From the NCBI GenBank assembly GCA_032718475.1, contig JAUCBJ010007886.1, positions 1 to 64,000 of the forward strand: 64,000 nucleotides of DNA. Reading direction: 5' to 3'. This DNA is from Nemertoderma westbladi (Eukaryota > Animalia > Xenacoelomorpha). The notes under the pieces were generated by a model that did not search any database, was not told the origin of the DNA, and saw only the letters and a list, made by a program, of their open reading frames with translations. This document shows positions 1 through 64,000 of this stretch, piece by piece. Both the position numbers and the translations under genes were made by a program. Positions within the stretch are counted from its first letter, which is position 1, and every line of letters starts with the position of its first letter.

Positions 1-206
1 TTACTCTTTTTATTTTCTTTCTCAAAAAATCTATGGTGCGCGCCGCCATGCGCCCGTATTGGGGATCCGCGCCTGTACCGGTACTTCACCATGTGTGAAT
101 ACTGGTGGCTCTGGTAGGACGAAATATGATTCTAATTTTATATTTGATAAAAGTATATTTTCAATTGGTACAGTATATTAATTATGTTTACAAAATTGTG
201 GTTTAA

Positions 207-1724
207 CCCTATTAAACCCGGGGGGGGGGGGGGGGGGGGTCAATATGACCCCCCCCCCCGTGGTTTTTTTTATTATAATTCTGAAACAAACGCAGACAAA
301 CATTGGGTACTTTTCGAGTTATAGCACCATTTTTTAACCCTACTTTTGGCACTTTTTTTGAGACGTTTTTTGAAAATTACATTTCATTAAATATGAATTG
401 TAACATCTCTATTTTTGATTTACACCGGTTTTTTGGTGTTAGAAATTTGATGGAATTCATATAAATTGATTTAGAAATTTCAAACTTGTTTTTTTCGGTG
501 GGTGCCAAATTTTGGTGCCAGCACCAAATTTTGAAATAAGTCAATTTTGTAAATTGATCGTTTCAAACTTGTTTTTTACGCAATTGGGGTTTTTGGGTTT
601 CTGGATTCGATGAAATATATACGAGTTGCACCAAGCGTATCAAACTTGTATTTTTCGGTGCTGTGTGCAAATTTTGGTGCTAGCACGAAATTTTGAAAAT
701 CCATTCAATAGATAAAATTGCTTGTGACAATTTATTTCTTGCGTTTTAGAGGTTTATGGCTGTTCTGAATTCAATGGAAAATATAATTATCGAACTAGAC
801 ATCTCAAACTTGTATTTTTCGGATGTGGTGCAAAATGTGGTGCTAGCACCAAATTTTGAAAACCATCAAATATATCAATTGATTATGTCACCTTGTTTCT
901 TGCGTTATACGGGTTTGTAATGGTTCTGAATTCAATGGAATCAGTAAAAATTTCATAAGAGTTCTCAAACTTGTATTTTTCGCCGGTGTGTGAAAATTGT
1001 TGTGCCATCACCAAATTTTGGAAAATATGCAAATTGATAAGTAGATAGTATCACCTTGTTTCTTGCGTTATACGGGTTTATGAGGGTCCTGAATCCGATG
1101 GAATCAATAAAAACAGCACTGGACATCGCAAACGTATACTTTTTGGTGATGGGTACGAAATTTGGTGATAGCACCAAAATTTGCCAAATTACGCCGAAAA
1201 ATACAAGTAGCAATGATCTAGCATATTAGAAATGTATTCCATTAGAATCAGCGCCCTCGAAAACCTGAAAATGTGAATTTATAGCATCGTATAAGTGAAT
1301 TAAAAATTTTGTGTTCTAACTGAAAAGTGCTGGTTACTTGTTTTTTTTCATTTTTTTCCTACGCAGAGAGGACTAAACAGCCATTTATAGTAATCATATC
1401 ATTTTTTAATATTTTCCAATGTATTTTGCACCCCAGAAAACCTGTATTGAAAAATAATTAGCCGAAAATGTAACTTTCAAATTTGGTGAAAATTGTGCAC
1501 TACTTGTAATTTTGGTGCTGCAATATAACCACCCCAGTACATTTGTTCGAAAAATTTTTTCTTTGGTCGGATCCAGACAAGTGATACCTACGTACAAACA
1601 AAAAATCAGACGTTTTCGTAAATATTTGTAGATTTTAGAGGGGGGGGGGGGGGGGGGGGGGGGGGGTCAATATGACCCCCCCCCCGGTATTTGTACAACA
1701 TTTTATAGCCCGGTACTAATAGGG
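207..1724. mobile_element. Non-autonomous piggyBac-like DNA transposon
   Basis: Flanked by TTAA (203-206, 1725-1728). Imperfect TIRs CCCTATTAAACCCGGG / CCCGGTACTAATAGGG. A polyG-TCAATATGA-polyC block lies near both ends. About 5 diverged internal ~160-165-bp repeats (CAAACTTG...GCACCAAATTTTG). No transposase ORF. Confidence 0.8.
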
Positions 1725-2369
1725 TTAAAGTGTGATCTTTATTGCTTTGTAATTAAAACAACATCCTGCTGTCGGGTTTCGAATTCTGTGATAAATACTG
1801 AAGAACATTTAATTAGTTTGAATATCTTTTGTTGATTCTTTCCTTATCCGGTTGTTGCTATGGTTTCTTTTCTGCAGTTAGCCTTTTATTCCATCCGAAA
1901 CTTCCTCCATTGGCATGTATTTTTCCTTCCAACTGACTAGCTGTGAAAAAAAATAATTATAGTAATACAGTAGTACACTGCAGTAGTGCAAACTGTGCAA
2001 GCAACAACTATATGGTTCATGCTACTATACAGTACATTAAGGCAATAGTGTAAAGCGCAAATATCTTAAACTTCATGATTTGAAAAAAACTTCTAAAAAC
2101 AACTTACGTTTCGATTTAATCCATAATCATTATCAAAGCACTAAGATAAATACCTAGAAATTAGTGAAAGACAGTACTAAATACAGTATGCATATACAAT
2201 AAGTAGGCCTACAGTAGTAGTAGGCCAAGTAGGCCTAATAAGGCTAGTGAAGATTGCAATAACAATACAAAGAAATTGAATAAATAATGCGTGTGGTGTA
2301 TGTAAAAAAAGATAACATGTCTCTTTCTTTTTTGATAACTCTTTCAATAATCCTTCTAAGTGTGGGAAT

Positions 2370-3550
2370 GGGCTCCATGATCCCATTCTGATTTACTCGT
2401 AGCGATCCCTGATGCGATTTAATAGGATTTTAATGTCATCAACCTGCAGTTTGATAAGCTGTTATATATTATCAAAGTATTTCTTGTTCAGGGACCTAGA
2501 TATGCAGCCATAACTGCTTTCTTGGCCGCTGTAGTCCGGTTTAGCCTGGATGCTCCCAGTGCCTTAGTGAGATCCTCTCGGCACTTCCTAATTCTGTGGT
2601 CTGTCCATGGTGCCTTATTTATGTTTCACAGCCCTCACAGTTATCTATTGCCTCTGATGCAAGGGCCTCATACAGTTCCTGTAGCTCAGATCTAGTGTGA
2701 AGCTGAATTTCACACAGGGCTCTAATAGAGACACAGGTTTGCAATAGAGAGGAACAAGCATGCCGTGGCAAGGTAGATTTCTAAGTTATCCTAGCGTGGA
2801 GACTAAGTCTTACATAAGACGATGATGCGATTGGAGATTTCGTCGATTTTATCCAATGCTGCATGGTGCAGTTGGATTCATCAATAGGCCAATTTCTCCA
2901 TTGCCACTATCATCTGTTGATGCGAGGGCGAGTCGCCAACGAACCCCATGCCCTTAGTCAGAATCTCATCAGTCTGTCCAGTCTGGATTCAGTGGTCTTG
3001 AATACACACTGCGCTAAGGCAAAGCTTATCTGCCATTGATAGTCAGTTCGCCTTGTCGCATTGGTGTTAGGGTATTAACTAACGCTTGTTAGGTTGGTTG
3101 GGGTGGAATATGAGAGTAGCCTCCTAATCCAGAATTCCTCTCTCCGTCGCAATGTGATCTCCCTTGTAACCCATGGTTTGGGCAAGAAAGGTCATCAGGA
3201 ACGCGACTCCTAGAATTGTTGGCCTGTCTCTCTCTAGTGTGGTGTAAGACAGGCTGCCGGTCAGGAGATAACTGACGCCTATGAGGCTATTTATGTCTGG
3301 TTATTCCACTGGTCACTATTGGCCGGACCTCCGCATTATTGATGCAATCCGTAGTGGGGGTTGCCGGTGCCTTTTTGTTGAGTCAGATTGGGGGGCAAAT
3401 ACGTCACCTTGGTTTGCCATTCCAGTGTCGCAGTAGAGGGGGCCCATCACCCACACATACTCTGAAGCACATTGAAACACTGAAACCCACCATTTATTTG
3501 GCTCATCTGCTGGGCCTTGCCCTGCAGCCAAGTGCAGGTCGCAGTGGACC
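2370..3550 (-). pseudogene. Decayed 5' part (APE endonuclease region) of an RTE-like non-LTR retrotransposon
   Basis: Broken minus-strand translation gives AVCIQDH and GNGEIGLLMNP...DKIDEISNRIIV, resembling RTE endonuclease motifs (GIQEHR, GGVGLLL...EKISPRII). Many stops and frameshifts; boundaries approximate. Confidence 0.45.
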
Positions 3551-4524
3551 GCACTCAAATTGCAAATGAGTGCGCTCTACTCCTGAACTTGAACTTTGAC
3601 CTGAACTTGACTTGAACCTTAACTGGACTGCGCATGCAAGTACAGTACATACAGTATAGTTGTTTAATATAGCGCGACGTGCAATCTACTGTAGTAATAA
3701 TTAATATTGTCATAATAGTGGGCGGAAAATTTAAATGAATCATAAACTTAGGTGCTACATTAAATTGCACACGAACTTAAAGTTAACTTGATTATTTATT
3801 ATAACACCGAACCGAGACTGCCTTAGTATTGTAGAGGTATAATAATTATCGTACTATACCTATTGAATTAAGATCATCCATGACTTTGGAATAACTTCCA
3901 TGGAATTTCCCCCATCTAGAAGGATTTCCAGGATGTGATAATCCATGAGTTAGTCTTCGACCATGGCCGTTCTGTGGTCTGAATCTACTTGGCATACTGA
4001 AGGCGTCTGTTATAATGACTGTCGTGCATAATATTGCTAACATCTTCATTAAGTCACCCATAATATCTGAAAGTAAAAGCAAGATGACACGGAATTATTG
4101 TAATGTAGATTAATTGTGTGATACGTAAAGTTTAATTTGTGACCAAGTAACTTAGATTGAGTTCTTTGATATTATTTCCGACTGATTTTCTTATGCTAAT
4201 TTTAATTTATCAGTCCATAGGTTACTGTATAAGTTTGGTAAGTTGGGAAAATTTGCTGAAACTTATTACTGCAACTTGTTTCCGAAACTTGTTTCTGCAA
4301 ATTGTTACCGAAATTTGTTTCTGCCACTATTTTATTTACATCATACTATTTATATAATAATAAGATATAGTTAATCAATTTAATTAGAACTAGAATCGGT
4401 TCAAGTCAGTAAGTTAATTTTCCTCTAATCAACGTCTTCCATCCAGCTGAACCATCGAATTGATTCAATCTAGACTTCCCTGCTCCTTTGTTCCCCCAAA
4501 GTTTCGATATTTTTTTTTCCTTTT

Positions 4525-5991
4525 CTTCCCTTTCTTCCACTTTCCTCTACAACTTCTAGACCTGCTTCCCTTTCTTCCACTTTCCTCTACAACTTCTAGA
4601 CCTGCTTCCCTTTCTTCCACTTTCCTCTACAACTTCTAGACCTGCTTCCCTTTCTTCCACTTTCCTCTACAACTTCTAGACCTGCTTCCCTTTCTTCCAC
4701 TTTCCTCTACAACTTCTAGACCTGCTTCCCTTTCTTCCACTTTCCTCTACAACTTCTAGACCTGCTTCCCTTTCTTCCACTTTCCTCTACAACTTCTAGA
4801 CCTGCTTCCCTTTCTTCCACTTTCCTCTACAACTTCTAGACCTGCTTCCCTTTCTTCCACTTTCCTCTACAACTTCTAGACCTGCTTCCCTTTCTTCCAC
4901 TTTCCTCTACAACTTCTAGACCTGCTTCCCTTTCTTCCACTTTCCTCTACAACTTCTAGACCTGCTTCCCTTTCTTCCACTTTCCTCTACAACTTCTAGA
5001 CCTGCTTCCCTTTCTTCCACTTTCCTCTACAACTTCTAGACCTGCTTCCCTTTCTTCCACTTTCCTCTACAACTTCTAGACCTGCTTCCCTTTCTTCCAC
5101 TTTCCTCTACAACTTCTAGACCTGCTTCCCTTTCTTCCACTTTCCTCTACAACTTCTAGACCTGCTTCCCTTTCTTCCACTTTCCTCTACAACTTCTAGA
5201 CCTGCTTCCCTTTCTTCCACTTTCCTCTACAACTTCTAGACCTGCTTCCCTTTCTTCCACTTTCCTCTACAACTTCTAGACCTACTTCCCTTTCTTCCAC
5301 TTTCCTCTACAACTTCAAGACCTGCTTCCCTTTCTTCCACTTTCCTCTACAACTTCTAGACCTACTTCCCTTTCTTCCACTTTCCTCTACAACTTCTAGA
5401 CCTGCTTCCCTTTCTTCCACTTTCCTCTACAACTTCTAGACCTGCTTCCCTTTCTTCCACTTTCCTCTACAACTTCTAGACCTGCTTCCCTTTCTTCCAC
5501 TTTCCTCTACAACTTCTAGACCTGCTTCCCTTTCTTCCACTTTCCTCTACAACTTCTAGACCTGCTTCCCTTTCTTCCACTTTCCTCTACAACTTCTAGA
5601 CCTGCTTCCCTTTCTTCCACTTTCCTCTACAACTTCTAGACCTGCTTCCCTTTCTTCCACTTTCCTCTACAACTTCTAGACCTGCTTCCCTTTCTTCCAC
5701 TTTCCTCTACAACTTCTAGACCTGCTTCCCTTTCTTCCACTTTCCTCTACAACTTCTAGACCTGCTTCCCTTTCTTCCACTTTCCTCTACATCTTCTAGA
5801 CCTGCTTCACTTTCTTCCACTTTCCTCTACAACTTCTAGACCTGCTTCCCTTTCTTCCACTTTCCTCTACAACTTCTAGACCGGCTTCCCTTTCTTCCAC
5901 TTTCCTCTACAACTTCTAGACCTGCTTCCCTTTCTTCCACTTTCCTCTACAACTTCTAGACCTGCTTCCCTTTCTTCCACTTTCCTCTACA
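4525..5991. repeat. 40-bp tandem satellite, ~36.5 near-identical copies
   Basis: Unit CCTGCTTCCCTTTCTTCCACTTTCCTCTACAACTTCTAGA, with only a handful of single-base variants. Confidence 0.98.
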
Positions 5992-6459
5992 GCTTCCCTT
6001 TCCCTTCTTCGTTCCTTTCCCCTTCTTACTTCCCTTTCTACTTCCGAAAGAAATTGGTAACCCCGCACTCAATCCCCAACCCACTGCGCCACTTGGTGCG
6101 GGACCCTCTCAGGCAGTGAGTCGTCCCATGGATGATGGCGAACATGGTGGCGATCATGGCGGTGCAGTCTGTTGGCTTGTGGGGCCAGCACTCCGTCACA
6201 TAAGCCACAAAGGGGGAGAAGTCACCACGCCGTGCGTGACAGCAGCAGTGTAAAGCTGCTTCTTCTCCTGCTGTGTACCTTCGAACACGGACGTGGGAGA
6301 GCGATTCAAGTACTATGCGGCGCAGCATCAAGGTTGGTTGACCTAATATCAATCAACGTCTGAGTCTGTACATTGAATGCTCCCCTTATCCCCACACCGC
6401 ACCGCATTCCGGATTCATCGCCTCGAGATTCGGTCCAAATTGGGTTCAGATAGGTTCAG

Positions 6460-7268
6460 ATATGACTTGGTACTTTAGAATCCGATAATTTATTTTCTTG
6501 GTTTCTATTACGGGTGATTTTCCATCCATTCAATCACACATCAATTCTCAATCATTTCATAAATGGCTTATATAAATTGAAAGTGGAGAGTCTTGCACAT
6601 ATTTTGTCACTACAAATTAATTAAATGAATGATGATGGAGATTGATAAAATGCTGTTCACAATTCCTAACTCGGCAGATTGCCTTACCGGTACGCTAGTA
6701 CTCAGCCCTATTAGACTATTGTAGTATCTGAGTATTGCGGCTTAATTCAATAAGTTGGGTTTACCGGTGACCGGTACACAATTTTAATATTCAAGTAGCC
6801 TACTACCAATTATTATAGAACCGGCTGACCGGTATTATAAGTTTAGTGATAGTATTTTAAATCTTATCTGTGGGCGCTTACCTTACTGGTGGACTCAATA
6901 TAGCTTGGAATGCAGTACTATATGTATACTGCTGGAAACAGCATTTTATCAATAGTCATCATCATTAATTTAAGTAATTGTAGTGTCAAAAAATGCGCAA
7001 AATGATGTGTAAAATGATGGAAATGTAATGTCTATTTGAATCGATCGAAAATCATTGACCATAGAAACCAAGATAAGAAATTACCAGAGCACTTTAAGTA
7101 GTGACGTCAAATCTGTAGCAGTCAACCACATCCGATTTTCAAAATTGGCTTTGCGCGCTTACTTAAACCCGCCATTTCGACCGTATCCTTGTGTTTTTAC
7201 AAAAAACACACCCGCCACTTGATTCGGGGCACCTTGTTACCTCTTATTCGAATGTTTCTAGCCAAACA
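6460..7268. repeat. Inverted pair of a dispersed non-autonomous repeat (arms ~6460-6657 and ~6938-7268)
   Basis: The arms are diverged reverse complements (e.g. TTGATAAAATGCTG / CAGCATTTTATCAA; CTTGGTTTCTAT / ATAGAAACCAAG). A third copy lies at ~15566-15905. Confidence 0.7.
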
Positions 7269-8189
7269 TTTTTTTCGCGCTCCTACCCTACTCCTTCAAA
7301 ATCCGTAACGATGCAAACTGGACTTCATACAAATTATACAATAGTATAATTAAAGTATAGGCCTACAGTTTAGTTACATAGATTAGATACAGTACATGAT
7401 TCATAGTGAACGGATCCATAGCGACATAGCAACACTGAAAAGCGTGGGTGGGTAATAATAATTATTTTCATTCTACAACCAGGAAGCTAGTGTAGTAGGC
7501 CTCTAGTAATGGTCATACATTCCCTTGACAATCAGTTTCATGTTCAAGTAGATTTTTAATCAGCAGTTTCATACAGTAGTTACTGTACAGTAGTCCTGTA
7601 CTACTGTATGTACAGTAGTACTGTAGCCATGTGCGTCCGTTGGGGCTTTGTGAAGCACATGAATGGATAAAATGAACATAATATGGATTGACGAACTTCA
7701 GCACATGTGATACAGAGAGCACACATGATTAATGTGAATTTATTAAACCAACTGCTACTGTAGTGTGAATGTCAAGGCCAGTGCTTTAATTTATTATTTA
7801 TGAATAAGTAGTTTTTTTTTGTATACAGTAGAGATAGTCACCAGGTTACTTTGCTGAGGGCTGAAAAACATCATGTATTTAAATTACATTAATTTGTAGT
7901 GTAGACACACTGCGCATCCAATGAAATTGAAATAATGAGTTGAGACTGTGTTGGTAGACTCTGTTGGCCAGGCCAATTAATAATTATTAACCATGTTCAT
8001 TATTCTCAATTAAGGGAAAGGAAGAGGTAAAAATAATAAAGAGTTACACAGGTATAGTTATTTGAACCAACGAGTAATCTGTAATGTGTGACGATTTACC
8101 CTGGAAATGGCGGAATTTTGATTGCGTTACTAGTTGCACACACCCCCACCACCCCACCATTCCAGCCAGACATTCTACAGTATAACACT

Positions 8190-8576
8190 TGAGTTGACAC
8201 ATTGGCCCACCCAAGCTTGACACTTAAACAAAGCCGCCTCCGCTTTGCAGCACATTGTTTTCGCCGTGAGTACCAGTCTGTGATCAATCTTGTGCTTTTG
8301 CAGCACCATGGAGAAAATAAGCATGGTGGAAAGCATGCGACATTATTGAGATGCCTCTTTAAGGAAACTGGCCTTGAAGATGCGGATAATCTCGCGAAAG
8401 TCATGGGAGTTGTGGCGGGTGCAATTTTGTCGATAAGCCGGCATAGCATTTTTAATGTACGCTGCGTTGGAGCATGCCAATTGTGGATTGCTTGGTGGCG
8501 GTATAAATTGTTTTGTTAAGCTGGCATAGCATCTCAATGTGCAGCTTCAATGCAGCAGGGCGATTATAGTAGTAGT
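8190..8576 (+). pseudogene. Degraded 3' end of RTE LINE
   Basis: Translation RLRFAAHCFR...KETGLEDADNLAKVMG matches the C-terminus of the 10542-11453 ORF. Ends in a (TAG)n tail. Confidence 0.85.
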
Positions 8577-8691
8577 ACAGTACCGGTAGTATTTATAGTA
8601 GGCCTCGTGTACAGTATCTACTGTAGTGTTAGCGGATTATAATCCTAAGTGGATGCGGTTTTGTTACTTATTTCACAAATGCCAGCTATCA

Positions 8692-9140
8692 AGTTAGAGC
8701 TTACCCCAGTTAGAGCTTACTCCAGTTAGAGCTCACCCCAGGTAGAGCTTACCCCATTTAGAGCTTACTCCAGTTAGATCTTACCCCAGTTAGAGCTTAC
8801 CCCAGTTACAGCTTACCCCATTTAGAGCTTACTCCAGTTAGAGCTCACCCCAGTTAGAGCTTACCCCATTTAGAGCTTACTCCAGTTAGATCTTACCCCA
8901 GTTAGAGCTTACCCCAGTTACAGCTTACCCCAGTTAGAGCTTACTCCAGTTAGATCTTACCCCAGTTACAGCTTACACCAGTTAGAGCTTACTACAGTTA
9001 GATCTTACCCCAGTTAGAGATACTCCAGTTAGATCCTACCCCAGTTAGAGCTTACTCCAGTTACAGCTTACCCCAGTTAGAGCTTTTACTCCAGTTAGAT
9101 CTTACCCCAGTTAGAGCTTATTACAGTTTAGAGCTTACGC
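8692..9140. repeat. 16-bp minisatellite, ~28 copies
   Basis: Unit AGTTAGAGCTTACCCC with minor variants. Confidence 0.95.
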
Positions 9141-9710
9141 CTAATTTAGATAGTGCCCCTCATGCTCACGAATCACTTACTTTATTACGTAGGAAAAGTG
9201 CTGCACTATCATTTTATCTTTTCTAAATCACATTTATAATTAAATAATTAATATTATGGTTGAAATTTTACAACACAGTGAACCAAATACTGAACTGTAG
9301 AGGAGAATTGAAGCTTGCGAATAAATTACTGATTGAAATGCCGTCGATGAAATGATTTAGTGAATAATTAATTAAAACACTTTTATTCACTTGTTGATAA
9401 ATAGTCGATTGGTAAAACTGTTTTTTAAATTAACGAAATGGTGTTCCTGATTGATCTGCTTTGATCAATCACTTTCAATTCATGAGTTTGGATAAATTGG
9501 CTGTCGTGGGCATTGTAGCCTATTATCTTGGATTGGTGCTTGTGCTTTGCCGTTTTTTATGGGGGTATGTAGATTGTACTGTTACGTTGGTACAGTAGGT
9601 TCTCTAAAAATGAGAGTACTTTTGACACGATTTAATTAATAGTTAATCTTGCCACGGAACTCTGCAGGTTGTTTGAACTGAAAATATCATGGGAATGGGA
9701 TTGGTTCAAT

Positions 9711-9848
9711 ATGATGATCTAAGATAAGGACATGCGTAGAACATAGTCATCCACAATTAATTATGAATAAGAATGGTGCAATGTCACCCTGGAGTACTCC
9801 CCATAAAACTTCGAATGGTTCTGTGTCACCATCAACAGTAGAGACACG
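9711..9848 (-). pseudogene. Internal RT fragment of the same RTE LINE family
   Basis: Minus strand reads VSTVDGDTEPFEVLWGVLQGD.APFLFII...DYVLRMSL, the RT QG motif overlapping the 5' truncation point of the 10527 copy. Confidence 0.75.
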
Positions 9849-10526
9849 TTCGTGGGGTCTTTGCGCAGCACGAAGTGAGCAAAGCCTTTCGCATATGGGC
9901 ACCATTAACCAGTTGTCTGCCGTTAGTCAGAAGTCTTCAACAAAATATTCGTCCTCCTCTTGTGCCTCGTTGCATTCGTTCGTTTTTTGACGAAACTTCA
10001 GATTCCTTCTAAACTTTTGACGGACTACATACATACCAAGTTTCGTTAAATTTCATCAAGGAATAACCGAGTTATTAGCGATCAAAAATTTACGACAGAC
10101 GACGACGACGAGAGACAACTCGCCAATGGCACCCATATGCTAAGGCTTCGCTCACTTCGTGGCTCGCCCCACAAATGTCGTCGAACGATCGTATACTGAT
10201 CTGATTGCTGCCATAATTTCCTCCGGAATCCCATTAAATGCAACTATGCTGAACGAACATACATACAGTACGTGATTGACACTGAATCGAAGGCCTTAAC
10301 GAAGTCAACAAAGATAACAGCCAGATGTCTGTCTTACTTTTTTTAATTTAACTTATCCGTCTAAACGCCAGAATAGTGGGCTCCATGGTCCCACGACCTT
10401 TACGGAACCCATTCCGAATTTTGAATGTAGGGCCTAATTATTTTTCGATCTCTACCAGGTGTACCTGTAACAGGACGTATGAATATGATATGTGTCTAAC
10501 GGCCGACATGGATTGTCGCAGGCCCT

Positions 10527-11497
10527 TGTTCTTGTTCATTATTGTTCATTATTGTGGTTGACTATGTTCTACGCATGTCCTTAGATCATCATAATGATGA
10601 TGGGGTGATGATAACTCCACCTACTGGCTCCAGAAGTCGAGGAAATCCTGCCAAGTACCTAACTGATCTAGACTTTGCTGATGACTTAGGAGTACTCTCA
10701 GAATCACTAGAGGGAGCCCAACGGCTCCTCAGCTCATTAGAACATGCTGCTTCTAGTGTTGGTCTTTTTATTAACTCCAGAAAGACCAAAATTTTGACAG
10801 TTAACTATGAAAGTCATCAGCAAGTCTCTGATCGGATGAGCATAATCTCAAAGGATGGTATGCTTGAGCATGTGGACGACTTCTGTTACCTGGGATCATG
10901 GATCCGGAAGTCAGGTGAGGACCTTCGAATACGTAAGGGAAAGGCATGGGCAGCCTTGAATAGGCTTTCTAGGATTTGGAAGTCACCGAGAATTAATCGG
11001 AAACTTAAGGTCCGATTATTTAGAGCAGCAGTAGTTCCAGTACTCCTCTACGGGAGTCCATGCTGGGCTCTAACTGCTGAGGACACCAAATCTCTGGATG
11101 GCACATTCACAAGAATGCTACGCCGGGTTCATTGTGTCAAGTACAATGCACACATCTCCAACCAGACACTATATAACATTGGAGGTGTCTCATTGGTTCC
11201 CCCAAGCTTGACACTAGAACAAAATCGCCTCCGCTTTGCAGGACATTGCTTTCGCAGTGAGGACCAGCCAGTGCATAATCTTGTACTTTGGCAGCCTCAT
11301 GGAGTGAATAAGCATGGTGGACAGCCCATGACTTTCTTGAGACGCATCTTAAAGGACACTGGCCTTGAAGATGCGGATGATCTAGCAAATGTCATGGGTG
11401 ATAGGGAGTTGTGGCGGTGTAATTTTGTTGACAAGCCGGCACAGCATTCTTAAAAATGCAGCTGCAATGCAGCATGCCGATCCTAGTAGTAGTAGTA
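10527..11497 (+). mobile_element. 5'-truncated RTE-clade LINE with (TAG)n tail
   Basis: 12-bp target-site duplication GTCGCAGGCCCT at 10515-10526 and 11498-11509, a TAG-repeat tail, and an RT C-terminal ORF. Confidence 0.92.
10542..11453 (+). CDS. C-terminal half of RTE reverse transcriptase (5'-truncated, no true start)
   Basis: LDFADD catalytic motif, plus KTK, FCYLGS, VLLYG..W and RLRFAGHCFR motifs typical of RTE ORFs. Confidence 0.9.
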   Translation: MFIIVVDYVLRMSLDHHNDDGVMITPPTGSRSRGNPAKYLTDLDFADDLGVLSESLEGAQRLLSSLEHAASSVGLFINSRKTKILTVNYESHQQVSDRMSIISKDGMLEHVDDFCYLGSWIRKSGEDLRIRKGKAWAALNRLSRIWKSPRINRKLKVRLFRAAVVPVLLYGSPCWALTAEDTKSLDGTFTRMLRRVHCVKYNAHISNQTLYNIGGVSLVPPSLTLEQNRLRFAGHCFRSEDQPVHNLVLWQPHGVNKHGGQPMTFLRRILKDTGLEDADDLANVMGDRELWRCNFVDKPAQHS

Positions 11498-12175
11498 GTC
11501 GCAGGCCCTATAGCATTCTAAAAAGTAAAGTAACCCGTCATATAAAGTTATAGGTTACATGCATCCTGTTCTATGTACGGGGTTACATAGGCCCTAATAG
11601 TTCTAATAAAATGATAATAATTTATCATAGTATAGTGAAAAAAAACTAGGCCCCATTTATTTAAATGTAGGTGGGTACAACGTGTAATGTACAGTACGAA
11701 TCGTTAATGACTGGACTGGACACATTCAATGCTTCAAAGCTGACTGTAACTGTATTTTACTTTCGGCAGTGATTTTTTATGTCCTTTTATTTGACTTTTT
11801 CTGTCCTCCTTTTTTACGAATTGTGCATAATGACTTTTGTTGTCCTTTTAATGACTTTTGTTGTCCTTTTAATGACTTTTTATGTATGTATTTCTTCAAA
11901 CTGTCAGACTGCTGATTTCTGGACTGTCAGACAGTTGATTTCAACATGCCTATGCCAAAACATTCAAAATTTGTTTATTTCTGGTCTGTCGGACAGTTGG
12001 TTTCACTACTGTATGCCTGTGCCAAAACATTCCATGATTCCATGATTTATAGACTATGAGATAGAATTCCATATGCGCCTGTTGTAAAAGACTCTAAATT
12101 TAATAGTTTGTGGTTGTTGTCGATAATCGATTACCACATGACGTAGCAAAACACTCATTTTATAGCCAAAAACAA

Positions 12176-12867
12176 TTACCAATTGATGGAAAGGAGCAGG
12201 TTAAGGCCGGATTTTCTAACCAAAACAATAAACAGTCACTTTACCAAATCAGGGAAAGGAGCAGGTTACAGAGGCGGGATTTACTAACCAAAACAATAAA
12301 CGATCATTTAACTAATTGAGGGAAAGGAGCAGGTTACAGAGACGGGATTTTCTAACCAAAACAATAAACGATAACATTACCAATTGAGAGAAAGGAGCAG
12401 GTTACAGAGGCAGGATTTTCTAACCAAAACAATAAACAGTCACTTTACCAAATCAGGGAAAGGAGCAGCTTACAGAGACGGGATTTTCTAACCAAAACAA
12501 TACACGATAACATTACCAATTGAGAGAAAGGAGCAGGTTACAGAGGCGGGATTTCCTAACCAAAACAATAAACGATCACTTAACTAATTGAGGGAAAGGA
12601 GCAGGTTACAGAGGCGGGATTTTCTAACCAAAACAATAAACAGTCACTTTACCAAATCAGGGAAAGGAGCAGGTTACAGAGACGGGATTTTCAAACCAAA
12701 ACAATAAACGATAACATTACCAATTGAGATAAAGGAGCAGGTTACAGAGGCGTTGATTTCCTAACCAAAACAATAAACGATCACTTAACTAATTGAAGGA
12801 AAGGAGCAGGTTACAGAGGCGGGGGAAAGGAGCAGGTTACAGAGGCGGGATTTTCTAACCAAAACAA
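12176..12867. repeat. ~68-bp tandem repeat, ~10 units with three sub-variants
   Basis: Core GGAAAGGAGCAGGTTACAGAGGCGGGATTTTCTAACCAAAACAATAAAC followed by one of three ~20-bp variants. Confidence 0.93.
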
Positions 12868-13947
12868 CCGGTCGGCCGTTAGGCCTACCAGTACCGTATT
12901 TAAATGGTAGGCTACACAGTAGGCCTACAGCAGTACCGGTACTAAAATACAGAAATACCTGCTTTATACCTACATCTGTACATACAATACAGCAAAATAG
13001 TGCTATGTATACTAATACCGGTACTGATAGCCTGAGAGAACAGCAGTAGAGAAAACGGTAGCATGGAACCTAACATTAGATTTTTGGAGGACATAAAAAA
13101 TAAAAAAAGGACAAAAAAAGGATTTAAACGGATAATAAAAATTATTGCGTTTACTTTCTAACTATTTTTGTCATCCTACTGTATATTAGGCCATAACTGT
13201 ACATATGCATACGGAACTGTTTCTGCAAGGGACGCTTTAACTAACTTATTCATAAACGGGGGCCTCTTTAAACGGGATCATGGTTATACATATTAATGGA
13301 ACACGTACAGCACCGGTAAGAACGATTTCATTGTTAATTAAAGGTTAACTTTAGGCCAAACCGGTAGTTTGGTGAGAGACAAGCGGTGACGGATGAATGT
13401 CTTCCGCCTACCCTGTGTGTAATTATTGGAAATCAAAGAAATGCTTACATCATCTGCATCAAAGTTGTCAATTCGTTACGTGAAAGGGAAATAAACGTTC
13501 CTTAGAAAATAATGGATCATGATGAATGATGATCAATTTATGCAAACAGCAATCTGATAAAATGTTCAGTAAAACAGAATTGATAAAAGCAACAATAATG
13601 GTTAACAATTAGTCTCAACACACCACTTGCCAAAGCGTCAGACGTCAGAGTCTCTGTCTTAAAAGTACACTGAACAGTCCTAAAATGAAATACTAATTAT
13701 ATAATATATCATAATTATTTTATTTTGTAACCAAAACAATAAACGATTTTGTTACAAATTGACGGGAAGAGATAATAATAAAATGATATACATTTGGGGG
13801 GGGGGGGGGGGGGTGGATCTATCTAAAGATGACCTTTCGGGTGGCCTCTGGCTTCGGACCAGCCGACTGTTTGTTTGCATGATATGCAACATCAAAAGGG
13901 CCCTGTATTCGCAAAATCTATATCTATCTATATCTAAAATCTCAAGA

Positions 13948-14100
13948 ACCTGTGACCTAGTGGTTGTAGTCTCGGCTTCCACCTCGCCGTCCCAGGTTCG
14001 AATCCGACACCACGCTGATAAGACCCAGTAAGGTCGAAACGCGTACGTGGTTTGGAGAAAAATTAAGAAAAAAATTAAAAAATTAAATTAAATTAAAATT
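13948..14100 (+). mobile_element. tRNA-derived SINE-like unit carrying a minimal hammerhead ribozyme
   Basis: A box TGACCTAGTGG (13953-13963), B box GGTTCGAATCC (13995-14005), hammerhead fold at 14009-14051, then an A-rich tail. Confidence 0.7.
14009..14051 (+). ncRNA. Type I minimal hammerhead ribozyme motif (G8A core variant)
   Basis: Stem I ACCACG/CGTGGT, core CTGATAA, stem II GACC-CAGTAA-GGTC, GAAA, tiny palindromic stem III (ACGCGT), cleavage triplet GTA at 14043-14045. Confidence 0.75.
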
Positions 14101-15565
14101 ACGCGATTCCTAAATTTGTACACTACCCAAGTACGCATGTGATGGGATTAGTCCTACAATTGCGCCAATAAAATATAAGTTATTTTCGTTAAAATAAACT
14201 TATCATTCGAGGTTAAGACCCCTAGATCCCTTCCTATAATAAATGTATAATAACAAACACCTTGATAAATACAGCTTGCCAACACATTGTTACTATCAAT
14301 AACAAAATCTATAGGCCTATCGATGCGCATTCACATAGCTAAAAGCGATTCGATCAATACCGACATGTTGTCGTTAGAGTATTGTGTATATCTTGTTTAG
14401 ATCAATACCTTTGCTCATTAATAGTAACCAATCTACGAGTTTGTATTCACTACGGCTCACACACGCATCTTGTCCACTGAATCCCAATTGCGTCTGGGTT
14501 CAATACGTACATGAAGAGCAAGTGAAACAACGGGCGCATCATGTAATTAACAACATAGAATATTTACTTACACGCTGCTCTACTACGGTACAATTAGGAA
14601 TTTTTAAAGACAATTCACCAAAAAATATTAATAATATTATAAATAGCTGCTACCCGCAACCTCTGGGCTATTAAGGGATGAAGTTCAACCGCATTAATCT
14701 TAATTTGCACCGTAGGTAGAGAAGATGGAGAATCGCTACTACTACTGTAGTACTACTGTTTATATATTAGGCATATGATGTTTAAAATCGGAGAGCCCAC
14801 AACAACAACAAACGAAATGAGCTTTAGAAACTGCTTTCTGTTCTTTACAAAACGAATGGTTGGTAAGCATTTTCACATAATTACACTGTTTATCAAAGGG
14901 ATAAAAATTCATTGAGAATACGTTAGTATTTTTTAACATTTCCACATTAAATCTCTGACCAAAATACTTTATATAGGATTACAGTATATCCTAGAGAAAA
15001 TACAAATATTATAGAAATCAATAATTCTCATTATGATTAGTTTTGTTATTGTTGTTAGATAGAAATTCCCTACAAGCAAGTACCTGGTAATTATTATAGT
15101 GAATAATTTTCGTGATTTCAAACAATGCACGGCGGTGGGAGATATATCAGTTAGAGAAATAAATACTGCACCCTGAGGATAAAATAATCTCCTAAAGCTA
15201 TGGTAACTCTCCCTATTGGTAAACAACACGAAGTAATTTTTGTGCCTAATGATTAGTGATGGCATTTCCGTAAGGCTTTGACACTCACTAAGTGACTAGC
15301 GGAACACTTGCGGTTTCTTTAAAAGGCAATACTTATTAACATTGTTTCAATGGCCAGCGGCAAACAGTGCTGCTTGCGCTTGGGGTGTTCGCGGTTAAAC
15401 GAATTGACCACTGGACCTGGAGTTCCGGGAATTATATAGCTTACAGTCGTGGGTCGTTCACACTCAATAGTGCTCCCCTGCTGGCCGGGTGGTCTCACTA
15501 TGCCGAGGCTGTAGTTAAAACATACTTAATAGGGTTGGTGAAATATACATTGTGATGTGCTAGTG

Positions 15566-15905
15566 TTTAAACTAGCTAGAAACAATTGGACAAGGGGTAA
15601 CAAGGTGCCCTGAATCGAGTGGCGGGGTTTTCTTTTTGTAAAAACACGAGGAAACGGTCGAAATGGCGGGTTTGAGTAAGCACGGGAAGCCCATTTTGAA
15701 AATCGGCTGGATTGGCTGCTACATAGTTGACGTCACTACGCAGTGCTCAGATAATTTCTTATATTGGTTTCTAAGGAGGGTGATTTTAGATCCAATCAAA
15801 TACATATTTAATCTGAATCATTTCACACGTGGCTTATATCAATTGAAAGCGGAGAGTCTTGCGCGTCTTTTAACACTACAATTAATTAAATTCATGGTGA
15901 TAAAC
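15566..15905 (+). repeat. Dispersed repeat, same family as 6460-7268
   Basis: Reverse complement of ~6950-7268 (GGTAACAAGGTGCCC, ACGGTCGAAATGGCGGGTTT, TTTTGAAAATCGG). Confidence 0.75.
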
Positions 15906-16397
15906 ATACAACAAAGCTACAACAAAGCAACTAACTTTCTGCTTGCATAACATATTAAACACACATTTATTCACGTGCTTCCCATAACAAACAAGATGTG
16001 ATTTAGAAACGCCTCCCCTTAGAACTGTTGTTTATGTAAGGCGCTATGCTGAGTTCATTCATGACCTACTGTAGATATCGTTCAAAAATAAATAAATAAT
16101 CTTAATAAAACTTTAAAAAGTTTGACTGCTAAATTTAGTGGGTAGTTATAGTGCATTTATTATTCTTATAGAAAATTGACCAAAAATGATGTTATAAATA
16201 TAAATAATTTATAATAAGTTATATTATTATAGTAAAATACAATTAATATCAGTAAATTATAATGTTACGTAATAAAATAGAGCAATTATTGTAATCTTTA
16301 ACGTTGTAACCAATAACGATTTTTAATACTGCCTTTCTTTATTAATTATAGGAGGTAGTGTACGTACATAGTTACTTAATTTCTACGATTTACATGT

Positions 16398-17471
16398 TTA
16401 TTGTTTGTGCGCTGTAAAAGGAGTCAAACCAAGTAGTGATATCGAAGGTACTATTACGCACAGGGGTAACCTCACCCATCTGGGCACCAACCACGCACCA
16501 GGCATACCCACCCTCTCTAACACCCCGCGGACACTCTGTATGTCCCATGGGACCCGGCCATTAACGTCAGTAAACCCATACTCCCTGGCCAACTCGCACG
16601 TCATATAATGGCGCCCCGTCTTACTCATGATACATGGATCGTCTGCCAAGTAAACCACGCATCTGCCAGCTAACTCGGGGGTTTCCATCATAAAATCAAA
16701 ATCAAAAGTCTCCATATTAATCACTTTATTTCGAGAATTTTTAGGCACATCTTTACCGATACCGCAAACTTTAGCTAAAATTTTGAAGAAATTTGGGTTA
16801 CTTTTACCTTCATTATCGCCTTTTACGTCTTTCAATGTATCATAAACTATTTCAGTTTCTACAGGGGAAGGCCATAGAGACACAACGGATACGCCTTTGG
16901 AACGCAATTCGAGAGCGGTGTCTACTGTGAGTCGTTCAACCCCGGCCTTACCAATACCGTAAGCAGGGGTAAAGAAATATGTATAGGACCCAATGGAGCA
17001 AACGTTGACAATGAGACCGTGGCCTTGGGCCACCATCAGACGGGATGCGTGGACGCTGGATACGTATTGGGCTGTTAATCCCACGTCGTTTATGTCGGCG
17101 AATAAGGAAGCGGGGAGTTCCCAAAACGGCGTTCCCGTATTCGCGAATACGTATCGAATCGCCGAGTAGCAGTTGTTAACAACTACGTCGAGTTTACCTC
17201 TGGATTCATCGCCGATTCTGCCGTATAAATCTTCTATCTGCGATGGGTCGCTGTGGTCGCATTGCACTGGTACCACCCGGCCCCCGCCCCCGCGTTGTCT
17301 CATCTCCATAGCAACCTCTTCCAGTGACTGACCCGGTTTATCCTCGCGAGGCGTCAAAGTCCTCGCCGTTATATAAACATCGGCGCCAGCTTCAGCTAAT
17401 TGCAAGGCGATTCCCCTACCAATACCACGGGATGCACCAGTTACTAAAGCAATCTCGCCTCGTAATGCCAT
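16398..17471 (-). CDS. DHRS1: Short-chain dehydrogenase/reductase, DHRS1-like (357 aa, single coding exon)
   Basis: TGASRGIG Rossmann motif, VYITAR, CDHSD, VVNN.Y, PFWE, NDVGL, YGIGK catalytic YxxxK, VSLWP and ELAREYGFTDVNG, all characteristic of DHRS1. Confidence 0.9.
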   Translation of the reverse strand: MALRGEIALVTGASRGIGRGIALQLAEAGADVYITARTLTPREDKPGQSLEEVAMEMRQRGGGGRVVPVQCDHSDPSQIEDLYGRIGDESRGKLDVVVNNCYSAIRYVFANTGTPFWELPASLFADINDVGLTAQYVSSVHASRLMVAQGHGLIVNVCSIGSYTYFFTPAYGIGKAGVERLTVDTALELRSKGVSVVSLWPSPVETEIVYDTLKDVKGDNEGKSNPNFFKILAKVCGIGKDVPKNSRNKVINMETFDFDFMMETPELAGRCVVYLADDPCIMSKTGRHYMTCELAREYGFTDVNGRVPWDIQSVRGVLERVGMPGAWLVPRWVRLPLCVIVPSISLLGLTPFTAHKQ

Positions 17472-17597
17472 TGACAGATTGATGCAGATATTTCAAGACT
17501 GTTACCAGTATGTATGTCTGTATGTCTATGTGCGTTACAGGCAGCTTACACAAACGATGCATGTACAGATGTACTGATGTACCTTACGGCTGTACGG

Positions 17598-18242
17598 CCT
17601 GTATGGAATCCATCCAAAAAGTGCGCCGGATGGCGCGCCGACCAATTTTATGCGCGCCGCGCGCCGATGCCATTTCGAAGAAAAACCCTGCGCCAACTAA
17701 ATTTTTAAGCGCGCCACACATTGAAACAATTTTGAAGAGCGCCATGCCAATGCAAATTCAATTTTGAGGGAGTGTAACCAATCTGTCAATGTCAGTCAGT
17801 CAGTACTGCTGTACCAGTCCCTGCTGCCCTATACAACAGTTGCCTAACCAGTGGTTAGGCAACTGTTGTATACCGGTACTTTATTTTTCTGTTGTATGGT
17901 TCAGTGGTTAGTAACCACTGAACCATACAACAGAAAAAGAAAGGCGAGCGAAGCGAGCCGAAATTTTTAAACAGCTAATGCAATTTTTAAGGCACTTCCA
18001 TATCCGAACTGCCTAATTGTTAAACCTGTACTGCTGTAAACTAACAAATCGGCGCCGGTTTTTATTTTTGGGAGCGCCACGGGCCAAAGCCGGTGCGCTT
18101 TACGATTTTCGAGCGCGCCACGCGCCAAAGTCGGCGCGCTTTACGATTTTCGAGCGCGCCACGCGCCACATTCTGACATTGGCGCGCTTTTATTGCAAAG
18201 TGCGCCGGATTAATCCGGCGCAAAGTGTATGGATTCCAGTCT
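17598..18242. mobile_element. GC-rich MITE upstream of the DHRS1-like gene
   Basis: Inverted termini TGGAATCCAT...GCGCCGGAT / ATCCGGCGC...ATGGATTCCA. Flanked by direct repeat GGCTGTACGG (17588-17597, 18243-18252). Many GCGCGCC repeats and perfect internal palindromes. Confidence 0.7.
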
Positions 18243-19587
18243 GGCTGTACGGTATTTCCTGTAAAGAGTACAGTCAGACAGTAGGCCTACTGCTGTATTA
18301 GCTGACACGTCCATCGTGTTAGCAAACGCGGACACAGAGCCAGGAATAATCATATAGGTGGCAGACTGCTAGCAGGCTGGCAGGACTGGTTGGTGCTGGT
18401 GGTGGTGCAATCAGCAATACTAAACTGCAGAACTGTGTTTGTCTGTTTGTTGTTGTTCTACTTTTTAAAATTCCCGCGTTTCTTTAATTGTTTGTTCAAT
18501 GTCTGTAATGTACTGTTTGAATTTCTGAAAGTTTTTTTGCTTGTTAAAGTTAAAAAAAAAAGCTAGGAGAGTATTTTCTGTAAAGAGTACTGAGTAGGCC
18601 TATACCGGTACCAGTATACAGTAGGATAGTACCATGATAGTACTGTATTACAGTCTGACCTACCTGACCTTTCCTATCTAATCCATAATCATTCCCATCA
18701 AATCTGAGTTGTAGGTCTGCTACCAAACTACCGGTAGTATAAAATAGCCTACTCATTCATTAGCCCATTGGCAGATTAGGTTAATATAACTAAAAGGCTG
18801 AAAGTTAGTTTATAGTAGTATATAGTATATACTGTAGTATAGGTAGTGTATAGTTTATTTCATTTTGGGTAAGAAAAAATATTACATACCGGTAAATCAC
18901 AACAACCAGATCATGGACATGGCTGCGTATGGTAGCATATGATAACCATTTATATGAAACAGCTGGGTGACCATGACCATAAAAACAAGGCCATGCAACA
19001 AGACCATGAAATACGTCAAGAATTTCCATTTTCACGCATCGACTGTATAAACGGAAAGTATGGCCTTCGCGCAGCACGTGACATACACTTATTTTGAGTG
19101 TTAATTCGAAAGAATTCTAATAAAATTTAAGCAGATTTCACATAAACACTTTATAACCTAGAGGACGAATGGGTAACTGCAGACGATTTAAGACCTCACA
19201 AAATCTCAGTCTGATGTCTTGAAAATATATGCCAGTATCAATCAGGAAGAAAGGATTATAAACAATAATACGAAGTGGCTGAAGGTTTTTATTTCAGACA
19301 TTTCTAAAATGTTTTCACTTCAGCCCAAGCGGTAGACTGCAGAACTGCCGAGGGATTACCACCCCAACAAAGACGAAGCCTATGCGTGGCTCTATAAGGT
19401 CTTGCATGTTTCATGTAGGGTATATCTGCCAAGTTTATGCTTGAACTAATCACATACAGCTTGAACAAATAAATCACATTCATGCATTTCGCCCTGTAGA
19501 GGCAGATTGGAGAACTGCAGATCGATTGCCAACCCCACCAAGGCAAATATGTGTTTTAGCACATAACTGACAAGTTTACGCTTGAAC

Positions 19588-20664
19588 CAATGTGTACTAA
19601 ATAAGCGGTCATGCAGTCATGCGGTCATAAGCGGTCATGCAGCGAGCGGACTGCCGATCTTTTCCATATTTATGGTACTATTTTCATAATATTTCCTTAG
19701 TAACTTCTTTTGTGCTACTTTGGTTAGGTGGATATGATGACTAGGGTTCATAGAAATGTAATAAAATGTCTTTCTGGAATTTTTATCTTGTAGTTGCCAA
19801 GGTCACCGGGTGCAAACTTCAAACTTTGCGCGGCTGTAATTATTCAAGACGACGAGGGATTCTGTTCTTGAGATTTGGTAGGTGATTAAAGGAAATAAAA
19901 GTCTATCAAAATATTTTACATTTGAATTTGTTTACATTCCCGTTGCTATGGAAATACGTATAATGAAAAATTTGAAAAATTGTCTACCAATTCTATAAAA
20001 CACCATTTTTATTCGGTTTGTCAGTCTAAATAATAAGTTAAAATTTCCAACATTTTATTTTATATTTCGTCAATTGTGAATCATATTTCTAAAAGTCAAT
20101 ATTTGCCAATAAACTAAACTGTCCAATCAGAGAGCAAGACCTGTTATAGCATGATTTTGACATTCCAGAATATTAAATTTCGGTTAGCAATTATTAGAAA
20201 TAAAGGACAGCAGCCACCAGGCATGTTTGTTGAAAATTATATAAGTAGTAAATAGTAGCCCAATTTCTATCTGGCGGTCAAAATGGGAAATTATCGTAAT
20301 TCCCGTCACCATGGAAACGTGATTGAAAAATAATTTTAATGTAAAATATTTTGATAGACTTTTATTCCCTTTACTCATATACCAAATCTCAAGTACAGAA
20401 TCCCTTGTCGTCTTGAATTACAGGTGCTCGAAATTTGAACTTTGCACCCGGTTACCTTGGCAACTACAAGATAAAAATTCCAGAAAGACATTTTATTACA
20501 TTCCTATGAACCCTACAGTAGTCATCTTATCCACCTAACCAAAGTTGCACAAGAGAGGTTTCTAACAAAATATTATGAAAATAGTGCCATAAATAGGAAA
20601 ACAATCGGCCCACGCTAATTTCAGGAATCCGCTCGCTGCAAGACCTGTTATTTAGTACACCTTG
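19588..20664. mobile_element. Foldback-type non-autonomous DNA transposon (P/Galileo- or hAT-like)
   Basis: 8-bp TSD GCTTGAAC (19580-19587, 20665-20672). Termini CAATGTGTACTAAATAA / TTATTTAGTACACCTTG. Diverged inverted arms of ~380 bp. Confidence 0.85.
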
Positions 20665-22032
20665 GCTTGAACGCATCATATACAGTAGTACAGTAAATAA
20701 CGGAATGGGTCAAGGATTTATCTGTCAGACATTTCATCCTTTAACCAACACCTATTTGCCAAAATTGACACATCCCCTAACAGTGTCAATTCGCTAAGGC
20801 TACGCCAATTTCGTGGCTCGATCCACCTGGAGTGTTCTGTGCACTAAATCAGGGTTTAATACCCCCCTTCTGTAATATTGTACCCGTTTAATTATTTACC
20901 CCATGACTAGACTAAACAAAACCGTAAACCATGTTACTGTAGATTAATAATTTTGCCATTATAATTTATTATTGATTACAATATAGAAACAGAATATTGA
21001 AATTGTTACCTCTAAGTGATATTAACTATATATTCGATTTAAATAAAGTACTGTAGCGCTGTATTTCACGCCGATTCGAATTGTAATATTTCCACGAACG
21101 AGAGAAAGCCGCCCCAATATTAGATTATTACAACAACATATCCATTGGGTAAGAAAGTGGAAGAGAGCCAGCCCGTCTCTTAATTTTTTACTTTATATTA
21201 CGCGATAAATTTTCACTCATCTCGTCATGAACCCAAAAACATGTATGTAACCTTTTGTTAAATTTGTTGGCTATGCGTTTGCGGTTGTTTGGGCGGGGTG
21301 TGGTAGGCCTACACTTTTCACACTTAAATATTTTGGTTGTGAAATGTTACAGGGCATAGCGATCTGAGATATTTCATTTATATTTTATTATGAGAGGAAG
21401 AAGAACATACAACGTTATTTACTATATATGTAACAAAATAATTGTTTTCGGGTTTAACTTGGAAGCCTCCCCAAATAGTTGATATACAATTATATTTAAA
21501 ATTATTTCCATGGTCATGGTCATTCACCCGTCTTTAGTTAGAAATTTGTTTGCATGAAAGACAGATTATTTTAGTTTTTACTGATTTATTATCTCTTATC
21601 TGACTGGGGTAATAATAAAGGATAGGATAAATGGAAGCAAACTGTGACAGTAACAAATATTTCCCCGTCACCCTAGCATGTCTTAAGTATATGATATATC
21701 AAAGGGGGAAGTTTGGATTCACTGCATAAATGCAGTTCACCAAACTTCCCCCGAATGCACACTGTAACTTCCCCCTTCCACCAAATATCCACTGTTTAAT
21801 TAATTTGAAGCGATATAATAAGTACAAAATTGTGCGATTTTTTAATTGTGTGGTCCAATTGTTATTTGATTTCTATTTATTATTTAAAGTGCATTTAATA
21901 TCACACTGGTTTTTAGAATATTATACTATACAACCTTATGTTTTATTATTTTACCCAATCGAAGCCTCATAAGGGCCGGTTATTTGTACGCATATCCCCA
22001 AATGCGCTCAGTAAGGTTCAAACAACATATTA

Positions 22033-22217
22033 CAGTCCCAATCCCAATAAACATTAACTTGGTCATTTTGGCGGCCAAAACGACCAAAATGGCCAAATAT
22101 AAATTGCGGCATTCATGAAAGGAACTTCTGAGGCAAGTTGGCTTGTCAATCACAGCCAGTGGATAGAGGCTGAGTGTAACTAAAGCCCAGGATGTTGGCA
22201 GATAGAAAAAGGCTTCG
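22033..22217 (+). mobile_element. Truncated left end of the CAGTCCC Tc1/mariner-like element
   Basis: TA + CAGTCCCAATCCCAATAAACATTAACTTGG..., colinear with 27418-27640. No right TIR found. Confidence 0.85.
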
Positions 22218-22419
22218 ATTTCCGGACATTCCCTCACCAACCCCCCCCCCCCCCCCCCCCCCCGGACAGTTCCGTTCCGTTCGAGTAGGACACTACTGTT
22301 TTATATTTCGCACGTTCATTTTTCATTTTGAAAGGTAAACGGACCGCTTGTATCCAGACAAGTTGTACAGTATCCAATTTCCCTTTCTGAGCTCAGTAGT
22401 AGTAGTCTGAGCTCAGCTT

Positions 22420-22742
22420 AGTAGTATACATTACTAGCCAACTCGATCAAAGTCACCCGTAGCCCATCATTACCGTCCATTTTTAGTAATCCATCCAATC
22501 AGAAGCCACCATTTCAACCTTTAGCAGTGGTCGTTATTATTTCAACCAATCAGATGTCAGCATTTCATCCGTAACCATGGCAACTTCTCAAGTTCCCGCA
22601 TCTTCCGCTAGAGGCGTTATTAGTCACCCAACGCTAGTACTCCATCCAATCACCAACCTTTATTTTACAGGTGTTCGGGTGTCTACACTTAGCATCAGGT
22701 AACTTCTACTATTTTTCAAATCGCTATTTTTCACCAACCATT
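22420..22742 (+). repeat. Polinton left terminal inverted repeat
   Basis: Reverse complement of 41553-41875; one mismatch noticed (22644). Confidence 0.95.
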
Positions 22743-23296
22743 GCATATTCATCTTCACATAGCCTAACCTCACGATGCATGGCTAGCCCCCAACCCATCG
22801 CTACTCAATCCACAGCTGTTACCCACCCAACCAATCAACAGCGATGCTTGCCTAACCCACCACGTTACCACCACTGCCACGTTACCACCACCACTGTATA
22901 CTGTATATGGTGACGACGTGGCCATCTACTCTGCATCGTGCATATATTATATTATATCGATTGCCAACTCCACGACAGCCGTCGCCAAACCAACAAACCA
23001 ACCACTCAGTATGATACATGTGCATGAAATTCCGCCACGTTCCAGCTACGCGTATACACACATTAGTGATTATTATTATTACGCAATAATTTTTAATTAA
23101 ACTGCATTTTCCCTACCGGCTAATCAACCAATCAATAAACCGAATTTAGGCTATTTCTCAGTTTAAGACCTGTATTATTTTTGAAAATATCTTTATATAT
23201 AATCTCTTGCTTTAATCACAATTAATCATTTGTAATGGTTTTAGTTTAAAAGTTTTTACTTTGTTTGTTTGATTTACAATAAAATTAAATTAAATA

Positions 23297-23740
23297 ATGT
23301 CTTCTGATTCCGATATGGTTATGCCAATAGTAAGGCATTCATTTTTTGCAGAAGATGGTGAAGCCTATATTGTTATTGATTATACAATTTACCGTCAGGG
23401 AGATGATAAATATAAAATTGAGTTTTCTGAAAAAGCCAGGAAAGTTTTAAGCTCAATTGATATTGATGCTTCTGATAATAGTATTCATCTCTTAGATTAC
23501 AACCTGAAAGTTGAGCATGAGGGAAAATTAAGCAACATCTTACTATTATCCATGATAGAGGGGTTAATTGTTATTACACAATACAACGAAGCTGGTGAAA
23601 AGTTTGAAATACGGCTAAATCGGCATAGCCCCTACGAAATTATGTCTTTCTTTATTGTAATGATTTCAAAAGAATCCTTTGTCGAACCTGAAGAATCAAC
23701 AGATAATGTTGAATATGTTGATAATATCATTGATTCTTGA
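23297..23740 (+). CDS. Polinton hypothetical acidic protein (147 aa)
   Basis: Clean ATG-started ORF inside the element with a TATA-like TATATATAA ~100 bp upstream. No recognised motif. Confidence 0.6.
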   Translation: MSSDSDMVMPIVRHSFFAEDGEAYIVIDYTIYRQGDDKYKIEFSEKARKVLSSIDIDASDNSIHLLDYNLKVEHEGKLSNILLLSMIEGLIVITQYNEAGEKFEIRLNRHSPYEIMSFFIVMISKESFVEPEESTDNVEYVDNIIDS

Positions 23741-23903
23741 CTTTTCCCACTATATTATAAATATTTTATGATTATATATAAAATTTTGATGTTCTTAAAT
23801 AATCGAAAATTGTAGTAGTAATTGTATATACAGTATAACAGATTTGTTTGTTGTTGTTGTGTATTGTGGTAATTATTTTCAATTTACTTTAAAATTTGGA
23901 AAA

Positions 23904-24356
23904 ATGGATATTTTAAATGAAAAATGTCCAGTTTGCTATTCTAAGTTATTGCAACAACATCGAGATTATTATAAATGTGAAAATAAACATGCAACTTGCG
24001 TACAATGTATTGTACAATATTCCGAAATGAATAATTATTGTTCTAAAATTTGTCCTATTTGTCGTGCACCCATATCTAAGTTTAATATAAAGTTGGCAAG
24101 TTATCAACCCTATTATTGGAAAGAGCTTCGAAATATAACTTATATTTCTGCGGAAAGTAATGATCCGGGAGATTTATTTACAATATTGGAGAATATTTTT
24201 TATAGAAATGTAGTACGACGCTGTTGCTACTATATTCCTTATTTTTTTAGCAGCGAACATAAAAAAATCATTAGCGCGAAATTCTCGGGAAGTGATTTCC
24301 AATCCGCCGATGTTACCTATCATTATTTCGCGTATAAAGATGCTCACCATGCTTGA
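23904..24356 (+). CDS. Polinton RING-finger (C3HC4-like) protein
   Basis: CPVC-x14-C-x3-H-x2-C-x2-C-x15-CPICR near the N-terminus. First ATG at 23904. Confidence 0.75.
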   Translation: MDILNEKCPVCYSKLLQQHRDYYKCENKHATCVQCIVQYSEMNNYCSKICPICRAPISKFNIKLASYQPYYWKELRNITYISAESNDPGDLFTILENIFYRNVVRRCCYYIPYFFSSEHKKIISAKFSGSDFQSADVTYHYFAYKDAHHA

Positions 24357-24572
24357 AATTACATCAGTCTATACTATAATTGGAAATAGCACCTTTTGTT
24401 GCAGCGAGCGTCACATACTGTAGCGGCGTCATATGTTAATTAAATATACAGTACTCTAATATTGTAGTTGCATCAATTATTGTTATATACATAGTAATGG
24501 TGATGGTTTATTGATATTGATATTTATATTATATTATATTGTATTGTTGATATATCTTAATAATAATAATAA

Positions 24573-25250
24573 ATGGCTGACTTTAATTCAGGTCCATATA
24601 ATTTAAACTTTCAAATGGGAACGAGTATGATAATTTCTGGGCCATCTGGTTCTGGAAAGTCAACCTTTGTCAGCAATTTAATTAAACACAAGAATGGTTG
24701 TTTCAACGAAGCCCCCTTGCGAGTATTGTATTGTTACGGGAGCAATCCCCCGACTATTCCCGGTATTACTCACCTTTACAAAGGCTTGCCCGAAAATATA
24801 GATAGTTTAGTGAATAGTCGAGATTTATTAATTATAGATGATTTGTTAACAGAAACTGAGTCCAGTACAGCATTAACTGTATTGTTTACTAAGGTAGCTC
24901 ATCATTCCAATATATTTATTTGTTTTATAACGCAAAACATGTTTTACGGTGGGAAGCATAACCGCACAAGATCAATTAATAGCCATACTTTAGTATTAAT
25001 GAAAAATCCGAGAGACAGTCTATCGGTTTTAAATTTCGCGAAGCAGATGTTACCAGGGCAGACCAAATTTTTAGTTGATTCCTATCAAGATGCGACAATT
25101 CAACCATTTTCACATTTCTTAATTGATTTACGACAGGAAACACCCGAACATTTAAGATTTAGATCGGATATATTTCGTAATCATAATTGTTACATTAAAA
25201 ATTACATTGACTATAAACGTAGCGAAAATAATAATAATAATAATAGATAA
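24573..25250 (+). CDS. DNA packaging ATPase (A32/FtsK-HerA-like)
   Basis: Walker A GPSGSGKS, Walker B LLIIDD, FITQN, R.RS.N and KNPRD motifs typical of Polinton ATPases. Confidence 0.93.
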   Translation: MADFNSGPYNLNFQMGTSMIISGPSGSGKSTFVSNLIKHKNGCFNEAPLRVLYCYGSNPPTIPGITHLYKGLPENIDSLVNSRDLLIIDDLLTETESSTALTVLFTKVAHHSNIFICFITQNMFYGGKHNRTRSINSHTLVLMKNPRDSLSVLNFAKQMLPGQTKFLVDSYQDATIQPFSHFLIDLRQETPEHLRFRSDIFRNHNCYIKNYIDYKRSENNNNNNR

Positions 25251-25291
25251 ATAATTAATATTTTGTAACAATTTTCAATAATGTTGCAACA

Positions 25292-25675
25292 ATGAATAGA
25301 CTTGTGCAGAAATATCGTAACGAACTGGAATTTCTACGCAGCGCTACCCCTCAACAAAGAACTTATTTTATTAACCATACCGCGAGTAACGAATTAATAC
25401 GGCTCATTGTAAATACTGCATTAAATGTTCTAAAAGGTAATGTACAATTAACCCCTCATTCATTTAGAAATATTCGCCGCTATAAGAAGGTATTGAAATC
25501 ACTCAACCGTAAAACAAAAAATATATCAAGTTACAGAAAAAAGTTAAGCAATCAATCTGGAGGCATACTACCGTTTCTAATACCCTTACTCGGCATTGGT
25601 GCGAAACTCGCCGCGAGTGCCGGTGCCGCCGCCGCTGGAGCAGCTATTGCGAAAAAAATTAACCGCGGACGGTAA
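25292..25675 (+). CDS. Conserved small basic Polinton virion protein (PW-like)
   Basis: ALNVLKGNV.LT...K/R-rich...QSGG|ILPFLIPLL. The GG site resembles an adenain cleavage site and is followed by a hydrophobic helix. Confidence 0.75.
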   Translation: MNRLVQKYRNELEFLRSATPQQRTYFINHTASNELIRLIVNTALNVLKGNVQLTPHSFRNIRRYKKVLKSLNRKTKNISSYRKKLSNQSGGILPFLIPLLGIGAKLAASAGAAAAGAAIAKKINRGR

Positions 25676-25677
25676 TA

Positions 25678-25848
25678 ATGGTTAAAACAGGAGTAACATT
25701 TAGAAAATTATATTTAGTATCGAGTAAACCGTTAGCTGCTGATTTAAAACCTCAAGATATACCTAGAGTAAATACTACAAAAAGAAAACCCTTCAAAACA
25801 TCAACTTCAAAGAAAATAATTAAAAAATTTCAGTTGTTCTTACGGTGA
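25678..25848 (+). CDS. Short basic Polinton ORF (56 aa, below the ORF-track cutoff)
   Basis: ATG 2 nt after the previous stop. Reads MVKTGVTFRKLYLVSSKP...KKIIKKFQLFLR and fills the gap before the integrase. Confidence 0.45.
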   Translation: MVKTGVTFRKLYLVSSKPLAADLKPQDIPRVNTTKRKPFKTSTSKKIIKKFQLFLR

Positions 25849-25899
25849 TGCCCTTTATAAGAGATTTGAATATACATATTACTTGCGGTTGTCGAAAAG

Positions 25900-26988
25900 A
25901 TGCCACGCAAGATGAAACCGATTTTAAGCCGAAGCTTAGACAAAAAACTGTTAAGAATTTATTTAGATCCTTCATCCCCTGCGGGTTTTGCAAGTGTTGC
26001 AAAATTAGCAAAAGCTGCAAACATCAAACCAGCACAAGCCCAGAAATGGCTGAGCGGGCAAAAGACATACACCCTTCACGCTCCACGTAGACATCATTAT
26101 CCAACATCTAAAATATTTACGGGAGGTTTAAAAGATATATATATGATAGATCTGGTGGATATGCAGCAATATAAATCGCAAAATAATAATTATAACTATA
26201 TATTAACATGTATTGATGCCTTTAGCAGGCTTGCTTTTGGCTATGGTATGAAAACAAAAAAGGGTATTGAAATTATTAGTATATTGCAAAAAATATTCCA
26301 GAAAGGAAAACCAAACAGAATCGCGACTGATCAAGGGTCTGAGTTTCTAAATAAATCTGTAAGGAAATATTTAGATACGTTAGGTATACAGTATTACGTA
26401 ATGTATTCTGTGAATAAGGCGGCTATTGTCGAGAGATTCAATAGAACATTAAAAACAAAGATGTTCAAAATTTTTACACAACGAGGAAATAATGTTTGGA
26501 TTAAAATTTTACCAAAGCTTATCTCAGCTTATAATAGGTCATATCATAGGACAATAAAAATGACACCTATTGAAGTTAATAAATTTAATGAAACTGAATT
26601 AATGAATAGATTATATGGGAAATATAGACAGATTAATCACAAGAAAATAAAATTTAAAGTTGGAGATACAGTACGATTATCTATCGCTCGTACTGCTTTT
26701 GCTAAAGGCTATCGAGAACAATGGACACGTGAATTATTTATTATTCATCGTGTCAGGCTGGATAGAGTACCTGCTGTAATGTTCGATATTAAGGACAGCG
26801 CTGGAGCTATAATAAAGGGCTCATTTTATTCTCACGAACTCCAAAAGGTCCACCCGAATAGTAATATTTATCTAGCAATTGATAAAAATATTGGCAAACT
26901 TAAAGAACGTGTACGCAATGGGAAGAAAGAATATTTAGTCCGATTCATCGGATCCAAGAAACAGTCGTGGGTACAGCATATTCAATAA
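25900..26988 (+). CDS. Retroviral-like (rve) DDE integrase with short chromo-like C-terminus
   Basis: IDLVDM, CIDAFSR, TDQGSEF, KAAIVERFNRTLK, YN...H.TI.MTP and FKVGD.VR motifs; C-terminal KKEYLVRF.G....WV. Confidence 0.95.
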   Translation: MPRKMKPILSRSLDKKLLRIYLDPSSPAGFASVAKLAKAANIKPAQAQKWLSGQKTYTLHAPRRHHYPTSKIFTGGLKDIYMIDLVDMQQYKSQNNNYNYILTCIDAFSRLAFGYGMKTKKGIEIISILQKIFQKGKPNRIATDQGSEFLNKSVRKYLDTLGIQYYVMYSVNKAAIVERFNRTLKTKMFKIFTQRGNNVWIKILPKLISAYNRSYHRTIKMTPIEVNKFNETELMNRLYGKYRQINHKKIKFKVGDTVRLSIARTAFAKGYREQWTRELFIIHRVRLDRVPAVMFDIKDSAGAIIKGSFYSHELQKVHPNSNIYLAIDKNIGKLKERVRNGKKEYLVRFIGSKKQSWVQHIQ

Positions 26989-27417
26989 GCTTAGGTTTAT
27001 ACTGTATATTAATTCATTTTGGTCGCATATGACCGTAATCAATCAATATTAACTCGAATGATATTACTATATCTATAGTTCATCCGTTTTAAATAAAGCC
27101 AATAAAGCCAGTAAAATATTGATCCCGCGCATATACTGTAGAATATGCGACAATGAACGACAATGAACGTGGTCACAGATGTCTATAATTTAACATTATA
27201 CTGTACTGTATGTACAATGGAGTCAAGTAGAGAGAGAGAGAGCTTAAATAATAATAATAATGGCCACAGATACATATATCACTCTACTTTCAGATAGCTC
27301 ATTAAACACTTACCCCAATAATAATCCTAGCGAGTTTACTGTTGATTTAGCCGAAGAATTATATATTGGTCCAAACGCTAAAATTGGGCTTGCCGAGCTA
27401 CAATACCAAGCAACATA

Positions 27418-28950
27418 CAGTCCCAATCCCAATAAACATTAACTTGGTCATTTTGGCGGCCAAAATTACCAAAATGGCCAAGTAAAAACTGCGGTATTCA
27501 TGAAAGGAACTGCTGAGGCACGTTGGCTTGTCAATCACAGCCAGTGAATACAGGCTGAGTGTAGTAAAACCCAGCATGTTGGCGCTGAGGTAGAGTTCTG
27601 AGGTAGAGTTCTCTCTACCTTTAGGTAGAGAGAAAGGCTCCAATGTAGTAACGGCTGGACTCGCCACTGTAGTAAACATGCCTGTAAGAGTGCAGTGTGA
27701 GGCGCCCGCCCTAACTTATTATTTTCTACATAATTTTTACTAATCTAATAATTAACACACCTTTACCTGTCACTTAGGTTATAAGCAGTGTGCTAGCACT
27801 TGCAGCGTAATAATTAATTATTTACTTTAATTATATTCGATTGGTAATAAAAATAACAAGTCCATATATTTAATTTGTAAAAATTCTTTAAAATATGAGA
27901 AAAGTATTTACATAGATTTTTCTTTATTTAGCAGTTTAATACGCTATAATATAAATGCTCTTATAAATACAGTTAGGGGGGGGGGGGGGGGGACTGGACG
28001 CAATAAAAATTCATCACTCTCCAGGGGAAATTTGACGCAAATAACAGATGATTACTCTCAAAAATAAAACTGTAATGTTCATTTATGTTTAATTTATTGT
28101 TTTGGTTAAAATAACGTGCCACTGTAACCTGCCCCTTTCCCTAAATTGAGAATTTAACATTGAGGCGGGATATTAATTCGCCAAGGCGAGTTTTGCGTCC
28201 AGTCCCCCCCCCCCCCCCCCCCCCTGTCTCGATAAATAATAATTTCATCATCATAAATTCACCCAAATATGCCGACTCTGTTGACTGTTAGCACAGAGCC
28301 AGAGCCTGATATTATAATGTTTTCAGTTACTATCGCCCTCGAATTCAGACCCAGCTACTAGAAATAGGCCGCGCCGCTTAATCTGAATTTCATTAGTATA
28401 CCGAACTCGTTCGAGACTGAGTGTCGCTATTTAATAGCTACCTCTCGCCCTGTCACAGACCCAGCTTCTAACTATAAAACTATAATTAGGACGCCTTCAT
28501 ACAGAACACGTTGCCATTTCATAATGACTCTAAACTGAAGCTACACAAAGGAAAAGGTGAGAAGTGATTATCTAATAATTACACACAAAATCCGATTATT
28601 ATACATACTCCTCCTTTTAACAAAGCCGCATCCAACTAACTCCCTTATTACGTATTAGCCTGTGCTGTATCAATGCCTCAGTGGGTGGTCTCTACTACAA
28701 CTGAAAGGCCCGACTCAGCTCCAGGTAAGTTAACAATCTGTCAATAATAAAAATGAAAGCGAGCCGACATTTAGTCAGAGCAACCAAATGGATGTCCAAG
28801 GAGACGGGCTGTCTGGACTTGACTGAGTCGAGTTAAATCGCTTCGCCAAAACGACCAAGTAGCCCATAGGAATACACTACATTTTTTTGGCGATTTTGGT
28901 CATTTTGGCCGCCAAAACGACCAAGTTAATGTTTATTGGGATTGGGACTG
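27418..28950. mobile_element. Non-autonomous Tc1/mariner-type element (1533 bp)
   Basis: TA duplication (27416-27417, 28951-28952). ~64-bp TIRs starting CAGTCCCAATCCCAATAAAC. No transposase. Confidence 0.92.
27975..28225. mobile_element. Small MITE-like inverted-repeat unit nested in the 27418-28950 element
   Basis: polyG-ACTGGACGCAA ... TTGCGTCCAGT-polyC inverted ends. Confidence 0.65.
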
Positions 28951-29659
28951 TACAGTAATATTACGCTGCAAACTCAAATCTCGCTGTCAATCGGGGTAGA
29001 TGCAAAAGATGCCAAATTATATAGTTTATTTCCTGGTATGCATAGCTCTATTCAAGTGATTATTGATGATATAAATAAACTGTTTAATTCTGAAGCGAAA
29101 TATAGAGATTTCGAATTCATTTTTAATACAAATAATTCTAGAATTAAATTTAAATTTCCTAAAAAGTTGAAAAAAATACAATTAAGTCTACGTGGTGATT
29201 TAATACAAATTCTAGGCTTAAAACCGTTATTGGATCGGAATCATCCGGATATTCCGAATTGGGATATATACAGTACCACTACAGTAGATGAATTAAGCAA
29301 TATAGAACAGCCGATATTAATTTTAAATTATAGCGGACCAAAAATTTCGGAAATTGGCATTTTAGATTTTCCAGCTCCCACGAATATAACACGTAATAAA
29401 GACACTATCTTTATATACACAGATATTATTAAGAGCTCATTTGTTGGTGACGCTTTAGCTCTGCTCTTAAGAACCTGCCCTTTAACGCAATTAAATCGAA
29501 AATATATTAATCACGAATACGAGAGCATTTGCTATTACCCGTTGTTGAATAAAAAACTAAAAACAATCTTAATTACTTTACGTGACGGACAAGGCGAATT
29601 AATTAATTTTAGCGGAGGTCGCACTGTTATAACATTTAAGTTAATACGAGGTGGCAGTG

Positions 29660-30505
29660 ATGGATGAATTCTACGTAAGACTACCAAGTAACTCCTGTCC
29701 AATTGATTTTCCCCGCAATAGCGCTAGTAATTATCAGATCAATTTCCATGGCGCCTTACCTATAAACCCAAACGAAAACTGGGTGGTAGGTATAAAAAGT
29801 ATATTTTACTTAGCAACGTTGCCGTCCATGTATAACAATGTAGAGAATGTTATTTTATTAAAAAAAGGAAAAAAAATTTTTGAGGATACACTTCCATCCG
29901 GTTTGTTCTACAGTATCAATGACATTATAGATTATTTTAACACAGGGGCGTTGAAAGATAAATTACAAATAGTTGAAAATACTCAGCAAAATAGGTTGCA
30001 ATTTATTTTAGGGAAAACTGTGCGAGAGTTATTTATAGGTCAACAATTAGCCTATTATTTTGGAATTACTGAAAATAATCTCGGCGCGAATTTAAATCCA
30101 AATTTTAAAATTATTTTGAAGACGAAAAATAACATAAAGGGTTATTTAATAAAGGTTATCGGAAATGGAGAAAAAGCTTACCAGATGGTATTTTTATGCC
30201 CTCAACCACCCAATTCTATTCCAGAACCTAAGTCGAACATGTACGTGACTACTAATATAATTGAAAATCAATATATTAATGACTTTGGTTTAGCTTTACT
30301 TCGCCGTGTTGCGATACCTGATGACGTGAAATATGGTAGCGTAATAAATAAAGAATTTGTCAAGGATACAATTCATTATATCCCTATAAAAAAATCATAT
30401 AAGATAACATACATTCATATTGAAATAACAGACAAAGAAGGAAAAGATTTGAATTTTGAATACGGGACAACATCTATTACATTACACTTTAAACGAATAA
30501 ATTAA
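29660..30505 (+). CDS. Minor capsid (penton-like) protein 2
   Basis: FYVRLPSNS...FP.N..SNY, W.VG, MYV.TNIIE.Q...LLR, YIP and ITLHFK motifs. The ATG at 29660 overlaps the end of penton 1. Confidence 0.88.
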   Translation: MDEFYVRLPSNSCPIDFPRNSASNYQINFHGALPINPNENWVVGIKSIFYLATLPSMYNNVENVILLKKGKKIFEDTLPSGLFYSINDIIDYFNTGALKDKLQIVENTQQNRLQFILGKTVRELFIGQQLAYYFGITENNLGANLNPNFKIILKTKNNIKGYLIKVIGNGEKAYQMVFLCPQPPNSIPEPKSNMYVTTNIIENQYINDFGLALLRRVAIPDDVKYGSVINKEFVKDTIHYIPIKKSYKITYIHIEITDKEGKDLNFEYGTTSITLHFKRIN

Positions 30506-30506
30506 A

Positions 30507-31070
30507 ATGGATTCTGATTTATTTCAAAGATACAGTAAACCTCAATATGGTGGTTCAGACTCTAATCTTGCTGTTTTTAAAGGTGGTAGAAGTGCCAGAG
30601 GTTCGACACAAGTTCTTGTTTTTCGAGGTGGTTCATATATTGACCCTTACGGTCAACAAATTGGTGCATTTGGTACAAACTTAAAACAACGTCGATTTCA
30701 ACGTTATCCTAGAGGTATGCGGGCAAATCAACACGGAGAAGGTATATTTACAGACGCTTTATCGACATTGAAAAAATTTGGTAAGCCATTAGCTAAAAAA
30801 GTGTTACAAAAAGCTCTACCATTTACCACAAAATTTATGAGACAACACGTAATACCAAAAGGTAAGCGGGTCTTACATCAGCAGGCTAATACGGTTATTA
30901 ATAAAGCATTAAATAAAATGAAACCGTCAACAAGGTCAGTTGTAGAAAAAGTTTATAGAGATTTAAAGCGACCCGCTAGACCAATGTCTATGAACATACA
31001 TCATCGATGTAGTAATAAAAATAGAAAAATAAAAGGCAAACTGAAACACTGCGAAAAAAGTATTTTTTAA
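30507..31070 (+). CDS. Basic virion precursor with G-G/GxG sites and an amphipathic helix (pVI/cupiennin-like by analogy)
   Basis: QYGG, FKGG, FRGG and QHGEG motifs followed by amphipathic IFTDALSTLKKFGKPLAKKVLQKAL. Usual position directly before the major capsid gene. Confidence 0.7.
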   Translation: MDSDLFQRYSKPQYGGSDSNLAVFKGGRSARGSTQVLVFRGGSYIDPYGQQIGAFGTNLKQRRFQRYPRGMRANQHGEGIFTDALSTLKKFGKPLAKKVLQKALPFTTKFMRQHVIPKGKRVLHQQANTVINKALNKMKPSTRSVVEKVYRDLKRPARPMSMNIHHRCSNKNRKIKGKLKHCEKSIF

Positions 31071-31072
31071 TA

Positions 31073-32332
31073 ATGTCAATTATTAAGGAATTAGATTTAT
31101 TTTCTACACAGCCAATACAGACTGAATTTAAAGCAAAGCATTATGAAACAATTTACCCCGTATCTAATCTCAGAAGTGAGTCTAGGGAAGTCACGTTCCT
31201 TGTACCGAGATCCAATGAATTCTATACGAAACTGCAAGATGCGTTATTAATTACAAAATGTACTGTACGATGGGATAGACGACTTGAAAACTCCCATATA
31301 TATATGCTGAATTACCCCGCTGAAACTATGTGGAGTGATATTAAAATAGACCTTAATGAGAAGCAGGTTGAAAATAGCAATAACCATTATTTCTACAAGT
31401 CGTACTTATCCAATTTATTATTTACAACTTACGAGGATAAAAATGGGCTACTGGGTGCGGGTGGCTTTCATCAACCTTTATCTGAGCACGGAAATGAAAT
31501 TGATCCTGGCGCGCATCCTATTGGCGATGCCTTTAGTAAACAAATGCAATTTGTAAGTGGATTGACGATTGATTTTGATACTGAAACTAAAATAATACAA
31601 CCCGGGTATGATTTAAGAATGCATTTTAGAAAAGTATCAAATTCGTTTATTTTTAAAATCACTCCAAACGCAAACGCGGTGACAAATCTTCGGCTAGAAT
31701 TAGATGAAATAAAGATCCTAATCCCTAGAATGGAGGTTAATCCTGTAATAGAAAGCAGTCACCTAAAAGGTTTAGAGAGTTACAATATTGAATATCAATT
31801 CCAAAAAAAGGAGGTGACAACATTTACTATTCCCGCTCAAACCACAAATTACACCCAAACAAACATATTTGATGGTAAAAAACCCAAATTAGTTATTATT
31901 GGCTTCATAACAAATAACGCTTATTCGGGAGAATTAATTAGCAATCCCTTGAAATTTGAACATTTTAACCTTAGACGCGCGGAACTGATTGTAGACGGTC
32001 TTCCAGTAGGTGGTGTAATATACGAGCCTAATTTTACAGATGGAACATATATTTTTGAGTATACTCAATTAATGAAGAACATTAATACATATATTAACGG
32101 TTATGGGGGTAATAATATAGACCATGAAACCTACTTAGGTAATTGTCCCCTCCTATCCTGGGACCTAACCGCCGACGGCTATGTTAGAGATCCGCAACCG
32201 TCGATATATACTAACGGCCAATTAAAATTAAGATTTGCTGAACCGTTGGTTGAAACCATAAATGTAATCGTTTTTAATATTTATGATCAATCATTAAGTT
32301 TAAATAGCAGGAAAGGAATACATATCGATTAA
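31073..32332 (+). CDS. Major capsid protein (double jelly-roll, Polinton PY/hexon-like)
   Basis: ELDLF..QP.QT...Y..IYP, Y.YKSY...LL, P...IIGF..N.AY.G....NP..F.HF and L.LRFA.PL motifs; 419 aa. Confidence 0.9.
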   Translation: MSIIKELDLFSTQPIQTEFKAKHYETIYPVSNLRSESREVTFLVPRSNEFYTKLQDALLITKCTVRWDRRLENSHIYMLNYPAETMWSDIKIDLNEKQVENSNNHYFYKSYLSNLLFTTYEDKNGLLGAGGFHQPLSEHGNEIDPGAHPIGDAFSKQMQFVSGLTIDFDTETKIIQPGYDLRMHFRKVSNSFIFKITPNANAVTNLRLELDEIKILIPRMEVNPVIESSHLKGLESYNIEYQFQKKEVTTFTIPAQTTNYTQTNIFDGKKPKLVIIGFITNNAYSGELISNPLKFEHFNLRRAELIVDGLPVGGVIYEPNFTDGTYIFEYTQLMKNINTYINGYGGNNIDHETYLGNCPLLSWDLTADGYVRDPQPSIYTNGQLKLRFAEPLVETINVIVFNIYDQSLSLNSRKGIHID

Positions 32333-32334
32333 GT

Positions 32335-32787
32335 ATGTTATCTACAGAGGACCATGATATGTTTCCAGTGGGTGGTCACTATTTGGGAGCGTTTCCAGCT
32401 AACAAATTACCTAAATTAGATAATAATAAGCGGAAAGATTATGGGTTGATAGTAAATACCGATAAAGAGCATCTTCCTGGGATTCATTGGATCGCAATAT
32501 ATATACGAGATAATGAGGCCGAAGTATTTGACTCGTTTGGACCAAAATATCCAAACAGATGCATCGAAAAATGGCTTGAGAAAAATTCCGCAAGGTGGCG
32601 TACTACTCGCAATCAATTTCAAGACCCTAGGCGGACCACATGCGGTCTGTACTGTCTTTATTATTTGGTAAATCGTATTCACACAATCTATCCAATGAGA
32701 GTGTTTACAAATAATGTGGAAATAAATGAAATAATATTATATAAATGGCTTGTTAATTATTATAAAATAAACCAACAAGCGTTGTAA
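32335..32787 (+). CDS. Adenain-like cysteine maturation protease
   Basis: IVNTD....PG.HW (His), FDSFG (Asp), Q......TCG.YC (Gln/Cys). Confidence 0.93.
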   Translation: MLSTEDHDMFPVGGHYLGAFPANKLPKLDNNKRKDYGLIVNTDKEHLPGIHWIAIYIRDNEAEVFDSFGPKYPNRCIEKWLEKNSARWRTTRNQFQDPRRTTCGLYCLYYLVNRIHTIYPMRVFTNNVEINEIILYKWLVNYYKINQQAL

Positions 32788-32818
32788 TTAATCATTTAAC
32801 TTTTGTTTATCAGATAAA

Positions 32819-33388
32819 ATGGATAATATTATTTTTGTTGATTTTCAATATTATAAGATAGACAATAAAGAGTATCCGGTAGTATTTAAAGAATTGCTAT
32901 ATTCGATTCTAATTACACCAAAACTAATGTAAAGACGTTTTTAATTAAAGGCCCACCTAATATTAAGTTATCAGCATTAGATGCAGCCCACGTAAACAAT
33001 TTACGGGATATGACTTCTCACTTGCCCTGGGACTACGGGGACATTTCGCAAGATGACTTTAAAAAATATATGAAGAGACATTTAAAATATAAAAAAAATA
33101 TTCATGTATTTGGGTTGATGAAGCAGGCAATATTAGTTTCCCAACTCGATGTTCTCGCGTCAAATTCGGTGGAGAAATTGGGAATATATAAGCAATATCA
33201 CGATTATTTAACCCCTTGTCGGGCATAAATGTGCATTCCACTTAAACATAAGGGATAACTGTCTGCGATACTGCTCAGCAAAACGCGTTGGGGGGTATGA
33301 GATGCTACACTTTTTCATGAGAAAGCGTTTAACTGCGACTGATGATGATAAACAGAAAGAAATAACTGATGTGGAAGATGTACTGTAG
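32819..33388 (+). pseudogene. Frameshifted Polinton accessory gene with a DEDD/DnaQ-like N-terminal pattern
   Basis: MDNIIFVDFQ...VFKE [frameshift ~32890] IAIFD...FLIKGP...HLPWDYGDI...IHVFGLMK [frameshift ~33200] KCAFH...YCSAKRV...stop at 33388. Confidence 0.6.
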
Positions 33389-33758
33389 GTTTACTCTAAG
33401 CATGTAATGTGATGGGATATAATATAATTTTATTTTGGTGATGATCTTGATGTTAATATAAAAATATAATAAAATATAATTTTTTTTACAACAAGTTCTC
33501 TAAAAAGAGTCAATTGCGCTAGGTTAACCATACACATTTAACAATATGACATAGACGTAACATGTACAGTAAGTATTCTCGATATCATTCTAATATAGAT
33601 GTACTGGTATTGCGAAACATCCTATACATCGTAAACTAATAACACATACAGTAGTTGACTAGTAATATTAGTCAGAAATGCAACATAAACTGTATAGGAT
33701 GTAGTGTTATCCTGTTGGTACCGGTACTGATAAATTGAATAATTTATTATAGGCCTAA

Positions 33759-34520
33759 TCACAACTGTCATCCGCTTTATCAGTACCGGTAGTGTTTTAC
33801 TCTTCCAACACTGTAGTCACAGTCTACTGGTATCAGTACAGCAGTAATCTGAAGCAATAGCATACTGCTGTCATGATCCGGATTACACGCAGGGGTCTCA
33901 CATATAGGGATTAGATCACCTACCCAAACAATACAGTACTGCAGTACTGTCGTTGTTGTTGTAACAGCATAGTTAGATACAGCATACTGATTTCCTTTGA
34001 TTAGCATTGTACTGCAGTACCGGTACTACAGTATTAATGTAACAGTACCCGTAGTAACAAACTAGGCCAATGTATACAATATCGTGAGCCAGTTACAATC
34101 AGATGTGTACGCTGTCAGCCACACTGCGGGGGATGCGGTCAACCTTGCAGCACCTATCCACAACTGTCATCCACTTTATCAGTACAGCTGTAATCTGATG
34201 CAATAGCATTTGTTTTTTTTCACCTATAAGGATACTGCTGTCTACCCGAACCTTGATTAGCATACTGCTGTCATAACCTAGAAGGCACGCGTGGCTCTCA
34301 CATATAGGGATTAGATCACCTACCCAAACAATACAGTACTGCAGTACTGTCGTTGTTGTTGTTGTAACAGTATAGTCAGATACAGCATGTTGATTTCCTT
34401 TAATTAGCATTGTACCGCAGTACCGCTACTACAGTATTAATGTAACAGTACCCGCAGTAACAAACTAAACCATTGTATACAATATCGTGAGCCAGTTACA
34501 ATCGGATGTGCGCGCAGTCA
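33759..34520. repeat. Imperfect ~400-bp tandem duplication inside the Polinton
   Basis: 33759-34115 and 34159-34520 share long blocks (CATATAGGGATTAGATCACCTACCCAAACAATACAGTAC; GTATACAATATCGTGAGCCAGTTACAATC). Confidence 0.9.
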
Positions 34521-34576
34521 GCCACGCTGCTGGGAAGCGGTCCACCTCGCAGCCGCCCAGCCACCCTCGCAGCTAG

Positions 34577-34724
34577 TCACGCAGTCAGCCTCGCGGCACG
34601 CAGTCAGCCTCGCGGCACGCAGTCAGCATCGCGGCACGCAGTCAGCCTCGCGGCATGCAGTCAGCCTCGTGGTCGGTCATGCAGTCAGCCAGCCAGCCAC
34701 GCGGCTTGGCATGCAGTCAGCCCG
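34577..34724. repeat. GC-rich 19-bp tandem repeat (~5-7 units)
   Basis: Unit CACGCAGTCAGCCTCGCGG. Confidence 0.9.
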
Positions 34725-34811
34725 TGAGAGTCATACTTATTCAAACGAGGTTAGTTTTCCCTAACTACTGATAGATTGATTGAAAAAATAATAATGTTTA
34801 ATTTTCACCTT

Positions 34812-35357
34812 CTAATCACCAACACCTAAAGTCACAACACCAAACATTAATAAATAATTAACAAGTTTACTAAATATAGGGTAATAAATGTGAAATTTGC
34901 TAGGTGAACACATTAAAGTACATTTACCAGTATGAAAGCAGCAAATGACTACGGTATTATTTATTCTTATTTTGCAATTATTAAAAATTTCAGGTTCATA
35001 TATAACTTGAAGTTGCACATTATCAAAGACAACATAAAACCCGGTATTGTTTATCAATAACCTATAGACAACAGACTTAATACTAAAAATATAAGTACAT
35101 AAATTAACAGATTTTAAAATCAAATTAATACTAGTTTTATCAAATATATGCTTTTTTACTTTTTGGAAATTATACTTACTGCCTAATAATGTAATACGAC
35201 CATTTTTAAATATTAATAATGTGGCACCAAATATCTTATATATAAACTGATTTGGTTTGAGTATGTGTTTACCAGATAATTGATTTTTTAATTCTTTAAA
35301 ATTAATCGCTGACACTTGCTGGCAACTTACATTCTTATTAACTATCTGATAGTTCAT
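34812..35357 (-). CDS. TATA-box-binding protein (TBP)-like protein encoded by the Polinton (181 aa)
   Basis: Two TBP repeats: IVN..VS / ATLLIFKNGRITLLGSK and VN..Y / YEPEIF....RI...VICCFHTGKCTL (TBP: TALIFSSGKMVCTGAK; YEPELFPGLIYRM; LLIFVSGKVVL). Confidence 0.8.
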   Translation of the reverse strand: MNYQIVNKNVSCQQVSAINFKELKNQLSGKHILKPNQFIYKIFGATLLIFKNGRITLLGSKYNFQKVKKHIFDKTSINLILKSVNLCTYIFSIKSVVYRLLINNTGFYVVFDNVQLQVIYEPEIFNNCKIRINNTVVICCFHTGKCTLMCSPSKFHIYYPIFSKLVNYLLMFGVVTLGVGD

Positions 35358-38300
35358 TGTTTGGTTCCCGATAAATAGGTATATTGTTTTTTTTTACGGG
35401 TTTTTCAACCTTTGTTTGATAGTGACCCCAGGGAAGCGAATGATTTTTATTAACCCAATAAAGTTTATCGTCAAATGCGCTGAGAGCAAACTTATCTCGT
35501 GCTACAGTATACACTTTGTGTAATTGACTCTGAAATTGGTGCGTTTCCTTGGAAATTTCTAAGTTATCCCTATATGCTCTTAAATAATCTTCGTGGCAAA
35601 TATTTTTATCCACGACAGCTCTTGTTATTCCTTTCGCCCGTCGTATATTTGTTTCATTGAATTCTAAAATTGAATATAACTTTGGTCTTAAAAATACTGC
35701 TTGTTTAATTTCACGTGAGGCTAGTTCATCTTTACAGTAATAGAGCCTGGATTTATTTTTATCGCTGTAGAGAGGGTGATCCTTGGGGTAATTGGATGTA
35801 TCTAAAATATTATTTTTAATTAAGGCTTTTAAGAAATTACTCTGCGATGTATTATAGTAACAACCTATTAAAGAGTCCGTATCTGATGCTACAATTTCAA
35901 TTCGGCAGTTTAATTCTTTCTCAATAGGTAGCAATTTATCGTAATACAGCTGATACATATCCAATTTAGCCAAGTCCAAGACAGTACTACCTACATAGAC
36001 CGGCTTATCGAGAGTTACAGAGTCTTTTACTAATAAATGTCCCGATAAGGAATCGTTATAAATCATGAAATTTTCGTGATTTATACGTTTGACCAATAGG
36101 TTGCATTTCTCTTTACTATTAGCGATACGAAAGTTGCAACGGTCCCTTATCTTCTCTATCGTTTTTCCAAATAACGAATTCTTTAGAAGCTTCGCAACAG
36201 CTGTATCAATGTAACTTTTTGCTACTCGCCTTTGATTAATATTAAAATCTATATAGGGTTTAAATACAAAGTCTTGATGGAAAGAATACAATTTATGGAG
36301 CTTAGTAACAATTAAACCTTGTTTTATATAAAATTTTAACAGTTTTAAATTTACATGATAGAATTCCTTATCGAATTGTGTCAACATAAGTTTTGGTGCA
36401 CACATCTTATAATTGCTATTAGTACCTCTTTGTTTACAAACATGATTATATTGTTCCCTCATATATGGTGAAAGCATTGTCTCATTTATACTTAAATGTT
36501 CTGGAGCTAAGGGTAGTTCTAATGTACGATCATGAATATCTTTGGGATATTTCAAATCGCAAATTAAGAAAAACCCAATATCACCTTCAGTATCAAGATT
36601 TGTCAAATAGTTTATTAGTTCTTCTGGAGCAGCATTCTCTAAATATGTAACGTTGACTTGTTCAAACCCTGAAACAGGTAGCTTTTTACTTAAATTACCA
36701 GAATACAAGGAATTAAAATCTATATTGAAAATATGACACTCTTCCTTGCTTGGATCATAATTATCAGTATCTGGTATATTTGATTCTATGTAATGCTTTC
36801 GACAGAATGAAACCCCTCCTCTAATAGATGCTTCAAAATCTCTATATGTTTGGTAATCTTTTATTAATGCTAACTTACATTTATTGTATTTCAGGGCGCA
36901 ATCATAAGTGAAAGCTGCGATACTGCAATAATAAACTACTTCTAATTCGTAGTTTTGTCTACATACTCTCCTAAAGTTCTCAAATATAACAGCGAGGAGA
37001 CAAACATCGAGTTTTAAGTATGCTAAAAGATAATCCTTGAGATTTGTACACTCAAACTGACTCCATGATGCGTTGGCAAAACTATATTCCTCGGGAGTAC
37101 AGGTATTTTGTGTTAATTTACTATAAAATTTGTCTATTGATGGTAATTTCGAATCATTGAATTTATTTAAATCTGTCAGATACTTGTAGGGAAATATACC
37201 TTTTCGTTTAATTGTTGCATTATTTAAATTTGGATAAAAATATTTCATTTGCTGTTCAGTAATTGGTAGAACTGATGTTATATCCTCGCTGTCTATATCC
37301 TTTGTTGAACAATCAACTAAAGTACTTAGGGAAAAGGATAAAAATTGATATGTGTCTAAGACACGTAGCTCGATTTTTGTTTTTTGTTCTTTCACCGGTA
37401 TATGCATACTCAGTGAAATATACCTTTCAGAATTTTTAGGGATTACCTTTATATCCCAATCGGAATATTTGTTATTGCTAAACCCAACTTGCAAAAGAAA
37501 ATGCAAATCGTAGAGATTGCAGTTGTGTGCAGCGAGTATATACATGTGTCGTTTCAATGATAAAGAGCGGTTACACGCGTTACAAGCGGCTGCTATATAG
37601 TTACCAGTAATATGTGAGTGATGTTTATTTTTCTCAGACTTATCCTTAAATAAAACATTGCAATAAAAGCAAGTTTTAGCTTTCCAAAAACTTAACTTAT
37701 CTACATCGTTAAGTATAATCTTCTCTCGCGTATGGGTTTCTGCCCACTTATATAATTGGGTGATGTCATTATATACAGAGTCTAAAAAGTCTTGAATACA
37801 GTTGTTGTCGATTGTTTTTGTAAAGGTCTTCAAATAAAATTTTGGTGGATTGATTAATTCACTACTAGGAACAATTAAATAACTTACAGCGCATGGAATA
37901 TGATTCTGAATAAATTTACTGTTGGTGGCTGGCTCCAAAATAGATTCTATGTCAAAATATATTACAAACAATGCTGGTAATGTTCTGTCTAAATTTCTAA
38001 AGCTAATGTGAGTTCTTTTTTCAGACGGTAGCTTCTCAACTTGACTTTTTCCTCGATAACAAGCAAGACAGTGACGTTCTAGAACATCCTTGCTGTAGAA
38101 ATGAGACAAACACCGTTCACAAAATTTCCTACATCTAATATGCTTACCTGTTGTATTCAACAAACGATTCAAGTTAGTTATGCAAATATAATGTGATTGT
38201 TTACTCGTATTCTTATTTTTTACAAGTAATATATTCAATAACTCTTTATCTGGAGTGATTTTACTAAATGGAGCCTGTCTTAATATAGATACTCGATTGT

Positions 38301-39345
38301 TATCGTAGAGTAATAAATTAATTATATATGCTGAATTCTGTTTTTCAAAAAGTTTAATTGCAAGCAGCCATTCTGTTGGATAATCTTTGTTCCCGTTGTC
38401 AAAAATAAAATGACTCATATAATTTTTGTACGATGAAGTACGGTTTTTGTTGTTTTTCACTTTGCTACTAAATTTTGTGGCTATAATTGCCCATTTGAAA
38501 CAGTCATTATCAGCCGTTTGTATATTTATAACACATTTTTTAACTGATAGAGTCTTAGGTAACTCCATATAACCTTTATATTCCAGTGACCTACACTTGG
38601 ATTCAGCTACTTTAATTTCCACTCTTAATAAAGATTTAACGCGCCACCCTGAGCCACGAGTGTTAAACATGGCTATTTTTTGCATTAATTGTTCTAGTAC
38701 ATACTCAAACCATGTGTCAAAACTTTCATGTGAATCTATGGTATTAACTGCACCACCTGAAGAACTAAAATAGAAAGCTTCTTCTTGATCTCCCTCTGAA
38801 AAATGTGATCGATACATGAGTATATTCACACCTAGCCAGGGTCTAAGTACATTCATTTCGCTAAGTTTTCCTAATAATAACGTTTTGATGTGTGGCAGAA
38901 TTTTTAGTATCAATGAATGAATATCAGGAAAATCTTCATCATTCGGAAGATTGTAAACATAGATTTCTAAACGGTTATCGTGTGCAGCTCGTTCGATGCT
39001 AAAAATTGATGGACCTTGACCAGATTTCAGTCTTTTTCTAGATGCGACAGTATTGTTTTGGTTCGCTCGTGGTCTAACATGATAATAACGTTGGTGACAG
39101 TCGTGACGTAAATAATTATCATATAAATACTCTTTATTACAAGTAGGACAAGTTTTTTCATACACGTAAAACTTCATTTCTTTACATCCCGTAGTTGATT
39201 CATGTCGTTTGCATATTTCTTCTGTAGGTGTAAAAACATGACACTTAAAACAAGAATAACCTTCAAAATGTGACCTTAGGTGGCGTAAATAATTTCGTTT
39301 AGAAATTTGAAGAGGACAAAATGGACATTTCAATTGTTTATCCAT
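35338..39345 (-). CDS. Protein-primed family B DNA polymerase (1335 aa)
   Basis: ExoI YFDIES, ExoII HN...YD, ExoIII Y...DV; Pol motifs DFNSLY, KLLKNSLFGK, DTDS, KAK-like RAKGI. N-terminal C2H2 fingers, GSGW motif, vOTU-like DNDCF...HY and an EndoVII-like insert. Confidence 0.97.
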   Translation of the reverse strand: MDKQLKCPFCPLQISKRNYLRHLRSHFEGYSCFKCHVFTPTEEICKRHESTTGCKEMKFYVYEKTCPTCNKEYLYDNYLRHDCHQRYYHVRPRANQNNTVASRKRLKSGQGPSIFSIERAAHDNRLEIYVYNLPNDEDFPDIHSLILKILPHIKTLLLGKLSEMNVLRPWLGVNILMYRSHFSEGDQEEAFYFSSSGGAVNTIDSHESFDTWFEYVLEQLMQKIAMFNTRGSGWRVKSLLRVEIKVAESKCRSLEYKGYMELPKTLSVKKCVINIQTADNDCFKWAIIATKFSSKVKNNKNRTSSYKNYMSHFIFDNGNKDYPTEWLLAIKLFEKQNSAYIINLLLYDNNRVSILRQAPFSKITPDKELLNILLVKNKNTSKQSHYICITNLNRLLNTTGKHIRCRKFCERCLSHFYSKDVLERHCLACYRGKSQVEKLPSEKRTHISFRNLDRTLPALFVIYFDIESILEPATNSKFIQNHIPCAVSYLIVPSSELINPPKFYLKTFTKTIDNNCIQDFLDSVYNDITQLYKWAETHTREKIILNDVDKLSFWKAKTCFYCNVLFKDKSEKNKHHSHITGNYIAAACNACNRSLSLKRHMYILAAHNCNLYDLHFLLQVGFSNNKYSDWDIKVIPKNSERYISLSMHIPVKEQKTKIELRVLDTYQFLSFSLSTLVDCSTKDIDSEDITSVLPITEQQMKYFYPNLNNATIKRKGIFPYKYLTDLNKFNDSKLPSIDKFYSKLTQNTCTPEEYSFANASWSQFECTNLKDYLLAYLKLDVCLLAVIFENFRRVCRQNYELEVVYYCSIAAFTYDCALKYNKCKLALIKDYQTYRDFEASIRGGVSFCRKHYIESNIPDTDNYDPSKEECHIFNIDFNSLYSGNLSKKLPVSGFEQVNVTYLENAAPEELINYLTNLDTEGDIGFFLICDLKYPKDIHDRTLELPLAPEHLSINETMLSPYMREQYNHVCKQRGTNSNYKMCAPKLMLTQFDKEFYHVNLKLLKFYIKQGLIVTKLHKLYSFHQDFVFKPYIDFNINQRRVAKSYIDTAVAKLLKNSLFGKTIEKIRDRCNFRIANSKEKCNLLVKRINHENFMIYNDSLSGHLLVKDSVTLDKPVYVGSTVLDLAKLDMYQLYYDKLLPIEKELNCRIEIVASDTDSLIGCYYNTSQSNFLKALIKNNILDTSNYPKDHPLYSDKNKSRLYYCKDELASREIKQAVFLRPKLYSILEFNETNIRRAKGITRAVVDKNICHEDYLRAYRDNLEISKETHQFQSQLHKVYTVARDKFALSAFDDKLYWVNKNHSLPWGHYQTKVEKPVKKNNIPIYREPNNELSDS

Positions 39346-39893
39346 CTCTTTATTATCCTAAAAACAATTTAAAATTAATATGAATATTGTTATATATATA
39401 TATAATCAAAAAAAATTCATAAGCTACTCAACATAAATAAAATATAATATCTAAACTTTAATTAATTTAATATTTTCAGAATGAGCTCGATTGAATCAGT
39501 TGAGCTCTTTATATATATATTTCAAGTTTCTACTTATACCAACCAATCATAAATAACAGTTACATTGGAAACTAATATCATAAATAAAGTTGCTTTTACA
39601 ACTGAATTCTTTATAATAAAATCAAGTCTAAACCAAGATGTGCATAATACGTTTTTAATTTTCATTGATAAAGTAGGTTTTACATGCTAATGTTTTATTA
39701 TGGTGGTGTAAACTCACGCATTTATATGCGAATGTTTTATACCTAATCCCGTGCTCACATTAAACTATCACCAATATTTACTCAATAAAGTCACCTTTAC
39801 ACGCAAATACTTTATAATAATCACGCTTTGTGATAAAAAGTTACCTTTACAAGTCAGTGTGAAACTGAAAAAAAGTCTCTAGTTAATAATAAA

Positions 39894-40937
39894 TCAATCT
39901 GATACTGTTTTTATATGTTCCTTATTGTAATCTGCTACCTCTTCACTTGCTTTTGTAACTTTTATTTTCTTTGTAGGTATAGAATCATTGTTGGGAATGG
40001 AAGATGTTTGAGATGTAGATCTGCGCTTTCTATCACTCGATGTCTCTTCGATGTATGTCTTTGGATTAAATGTAGATGAAACTACTTCTGGAAATGACTT
40101 ATTAACCTTAAACTTCCAAGTTGGTTGATATAGAATCGCGAAACCGTCTGCTATATCAGTTGATGAACCCTTTAACATCATATCATAGAGAAACTCTATA
40201 TGAGGTATGTCTTTATCGTAATGTAACTGTAAATATTTGCTTTCCTTGTCTGTAATAATTACTTTTTTTTCTTGTACATTTATTTTTACCTTAAGTCGGT
40301 CAGATAAAGCTTTATCGCTCGTATCTAGCTCTGAAAAGACACCTTCGTTACTAATTTCATAATTCCATTCATACCACAATGAATTTACTTCCGATGCTGT
40401 TAAGTTAAACCCATTATAATACCTAAGACCAATAGCATCAGAATATCTAGCTGAAATCTCCCATAGTCCCATATAAGTCGTTCCTTTATATTTGCTTACA
40501 AAACCAACAAAAGATGGGTTGGTTAAATTAACAACAGAACACTGATTTATTATTTCGAGTGGTGGTGATAACAATTCTAATATTTCTGACTTACTCTGAA
40601 GCAATAAATTAATGAGTGATTTGTTTAGAATTTGACATTTGCCTTGCTTCTGAATATATACGTTTTCAGTAATAACACAGGTGGAAATATTTAACTTTCC
40701 TCTTGTAAATTCTATATTAGGATAAATATTACCTCTTGAAACTGGTGATTCCTTTTGTCGGTTGATTAATATTTCTAAGACGTCTAGAAGGTAGAGTGTA
40801 TCCTGGTAAGAGAAGCACGTTGTTACATTGCTATCGCTTGAGAGTAATATAAAATACTTGCCATAAACAATACTACAGGTATATTTATTACATGTAAATT
40901 TCCAAGTATTGCTTGAAGTTTTTTTAAATAAATCCAT
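39894..40937 (-). CDS. Polinton protein with a PC4-like ssDNA-binding/coactivator motif (347 aa)
   Basis: FVSKYKGTTYMGLWE...GFNLTASEVNSL resembles PC4 YVSVRDFKGKVLIDIRE...GISLNPEQWSQL. Basic NLS-like RKRR and PTKKIK near the C-terminus. Confidence 0.6.
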   Translation of the reverse strand: MDLFKKTSSNTWKFTCNKYTCSIVYGKYFILLSSDSNVTTCFSYQDTLYLLDVLEILINRQKESPVSRGNIYPNIEFTRGKLNISTCVITENVYIQKQGKCQILNKSLINLLLQSKSEILELLSPPLEIINQCSVVNLTNPSFVGFVSKYKGTTYMGLWEISARYSDAIGLRYYNGFNLTASEVNSLWYEWNYEISNEGVFSELDTSDKALSDRLKVKINVQEKKVIITDKESKYLQLHYDKDIPHIEFLYDMMLKGSSTDIADGFAILYQPTWKFKVNKSFPEVVSSTFNPKTYIEETSSDRKRRSTSQTSSIPNNDSIPTKKIKVTKASEEVADYNKEHIKTVSD

Positions 40938-41552
40938 AATTAGAATGAAAACTATTTTGAAAAATAAAAACTAAATAAATGATTATTAGAATGTAAAACT
41001 TCTGTTTATATGGTTGCTTTAATACAACAGAGTGACTTACAGTGAGGAATATAGTAGCTTCGTGTAACAGATGCAACGTGTACAGCTAAATTTATTACAT
41101 TAGCATGAGTTAGAGAGTGAAATAGCAGTAACATGTAACAGATGCAACGTGATCAATGCTAGCTCTGTCATTCTAACTTATATTTTAACTTAGTTGACCG
41201 ACCAGTTACATCGATAAAAGAAATCGATTATTATTAATAGTCGAATTAATGTATTCTATGCTATAGTAATTATGTTAAGGAACTAGAAGCTATTTATAAA
41301 CATCTGCTACCAGTGATGAAGATGAAGAATTCAATGACTATGGTATAACTCAGATATTTATCGCCTTTTGCTCTCGAGGTTGGATGGAAGAGTGATTGGT
41401 GAGTTGTGAGGAGTTATAACGGTCCCGGGTTCGAACCCTGTTGAATATTTTGTTATCTGAAAAATTGCAAAATTAAATTTAGTTACTGGTGAAAAATAGC
41501 GATTTGAAAAATAGTAGAAGTTACCTGTAGACATCTCTAGCGTCTGTAAAAT

Positions 41553-41875
41553 AATGGTTGGTGAAAAATAGCGATTTGAAAAATAGTAGAAGTTACCTGA
41601 TGCTAAGTGTAGACACCCGAACACCTGTAAAATAAAGGTTGGTGATTGGACGGAGTACTAGCGTTGGGTGACTAATAACGCCTCTAGCGGAAGATGCGGG
41701 AACTTGAGAAGTTGCCATGGTTACGGATGAAATGCTGACATCTGATTGGTTGAAATAATAACGACCACTGCTAAAGGTTGAAATGGTGGCTTCTGATTGG
41801 ATGGATTACTAAAAATGGACGGTAATGATGGGCTACGGGTGACTTTGATCGAGTTGGCTAGTAATGTATACTACT
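41553..41875 (-). repeat. Polinton right terminal inverted repeat
   Basis: Reverse complement of 22420-22742. Its inner 41 bp are repeated again at 41487-41527. Confidence 0.95.
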
Positions 41876-42457
41876 CATATTAATATGAAAATAAAGTATC
41901 TGCAAAGAAAATAACCCAATACTATATAATTTGACCTTATTAAAAAATTTTAACTTTTGCACACTTATTTGTACAAATGCACTTTAGCAGATCGTAATGG
42001 TGGCTCTTATTTAACAAACTTATGTTTATCCTCTACCGATCTACGATGGTGTATGATCAAGTGTCAGTCGCTAAAAGTGTCAAAAATCCAATTTAATAAA
42101 TCTGGATTTGCGATTTTGGACCATATTCATGGACATTTTAAGTCACTTTATAGACATAAAAAGAAAAACAAATGTTACGATTATAGTTAGCAATCATTCC
42201 AAACTACATTTTAATCTAAAAAATAACATTCTACGATGAATAGAACTGGAAATAATAGTGTTTGAAATATCGAAAAAATGTTCACTATTTAAGTGCATTA
42301 TGCACTAAGTGCACATGCGTCTTTTCCCAAGTTGTATCCTATTTCATACACTACGATCTATTCTCTACCCAATGAAAAAAGTTTCAGATTAAATGGCCCT
42401 GTAGAACCGAAGTTATTGATGTTTAAAAATAGTCACTCGAAAATTTCAAATTCTCTT

Positions 42458-42532
42458 GGTCACATAGTCTAGTGGTTATCAATCACGTTAATGAAACCTA
42501 AGTTCGCGGGTTCGAAATCCAAGACCTGACCA
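42458..42532 (+). pseudogene. tRNA-like sequence (degenerate tRNA or SINE head)
   Basis: GGTCA...TGACC-A acceptor-like ends, A box TAGTCTAGTGG, B box GGTTCGAAAT. The anticodon arm does not pair. Confidence 0.5.
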
Positions 42533-44264
42533 TTCTTAATTTTTTTGCAAAAAAAAATATTTTTATTTTTTCACTAAAATCGCTCTAACTTCGGTTCTGG
42601 TGGTCCAAATTCAATAAAATTGGTATATTCTTTGCCGTAATTTTTTTCTTAATCTTTTGAGAAGGGGTTATTTTAGGCCCCAAAAAAATTAAAAAAAAGG
42701 GCCAAAATAACGCGATATTTTTCGACCCTTAAAATTCGTAATTTTAATTATATATGTTAAGATAAAAGATAGCGGAGTTAATTTGATACTTTTTACAGGT
42801 ACTTTTGGCGCTAAATTATAATGGAATAGCGATTTGTTAAAAAAAAATTTTCGTCCCTTTTTATAAATATTATATTTCACACGATCGCCTGCCGCTCCAG
42901 TTTTATAAACCTCCGGCGCTGTGATTAACGCTGTTAGATAGATAATTTAACGCACTATAAGTCTGTGTAAACAAATCTCGCGTAAGTTAAGTAGTTTTCG
43001 AGCTAGACGATTTCCCGCGAAGCAAGTTTGAAGCGCGAAATTATAATTTTGGCCCTCATTTTTTTAATATCATCCTTGGAGCAAAACCGATAGCATATTG
43101 AATTCCCCGTATGGATATTGACTGTATAGAATGTACCTTAACCAACTAAAGTTAAAAATAAAAAATTATTCGATAAAAACTACGTTACAAATTCTGGCCC
43201 TTTTTGGCCCCTATTGCCGACATATTTTTTGTACCCCCATTCGATAGGAACGTAGCCCCTATGATCTTCTACGAGTTTCATAAAAGAATTAGTGGATTCC
43301 TACCCGCGTTGTCGAATTAAACATTTCGGAAATACGTTTTCCAAAAAAGACGGACAAAAACGTACAAATTTACAGCCCCTTTTTCCACCCGAAATTTTAA
43401 TAAATATCTTACCCCCATTCGATACGAAGGTAGTACCACTCTTCCCCTTTCCAACCGCGTTACTTTCGTCCCCGTACGATTAATATTAGCCGAGTTATAG
43501 CGGATCCCGCAAAGTCATTTTGTCCGTTTTTTCAACTTTGACGGACATTTTCGGAAAAAAGGCGTGGTAATCTTTTTTGAAAAAAAAAAACGAATTCACT
43601 AATTTATCCCTTCTATCATATCCCGGCGTCGGCTAAGCAATAACCTAGGGTTTTTTCGAGCCACTGTAGAGCGCCTTTCAAAAAAATTTTAAAATTGTCG
43701 AAAAAATGACGGTTTTTTGTCCGCCGTGTCCGTCGAAGGGTTAGATTTAATAATGTTAGAGTTGCTAATATCTTAGAATTCCGAGCCGCTCCCCTGGTGA
43801 GAAAATAAAAAAATTTGGTCAGTTCCTTCATCGAAAAGTCCCCCAGAATCCCAAGTTAACCTATATAGTTAGCGATGGCCTGCGGCTTTAGGAGCGGCCG
43901 CGGAATTCACCTCCCTCATAGCGGCCGCGGCGGTGTTGCGTCAAATGGAGAAATATTTATCCCACCGAGCGAAGTGAGTGAGTGAAATATGAAACGGTAT
44001 CATGAAGATGAAATGCGGGTAGGTAACCCATAGCCCATCATTGAGTTTACTTTATTTCACGACGTATTTCACGCTGACTTGAAAATATAAAGTTATTTAT
44101 TATTTATTTCGCTACCTTTCCACCGATAATTACAGTAGTAGTCTAGTAAACGCTCAATAGAGTGTACAAAGGAGAATCGTGAACTTGGTTCATCACGCAA
44201 TTTTATTTTCTCAATGCCTTTTCTGATAATTACGGAGCCCGGGACGGACATGAAAAAAATATTT

Positions 44265-44380
44265 TTCTAACACGAGTCCTCATGATACAGTAGCTAACAC
44301 GAGCCCTCATGATACAGTAGCTAACACGAGCCCTCATGTTACTAACATGAGGGCTCGTGTTACTAACATGATCCCTCATG
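44265..44380. repeat. Short direct/inverted repeat cluster (CTAACACGAGCCCTCATG)
   Basis: Three direct copies plus an inverted copy CATGAGGGCTCGTGTTA. Confidence 0.75.
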
Positions 44381-45559
44381 GCTCCAAACGCAACCATAAA
44401 TATAAGCTAAATTTGTTATAACATAATTTATGTCATTTTTACATTTATTTATACACCAACTAATTTAATTTGTGCAGTTTCTATCACTTATAATATATAT
44501 ACAATAATTTCGTAATGTTACAATTTTGGAATAAAACTACATACATACAGTACTTGTTGCAAAGTACTTTACGGTGCAGTGCTCTGATCCTCGTGGCTTT
44601 ATTTTCACTCACTCACTACGTTCATGTAATAAATTTTACAAATGGATGCCTGGTGGTAGGCCTTCAGATTGAAATAGGGTTAATTAAAGGCCTTTCCTTT
44701 TTAAGACAGGATGGATGAAAACTTAAAGCAAATCCAATTGATCTCAAATGAATATCTCGTCTCAATGTTTAATCAATTCAGAGAAAAGGAGCAGGTGCAG
44801 CTATTCATAGCTTACCCGGTATTTAATCTGTACTTTACAGTATATATATCTTTATTCTCTAAGTAGCATTCAATCCTATCCTAAATAATTAAAGAAAGTC
44901 AATAGCACAGGTTACACGTTTATTCTGGTCAATGAAGTGTAAAATGACTACCCGGTTCTCTGGGGAGTAGAAATTATGACTAAATGGCCAAATAAATTTC
45001 TTATTACTTTGATCTGATCGTTTCAAGTTAAAGATCCTGAGCTCCGAATTCAAGGTTAAATTCTTCATTAAAAAGATAAAAAAACTACAGTATTCAAGGT
45101 AAACAGATCGTTCGTTTTGAAGTACATTGGCACATATGGTTATTTATCACTGTTAAGGTTGATGAGTCGTAAATACAGTGTCACATACAGTAGACTACAG
45201 TATGCTTGCCCTTCTTTGTATTGAGAATTTCCAAGCAGCATAACGTAAATGTAAATAATATAATGTAAATTACATGTACCTCAGAATAAATTTCGTTAAT
45301 ACGTTTGCCAATAAGAGAGTTCCATACATTTATGTTCGCTTGAGTTACAATTCACATGGCGGTGTGAGAAAGATTTCCATAAATTTTTGACCTTCGTCCT
45401 GGTCAGTCGGGCCTCCGTCATGGGATGATAAATAACTAATGCTTGTTGTCTTTGGCCCATACAAATTTTCTTCTATAAAGTACAGTTCTTGGCCGTAGAC
45501 GAAGGTCCCACACACATGGGGGTACAAAGGTCCGAAAAAAAAGCGACCCAGTCGCTAAA

Positions 45560-45630
45560 TTTCGTCCCATTCGGACCTTCGTCCCATTCGGATCTTCGTC
45601 CCATTCGGACATTTCGTCCCATTCGGACCT
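45560..45630. repeat. 17-18-bp tandem repeat x4
   Basis: TTCGTCCCATTCGGA(C/T) repeated; probably part of a MITE. Confidence 0.85.
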
Positions 45631-46020
45631 TTGACCTACAAGCTACAACCCACAGCACCTACACTTTAAAATATCACTTATCAGTCAATAACGGCACGGG
45701 GCAACAGGAGCCAGCTGCAAACAAAGAAACAATCCAATAGCAACGGGGAGATTACAGAAATTGACCTTCAATTATTGGAGGTGTGTACCTGTACACTGTA
45801 CACTGTACATACTAAATAAAATTAAAGATTACTGTATTAAAGAAGGGAGCTTGCTTGCTACAGCTACTATACATTTCAGTGCTGCGTTATGGATTGCCCG
45901 TACTATGAAACGTGACCTGTATAAATAACTCATATCTGACATCCCATCTATTTTTCCAAGATATTTGTTGAAATTTGGTCTCAATATTATTTCTGAAGAA
46001 TTTTCCATATACAGTACTAC

Positions 46021-46526
46021 TGTGACGGGATCCAGGAGGGATCCCGGTTTATCCGGTGTTAGTTCACGCGTCCCCGCCGTGTGTGAAGAGTAAATGTGTT
46101 CGTGTCGTTCGTTGTATAATGATCGGTATAAAGATATAGATATAGGTTGTTGTACACGGAAGGCGGGATACGGTAACTAAAGCTAAACTATCTAACCTAA
46201 ACTAGCACCAATATTGCACTGAGATAACTGAACTGATATGATTACTGCCAAGTGGCTATATTGCACGGTTGGCCTTGTTACTCTACCTAATCGATGCCTT
46301 TCCCCCCTCTGATTGGTTGATACCCTTGTTGGCGCCCTTTGGAGTGTTCCCGTTCACTCCACCTGTTCTCTCTGGGTTAGGGGTTTGGCCCCTGACCCTC
46401 ATTGTGTGCTTCTCCTTCCCATTCTCATTGGGGTGGCACGAGTGATTGATTACCCAATCTCGTGGCCCCCAATATTGCTTATCGGCTTAACTTTATGGGG
46501 TGTTAGTGGGATTGAATAAGCTAACA
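46021..46526 (-). repeat. 3' LTR of BEL element 1 (~506 bp)
   Basis: On the minus strand, PPT TGGGGGGGAG is followed directly by TGTTAG...GTCACA (TG...CA). The partner LTR is outside the window, so the far boundary is inferred. Confidence 0.8.
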
Positions 46527-47235
46527 CTCCCCCCCATGCTATCTTCCCGGTAAGAAGATAGCATCAACCAAAAAGTGCGCTACAATCCCGCTGGATCCCG
46601 ATCTAGTATCGGGTGTGGGGTGGAATTCTTTTCTCTCGGAGCCGGCTTTCCAGGCCGCTCCCTATTGGTATGATAACGCTACCCTGTATGCCTGGCGTCC
46701 CATGTCGGGCCGATCGCGCTCACCTCTCACGCGACTTTTGTTTCCCCAACACTTTCGCCCTGTCTCCTCTCCACTCTCACCCTAACTCTCTCATACACTC
46801 GGACCTCCTCGTCCCACACTCAGCCTCTTATTCTCCCCCCCCCCACATTAGAATTGCGTCCGCACTCTCTCCGCACTTTCGCTCTATTACTCCGTCCCTC
46901 AACCCCACTTTGACTACCTCATTCCTCCTGACGAATCTCCCCCCCTCTTGTGCCGTCGCACTCAAGAAGTGTGAAATTGTCTGGTGTCTCGTCCATAGTG
47001 CCATAGTCAGTTTACCCCCCAGTCCCAGTACCTAATTGAGAAAGGTTGTATGACTATAGTACTTACTCCGAACGTATATTTGTAGATTACTAATTACTAT
47101 GTACGTACATACGAATTGCACTTATATGATTATTTGCATTAATTAGATTTATACTTAATAGTTCGTACGTCTCACGCGGCGCCTTCCAGGCGTACCACGT
47201 CCAAGTCCCAGTCTCTCTCCCTCGGCTCTGGGAAC

Positions 47236-48894
47236 CTATCTGTTCCTCTGGGGATAGTTCCCCCTGGCGTCCTCTTCCCTGGGTCGTTTCTTCGTTACCA
47301 CCGTTCCTCTGGGATCCGCTTTCTGCTTTCGGACCTTCGCCGCCACCTCCCTGCTGATCCCGGTTGTCGGCTCCTTGGGCGCTGGTGTTATTAGTGCCCG
47401 ATATCGCTTCGCTGGTGGCCCCTCAGAGTGGCCCGGTTGTCTCCCTCTGGTGGCGTCCCATAGGATCATCTTCATTGCTTGTGGTACGTGCTCCGCCAAG
47501 AAATCCCTAAACTCCCTTCGGTTCTGTGGCGTCCACCTGTCCAAATATCTTTGTGTGTTCATCACTCCGGCGTACGACGCCGCCGTTGCTACCTCTTGGT
47601 AGGTAAACGGTAGCCTCCGCTTTATGATTTCCATGTGAGTCTCCTGATTGATAAGGAAGAAACCCCACTTGAACTCCTGGGCCTTCATGCGCTGGCGCGT
47701 CATGGCCCCGACGTCGGCCCACTCCTCCAATCTTGCGAACTTCTCCTCGTCGTCCATCCAGTCGCACTGGCGTCCGTAGTGTCCCCGAAAGTGGCACTTT
47801 GGACATCGGTTATGCAACCGTGGACACGCCCCCATCCTGTGGCTTGGCTCTCGGCAGTAGAGACAAAAGGTTCCCTTCTGGAACCGGTACAAGCAGCTCC
47901 TTTCCTGGTGGGTCTGTCTCCCACAGTAGTCGCAGCCGAGTACCAATGTCTCCCGTCCCACCTCGTCTTTCGTCCCAAGCGATCTCCGCGGTCTGTGGAG
48001 TCGCTGGTAGGCGAATTTCTCTACGTTGGTCTCCCTGTCTACGTCGATCTCTCCGCCCCTCTCGGGCATCGTCTCCCCGAATACTATCCGTGGTGCCGTC
48101 CCCGGTTGCTCGCCCAACCTGATGGTGCTCCCCGCGAAATCCATCGTCGGCTCCTCGTGCACCCAGGTCCGCTTGCCGGATCTGTTCCAGAAGGCCCTCG
48201 CCCCACTGGCCATCACCACCCTCCCGCCAACCCAGTCCGTGTCCGAGTGGCCTATCCTCTTGATGGGCGGCATCTCTCCGAACTCGTCGTCGTCCTCCTC
48301 CTCTGGCAGTGACTCCAACCCCGGTATCCCGATGGATCCACTATGTCCCTTCCCGCCTTGGCTCCCGCCCGTAGCTCTCCATCCCTCTAACTCCCTTAAC
48401 TTCCTTGGCGGCTGGTCGCCTTCGGCGCCCGCTGGTATGGGCATCGCTTGCAACCCCGACGTCGACTGTCTCAGCGATCCCACCGTCCATCCCAGTTCTC
48501 GCCCTAGAGACTCCCCCGAACTCCCTGACGAAGTCCAATGAAGCTCGTCTAAGCCTGCCTGTTCCCCGAAGCCGTAACTCTGTGTCCTGGCCTCCTCTTC
48601 CCTCTCCTCTGCTTCTATCCTCTCCCGTCTGGCGACTTCTTCCAGTCGCTTTGCTTCTCGTCTATCCGTTTCTAGCTGCTCCCATCTCTGATACGGCATA
48701 TCTGTCTCCCCGTCTACCAGATGTCGGCTGTTGTAGTACACTGACTCGCCCTTCAGCCCCGGGTGGTCTACCAGACCGTCGAAGGCCGTTTTAAAGGCTC
48801 TCCTGTAGCTTAGGGGTGATCCCGATAACAGAAATGCCCCTGGTTCCCTCTCGATGACCACGGTCATAAATAAGTTAAGCAAACTTATCATCAT
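47236..48894 (-). CDS. Accessory ORF of BEL element 1 (zinc-knuckle protein); 3' part of a longer disrupted gene starting ~49778
   Basis: Three CX2CX4HX4C knuckles, E/R-rich coil, acidic linker and basic tail. In frame with 48916-49425 across a single TGA. Confidence 0.75.
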   Translation of the reverse strand: MMISLLNLFMTVVIEREPGAFLLSGSPLSYRRAFKTAFDGLVDHPGLKGESVYYNSRHLVDGETDMPYQRWEQLETDRREAKRLEEVARRERIEAEEREEEARTQSYGFGEQAGLDELHWTSSGSSGESLGRELGWTVGSLRQSTSGLQAMPIPAGAEGDQPPRKLRELEGWRATGGSQGGKGHSGSIGIPGLESLPEEEDDDEFGEMPPIKRIGHSDTDWVGGRVVMASGARAFWNRSGKRTWVHEEPTMDFAGSTIRLGEQPGTAPRIVFGETMPERGGEIDVDRETNVEKFAYQRLHRPRRSLGTKDEVGRETLVLGCDYCGRQTHQERSCLYRFQKGTFCLYCREPSHRMGACPRLHNRCPKCHFRGHYGRQCDWMDDEEKFARLEEWADVGAMTRQRMKAQEFKWGFFLINQETHMEIIKRRLPFTYQEVATAASYAGVMNTQRYLDRWTPQNRREFRDFLAEHVPQAMKMILWDATRGRQPGHSEGPPAKRYRALITPAPKEPTTGISREVAAKVRKQKADPRGTVVTKKRPREEDARGNYPQRNR

Positions 48895-49778
48895 CCAATC
48901 TTCCTGCAGGATATATCACTTCTGATATACCTTTATCGCTCCTCTGCGGAATTGATATATCTCTTGCTTTCCCGGTCTCGCTCCCCACTTTAGCGAGTTC
49001 GCTAGTTCTGCTCCGTATTCTTCCCTGAACTTCCCCCAGTCCATTGGTTTGTGGCATACGAGCCCCAATAGCTGGCCCATTGCCACCGCCCCGCATTGGC
49101 CTGTGTTTTCGATTACCCCCAACCCATCCGGTGCCGTCATAGCCATAAAGACCTTCTGCATATCCAGGAGGTTGGTGGCGTCCGGACCGATGATTCTCTC
49201 CGCATCCTCGCGAATCGCCGATCCCACTTTCGTCGTCGACTTCTCTCTTACTAAGACTTGTACCGCTTTCGGTAACCGGTTTAATTTCGGCCCGTCCTTC
49301 TTCCCATACGTCCCTAGGTCGAATAAGAAGATGTCCCATTTGGCGCGGCCAAATGTAGGAGTATGGTCCTGGCCGACCCTGCCGTTCCTCGTCTCGAACC
49401 CGCTTCGTCTTCCACGGTTCCCTCGTCATCTAGGATCATATATCCCCCTCTGTTGACGGACTCTATGAATCTCTTCCAGTCCTTCCTCGGTGATTCCCTC
49501 GGGTACTTCGGAATCCCGAACTTCGCCTCGTCCCCTTTTACCACATAGTGGAAGTGTTGGAAGATCGCGTTGTCCAGCGACGGCGTCCCATAGGTCCCGA
49601 CCAGCCGCTGTTCGTGCATCTCCCTGAAGTGATCCTGCAGCGCTCGCGCCGCGTGACCCCTTTCCAACCTCTCGTAGTATCCTCTCGTCTTCTCTTCCGG
49701 ATGCCTCTCGGTGAAATCCACCAGTATCTCCTTTCCTCCTGACTCCGCCTTTCTCTTCCTGATCAACTTGCTCGCCAT
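48895..49778 (-). pseudogene. N-terminal part of the BEL 1 accessory gene (frameshift ~49420, stop at 48916-48918)
   Basis: The MASKLIRKRK... frame (49778-49314) overlaps an open frame 49425-48919 that continues *YILQEDW into the 552-aa ORF. Confidence 0.5.
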
Positions 49779-50261
49779 TCCGAACACTCACTCGCTCACC
49801 TGCAAGGTGGTGCCTTACCAAGGCGCAATACAGATGAGTGATGTATCTAGGATGTTCTGTACGGTTCGATAATGGCCTATTTCTTACTTAACTGCGCCTT
49901 TTAGCCTAAATTATTACTAATTAATTCTGAAGCTAGTAAATGAGCGTAATTTACGATTTCTGTCCGTTACTTTTATTATGTTCTAGAATAACTTTCCTTG
50001 TGTTGCCATTATTTGTAACTTTCAGCCCTATTCTATTTATTTATCTATTTAATTTTGATTCTACTGTCCTACTACTTACTACTGCCTATGGATTATTCTA
50101 TTCTCTAATCCACATTCTGGCCTACTCTGTGGGCCTATGCAGTACAGCAGTATGCGTCGTGTGGCCACACGATTTACCCAGCTGTACTCATATGCCCCCC
50201 TCTCGCTACTAACTGCTAACTAATATCTATATCTTATATACCCCTTTTACCTCTTACTCTC

Positions 50262-51030
50262 TCTCTTCTAACTAACGGTACTACGTACCCTCTAACTCTA
50301 ATTCTAACTAACTAACGGTACTACGTACCCTCTAACTCTCCTCTAACTAACGGTACTACGTACCCTCTAACTCTTCTCTAACTAACTAACGGTACTTACG
50401 TACCCTCTAACTCTCTAACTAACTAGCGGTACTACGTACCCTCTAACTCTAACTAACTAGCGGTACTTACGTACCCTCTAACTCTCTAACTAACTAGCGG
50501 TACTTACGTACCCTCTAACTCTCTAACTAACTAGCGGTACTACGTACCCTCTAACTCTAACTAACTAGCGGTACTTGCGTACCCTCTAACTCTCTAACTA
50601 ACAAGCGGTACTTACGTACCCTCTAACTCTCTAACTAATTAGCGGTACTTACGTACCCTCTAACTCTCTAACTAACTAGCGGTACTTACGTACCCTCTAA
50701 CTCTCTAACTAACTAGCGGTACTTGCGTACCCTCTAACTCTCTAACTAACTAGCGGTACTTACGTACCCTCTAACTCTCTAACTAACTAGCGGTACTTGC
50801 GTACCCTCTAACTCTCTAACTAACTAGCGGTACTACGTACCCTCTAACTCTCTAACTAACTAGCGGTACTTACGTACCCTCTAACTCTCTAACTAACTAG
50901 CGGTACTTACGTACCCTCTAACTCTCTAACTAACTAGCGGTACTTGCGTACCCTCTAACTCTCTAACTAACTATCGGTACTACGTACCTCCTAACTAACT
51001 AACTAACTAGGTATTACGTACCTCTTAACT
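50262..51030. repeat. ~37-bp tandem array (~20 units) between pol and the accessory ORF
   Basis: Unit AGCGGTACTTACGTACCCTCTAACTCTCTAACTAACT; shorter variants at the left end. Confidence 0.95.
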
Positions 51031-51175
51031 AACTTCTGCCTACTAACTGCGTACCTACTATGTACTTATTAATTTTATTTTTATTTTCTATTTTTTTGTG
51101 TGGGAAGGGCGTCTCGCCCTCAATCCCACCCCCCTCAGTCCAAATCTTGGACGACTAAACTCTTCTCTAACTCCA

Positions 51176-54100
51176 CTAAGGTGCTCCTTCTAGCAGACAG
51201 CATTTCCCTACAGCTCTCCTGTAGGTTTTTCTGTCCTTTGCACCTATCTTACCACCTATCCGCACTTCTACCGATCGGACTCTTCCGTCCTCGTCGGAGT
51301 AAGTGCCTACAACTCTTGCTAACCGCCATTGGTTGTTGATGATAGTATCATCCGTAACGATTACGAGATCTCCCTCTCTTAACTCCCTATTTGGCTTCCT
51401 CCACTTACTCCTTTTATGGAGTGTGGGTAGGTATTCCTCGACCCACCTCCTCCAGTACTCTGCGCTTATTGCTTTAGCGACTTTCCAACTTTGGCGGGAG
51501 TGTATGTCATCTGGGTCTACACCCCGCATATCGATGGTCGCTGGCCTTTCCATCAGGAAATGGCTAGGCGTCAGCACGTCTAATGACTCAGGGTCATCAT
51601 TCTCCGGATATAGCGGTCTGCTATTAATGATCCCCTCGCACTTCGCAAGTACTCTCCGTAAGACGTCCTCAGTGACCATGTGGGTGTTCATTAGCTTCGT
51701 CATTAGACGCTTTGAACTGCCCACCAGTCTCTCGACGCATCCTAGTGTATGTGGTGCATACGGCGTCCTTCTCTCCCACTTTACTTGTCGTCGTCTCATG
51801 GCCGCCCTGACTTCCTCCCCTTCCAAGATGTCCAAGGCCTCTGCCATCTCACTCTCTGCGCCCACAAAGTTGGTGCCGTTGTCGCTGTATATCACTGCGA
51901 TCGTCCCACCTTTGCGGTCTCTAAACCTTTCTAAGGCATTAATGAATGCTGATGCGGTTGCATCTTGGGCGAGTTCTATCCTTACCGCCCGTGTGTTGTT
52001 GCATACGAAGATAATGCCGTAGCGTTTCTCCGTGTGTCGCATCACTTTGATCTTTATCGGCCCGAACATGTCCACACCGAAATGCGTAAATGGCGGGTCG
52101 TGTTGTCTTACCCTACTCGCCGGTAGTGGCGCCATCTCCTGTACGGCACGCTCCTTCTTCGCTCGTCGGCAGGTCTGGCACTGCCCCACTACCGCTTTTA
52201 CCTTCTTCCTCAGCTGTTTGACCCAATAGGTCCTCCTTATCTCTGTGAGGGTTCGGTTGGTGCCCCCATGTAATATCGATTTGTGGGAGTCCCAGATAAT
52301 CTGGTGGACTATTGGCGATCCTGTGGGAATGATGATGGGTTTCGGTGGTACGACTATGCTGTTGTTGTATCCCACCCTAGAATTCATTACTAGAATCCCG
52401 TCGTCATTGAGTTGTGGCGACAGCGTAATCAGCTCGCTGTCCCGTCGGAGGTGCTGTTGGTTACCGACGCGTTCCACCTCGTCGCCATAGTTCTTTCGTT
52501 GTTCATAGCGGATCACTGCCTTGGCCGCTCCTTCCAAATCTATGGTTGTCCTGATCTTCTTGTCCTTGCCAATTCCCGCAAGGAAATCCCCGAAGGCTCT
52601 CCAGTACGCCACTAGTTTCTTGGTCTTATACCAACTAGAACTGTAGCTGAGGAGTTTATCCGTCGGGTTATCGCACAGTTCTCGTCCTGGTTGCACGTCC
52701 CTAATCTCCCTCACCATCTGGGAGTATATCTCTTCTCCCTCTGAATCTCCCTCTTCTCCCTCTGACACTACTTCTGAGCCCGGGTCCACCTTTCTCATCG
52801 GCGGCCAGGCCTCCTTATCGCTCAGAAATTGTGGCCCATGTTGCCACAATACTTGCTTCTTCAAGAAAGTGTGGCGTACCACGCCCCTCGACAACAAGTC
52901 CGCTGGGTTCTCGTCTGTTGGGCAGTAGTGCCACCTTTCTAGTTCTGTGGTCGCCCTTATTTCGTCCACTCTATTTGCGACGAATATCGGGTATCTCGTC
53001 CTTTCGTTATGTAGCCAACCAAGCACTACCATGGAGTCCGTCCAATAGTGTGTCTCCACTATGTTGGGAATAGTGTCCACTAGGTAGGCTGTGGCTCTAA
53101 CTCCTAGTCTCGCAGCTGTCAATTCTACCTTGGGAACTGATGCTGAATCTGGCGGCGTTGACTTTGCTTTGCTAAAGGCTAGTCTGGGCTTATGAGCCCC
53201 CTTTCGTTGTACTAGATAGAGTGCCGCTCCGTACGCCTCCAACGACGCATCGGAGAACATGTGTAGGTCCAGATTCGTCATGTTCCCATCCGGGAAATAC
53301 ACTCGTGGCATGTTGTATGTTCCCATCTCCTCCAAGTCTCCTGTCCACTTGCTCCACTGTTTCTTGATTTCCTCTGGTACCTCTACGTCCCACTCATCTT
53401 TCAATTTGTATACTCTCTTGAGTATCTGTTTTCCTGTGACTAATAATGGGGATGCTAGGCTTAGGGGATCGTATATCCTTGCTATATACGATACATAGCC
53501 CCTCTTCGTGTGGATGTCTGCGCCCTCCTGGCTCAGCTGATACTTCAGTTCGTCTGTCTCCCTGTTCCACACGATTCCCAATGCTTTCTGTTGAGATTCT
53601 GTTCTCTTATTCGCCATGTCCTGCCCTTTGGCTGTTGTGGGATTGTCCATGGTCGATTCTGGTCTCCTGTCCTCTATCGCCTTAATAAATTCTTCCGAAC
53701 TGGATTGGAATTTGGCCAGGTTAAAGCCGGATCCTTTTAGAATGTCGCGAACCTCGCGCCCTGTGTCCAGTATCTCCTTAACCGTATTTCCAGACTCCAT
53801 TCCGTCGTCTACGTAGAAGCCGCGTCGAATCATATCGACGGCCCTACTGCTGTATCTATCTTCCTTCCCTTTCACTGTGTCTCTCACTGCCATAGTCGTC
53901 GTAAATGAAGACGACTTGGCCCCCATGTTCTGTACTACCATCTTATATGCCGGTATTATCGACGGTTCTTCCTCGCCGTTATACCATAAGAAGCGTTGAC
54001 TGTCGCTATCTTCTTCCGTTACACGGACTTGGTTGAACATGCCTTCTATGTCACACGTGAAGGCGTGTTTCCCATTTCTAAATCTAAGTAACACCTCTAT

Positions 54101-54193
54101 GCCCGAATTGTATATGTTTGGGGCTTCTAACAGGTAGTCGTTTAAGCATTTTCCGTCAGTCTTTGCCGATGCGTCGACTACTGTACGCGCTTT
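51176..54193 (-). CDS. BEL/Pao pol of element 1 (RT, RNase H, integrase), cut within RT by element 2
   Basis: KARTVVDAS..., CDIEGMFNQV, FYVDD, IYDPL, HMFSDAS, YWTDS, NPAD, H...H...C..C, GVDMFGP, SDNGTNF, VERLV and W...YL..L..R.KW motifs. Confidence 0.93.
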   Translation of the reverse strand, partial: KARTVVDASAKTDGKCLNDYLLEAPNIYNSGIEVLLRFRNGKHAFTCDIEGMFNQVRVTEEDSDSQRFLWYNGEEEPSIIPAYKMVVQNMGAKSSSFTTTMAVRDTVKGKEDRYSSRAVDMIRRGFYVDDGMESGNTVKEILDTGREVRDILKGSGFNLAKFQSSSEEFIKAIEDRRPESTMDNPTTAKGQDMANKRTESQQKALGIVWNRETDELKYQLSQEGADIHTKRGYVSYIARIYDPLSLASPLLVTGKQILKRVYKLKDEWDVEVPEEIKKQWSKWTGDLEEMGTYNMPRVYFPDGNMTNLDLHMFSDASLEAYGAALYLVQRKGAHKPRLAFSKAKSTPPDSASVPKVELTAARLGVRATAYLVDTIPNIVETHYWTDSMVVLGWLHNERTRYPIFVANRVDEIRATTELERWHYCPTDENPADLLSRGVVRHTFLKKQVLWQHGPQFLSDKEAWPPMRKVDPGSEVVSEGEEGDSEGEEIYSQMVREIRDVQPGRELCDNPTDKLLSYSSSWYKTKKLVAYWRAFGDFLAGIGKDKKIRTTIDLEGAAKAVIRYEQRKNYGDEVERVGNQQHLRRDSELITLSPQLNDDGILVMNSRVGYNNSIVVPPKPIIIPTGSPIVHQIIWDSHKSILHGGTNRTLTEIRRTYWVKQLRKKVKAVVGQCQTCRRAKKERAVQEMAPLPASRVRQHDPPFTHFGVDMFGPIKIKVMRHTEKRYGIIFVCNNTRAVRIELAQDATASAFINALERFRDRKGGTIAVIYSDNGTNFVGAESEMAEALDILEGEEVRAAMRRRQVKWERRTPYAPHTLGCVERLVGSSKRLMTKLMNTHMVTEDVLRRVLAKCEGIINSRPLYPENDDPESLDVLTPSHFLMERPATIDMRGVDPDDIHSRQSWKVAKAISAEYWRRWVEEYLPTLHKRSKWRKPNRELREGDLVIVTDDTIINNQWRLARVVGTYSDEDGRVRSVEVRIGGKIGAKDRKTYRRAVGKCCLLEGAP

Positions 54194-55378
54194 TGAAGAC
54201 CTTTAGCAGTTTAACCTGCCAAAATTTATATGTCTTTTGGTTTATAAATAGACTTTAGCATATGACAAGTATTTAATACTAATAAACACAACATTAGCCG
54301 AAGCCAGCCTAGTGCGCGTCCATTCACCCGCTGGATATACCCGGGAGACTGGATTCGGAGGGCTTAGATTTTATATTGCAGTGTAAGCTTACTGTATTAT
54401 TCGATTGATCGTTAATAAATAATTTCTGACAAATATTATTCACTTTCGGGAAATATTAACAGTTCCTTTAGGACGTGGCGCTCTATCTAGGTAAACAGAG
54501 ATATGACTTATACTAAACACAACGGTAAGTCGGTAAGGCTTATGATTCACGTATGAGGCGCATTCTTTAGGAAATGCTTAGTTATCAGCCACAATCACGC
54601 ACACTACCGGTAACGCACAATACTGCACAATAATCTGCCGACCATCAATGAATTTTATCATACATAAAGAGAACAGCAATTGACTCATGTAGTGCCTATC
54701 AAATAGCATTAAATCCACTACAAACCACGATAATATAAGTCGCAATCGCTATATGTAACCTGTCTCTCTAACCTGTAGTGTATCAAGAAAATTGGGAAAT
54801 TTGGGTTATTTATCGATGTTCTCCAAATAATAATATTCAACCAACTGATACAAATAATGACAACAGTAAATAGCAGTATAATAATGTATGTTGAACCGGG
54901 TTGTACCGCTGAGTTGTGTTGTGTTGATAACAGTTATACGTTCTATAATCTAAGCCTACTAATGTTTCTTCTAAAGTCTGAAACCAATTGACTCTAGAGC
55001 CGGTGTTCTTGGCCTAGATAGAAACAACAAAACTATAACACAGAAAACAGTAAGACAGTAAACTATAAGACTGAACACTCCTAGCACGATCTGTAGAATA
55101 TCTCCACATCAACAGTAAAAATCGCCCTGATTGGCTGTTAAGCTAAACAAAGAACCATGTGTCCAACGGCCGTTTCCATGCCAGCAACCAGCTGTTAGAT
55201 GTCGTAATCTGAATCATCAAGGCTACACTGTGCTAGAGGATTTGACGCATTGCGGGTTTTATGCCTTGCCATGTCCGCCAAAGCACACATATAGAAGAAT
55301 GACTTTTATGTCCGTTAAAACACCTATAACGGTACTTTGCGGGCAAGGGGACTGATTATATCCGCAAAAGCTTTTACA
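54194..55378 (-). repeat. Putative 3' LTR of BEL element 2 (~1185 bp)
   Basis: Minus strand: purine-rich GGGAGCGG then TGTAAAAG...GGTCTTCA. The inner boundary is inferred because the 5' LTR is not in the window. Confidence 0.6.
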
Positions 55379-55456
55379 CCGCTCCCAGAAAATGGGATTC
55401 AAGTCTATAAATATACAAAAATCACAGTTTCTAATATACGTAAATACTCTAAACAG

Positions 55457-57050
55457 TTAGTCTTTCTTGCGCGGACGGCGTTTACGCAGTTTTTTAAAGC
55501 TGGCCAGAGTCTTTTTCTCTTTGGGGCGAGCCACTTTACAAGGAGGGCTATAACTCCTGGGTGAAGGGTGCAATATGATTGCATCAGAGGGTGTAGGATT
55601 ATGGTCGGTGTATCCGCCAGTCGAAGTGCCGGGTTGATTGACATCAACGTCGGGGGAGAGAGGTCTAACGGCCTTGAGAGCGCGTTTTAGGACGGCCGAT
55701 CTTACGGGTCCTTTACGAGTGGTCTGAACGAGAGCCGTGGGTGGACCATAGGCAGTCAGAAACTTCCTGGGTTTAATGGTTCTTTCCAACTCGCGTTCGC
55801 GGGCTCGGTATTCGTAAGGCCGTCAATATACTTCCTGTAACTCGGGGTGTGAGTTAACAAATAAGTCTCCATAGTCCGGATCCTGACGGATAAAATTGAT
55901 TAGGTTATATGAATGAAGGTCGCTAGGATTAACACTCCTGAGAAATTTGCGTACGAACTTGGTTGAAATACATTCTCCGACGCGCTTCAGTAGTTCGTAA
56001 CTCGATATGCGTGATTTCTGTTCGACAGAAGCGAATAGATAAGGATGGAACGCATAAACTCCTTCGTAAGCGCGTCCAGGATAATAACGATGGCGCGAAT
56101 CACAATGTAAATCAGCGTTCGCTTCCCAAGCTCTGATGTAACGTAGTGTGATCATTTCATCTACGCTTTCCAAATCGTGATTAAAAGGGCAATCGAAACT
56201 GGCGTGTCCCTTTAGTTGACAATGGTGACATTGAGTCATAAATTGAGGGCAAACCGCAAAAATGTGCAAGTTATTGAGTCTACAATATGCACAATAAATT
56301 TCCATCACCGGTTGTTCGTGGAAATAGGAACAGCGGACGTTTGTGTCCTTCAGTTTGTTGGTTGGGTCTAGGGCATTCGTCACAATAACACCAAAGACGT
56401 ACGTCCTGTAGAGGAAACGTGGGTGATCGTTCTCCAGTTTTGCAATATTCTTCCATTTGTTCAAAACTATCCGGGATAACAGGTAGTGGACGATCGGCGG
56501 TAAGATACATCATAGTGAAATAGAGCCGTTTGAGTTCTACCATGGGGTCATGATGTATACCTTGAGGATATAGAGTCTCGAGGTTCTGCTGACTGGCGAT
56601 GTTGAGATAGGTTTCTCCCAAAAATTCCAGGTAGTCGTTGAAGTCGATGCGTTTATCCGGTTCTTCAACGTTTTCTCTTTCCAGTCTGTTACGAATAGAA
56701 TTTTCGTGTTCTATTCTCGGTTTATCGTTACGACTCCGCTGGGTATGATATTTAAATAGAACCATTTCCCTTTCGGTGTCTACATCGTCTGTATCATGCA
56801 AGTCGATAGGATGGCCGGTAGTTAAGAAGTCCATATACGTACCATTACGATGCGTATAGCGAGCGGTGAATTTTCGATAGTCCAATTCATGCGTAAGTTG
56901 CTCTTGGGACATCGGCGGTTCGATATAACGACCATCATCCTCCGTAATGGTTGGATCAGCTTCACCGCGTATCAAGCTATCCACAAATGCTTGTAAAGGT
57001 AGAGTATATCGCTCCCTGATACCAAGATCATCTTCTATCAACTCCGTCAT
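55457..57050 (-). pseudogene. Accessory zinc-knuckle gene of BEL element 2 (~530 aa; frameshift ~56345, stop at 55823-55825)
   Basis: ORFs 56280-57050, 55823-56464 and 55457-55789 join into one frame. Restoring 2 nt gives CDEC...GHTNVRC; then CAYC..H..C and CHHC..GH..C knuckles; basic tail. Confidence 0.7.
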
Positions 57051-57864
57051 ATCTGCTATTTGGGTTTATTAATATTATAAGGAGTTTATGTTTAGGCTAG
57101 CGGGCGTCGCTGCCTACCTCTCGTTGCCCCCGGACAGTGGGATTCTCAGCGCCGATGTACCGTCGTCGCGGTGTTTACACCAACATGTAGCAACAGCACG
57201 ACAACGATAACCGGCACAAGTCACTCCACTGTCCGTCCCAAAGGCTTGAATCCACTTTAGGTTCTTTCTATAGGAGAGTTGGGCTACTTTCACAATTGCG
57301 ACTAGCTACTGTAAACATACTTTAGCAGTAACATTCACCTATAAACGCACAAATTCCACACAACTGTCACCAATTGCACACATACAGGCCATTTGTCCGT
57401 TAGTCAGTGCCTTCCAGAATGTCACGTTATTACTGTGTATCCTTGGATACTAACAGTGTGCTATGTATTCTCTATGCTATGCAATGGGACAAGCTTTCTA
57501 TTGTTCTTTTAACTTGCTTCTAATTCTAGCGTGGGTGTTGCTATGGTGACATTATGGAAAGCTAGCGGTAGAATTAGGGTAATTCTCATGCATACAGATC
57601 TGGAATGCTATTTAATAGTAATTCTTTAATTGTCAATATCCTCTTTATACATGATTTTATTAAATTTTATCGGCTATTGACTATATGTTGGAGATTCTCG
57701 CACTCTAATACATTCAATAGGATGAATCTCCGCTCCCATGATCTATTAATTAATGGAATTTTGGGAATGTTATAAATTGCACAAAATGACAATTTATGAA
57801 ATTCATTTAAGATATGAATTTAAATTTATTCCCGTGAATTTTATTATTTGATGGTAAAATTGAC

Positions 57865-58160
57865 ACAATTTTATTCCAGAGCATGTCTGGGGACCTAGGA
57901 TCCTTAATTCTGTAAAATTGTCTTTTAAGAGTATCGGTAAGTGCTGCGATATCTTAATTGACTAGAAATTTTAAAGGATCTGAATTTTACAGATTTTAAT
58001 AAATATTAAATTAATATTTAAGATGGGCACTGATTTATTCCAGAACTTGTCTGGGGACGTTAACCACTGATTCTAGAATTTGTCTTTCAAGTATATCGGT
58101 GGGTGCCGCGATATCTTAATCGACTAGAATTACAGATGGTCAAAAGGTTTAACAGATTTA
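57865..58160. repeat. Two diverged ~165-bp direct repeats in the BEL 2 pol/accessory spacer
   Basis: TTTATTCCAGA...TGTCTGGGGAC...GTATCGGT/ATATCGGT...GCGATATCTTAAT.GACTAGAA occurs twice. Confidence 0.8.
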
Positions 58161-58669
58161 TTTGCGTTTTACGCTACTGTTATAGGGACATCACGCTACT
58201 ATATGTATTATTTAATATAAAGTAGAAGAGCAATATCGCACGAAGCAATGTCAGTGTGAAGAGGCAAGTCGTTTCCAAGGTCTACCCAGAGCTTGGTTTA
58301 GCCGAGACACGAGGATCTGAACTTTGCATTCCTAATACTCTGCCTACCAATAATACTTAAATATAGTAGGAGCTTTATTGTACTTTAATAAGTACTGACA
58401 TGTCATCTTACATGTAGTCTCGTATTTATAATATAATACGGACAGTAAGGAAAAAGAAAGAATTATTTCTCGCCGTCATATTAAATATATTATGTGTAAT
58501 TACGTAATAAACACTAATATATTGCACTAACCTACTAAATAATCTAAAATAACATTCTACAAAATAAAATTAAATAAAACGATTATAATAAAGTACATAA
58601 TAACGTTCTCATATAAAAATATAATAAAAATAGATAGAATAATATAGTCATGCACCCACTCCAGACGTA

Positions 58670-59989
58670 TCACGTTGGGGAGTCCCTAGATGTTTGAGGA
58701 ATTAGGGAGGTGGTCGTGGGAAGAGTGTCTTGCCTTCCATAGTTTCCGGAGAGTTCTCTGTCTCTTTCCAGTAAACATAAACGACCAACTGGGCGGTTGA
58801 GTTGTTGCGTCTCAAAGATTATGCCTGGCTTCTTGAAGTTACGCCGCATGACGACGAGTTCTACCGAGCGTACTAAACCATCATCCGAGATGTGAGTCTC
58901 GATGATACGACCTGTCTGCCACCGTTTACGTGGAAGGTCTGAATCTACAATAAGCACCATATCTCCGGCGCTGACGTTTTCTTGCTGCGCAAACCACTTA
59001 GTTCGAAGTTGTAGCGTGGGCAGATAATGTTTCTCGAAATGGTCAGCGAAACGACGGGATAGCAACTGCATAAGTTGCCAAGTTCGACGGCAGTATTCGT
59101 CTCCGTCGGCAATCTCCGATCGTGGGAGCATGGCTACAGGTTTCTTCAGTAGGAAGTGCGCGGGTGTTAACGCTTCCAGGGAATCGGGACTCAATGAGAC
59201 TGGCATAAGCGGTCTCTCGTTGAGATAGGCAGCTATTTCCTCCATTAACGTCCGCAAAAGTTCGTCGGTGAGATACGCGCGGCATGGCACTATAAAGTGA
59301 AATGCGGTCTTGACACTTCTAATTAATCTCTCCCAACTTCCTCCCCACCAAGGGGCGTCGGCGGCGTTGAAGGTCCAGCTAGACGCTGTTATCCTTAGCT
59401 GATCGTCCACCTGTCTTTGGTTCCAGTCCTTCACGTAAGCCTGGATTTCGTTGTTGGCACCAATGAAGTTCGTTCCCTTATCCGATCTCATGGTATTACT
59501 AGTCCCGAAGCGAGCGATCTGTCGGCGTAAACTTAATACAAAGCTGTTGGTAGATAGATCGTTCACCATATCGAGATGGATGGCTCTACAAGTCATGCAT
59601 ACGAAGATGACACACCATCTCTTGACTATAGTCCTAGCACGATATACTTCAATAGGGCCAAATAAATCTACACCAGTATTAGTAAAAGGTGGTTCATAGA
59701 AGCTTACTCGTTCCCTAGGTAATTCTGCCTCTCGCTGTGTTAAAGGCCTACTGAATGCTTTCCTACAGGGTATGCAGTTCCTAAGAACTTGGTTCAGAGC
59801 TCTACGGGGTTTATCAAAATAATAGCGAGTTCGAATTTCGCTAAGAACTCGTTCTCTACCAGCATGATAAAGTTTACTGTGAACATCTACAATCATCTTG
59901 ATTTGTACTTCAAGATTTCTAATGAGTATGGGGAATTTAGTGTCAAAGGATAATGGCGCATTGGTGAGCCTTCCTCCAACACGTATTAC
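58670..59989 (-). CDS. Integrase part of BEL 2 pol, separated from the upstream frame by a 1-nt frameshift
   Basis: VIRVGGRL...PIL, HHCC, GVDLFGP, SDKGTNF, WERLI, LTPAHFL and DGLVRSV motifs. Confidence 0.92.
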   Translation of the reverse strand, partial: VIRVGGRLTNAPLSFDTKFPILIRNLEVQIKMIVDVHSKLYHAGRERVLSEIRTRYYFDKPRRALNQVLRNCIPCRKAFSRPLTQREAELPRERVSFYEPPFTNTGVDLFGPIEVYRARTIVKRWCVIFVCMTCRAIHLDMVNDLSTNSFVLSLRRQIARFGTSNTMRSDKGTNFIGANNEIQAYVKDWNQRQVDDQLRITASSWTFNAADAPWWGGSWERLIRSVKTAFHFIVPCRAYLTDELLRTLMEEIAAYLNERPLMPVSLSPDSLEALTPAHFLLKKPVAMLPRSEIADGDEYCRRTWQLMQLLSRRFADHFEKHYLPTLQLRTKWFAQQENVSAGDMVLIVDSDLPRKRWQTGRIIETHISDDGLVRSVELVVMRRNFKKPGIIFETQQLNRPVGRLCLLERDRELSGNYGRQDTLPTTTSLIPQTSRDSPT

Positions 59990-62900
59990 CCATCTATCAT
60001 TGTGCTAGAGAAGCGATCCCTTAAGCGCATCTGCGGATTTCTCAACAACAGGAAATACTTATCGGAATCCTCATAGCATTGCAGGAGTCTCAGTATCTGC
60101 TTATTGGTTTCTTCATGCTCCTGGTAACTGATTTTCTCCTTTAGAAACCGGTCGGATGTCTTATATTTGGGTAAATTTTTAATAACATGAACTTGCGCAG
60201 ATGTCAATGGAGCGGTATCACTAATGGTCTTCGTCCTGGAGTAGTGATGATGAAAACATCTCCTTAAATATGTGACGGCTTTACAGAGCCGATTCCAGGA
60301 ACTGTAGTGATGCATTGCTCTCTGCAGCAGGGGTGAGATTCCTTGCGAGACGTCTGGTGTTCCAGATTTCCAATCTCTATCTCTAATTTCCACAACAGAC
60401 TTATTTGTGGCGAGGGATTGTGGATCCGAAGCATCGTTTCCGGAAGTATGTAATACAGATAGATCGATCGTCGGTTTAAATAACTTCGATTTACTCGCCC
60501 GGGTTTTAGGTTTGACTTTTTCCGCTCCCTTGGCTTGTCTAATCTCCGCTGTAGTAAGGTGAGGAGGCCATTCATTCTCTTCCTTACTCAGGAAGTCGGG
60601 TCCACCCAACCAGTCTGGAGTATCTATCAGTTCCTGTGGAGTCGCTCCCCTGGAGGCGATATCGGCTGGATTAATCGTACCAGGGCAATGTCTCCATTGA
60701 TCTATCTTTGTGCGACTAAGAATAATAGCTACCATGTTAGTAACAAAAACGCTGAACTGACAGACTTCATTGGTTATATACTCCAACACGAGTAAAGCGT
60801 CGGTCCAATAAACAGTTTTCTCCAGTGGATAGTCGATTTGTTCTGTTACGTTCCGGCCGATGGCTGTAGCGTATAAAGCCGCCTTTAACTCCGCTCGAGG
60901 AACCTTTAACTTGTTGTTAATCAATGCCTTAGAGGTAACTAAGGCAACTTTGATTCCATCCGGAGTTTCGACTCGCAGATATGCTACTATACCTATTCCC
61001 ATGTCGCTGGCGTCTCCAAACACGTGGAGTTGGTAGGAATACGTAGGAAGAACATGACCAAAATAGGCACGGGAAATTACAAAGCTCTCGATGGCAGGTA
61101 GAGAATCTTCCCATTTCATCCACTTCTTTAACAGTTCTCCCTTAAGTGGATCGTCCCATGAGTAGTTTTCAAGCCACATTTGTTGTACTAAACTCCGAGC
61201 AATCAATATAACTGGGCTAATAAATCCCAATGGGTCGAAATAAGTGCTCAGGATACTTAAACAAATCCGCTTGGTCCGAACTGGATTATCTCGCTGTTTT
61301 AGCTGAAAAAACAGGATATCTCTTTCTGTGTCCCACTTCAAGCCAAGCGTCTTGGTTTCTGGAAGATCGTCCTTTATTAAGTCTAGGTCTTTTGTTCCTC
61401 GGTCTTCTACCGGTATCGCTTCCAGAAACTCACGGGAGTTGCTAGTGAATTTCGTCAGTCGAAATCCACCTCTTTTCAAACACTCTACCGTTCCTTTCGC
61501 GACATCAATGGCTTCTTCTACTGATGGAAGGGACTTTAAATTGTCGTCCATGTATATATCGCGCTTGATGTTGTCTATCACCTCTTTGGAGAAGGCGTCT
61601 CGGTTGTCATTCGCAGTGGTCCGCACCACGGAGCAGGCGTTGGAAGGGCTTGATATGATCCCAAAGGCCTGGATGGTCATCCAGTACTCTACCGGTTTCT
61701 GGTTGAGATCTCCTTCAGGCCACCACAGAAATCTTAGGCTGTCTCTATCTCTATCCAGCGCCTTGACTTGTAAGAACATTCCTTCTATATCGGAGGCGAA
61801 CGCGATGGAATATTGTCTTAATCTTAAAAGTATTCCCAACATAGATTGGAGTAAGTTGGGTCCTGGTAACAACTCGGAATTGAGGGATTGGCCCATATAT
61901 AGAGCGGAGCCATCGAATACGACTCGTACTTCATGGGGTTTACCGGGTTTGGGAACGTAATGATGTGTTAAGTAATACGTTCTCTCAGTCACTGGTGTTC
62001 CTTCCGGTACTCGCTCCACGTATCCCTTTGTAATAAATTTCTTCAACTGAGTTTGGTACATTTCTTTAGCTAAAGCATTAGCCGTAAGGCGTCGATGTAA
62101 TTGAGTGATTCTTTTCTCTGCCAAGGGTCTGTTATTTATAAATCTAGGTTCTCGTTTTCGAAATGGTAGGCCGATTTCATATCTACCTTGATCTTTTAAA
62201 AAACGTGTAGTTGTTTCCTGGATTTGCTTGGCTCTTTCTTCTTCTATCGATAGGGCCTTATCGTATGAATTGGGCTCTACCAATTCTTGAGTAAAGAATC
62301 GTACGGCGAGTTCGTCCCGAGTTCTAGCGTTGTAGCGCTCTATCTCATCATTTAGTTCGTCATTGTAATCAATGGGTCCCGATGGGCGAATCAGTTGACA
62401 TAGGTTCACCTGGGTTTTCCAAGTTTTGTTTTCTGTAAGTAGGTCGATTGTGTTCTCTTCATCGAAGAGTTGGTAGATGTCGTCATTATCTGAGGAGTAT
62501 GGTGTTCCCTCAGTTAGTTCGTCCACCTCACTGCTCTCCACTTCCCAATCGTTTACTTGGTATATTCGTTCTTGTGGCATTCTCTCTTCGAGAGTTCTGC
62601 GGGAAGGGCCAGTAAAGTACCAACCTACTCTAGTTCTTACCGCATAGGTTTGTAGTGGCTGCGGTTGAGCAGGCCGTTTCTCCAATGTCTCGAGCGCCTC
62701 ATGCGCGTTTTGGCTGATGAGTATTTGCACTCCAGGATAATCTGTCTGGAATCGAGGTATCTTAAGCTGTTGGATGCTCTCGTCCTCGTCCCAGTTATAA
62801 GGTTCTACTTGGGTAGTAGCGAAGTTCTTTATAGCCACCATTTTTACTGACCTTATACTTTGTGCTCCTAATTTATCCTGGGGGGTGGACAACGCACCTA

Positions 62901-64000
62901 CATAGTAATCTGCCGTTATGGTAGATTTCCAAACCTGCATAATTCCTGACATATTCAATTTAGTCCGGAATTTGGGTTGTCCAGCAAAGATATCTTCGGC
63001 TAGTTCTTGATCGATGAATGTTCCTGTGCTGCCGGAGTCAAGGAGGGCGTTCACTATGTAACTTTTGTTAGGACCGTGAACTCTTACCTGCACTACTGGA
63101 AATTCTCTGATTCCTACGTTGGAAGTTGGAGCTTTCCAAGATGGTTGTCTGGCAAAAGTAGTTCGGGAGAACTCATTGTCGGTGTCCTTTTCGTAAGCAA
63201 GTGCTCGATACACTGCGGTATTTATTAGGTAACAGGATTCGTTGGCGTCGGAGAATTCGTCAGTATAGAATCCTTCCATCTCAGACTCTTGATCAGTGTC
63301 ATTTACATCACTGAATTGGACACGTAGTTCGGGCTCACTTACCTGACTCGGGTTGTTTCGTTCGAATTCACTGTGTAACAAGATGTGATGTTTCGCACCG
63401 CACTTTGCACACTTTACGTCGGAGTAACAGGTTCGCCGTTGGTGTCCTGGTCTGAGGCAATTATAGCATAACCGCTTATCCCACATGACTTCACGTCTGT
63501 CTACCAGGGATTTCTTTAGTAATTCAGCACACGCACTCAAACGGTGGGGCCCGTCGCACAGCGCACAGTTTGGTTTGATGTTACTCACTTTACCTTGGGT
63601 AACGTGATGCACTCTCGTTCTTTCTTCAGGCTTTCTTCCGTGCATTCTGTTAGGAGACTGAGGAGGAGTCTTGGCAACCTGTTCTCTCCTATCGTTGGTT
63701 CGAGCCTTGTATTTACTTACGTCTTTTGAGGTTTTGTTAACGTAGTAAAATCTATCAGTGTCTTTCCCGCGGTCCTCTTCTTGAGAAGCTTGGCTTTCGC
63801 CGTCGTCAGTGTAACATACTGGTGTTACTCTTCTCCTAGAAACGGGTTTCTCACTTACCTTATTTTCCGATGTTTTCTCTCTGGACTGCTTGATGAGTTG
63901 TAGTTTTACTTCACCATCTAAGAAGGACATGAGATCAGCCATGGTAGGGCTTCGTCGTTGCTGCTCATTCATATACAACACTTTCTTGTCCCAGCGTGTA
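59986..64000 (-). CDS. BEL 2 gag-pol polyprotein (gag knuckles, protease, RT, RNase H); open past the window end
   Basis: CALC..H..C / CYNC..GH..C / CAKC...HH.LLH triple knuckle, ALLDSGS, RVVFDGS, YMDD, HVFGDAS, YWTD and NPAD motifs. Confidence 0.95.
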   Translation of the reverse strand, partial: TRWDKKVLYMNEQQRRSPTMADLMSFLDGEVKLQLIKQSREKTSENKVSEKPVSRRRVTPVCYTDDGESQASQEEDRGKDTDRFYYVNKTSKDVSKYKARTNDRREQVAKTPPQSPNRMHGRKPEERTRVHHVTQGKVSNIKPNCALCDGPHRLSACAELLKKSLVDRREVMWDKRLCYNCLRPGHQRRTCYSDVKCAKCGAKHHILLHSEFERNNPSQVSEPELRVQFSDVNDTDQESEMEGFYTDEFSDANESCYLINTAVYRALAYEKDTDNEFSRTTFARQPSWKAPTSNVGIREFPVVQVRVHGPNKSYIVNALLDSGSTGTFIDQELAEDIFAGQPKFRTKLNMSGIMQVWKSTITADYYVGALSTPQDKLGAQSIRSVKMVAIKNFATTQVEPYNWDEDESIQQLKIPRFQTDYPGVQILISQNAHEALETLEKRPAQPQPLQTYAVRTRVGWYFTGPSRRTLEERMPQERIYQVNDWEVESSEVDELTEGTPYSSDNDDIYQLFDEENTIDLLTENKTWKTQVNLCQLIRPSGPIDYNDELNDEIERYNARTRDELAVRFFTQELVEPNSYDKALSIEEERAKQIQETTTRFLKDQGRYEIGLPFRKREPRFINNRPLAEKRITQLHRRLTANALAKEMYQTQLKKFITKGYVERVPEGTPVTERTYYLTHHYVPKPGKPHEVRVVFDGSALYMGQSLNSELLPGPNLLQSMLGILLRLRQYSIAFASDIEGMFLQVKALDRDRDSLRFLWWPEGDLNQKPVEYWMTIQAFGIISSPSNACSVVRTTANDNRDAFSKEVIDNIKRDIYMDDNLKSLPSVEEAIDVAKGTVECLKRGGFRLTKFTSNSREFLEAIPVEDRGTKDLDLIKDDLPETKTLGLKWDTERDILFFQLKQRDNPVRTKRICLSILSTYFDPLGFISPVILIARSLVQQMWLENYSWDDPLKGELLKKWMKWEDSLPAIESFVISRAYFGHVLPTYSYQLHVFGDASDMGIGIVAYLRVETPDGIKVALVTSKALINNKLKVPRAELKAALYATAIGRNVTEQIDYPLEKTVYWTDALLVLEYITNEVCQFSVFVTNMVAIILSRTKIDQWRHCPGTINPADIASRGATPQELIDTPDWLGGPDFLSKEENEWPPHLTTAEIRQAKGAEKVKPKTRASKSKLFKPTIDLSVLHTSGNDASDPQSLATNKSVVEIRDRDWKSGTPDVSQGISPLLQRAMHHYSSWNRLCKAVTYLRRCFHHHYSRTKTISDTAPLTSAQVHVIKNLPKYKTSDRFLKEKISYQEHEETNKQILRLLQCYEDSDKYFLLLRNPQMRLRDRFSSTMIDG

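Follow-up and report, generated by a model that had tools for sequence, protein, structure and literature searches.

A divergent TATA-binding protein predicted in a Polinton of Nemertoderma westbladi and its possible part in the transcription of virion genes

A Polinton with the expected set of genes

The window, by which we mean the whole stretch of 64,000 nucleotides analyzed here (positions 1 to 64,000 of the forward strand of contig JAUCBJ010007886.1 of Nemertoderma westbladi), carries an element that has the set expected of a Polinton/Maverick (adintovirus): terminal inverted repeats (TIRs), a pPolB gene, an rve-type integrase, a packaging ATPase, a maturation protease and a major capsid protein. 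The genes of this element are AT-rich (25–40% GC), and the following features were recognized:

22420..22742: left TIR, 323 nt, starting with AGTAGT
23297..23740, plus strand: 147-aa ORF without family match, preceded by a predicted TATA+Inr promoter
23904..24356, plus strand: RING-finger ORF, 150 aa (weak Pfam RING matches, below the cut-off)
24573..25250, plus strand: A32-like packaging ATPase (Pox_A32, E=0.001, below the cut-off)
25292..25675, plus strand: small basic core-like protein (weak Adeno_PX match, E=0.013)
25900..26988, plus strand: retrovirus-type integrase (rve, E=1e-10)
27260..29667, plus strand: putative first minor-capsid gene, interrupted in this copy
29660..30505, plus strand: putative second minor-capsid gene, 281 aa
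30507..31070, plus strand: basic 187-aa ORF ahead of the capsid gene
31073..32332, plus strand: major capsid protein, 419 aa (homologues named capsid or major capsid protein)
32335..32787, plus strand: adenain-type maturation protease (Peptidase_C5, E=8.5e-6)
32819..33228, plus strand: non-virion ORF 3' of the protease gene, frameshifted in this copy, preceded by a predicted TATA+Inr promoter
34812..35357, minus strand: divergent two-lobed TATA-binding protein (TBP), 181 aa (Pfam, model, alignment)
35338..39345, minus strand: pPolB, 1335 aa (homology to 139 loci, motifs)
39894..40937, minus strand: 347-aa ORF without family match, upstream of pPolB, preceded by a predicted TATA+Inr promoter
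41553..41875: right TIR, 100% complementary to the left one

Some of these names are partly or wholly our own assumptions. The 1335-aa pPolB ORF had no match in Pfam, and its label rests, besides the homology to 139 loci, on what we take to be B-family polymerase motifs. Likewise, we presume that the ORF at 27260..29667 is the first minor-capsid gene because of an N-terminal motif, that the ORF at 29660..30505 is the second, and that the basic ORF at 30507..31070 is PZ-like because of its position.

A TBP core encoded next to pPolB

The reading frame at 34812–35357 is open from ATG to TAG on the minus strand and overlaps the 3' end of pPolB on the same strand by 20 nt; it is enclosed by the two 323-nt TIRs. 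In size (181 aa), intactness, overlap and location it is thus as an earlier note on this DNA had described it. The translation contains the motifs (LLIFKNGRITLLGSK, YEPEIF, FHTGKC, LKPNQF) to which that note had pointed when it assigned the protein to the TBPs with both repeats recognizable. This assignment was borne out by profile and structure searches alike. The Pfam family PF00352 matched the protein in two stretches with 36.1 bits (E=5.7e-9; curated cut-off, 22.9 bits), and a profile built without the window protein gave it 46.6 bits, as compared with 11.3 bits for the best of 500 shuffled sequences and 0.7 bits for the reversed sequence. All 30 Atlas feature matches of the ORF were PF00352 clusters. 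An alignment-guided model, steered by an alignment of TBP-like relatives, has the shape of a two-lobed saddle (pLDDT 81, pTM 0.72). When this model was used in a Foldseek search, TBP chains ranked first (E from 3e-9 to 6e-7; best E=3.1e-9), and in a wide structural search TBP was found with Z 13.5 (rmsd 3.6, 167 residues aligned), the first protein other than TBP reaching only Z 6.4. The predicted fold spans residues 1–175; the protein is a bare TBP core with no N-terminal extension.

The model made from the single sequence reached a pLDDT of only 41.9, and the fold search started from it was uninformative. Direct searches with the ORF yielded no match to TBP in the PDB sequences, no loci in the viral_contigs collection and a single, unrelated match in plasmids. 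Collectively, the profile matches and the alignment-guided model confirm that the predicted product of this ORF is a real two-lobed protein of the TBP fold.

TBP genes mark a lineage of Polintons

The earlier note had stated that TBP is not among the canonical core genes of Polintons. This agrees with our scan with a single pPolB motif, through which 139 mostly partial pPolB-bearing loci were fetched: one of them carried a TBP gene, and this was one of the 18 loci that were at least 12 kb long. In this locus (L101), a 169-aa ORF matches the window TBP (BLASTP E=3e-8) and the Pfam TBP family (E=2e-15). The window and L101 are the only two of 44 rows in a pPolB tree to have a TBP, and they group together as a single clade (SH-aLRT 100). 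Since the Polinton with the closest pPolB thus likewise bears a TBP gene, this gene, judged from the polymerase sequences, marks a Polinton lineage. Further coding sequence of L101 (11546–13891) specifies a KilA-N protein and a phospholipase A2-like domain of the parvovirus type.

A profile made from the window and L101 sequences retrieved 104 metagenomic proteins, that of L101 included, among 426 candidates. These share a KP-x-Q motif where the first stirrup would be, NxN at the positions of N69 and V71, a Ser at that of N159 and an acidic TFIIB loop, and they are presumably all Polinton proteins. The window TBP is an outlier with respect to this family, to whose members it is 21–30% identical over long matches. 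Scanning viral_contigs with pPolB, with the capsid protein and with the TBP-family alignment gave nothing, and PF00352 was found in none of six records searched. Another contig (L166) encodes, at 2917–3351, a near-canonical TBP with an intact NP-x-RF loop; the neighboring genes are for a core-like protein and an ATPase of the A32 type. It may represent a less-derived stage of the Polinton TBPs. It is filed in a bacterial metagenome-assembled genome and is likely misbinned.

The TBP gene of the window directly follows pPolB and overlaps it, and the same linkage is present in a more diverged sister contig (joint 35305–35411, runs X4 and X5). This arrangement would suit a factor of replication or integration that, for the protein-primed polymerase, bends the origin within the terminal repeats, or that directs the integrase to its targets. 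We consider such a role very unlikely. The search for TBP genes beside pPolB in other Polintons, which the earlier note had put forward, did turn up the gene of L101, but the adjacency is not conserved: in L101 the TBP gene lies about 5.5 kb from pPolB and immediately before the ATPase gene, and the TBP gene of L166 is found close to the ATPase cluster. Moreover, a factor of this kind would have no reason to keep the TFIIB-binding glutamates described below.

Purifying selection among sister copies

To compare sister copies of the TBP gene, we used contigs from three DNA sequencing runs of the same organism and from one run of another organism. In run X1, 372 contigs aligned with the TBP ORF, a number that reflects contig depth and not copy number, and no indel was seen within the ORF. 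We listed 40 differences among the copies (a further 25 lie outside this tally); 27 of these fall on third codon positions, among them a third-position change in codon 121 (E121) in some copies, and 23 are synonymous, where 19% would be expected. None of the listed differences creates a stop codon. Because of this synonymous excess and the lack of indels and stops, we conclude that the TBP gene is under purifying selection among sister copies; the ORF is conserved in them, a point on which the earlier note had made its reading depend.

These data bear on the notion that the gene is a captured fragment of a host TBP gene that is decaying and has no function. In a TBP phylogeny, the branch leading to the window protein is extremely long, at 2.46 changes per column, and is without a supported position (support 82/29), as might be seen with a decaying gene. 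The same can be said of the outcome of phmmer searches with the window ORF in two large databases, where none of 41 candidates and none of 1.84 billion representatives matched. The purifying selection and the absence of indels largely refute this notion, and both the full two-lobed fold and the homologues in related elements speak against it as well; we regard it as scarcely credible.

DNA face, first stirrup and TFIIB loop

We aligned the window protein and the L101 protein with 88 of the 104 relatives (16 short ones were excluded) and transferred the yeast numbering via relative L012, whose alignment to yeast TBP is gap-free. The earlier note had read LKPNQF as an altered form of the NPKRF motif of the first repeat, and this did not hold. 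The KP of LKPNQF aligns on the NP, and the KRF part is deleted; the first stirrup, including the intercalating Phe99, is missing from the window protein and from all 88 aligned relatives. The Phe of LKPNQF (F38) does not correspond to that of NPKRF, its column being occupied by Leu in 69 of the 88 relatives with Phe absent from its eight commonest letters. The motif has been deleted throughout the family rather than substituted.

Of the four intercalating Phe residues of a canonical TBP, only F99 is lost. F116, F190 and F207 are kept as F50, F125 and F141 in the window protein, and they are retained in 87, 88 and 86 of the 88 relatives, respectively (N69 in 79). In terms of its sequence, the window protein is a member of the TBP family, albeit not a canonical four-Phe TBP. 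Much of the DNA face has been rewired. When judged against the 16 DNA-contact residues given in Table 1 of PMC12529657, the window TBP keeps six (N69, L114, F116, V161, F190, F207) and is altered at V71, V122, T124, N159, P191, L205, V213 and T215. Among the changes fixed across the relatives are V71N (76/88), V122R (87/88), N159S (82/88) and L205N (83/88). The window protein has the V71N and N159S changes of its family, but carries T, N, C and C at positions 122, 191, 205 and 216, where the family has R122, P191, N205 and G216. The suggestion of the earlier note that the DNA specificity has changed fits the altered DNA-binding surface; the basis on which it was made, the NPKRF substitution, was wrong. 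The changes fixed across the family (V122R, L205N) look like a new specificity and not like decay.

The two glutamates of the TFIIB loop (E186 and E188), which according to PMC7221094 contact TFIIB and Brf1/2, correspond to E121 and E123 of the window protein; both are kept there and in 87 of the 88 relatives. These glutamates are about 40% conserved across the remaining viral TBPs, the majority of which are paired with a TFIIB of their own (PMC7221094). A Pfam search for TFIIB-family proteins among the 15 ORFs of the element found none, and the 147-aa and 347-aa ORFs have no family match.

Among five positions that we take to form the basic patch of helix 2 (the TFIIA/Brf1/TAF1/Mot1 patch), the window TBP keeps one, in a region that aligns weakly and where the helix has other lysines. 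The patch has thus apparently been lost, with the reservation that the alignment is uncertain there. Viral TBPs generally lose this N-lobe signature, as reported in PMC7221094. As for the suggestion of the earlier note that the element redirects or decoys host Pol II or Pol III initiation, a redirection of Pol II by the window TBP is plausible, and a Pol III role is less likely because of the apparent loss of the helix-2 patch.

The TFIIB glutamates persist in 87 of 88 relatives and the DNA face has drifted to 6 of 16 contacts, a combination that one would expect of a decoy, a protein that binds host TFIIB or AT-rich host promoters without productive initiation and thereby shuts off host genes, weakening antiviral or anti-transposon transcription. 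The failure to find a cognate box above controls (see below) would fit as well. However, the three intercalating Phe residues and N69 are kept family-wide, and V122R and L205N have become fixed; furthermore, an element of very high copy number would probably gain little from host shut-off. A function as a decoy therefore appears distinctly unlikely to us.

Two candidate classes of promoters

We compared 14 upstream regions, eight belonging to virion, packaging and integrase genes and six to non-virion genes. A TATA[AT]A box positioned 24–34 nt before an Inr-like TCAKY precedes four of the six non-virion genes (spacing 30–33) and none of the eight genes of the virion set (Fisher p=0.015). Four hits were reached in 1 of 5000 random sets and in none of 2000 shuffles; this test was devised after the data had been seen, and most of the upstream regions of the virion genes are coding DNA. 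Since TATA+Inr stands before non-virion genes and not before virion genes, the comparison points to two promoter classes, a host-type class on the non-virion genes that is absent from the virion genes. When the box is widened to GATAAA, the TBP gene itself gains a candidate promoter with a predicted start near 35441:

35441..35469, minus strand: possible TBP core promoter within the 3' end of pPolB (GATAAAC 28 nt before an Inr-like TCATTC, found post hoc)

No box specific to the virion genes emerged. Of 40 random sets, 8 yielded a word as good as the best 8-mer shared by the eight upstream regions of the virion set, and a position-anchored scan found none above controls. Over all 14 genes, the best word was WAATCATW (6/14; 1 of 40 controls was as good), within which TCATT is Inr-like. 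In L101 the best box was MYATAAAC (5 of 10 genes; about 4 of 40 controls equaled it), a borderline result. YATAAACR words are repeated on the coding strand of L101 (9 of 10 on the plus strand). The word TATRWACR, present before virion and non-virion genes alike (6/14), was rejected as hand-picked and post hoc.

The missing late-specific box raises the question of whether the TBP is a general booster of low specificity, which would replace host TBP on the AT-rich DNA of the element, free of host inhibitors and with no switch from early to late genes. The occurrence of TATRWACR before both sets of genes and the base composition of the element genes are in keeping with such a function, and the changes at P191 and the loss of F99 could relax the specificity of the protein. 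Against this stands the finding that host-type TATA+Inr promoters are already present on the non-virion genes and not on the virion genes. We consider a general booster unlikely.

A possible switch from early to late genes

Our preferred reading is that an early TBP directs TFIIB and Pol II of the host to the late (capsid and packaging) genes of the element, a proposal that we judge to be evenly balanced between right and wrong. The TBP would be made early, from a host-type promoter. It would then bind a variant AT-rich site via its three remaining Phe residues and a re-tuned surface, with polar changes at V71, V122, N159, P191 and L205 providing an altered or relaxed TATA specificity, and would bring RNA polymerase II, along with host TFIIB, to the genes for capsid and packaging. 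Without the N-lobe stirrup and the apparently missing basic patch, it would escape control of the TFIIA/Mot1/Brf1 type. DNA binding, altered specificity, TFIIB binding, escape from regulators, early timing and action on late genes are thus all properties that we infer. The fold, the selection, the pPolB clade, the kept glutamates, the lack of a TFIIB match and the promoter split support this late switch, for which the herpesvirus TBP mimics with a polar DNA interface set a precedent (PMC12529657); the lack of a late box above controls, the retention of only 6 of 16 DNA contacts and the divergence of the window protein from its own family at P191, V122, L205 and G216 count against it. Alternatively, a single long transcript, spliced or polycistronic, could serve the tightly packed virion genes.

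A more far-reaching idea is that of a whole lineage of animal Polintons with a one-protein switch from early to late genes, in which a bare, stirrup-less TBP, expressed from a host-type promoter, works with host TFIIB and Pol II on a private box of the capsid and packaging genes, and in which DNA face and box are paired within each sub-lineage. We advance this idea tentatively and lean somewhat toward doubting it. If true, no smaller system for viral late transcription would be known, and the switch would be the control point for the formation of Polinton particles. Maverick particles had not been observed, according to the abstract of PMC8097293, and little is understood of how Polintons/Mavericks activate their capsid genes. 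A TBP present throughout a lineage, with its host-TFIIB contact kept and its DNA face rewired, would offer a testable handle on this switch, and the Polinton TBPs would provide natural TBP variants of altered specificity.

Comparison with other TBPs and TBP mimics

Cellular TBPs (PF00352; yeast 1ytb/1rm1, human 1cdw, archaeal 1mp9) have the same two-lobed saddle as that predicted for the window TBP and share with it the equivalents of N69, L114, F116, V161, F190, F207, E186 and E188. They differ from the window TBP in sequence (about 19% identity), in their first stirrup with F99, which it lacks, and in the helix-2 patch that it has apparently lost.

The TBP mimics of beta- and gammaherpesviruses (KSHV ORF24, EBV BcRF1, HCMV UL87) drive late genes, which have a TATT late box; like the Polinton TBP, they are virus-encoded proteins of the TBP fold with conserved Phe residues and a more polar DNA face, according to PMC12529657. 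They act for a nuclear virus with host Pol II and are our candidate for a system that works like the Polinton TBP (PMC12529657). However, KSHV ORF24 is a multidomain protein of 752 aa with F99 in place and with direct binding to Pol II, whereas the Polinton TBP is a bare core, and ORF24 has been called incompatible with direct TFIIB binding, whereas the Polinton TBP keeps the TFIIB glutamates (PMC12529657). The extra Pol II-binding and C-terminal domains and the six-protein viral complex of the herpesvirus mimics have no counterpart in the bare 181-aa core. By analogy, the Polinton TBP may work like the late TBP mimics of herpesviruses without being one of them.

Many dsDNA viruses are known to encode a TBP (PMC7221094), and viral TBPs were also among our BFVD matches. 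The TBP-like proteins of NCLDVs have likewise lost the N-lobe regulatory signature (PMC7221094). They mostly occur with a TFIIB of their own and conserve its contacts to about 40%, in contrast to the 87 of 88 relatives of the window protein that keep the glutamates and to the element without a TFIIB match. The Polinton TBP thus appears to depart from the published pattern of viral TBPs that work with their own TFIIB (PMC7221094).

In a literature search confined for the most part to papers outside subscription journals, we found no analyzed Polinton TBP. Passages of PMC12220804, PMC10675990, 10.1101/2025.01.22.633263 and 10.64898/2026.06.19.733378 deal with other elements or contain nothing on a Polinton TBP. 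The novelty is nonetheless lower than the earlier note implied: a TBP label already appears in the legend to Fig. 5 of Starrett et al. (2021; PMC8502044), for MELD viruses, elements related to Polintons with an adintovirus-like PolB. It is a figure label only, with no analysis in the available text, and it concerns elements mostly from non-animal datasets; one supplement of PMC8502044 gave no match to TBP.

Further features of the element and its flanks

Residues of about 135–185 of the 347-aa ORF resemble by eye a PC4-type ssDNA-binding fold; follow-up searches gave no support to this reading. Just downstream of the TBP gene, a GC-rich 19-nt tandem repeat (34578–34669, 4.8 copies) varies in copy number among sister copies. 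Several CCAATC boxes in the left TIR (22420–22742) may be sites for host factors at the origin of replication.

A 6-bp target duplication was not found at the ends of the element, where the flanks CAGCTT and CATATT differ at two of six positions, a result that bears on the insertion history of this copy and not on its gene set. The TIRs are nevertheless 100% identical, and flanks of this kind possibly result from recombination between copies or from an assembly join. The left flank (22386–22426) consists of a 20-nt tandem repeat in which AGTAGTAG occurs, as it does at the element end, and the right flank (41876–41887) is a perfect palindrome (CATATTAATATG).

Within the putative first minor-capsid gene lies a TIR-bounded insertion (about 27416–28952) with 71-nt arms that are 93% complementary and TA at both ends, which we take to be Tc1/mariner-like. 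A smaller inverted repeat with poly-G/poly-C arms (27961–28235) is nested in it, and a related arm is present outside the element at 22031–22097. Further out in the window, the element is flanked on one side by at least two Pao/BEL retrotransposons (46670–63972), whose presence would point to an animal host, and on the other by an intronless ORF for a short-chain dehydrogenase (16398–17471).
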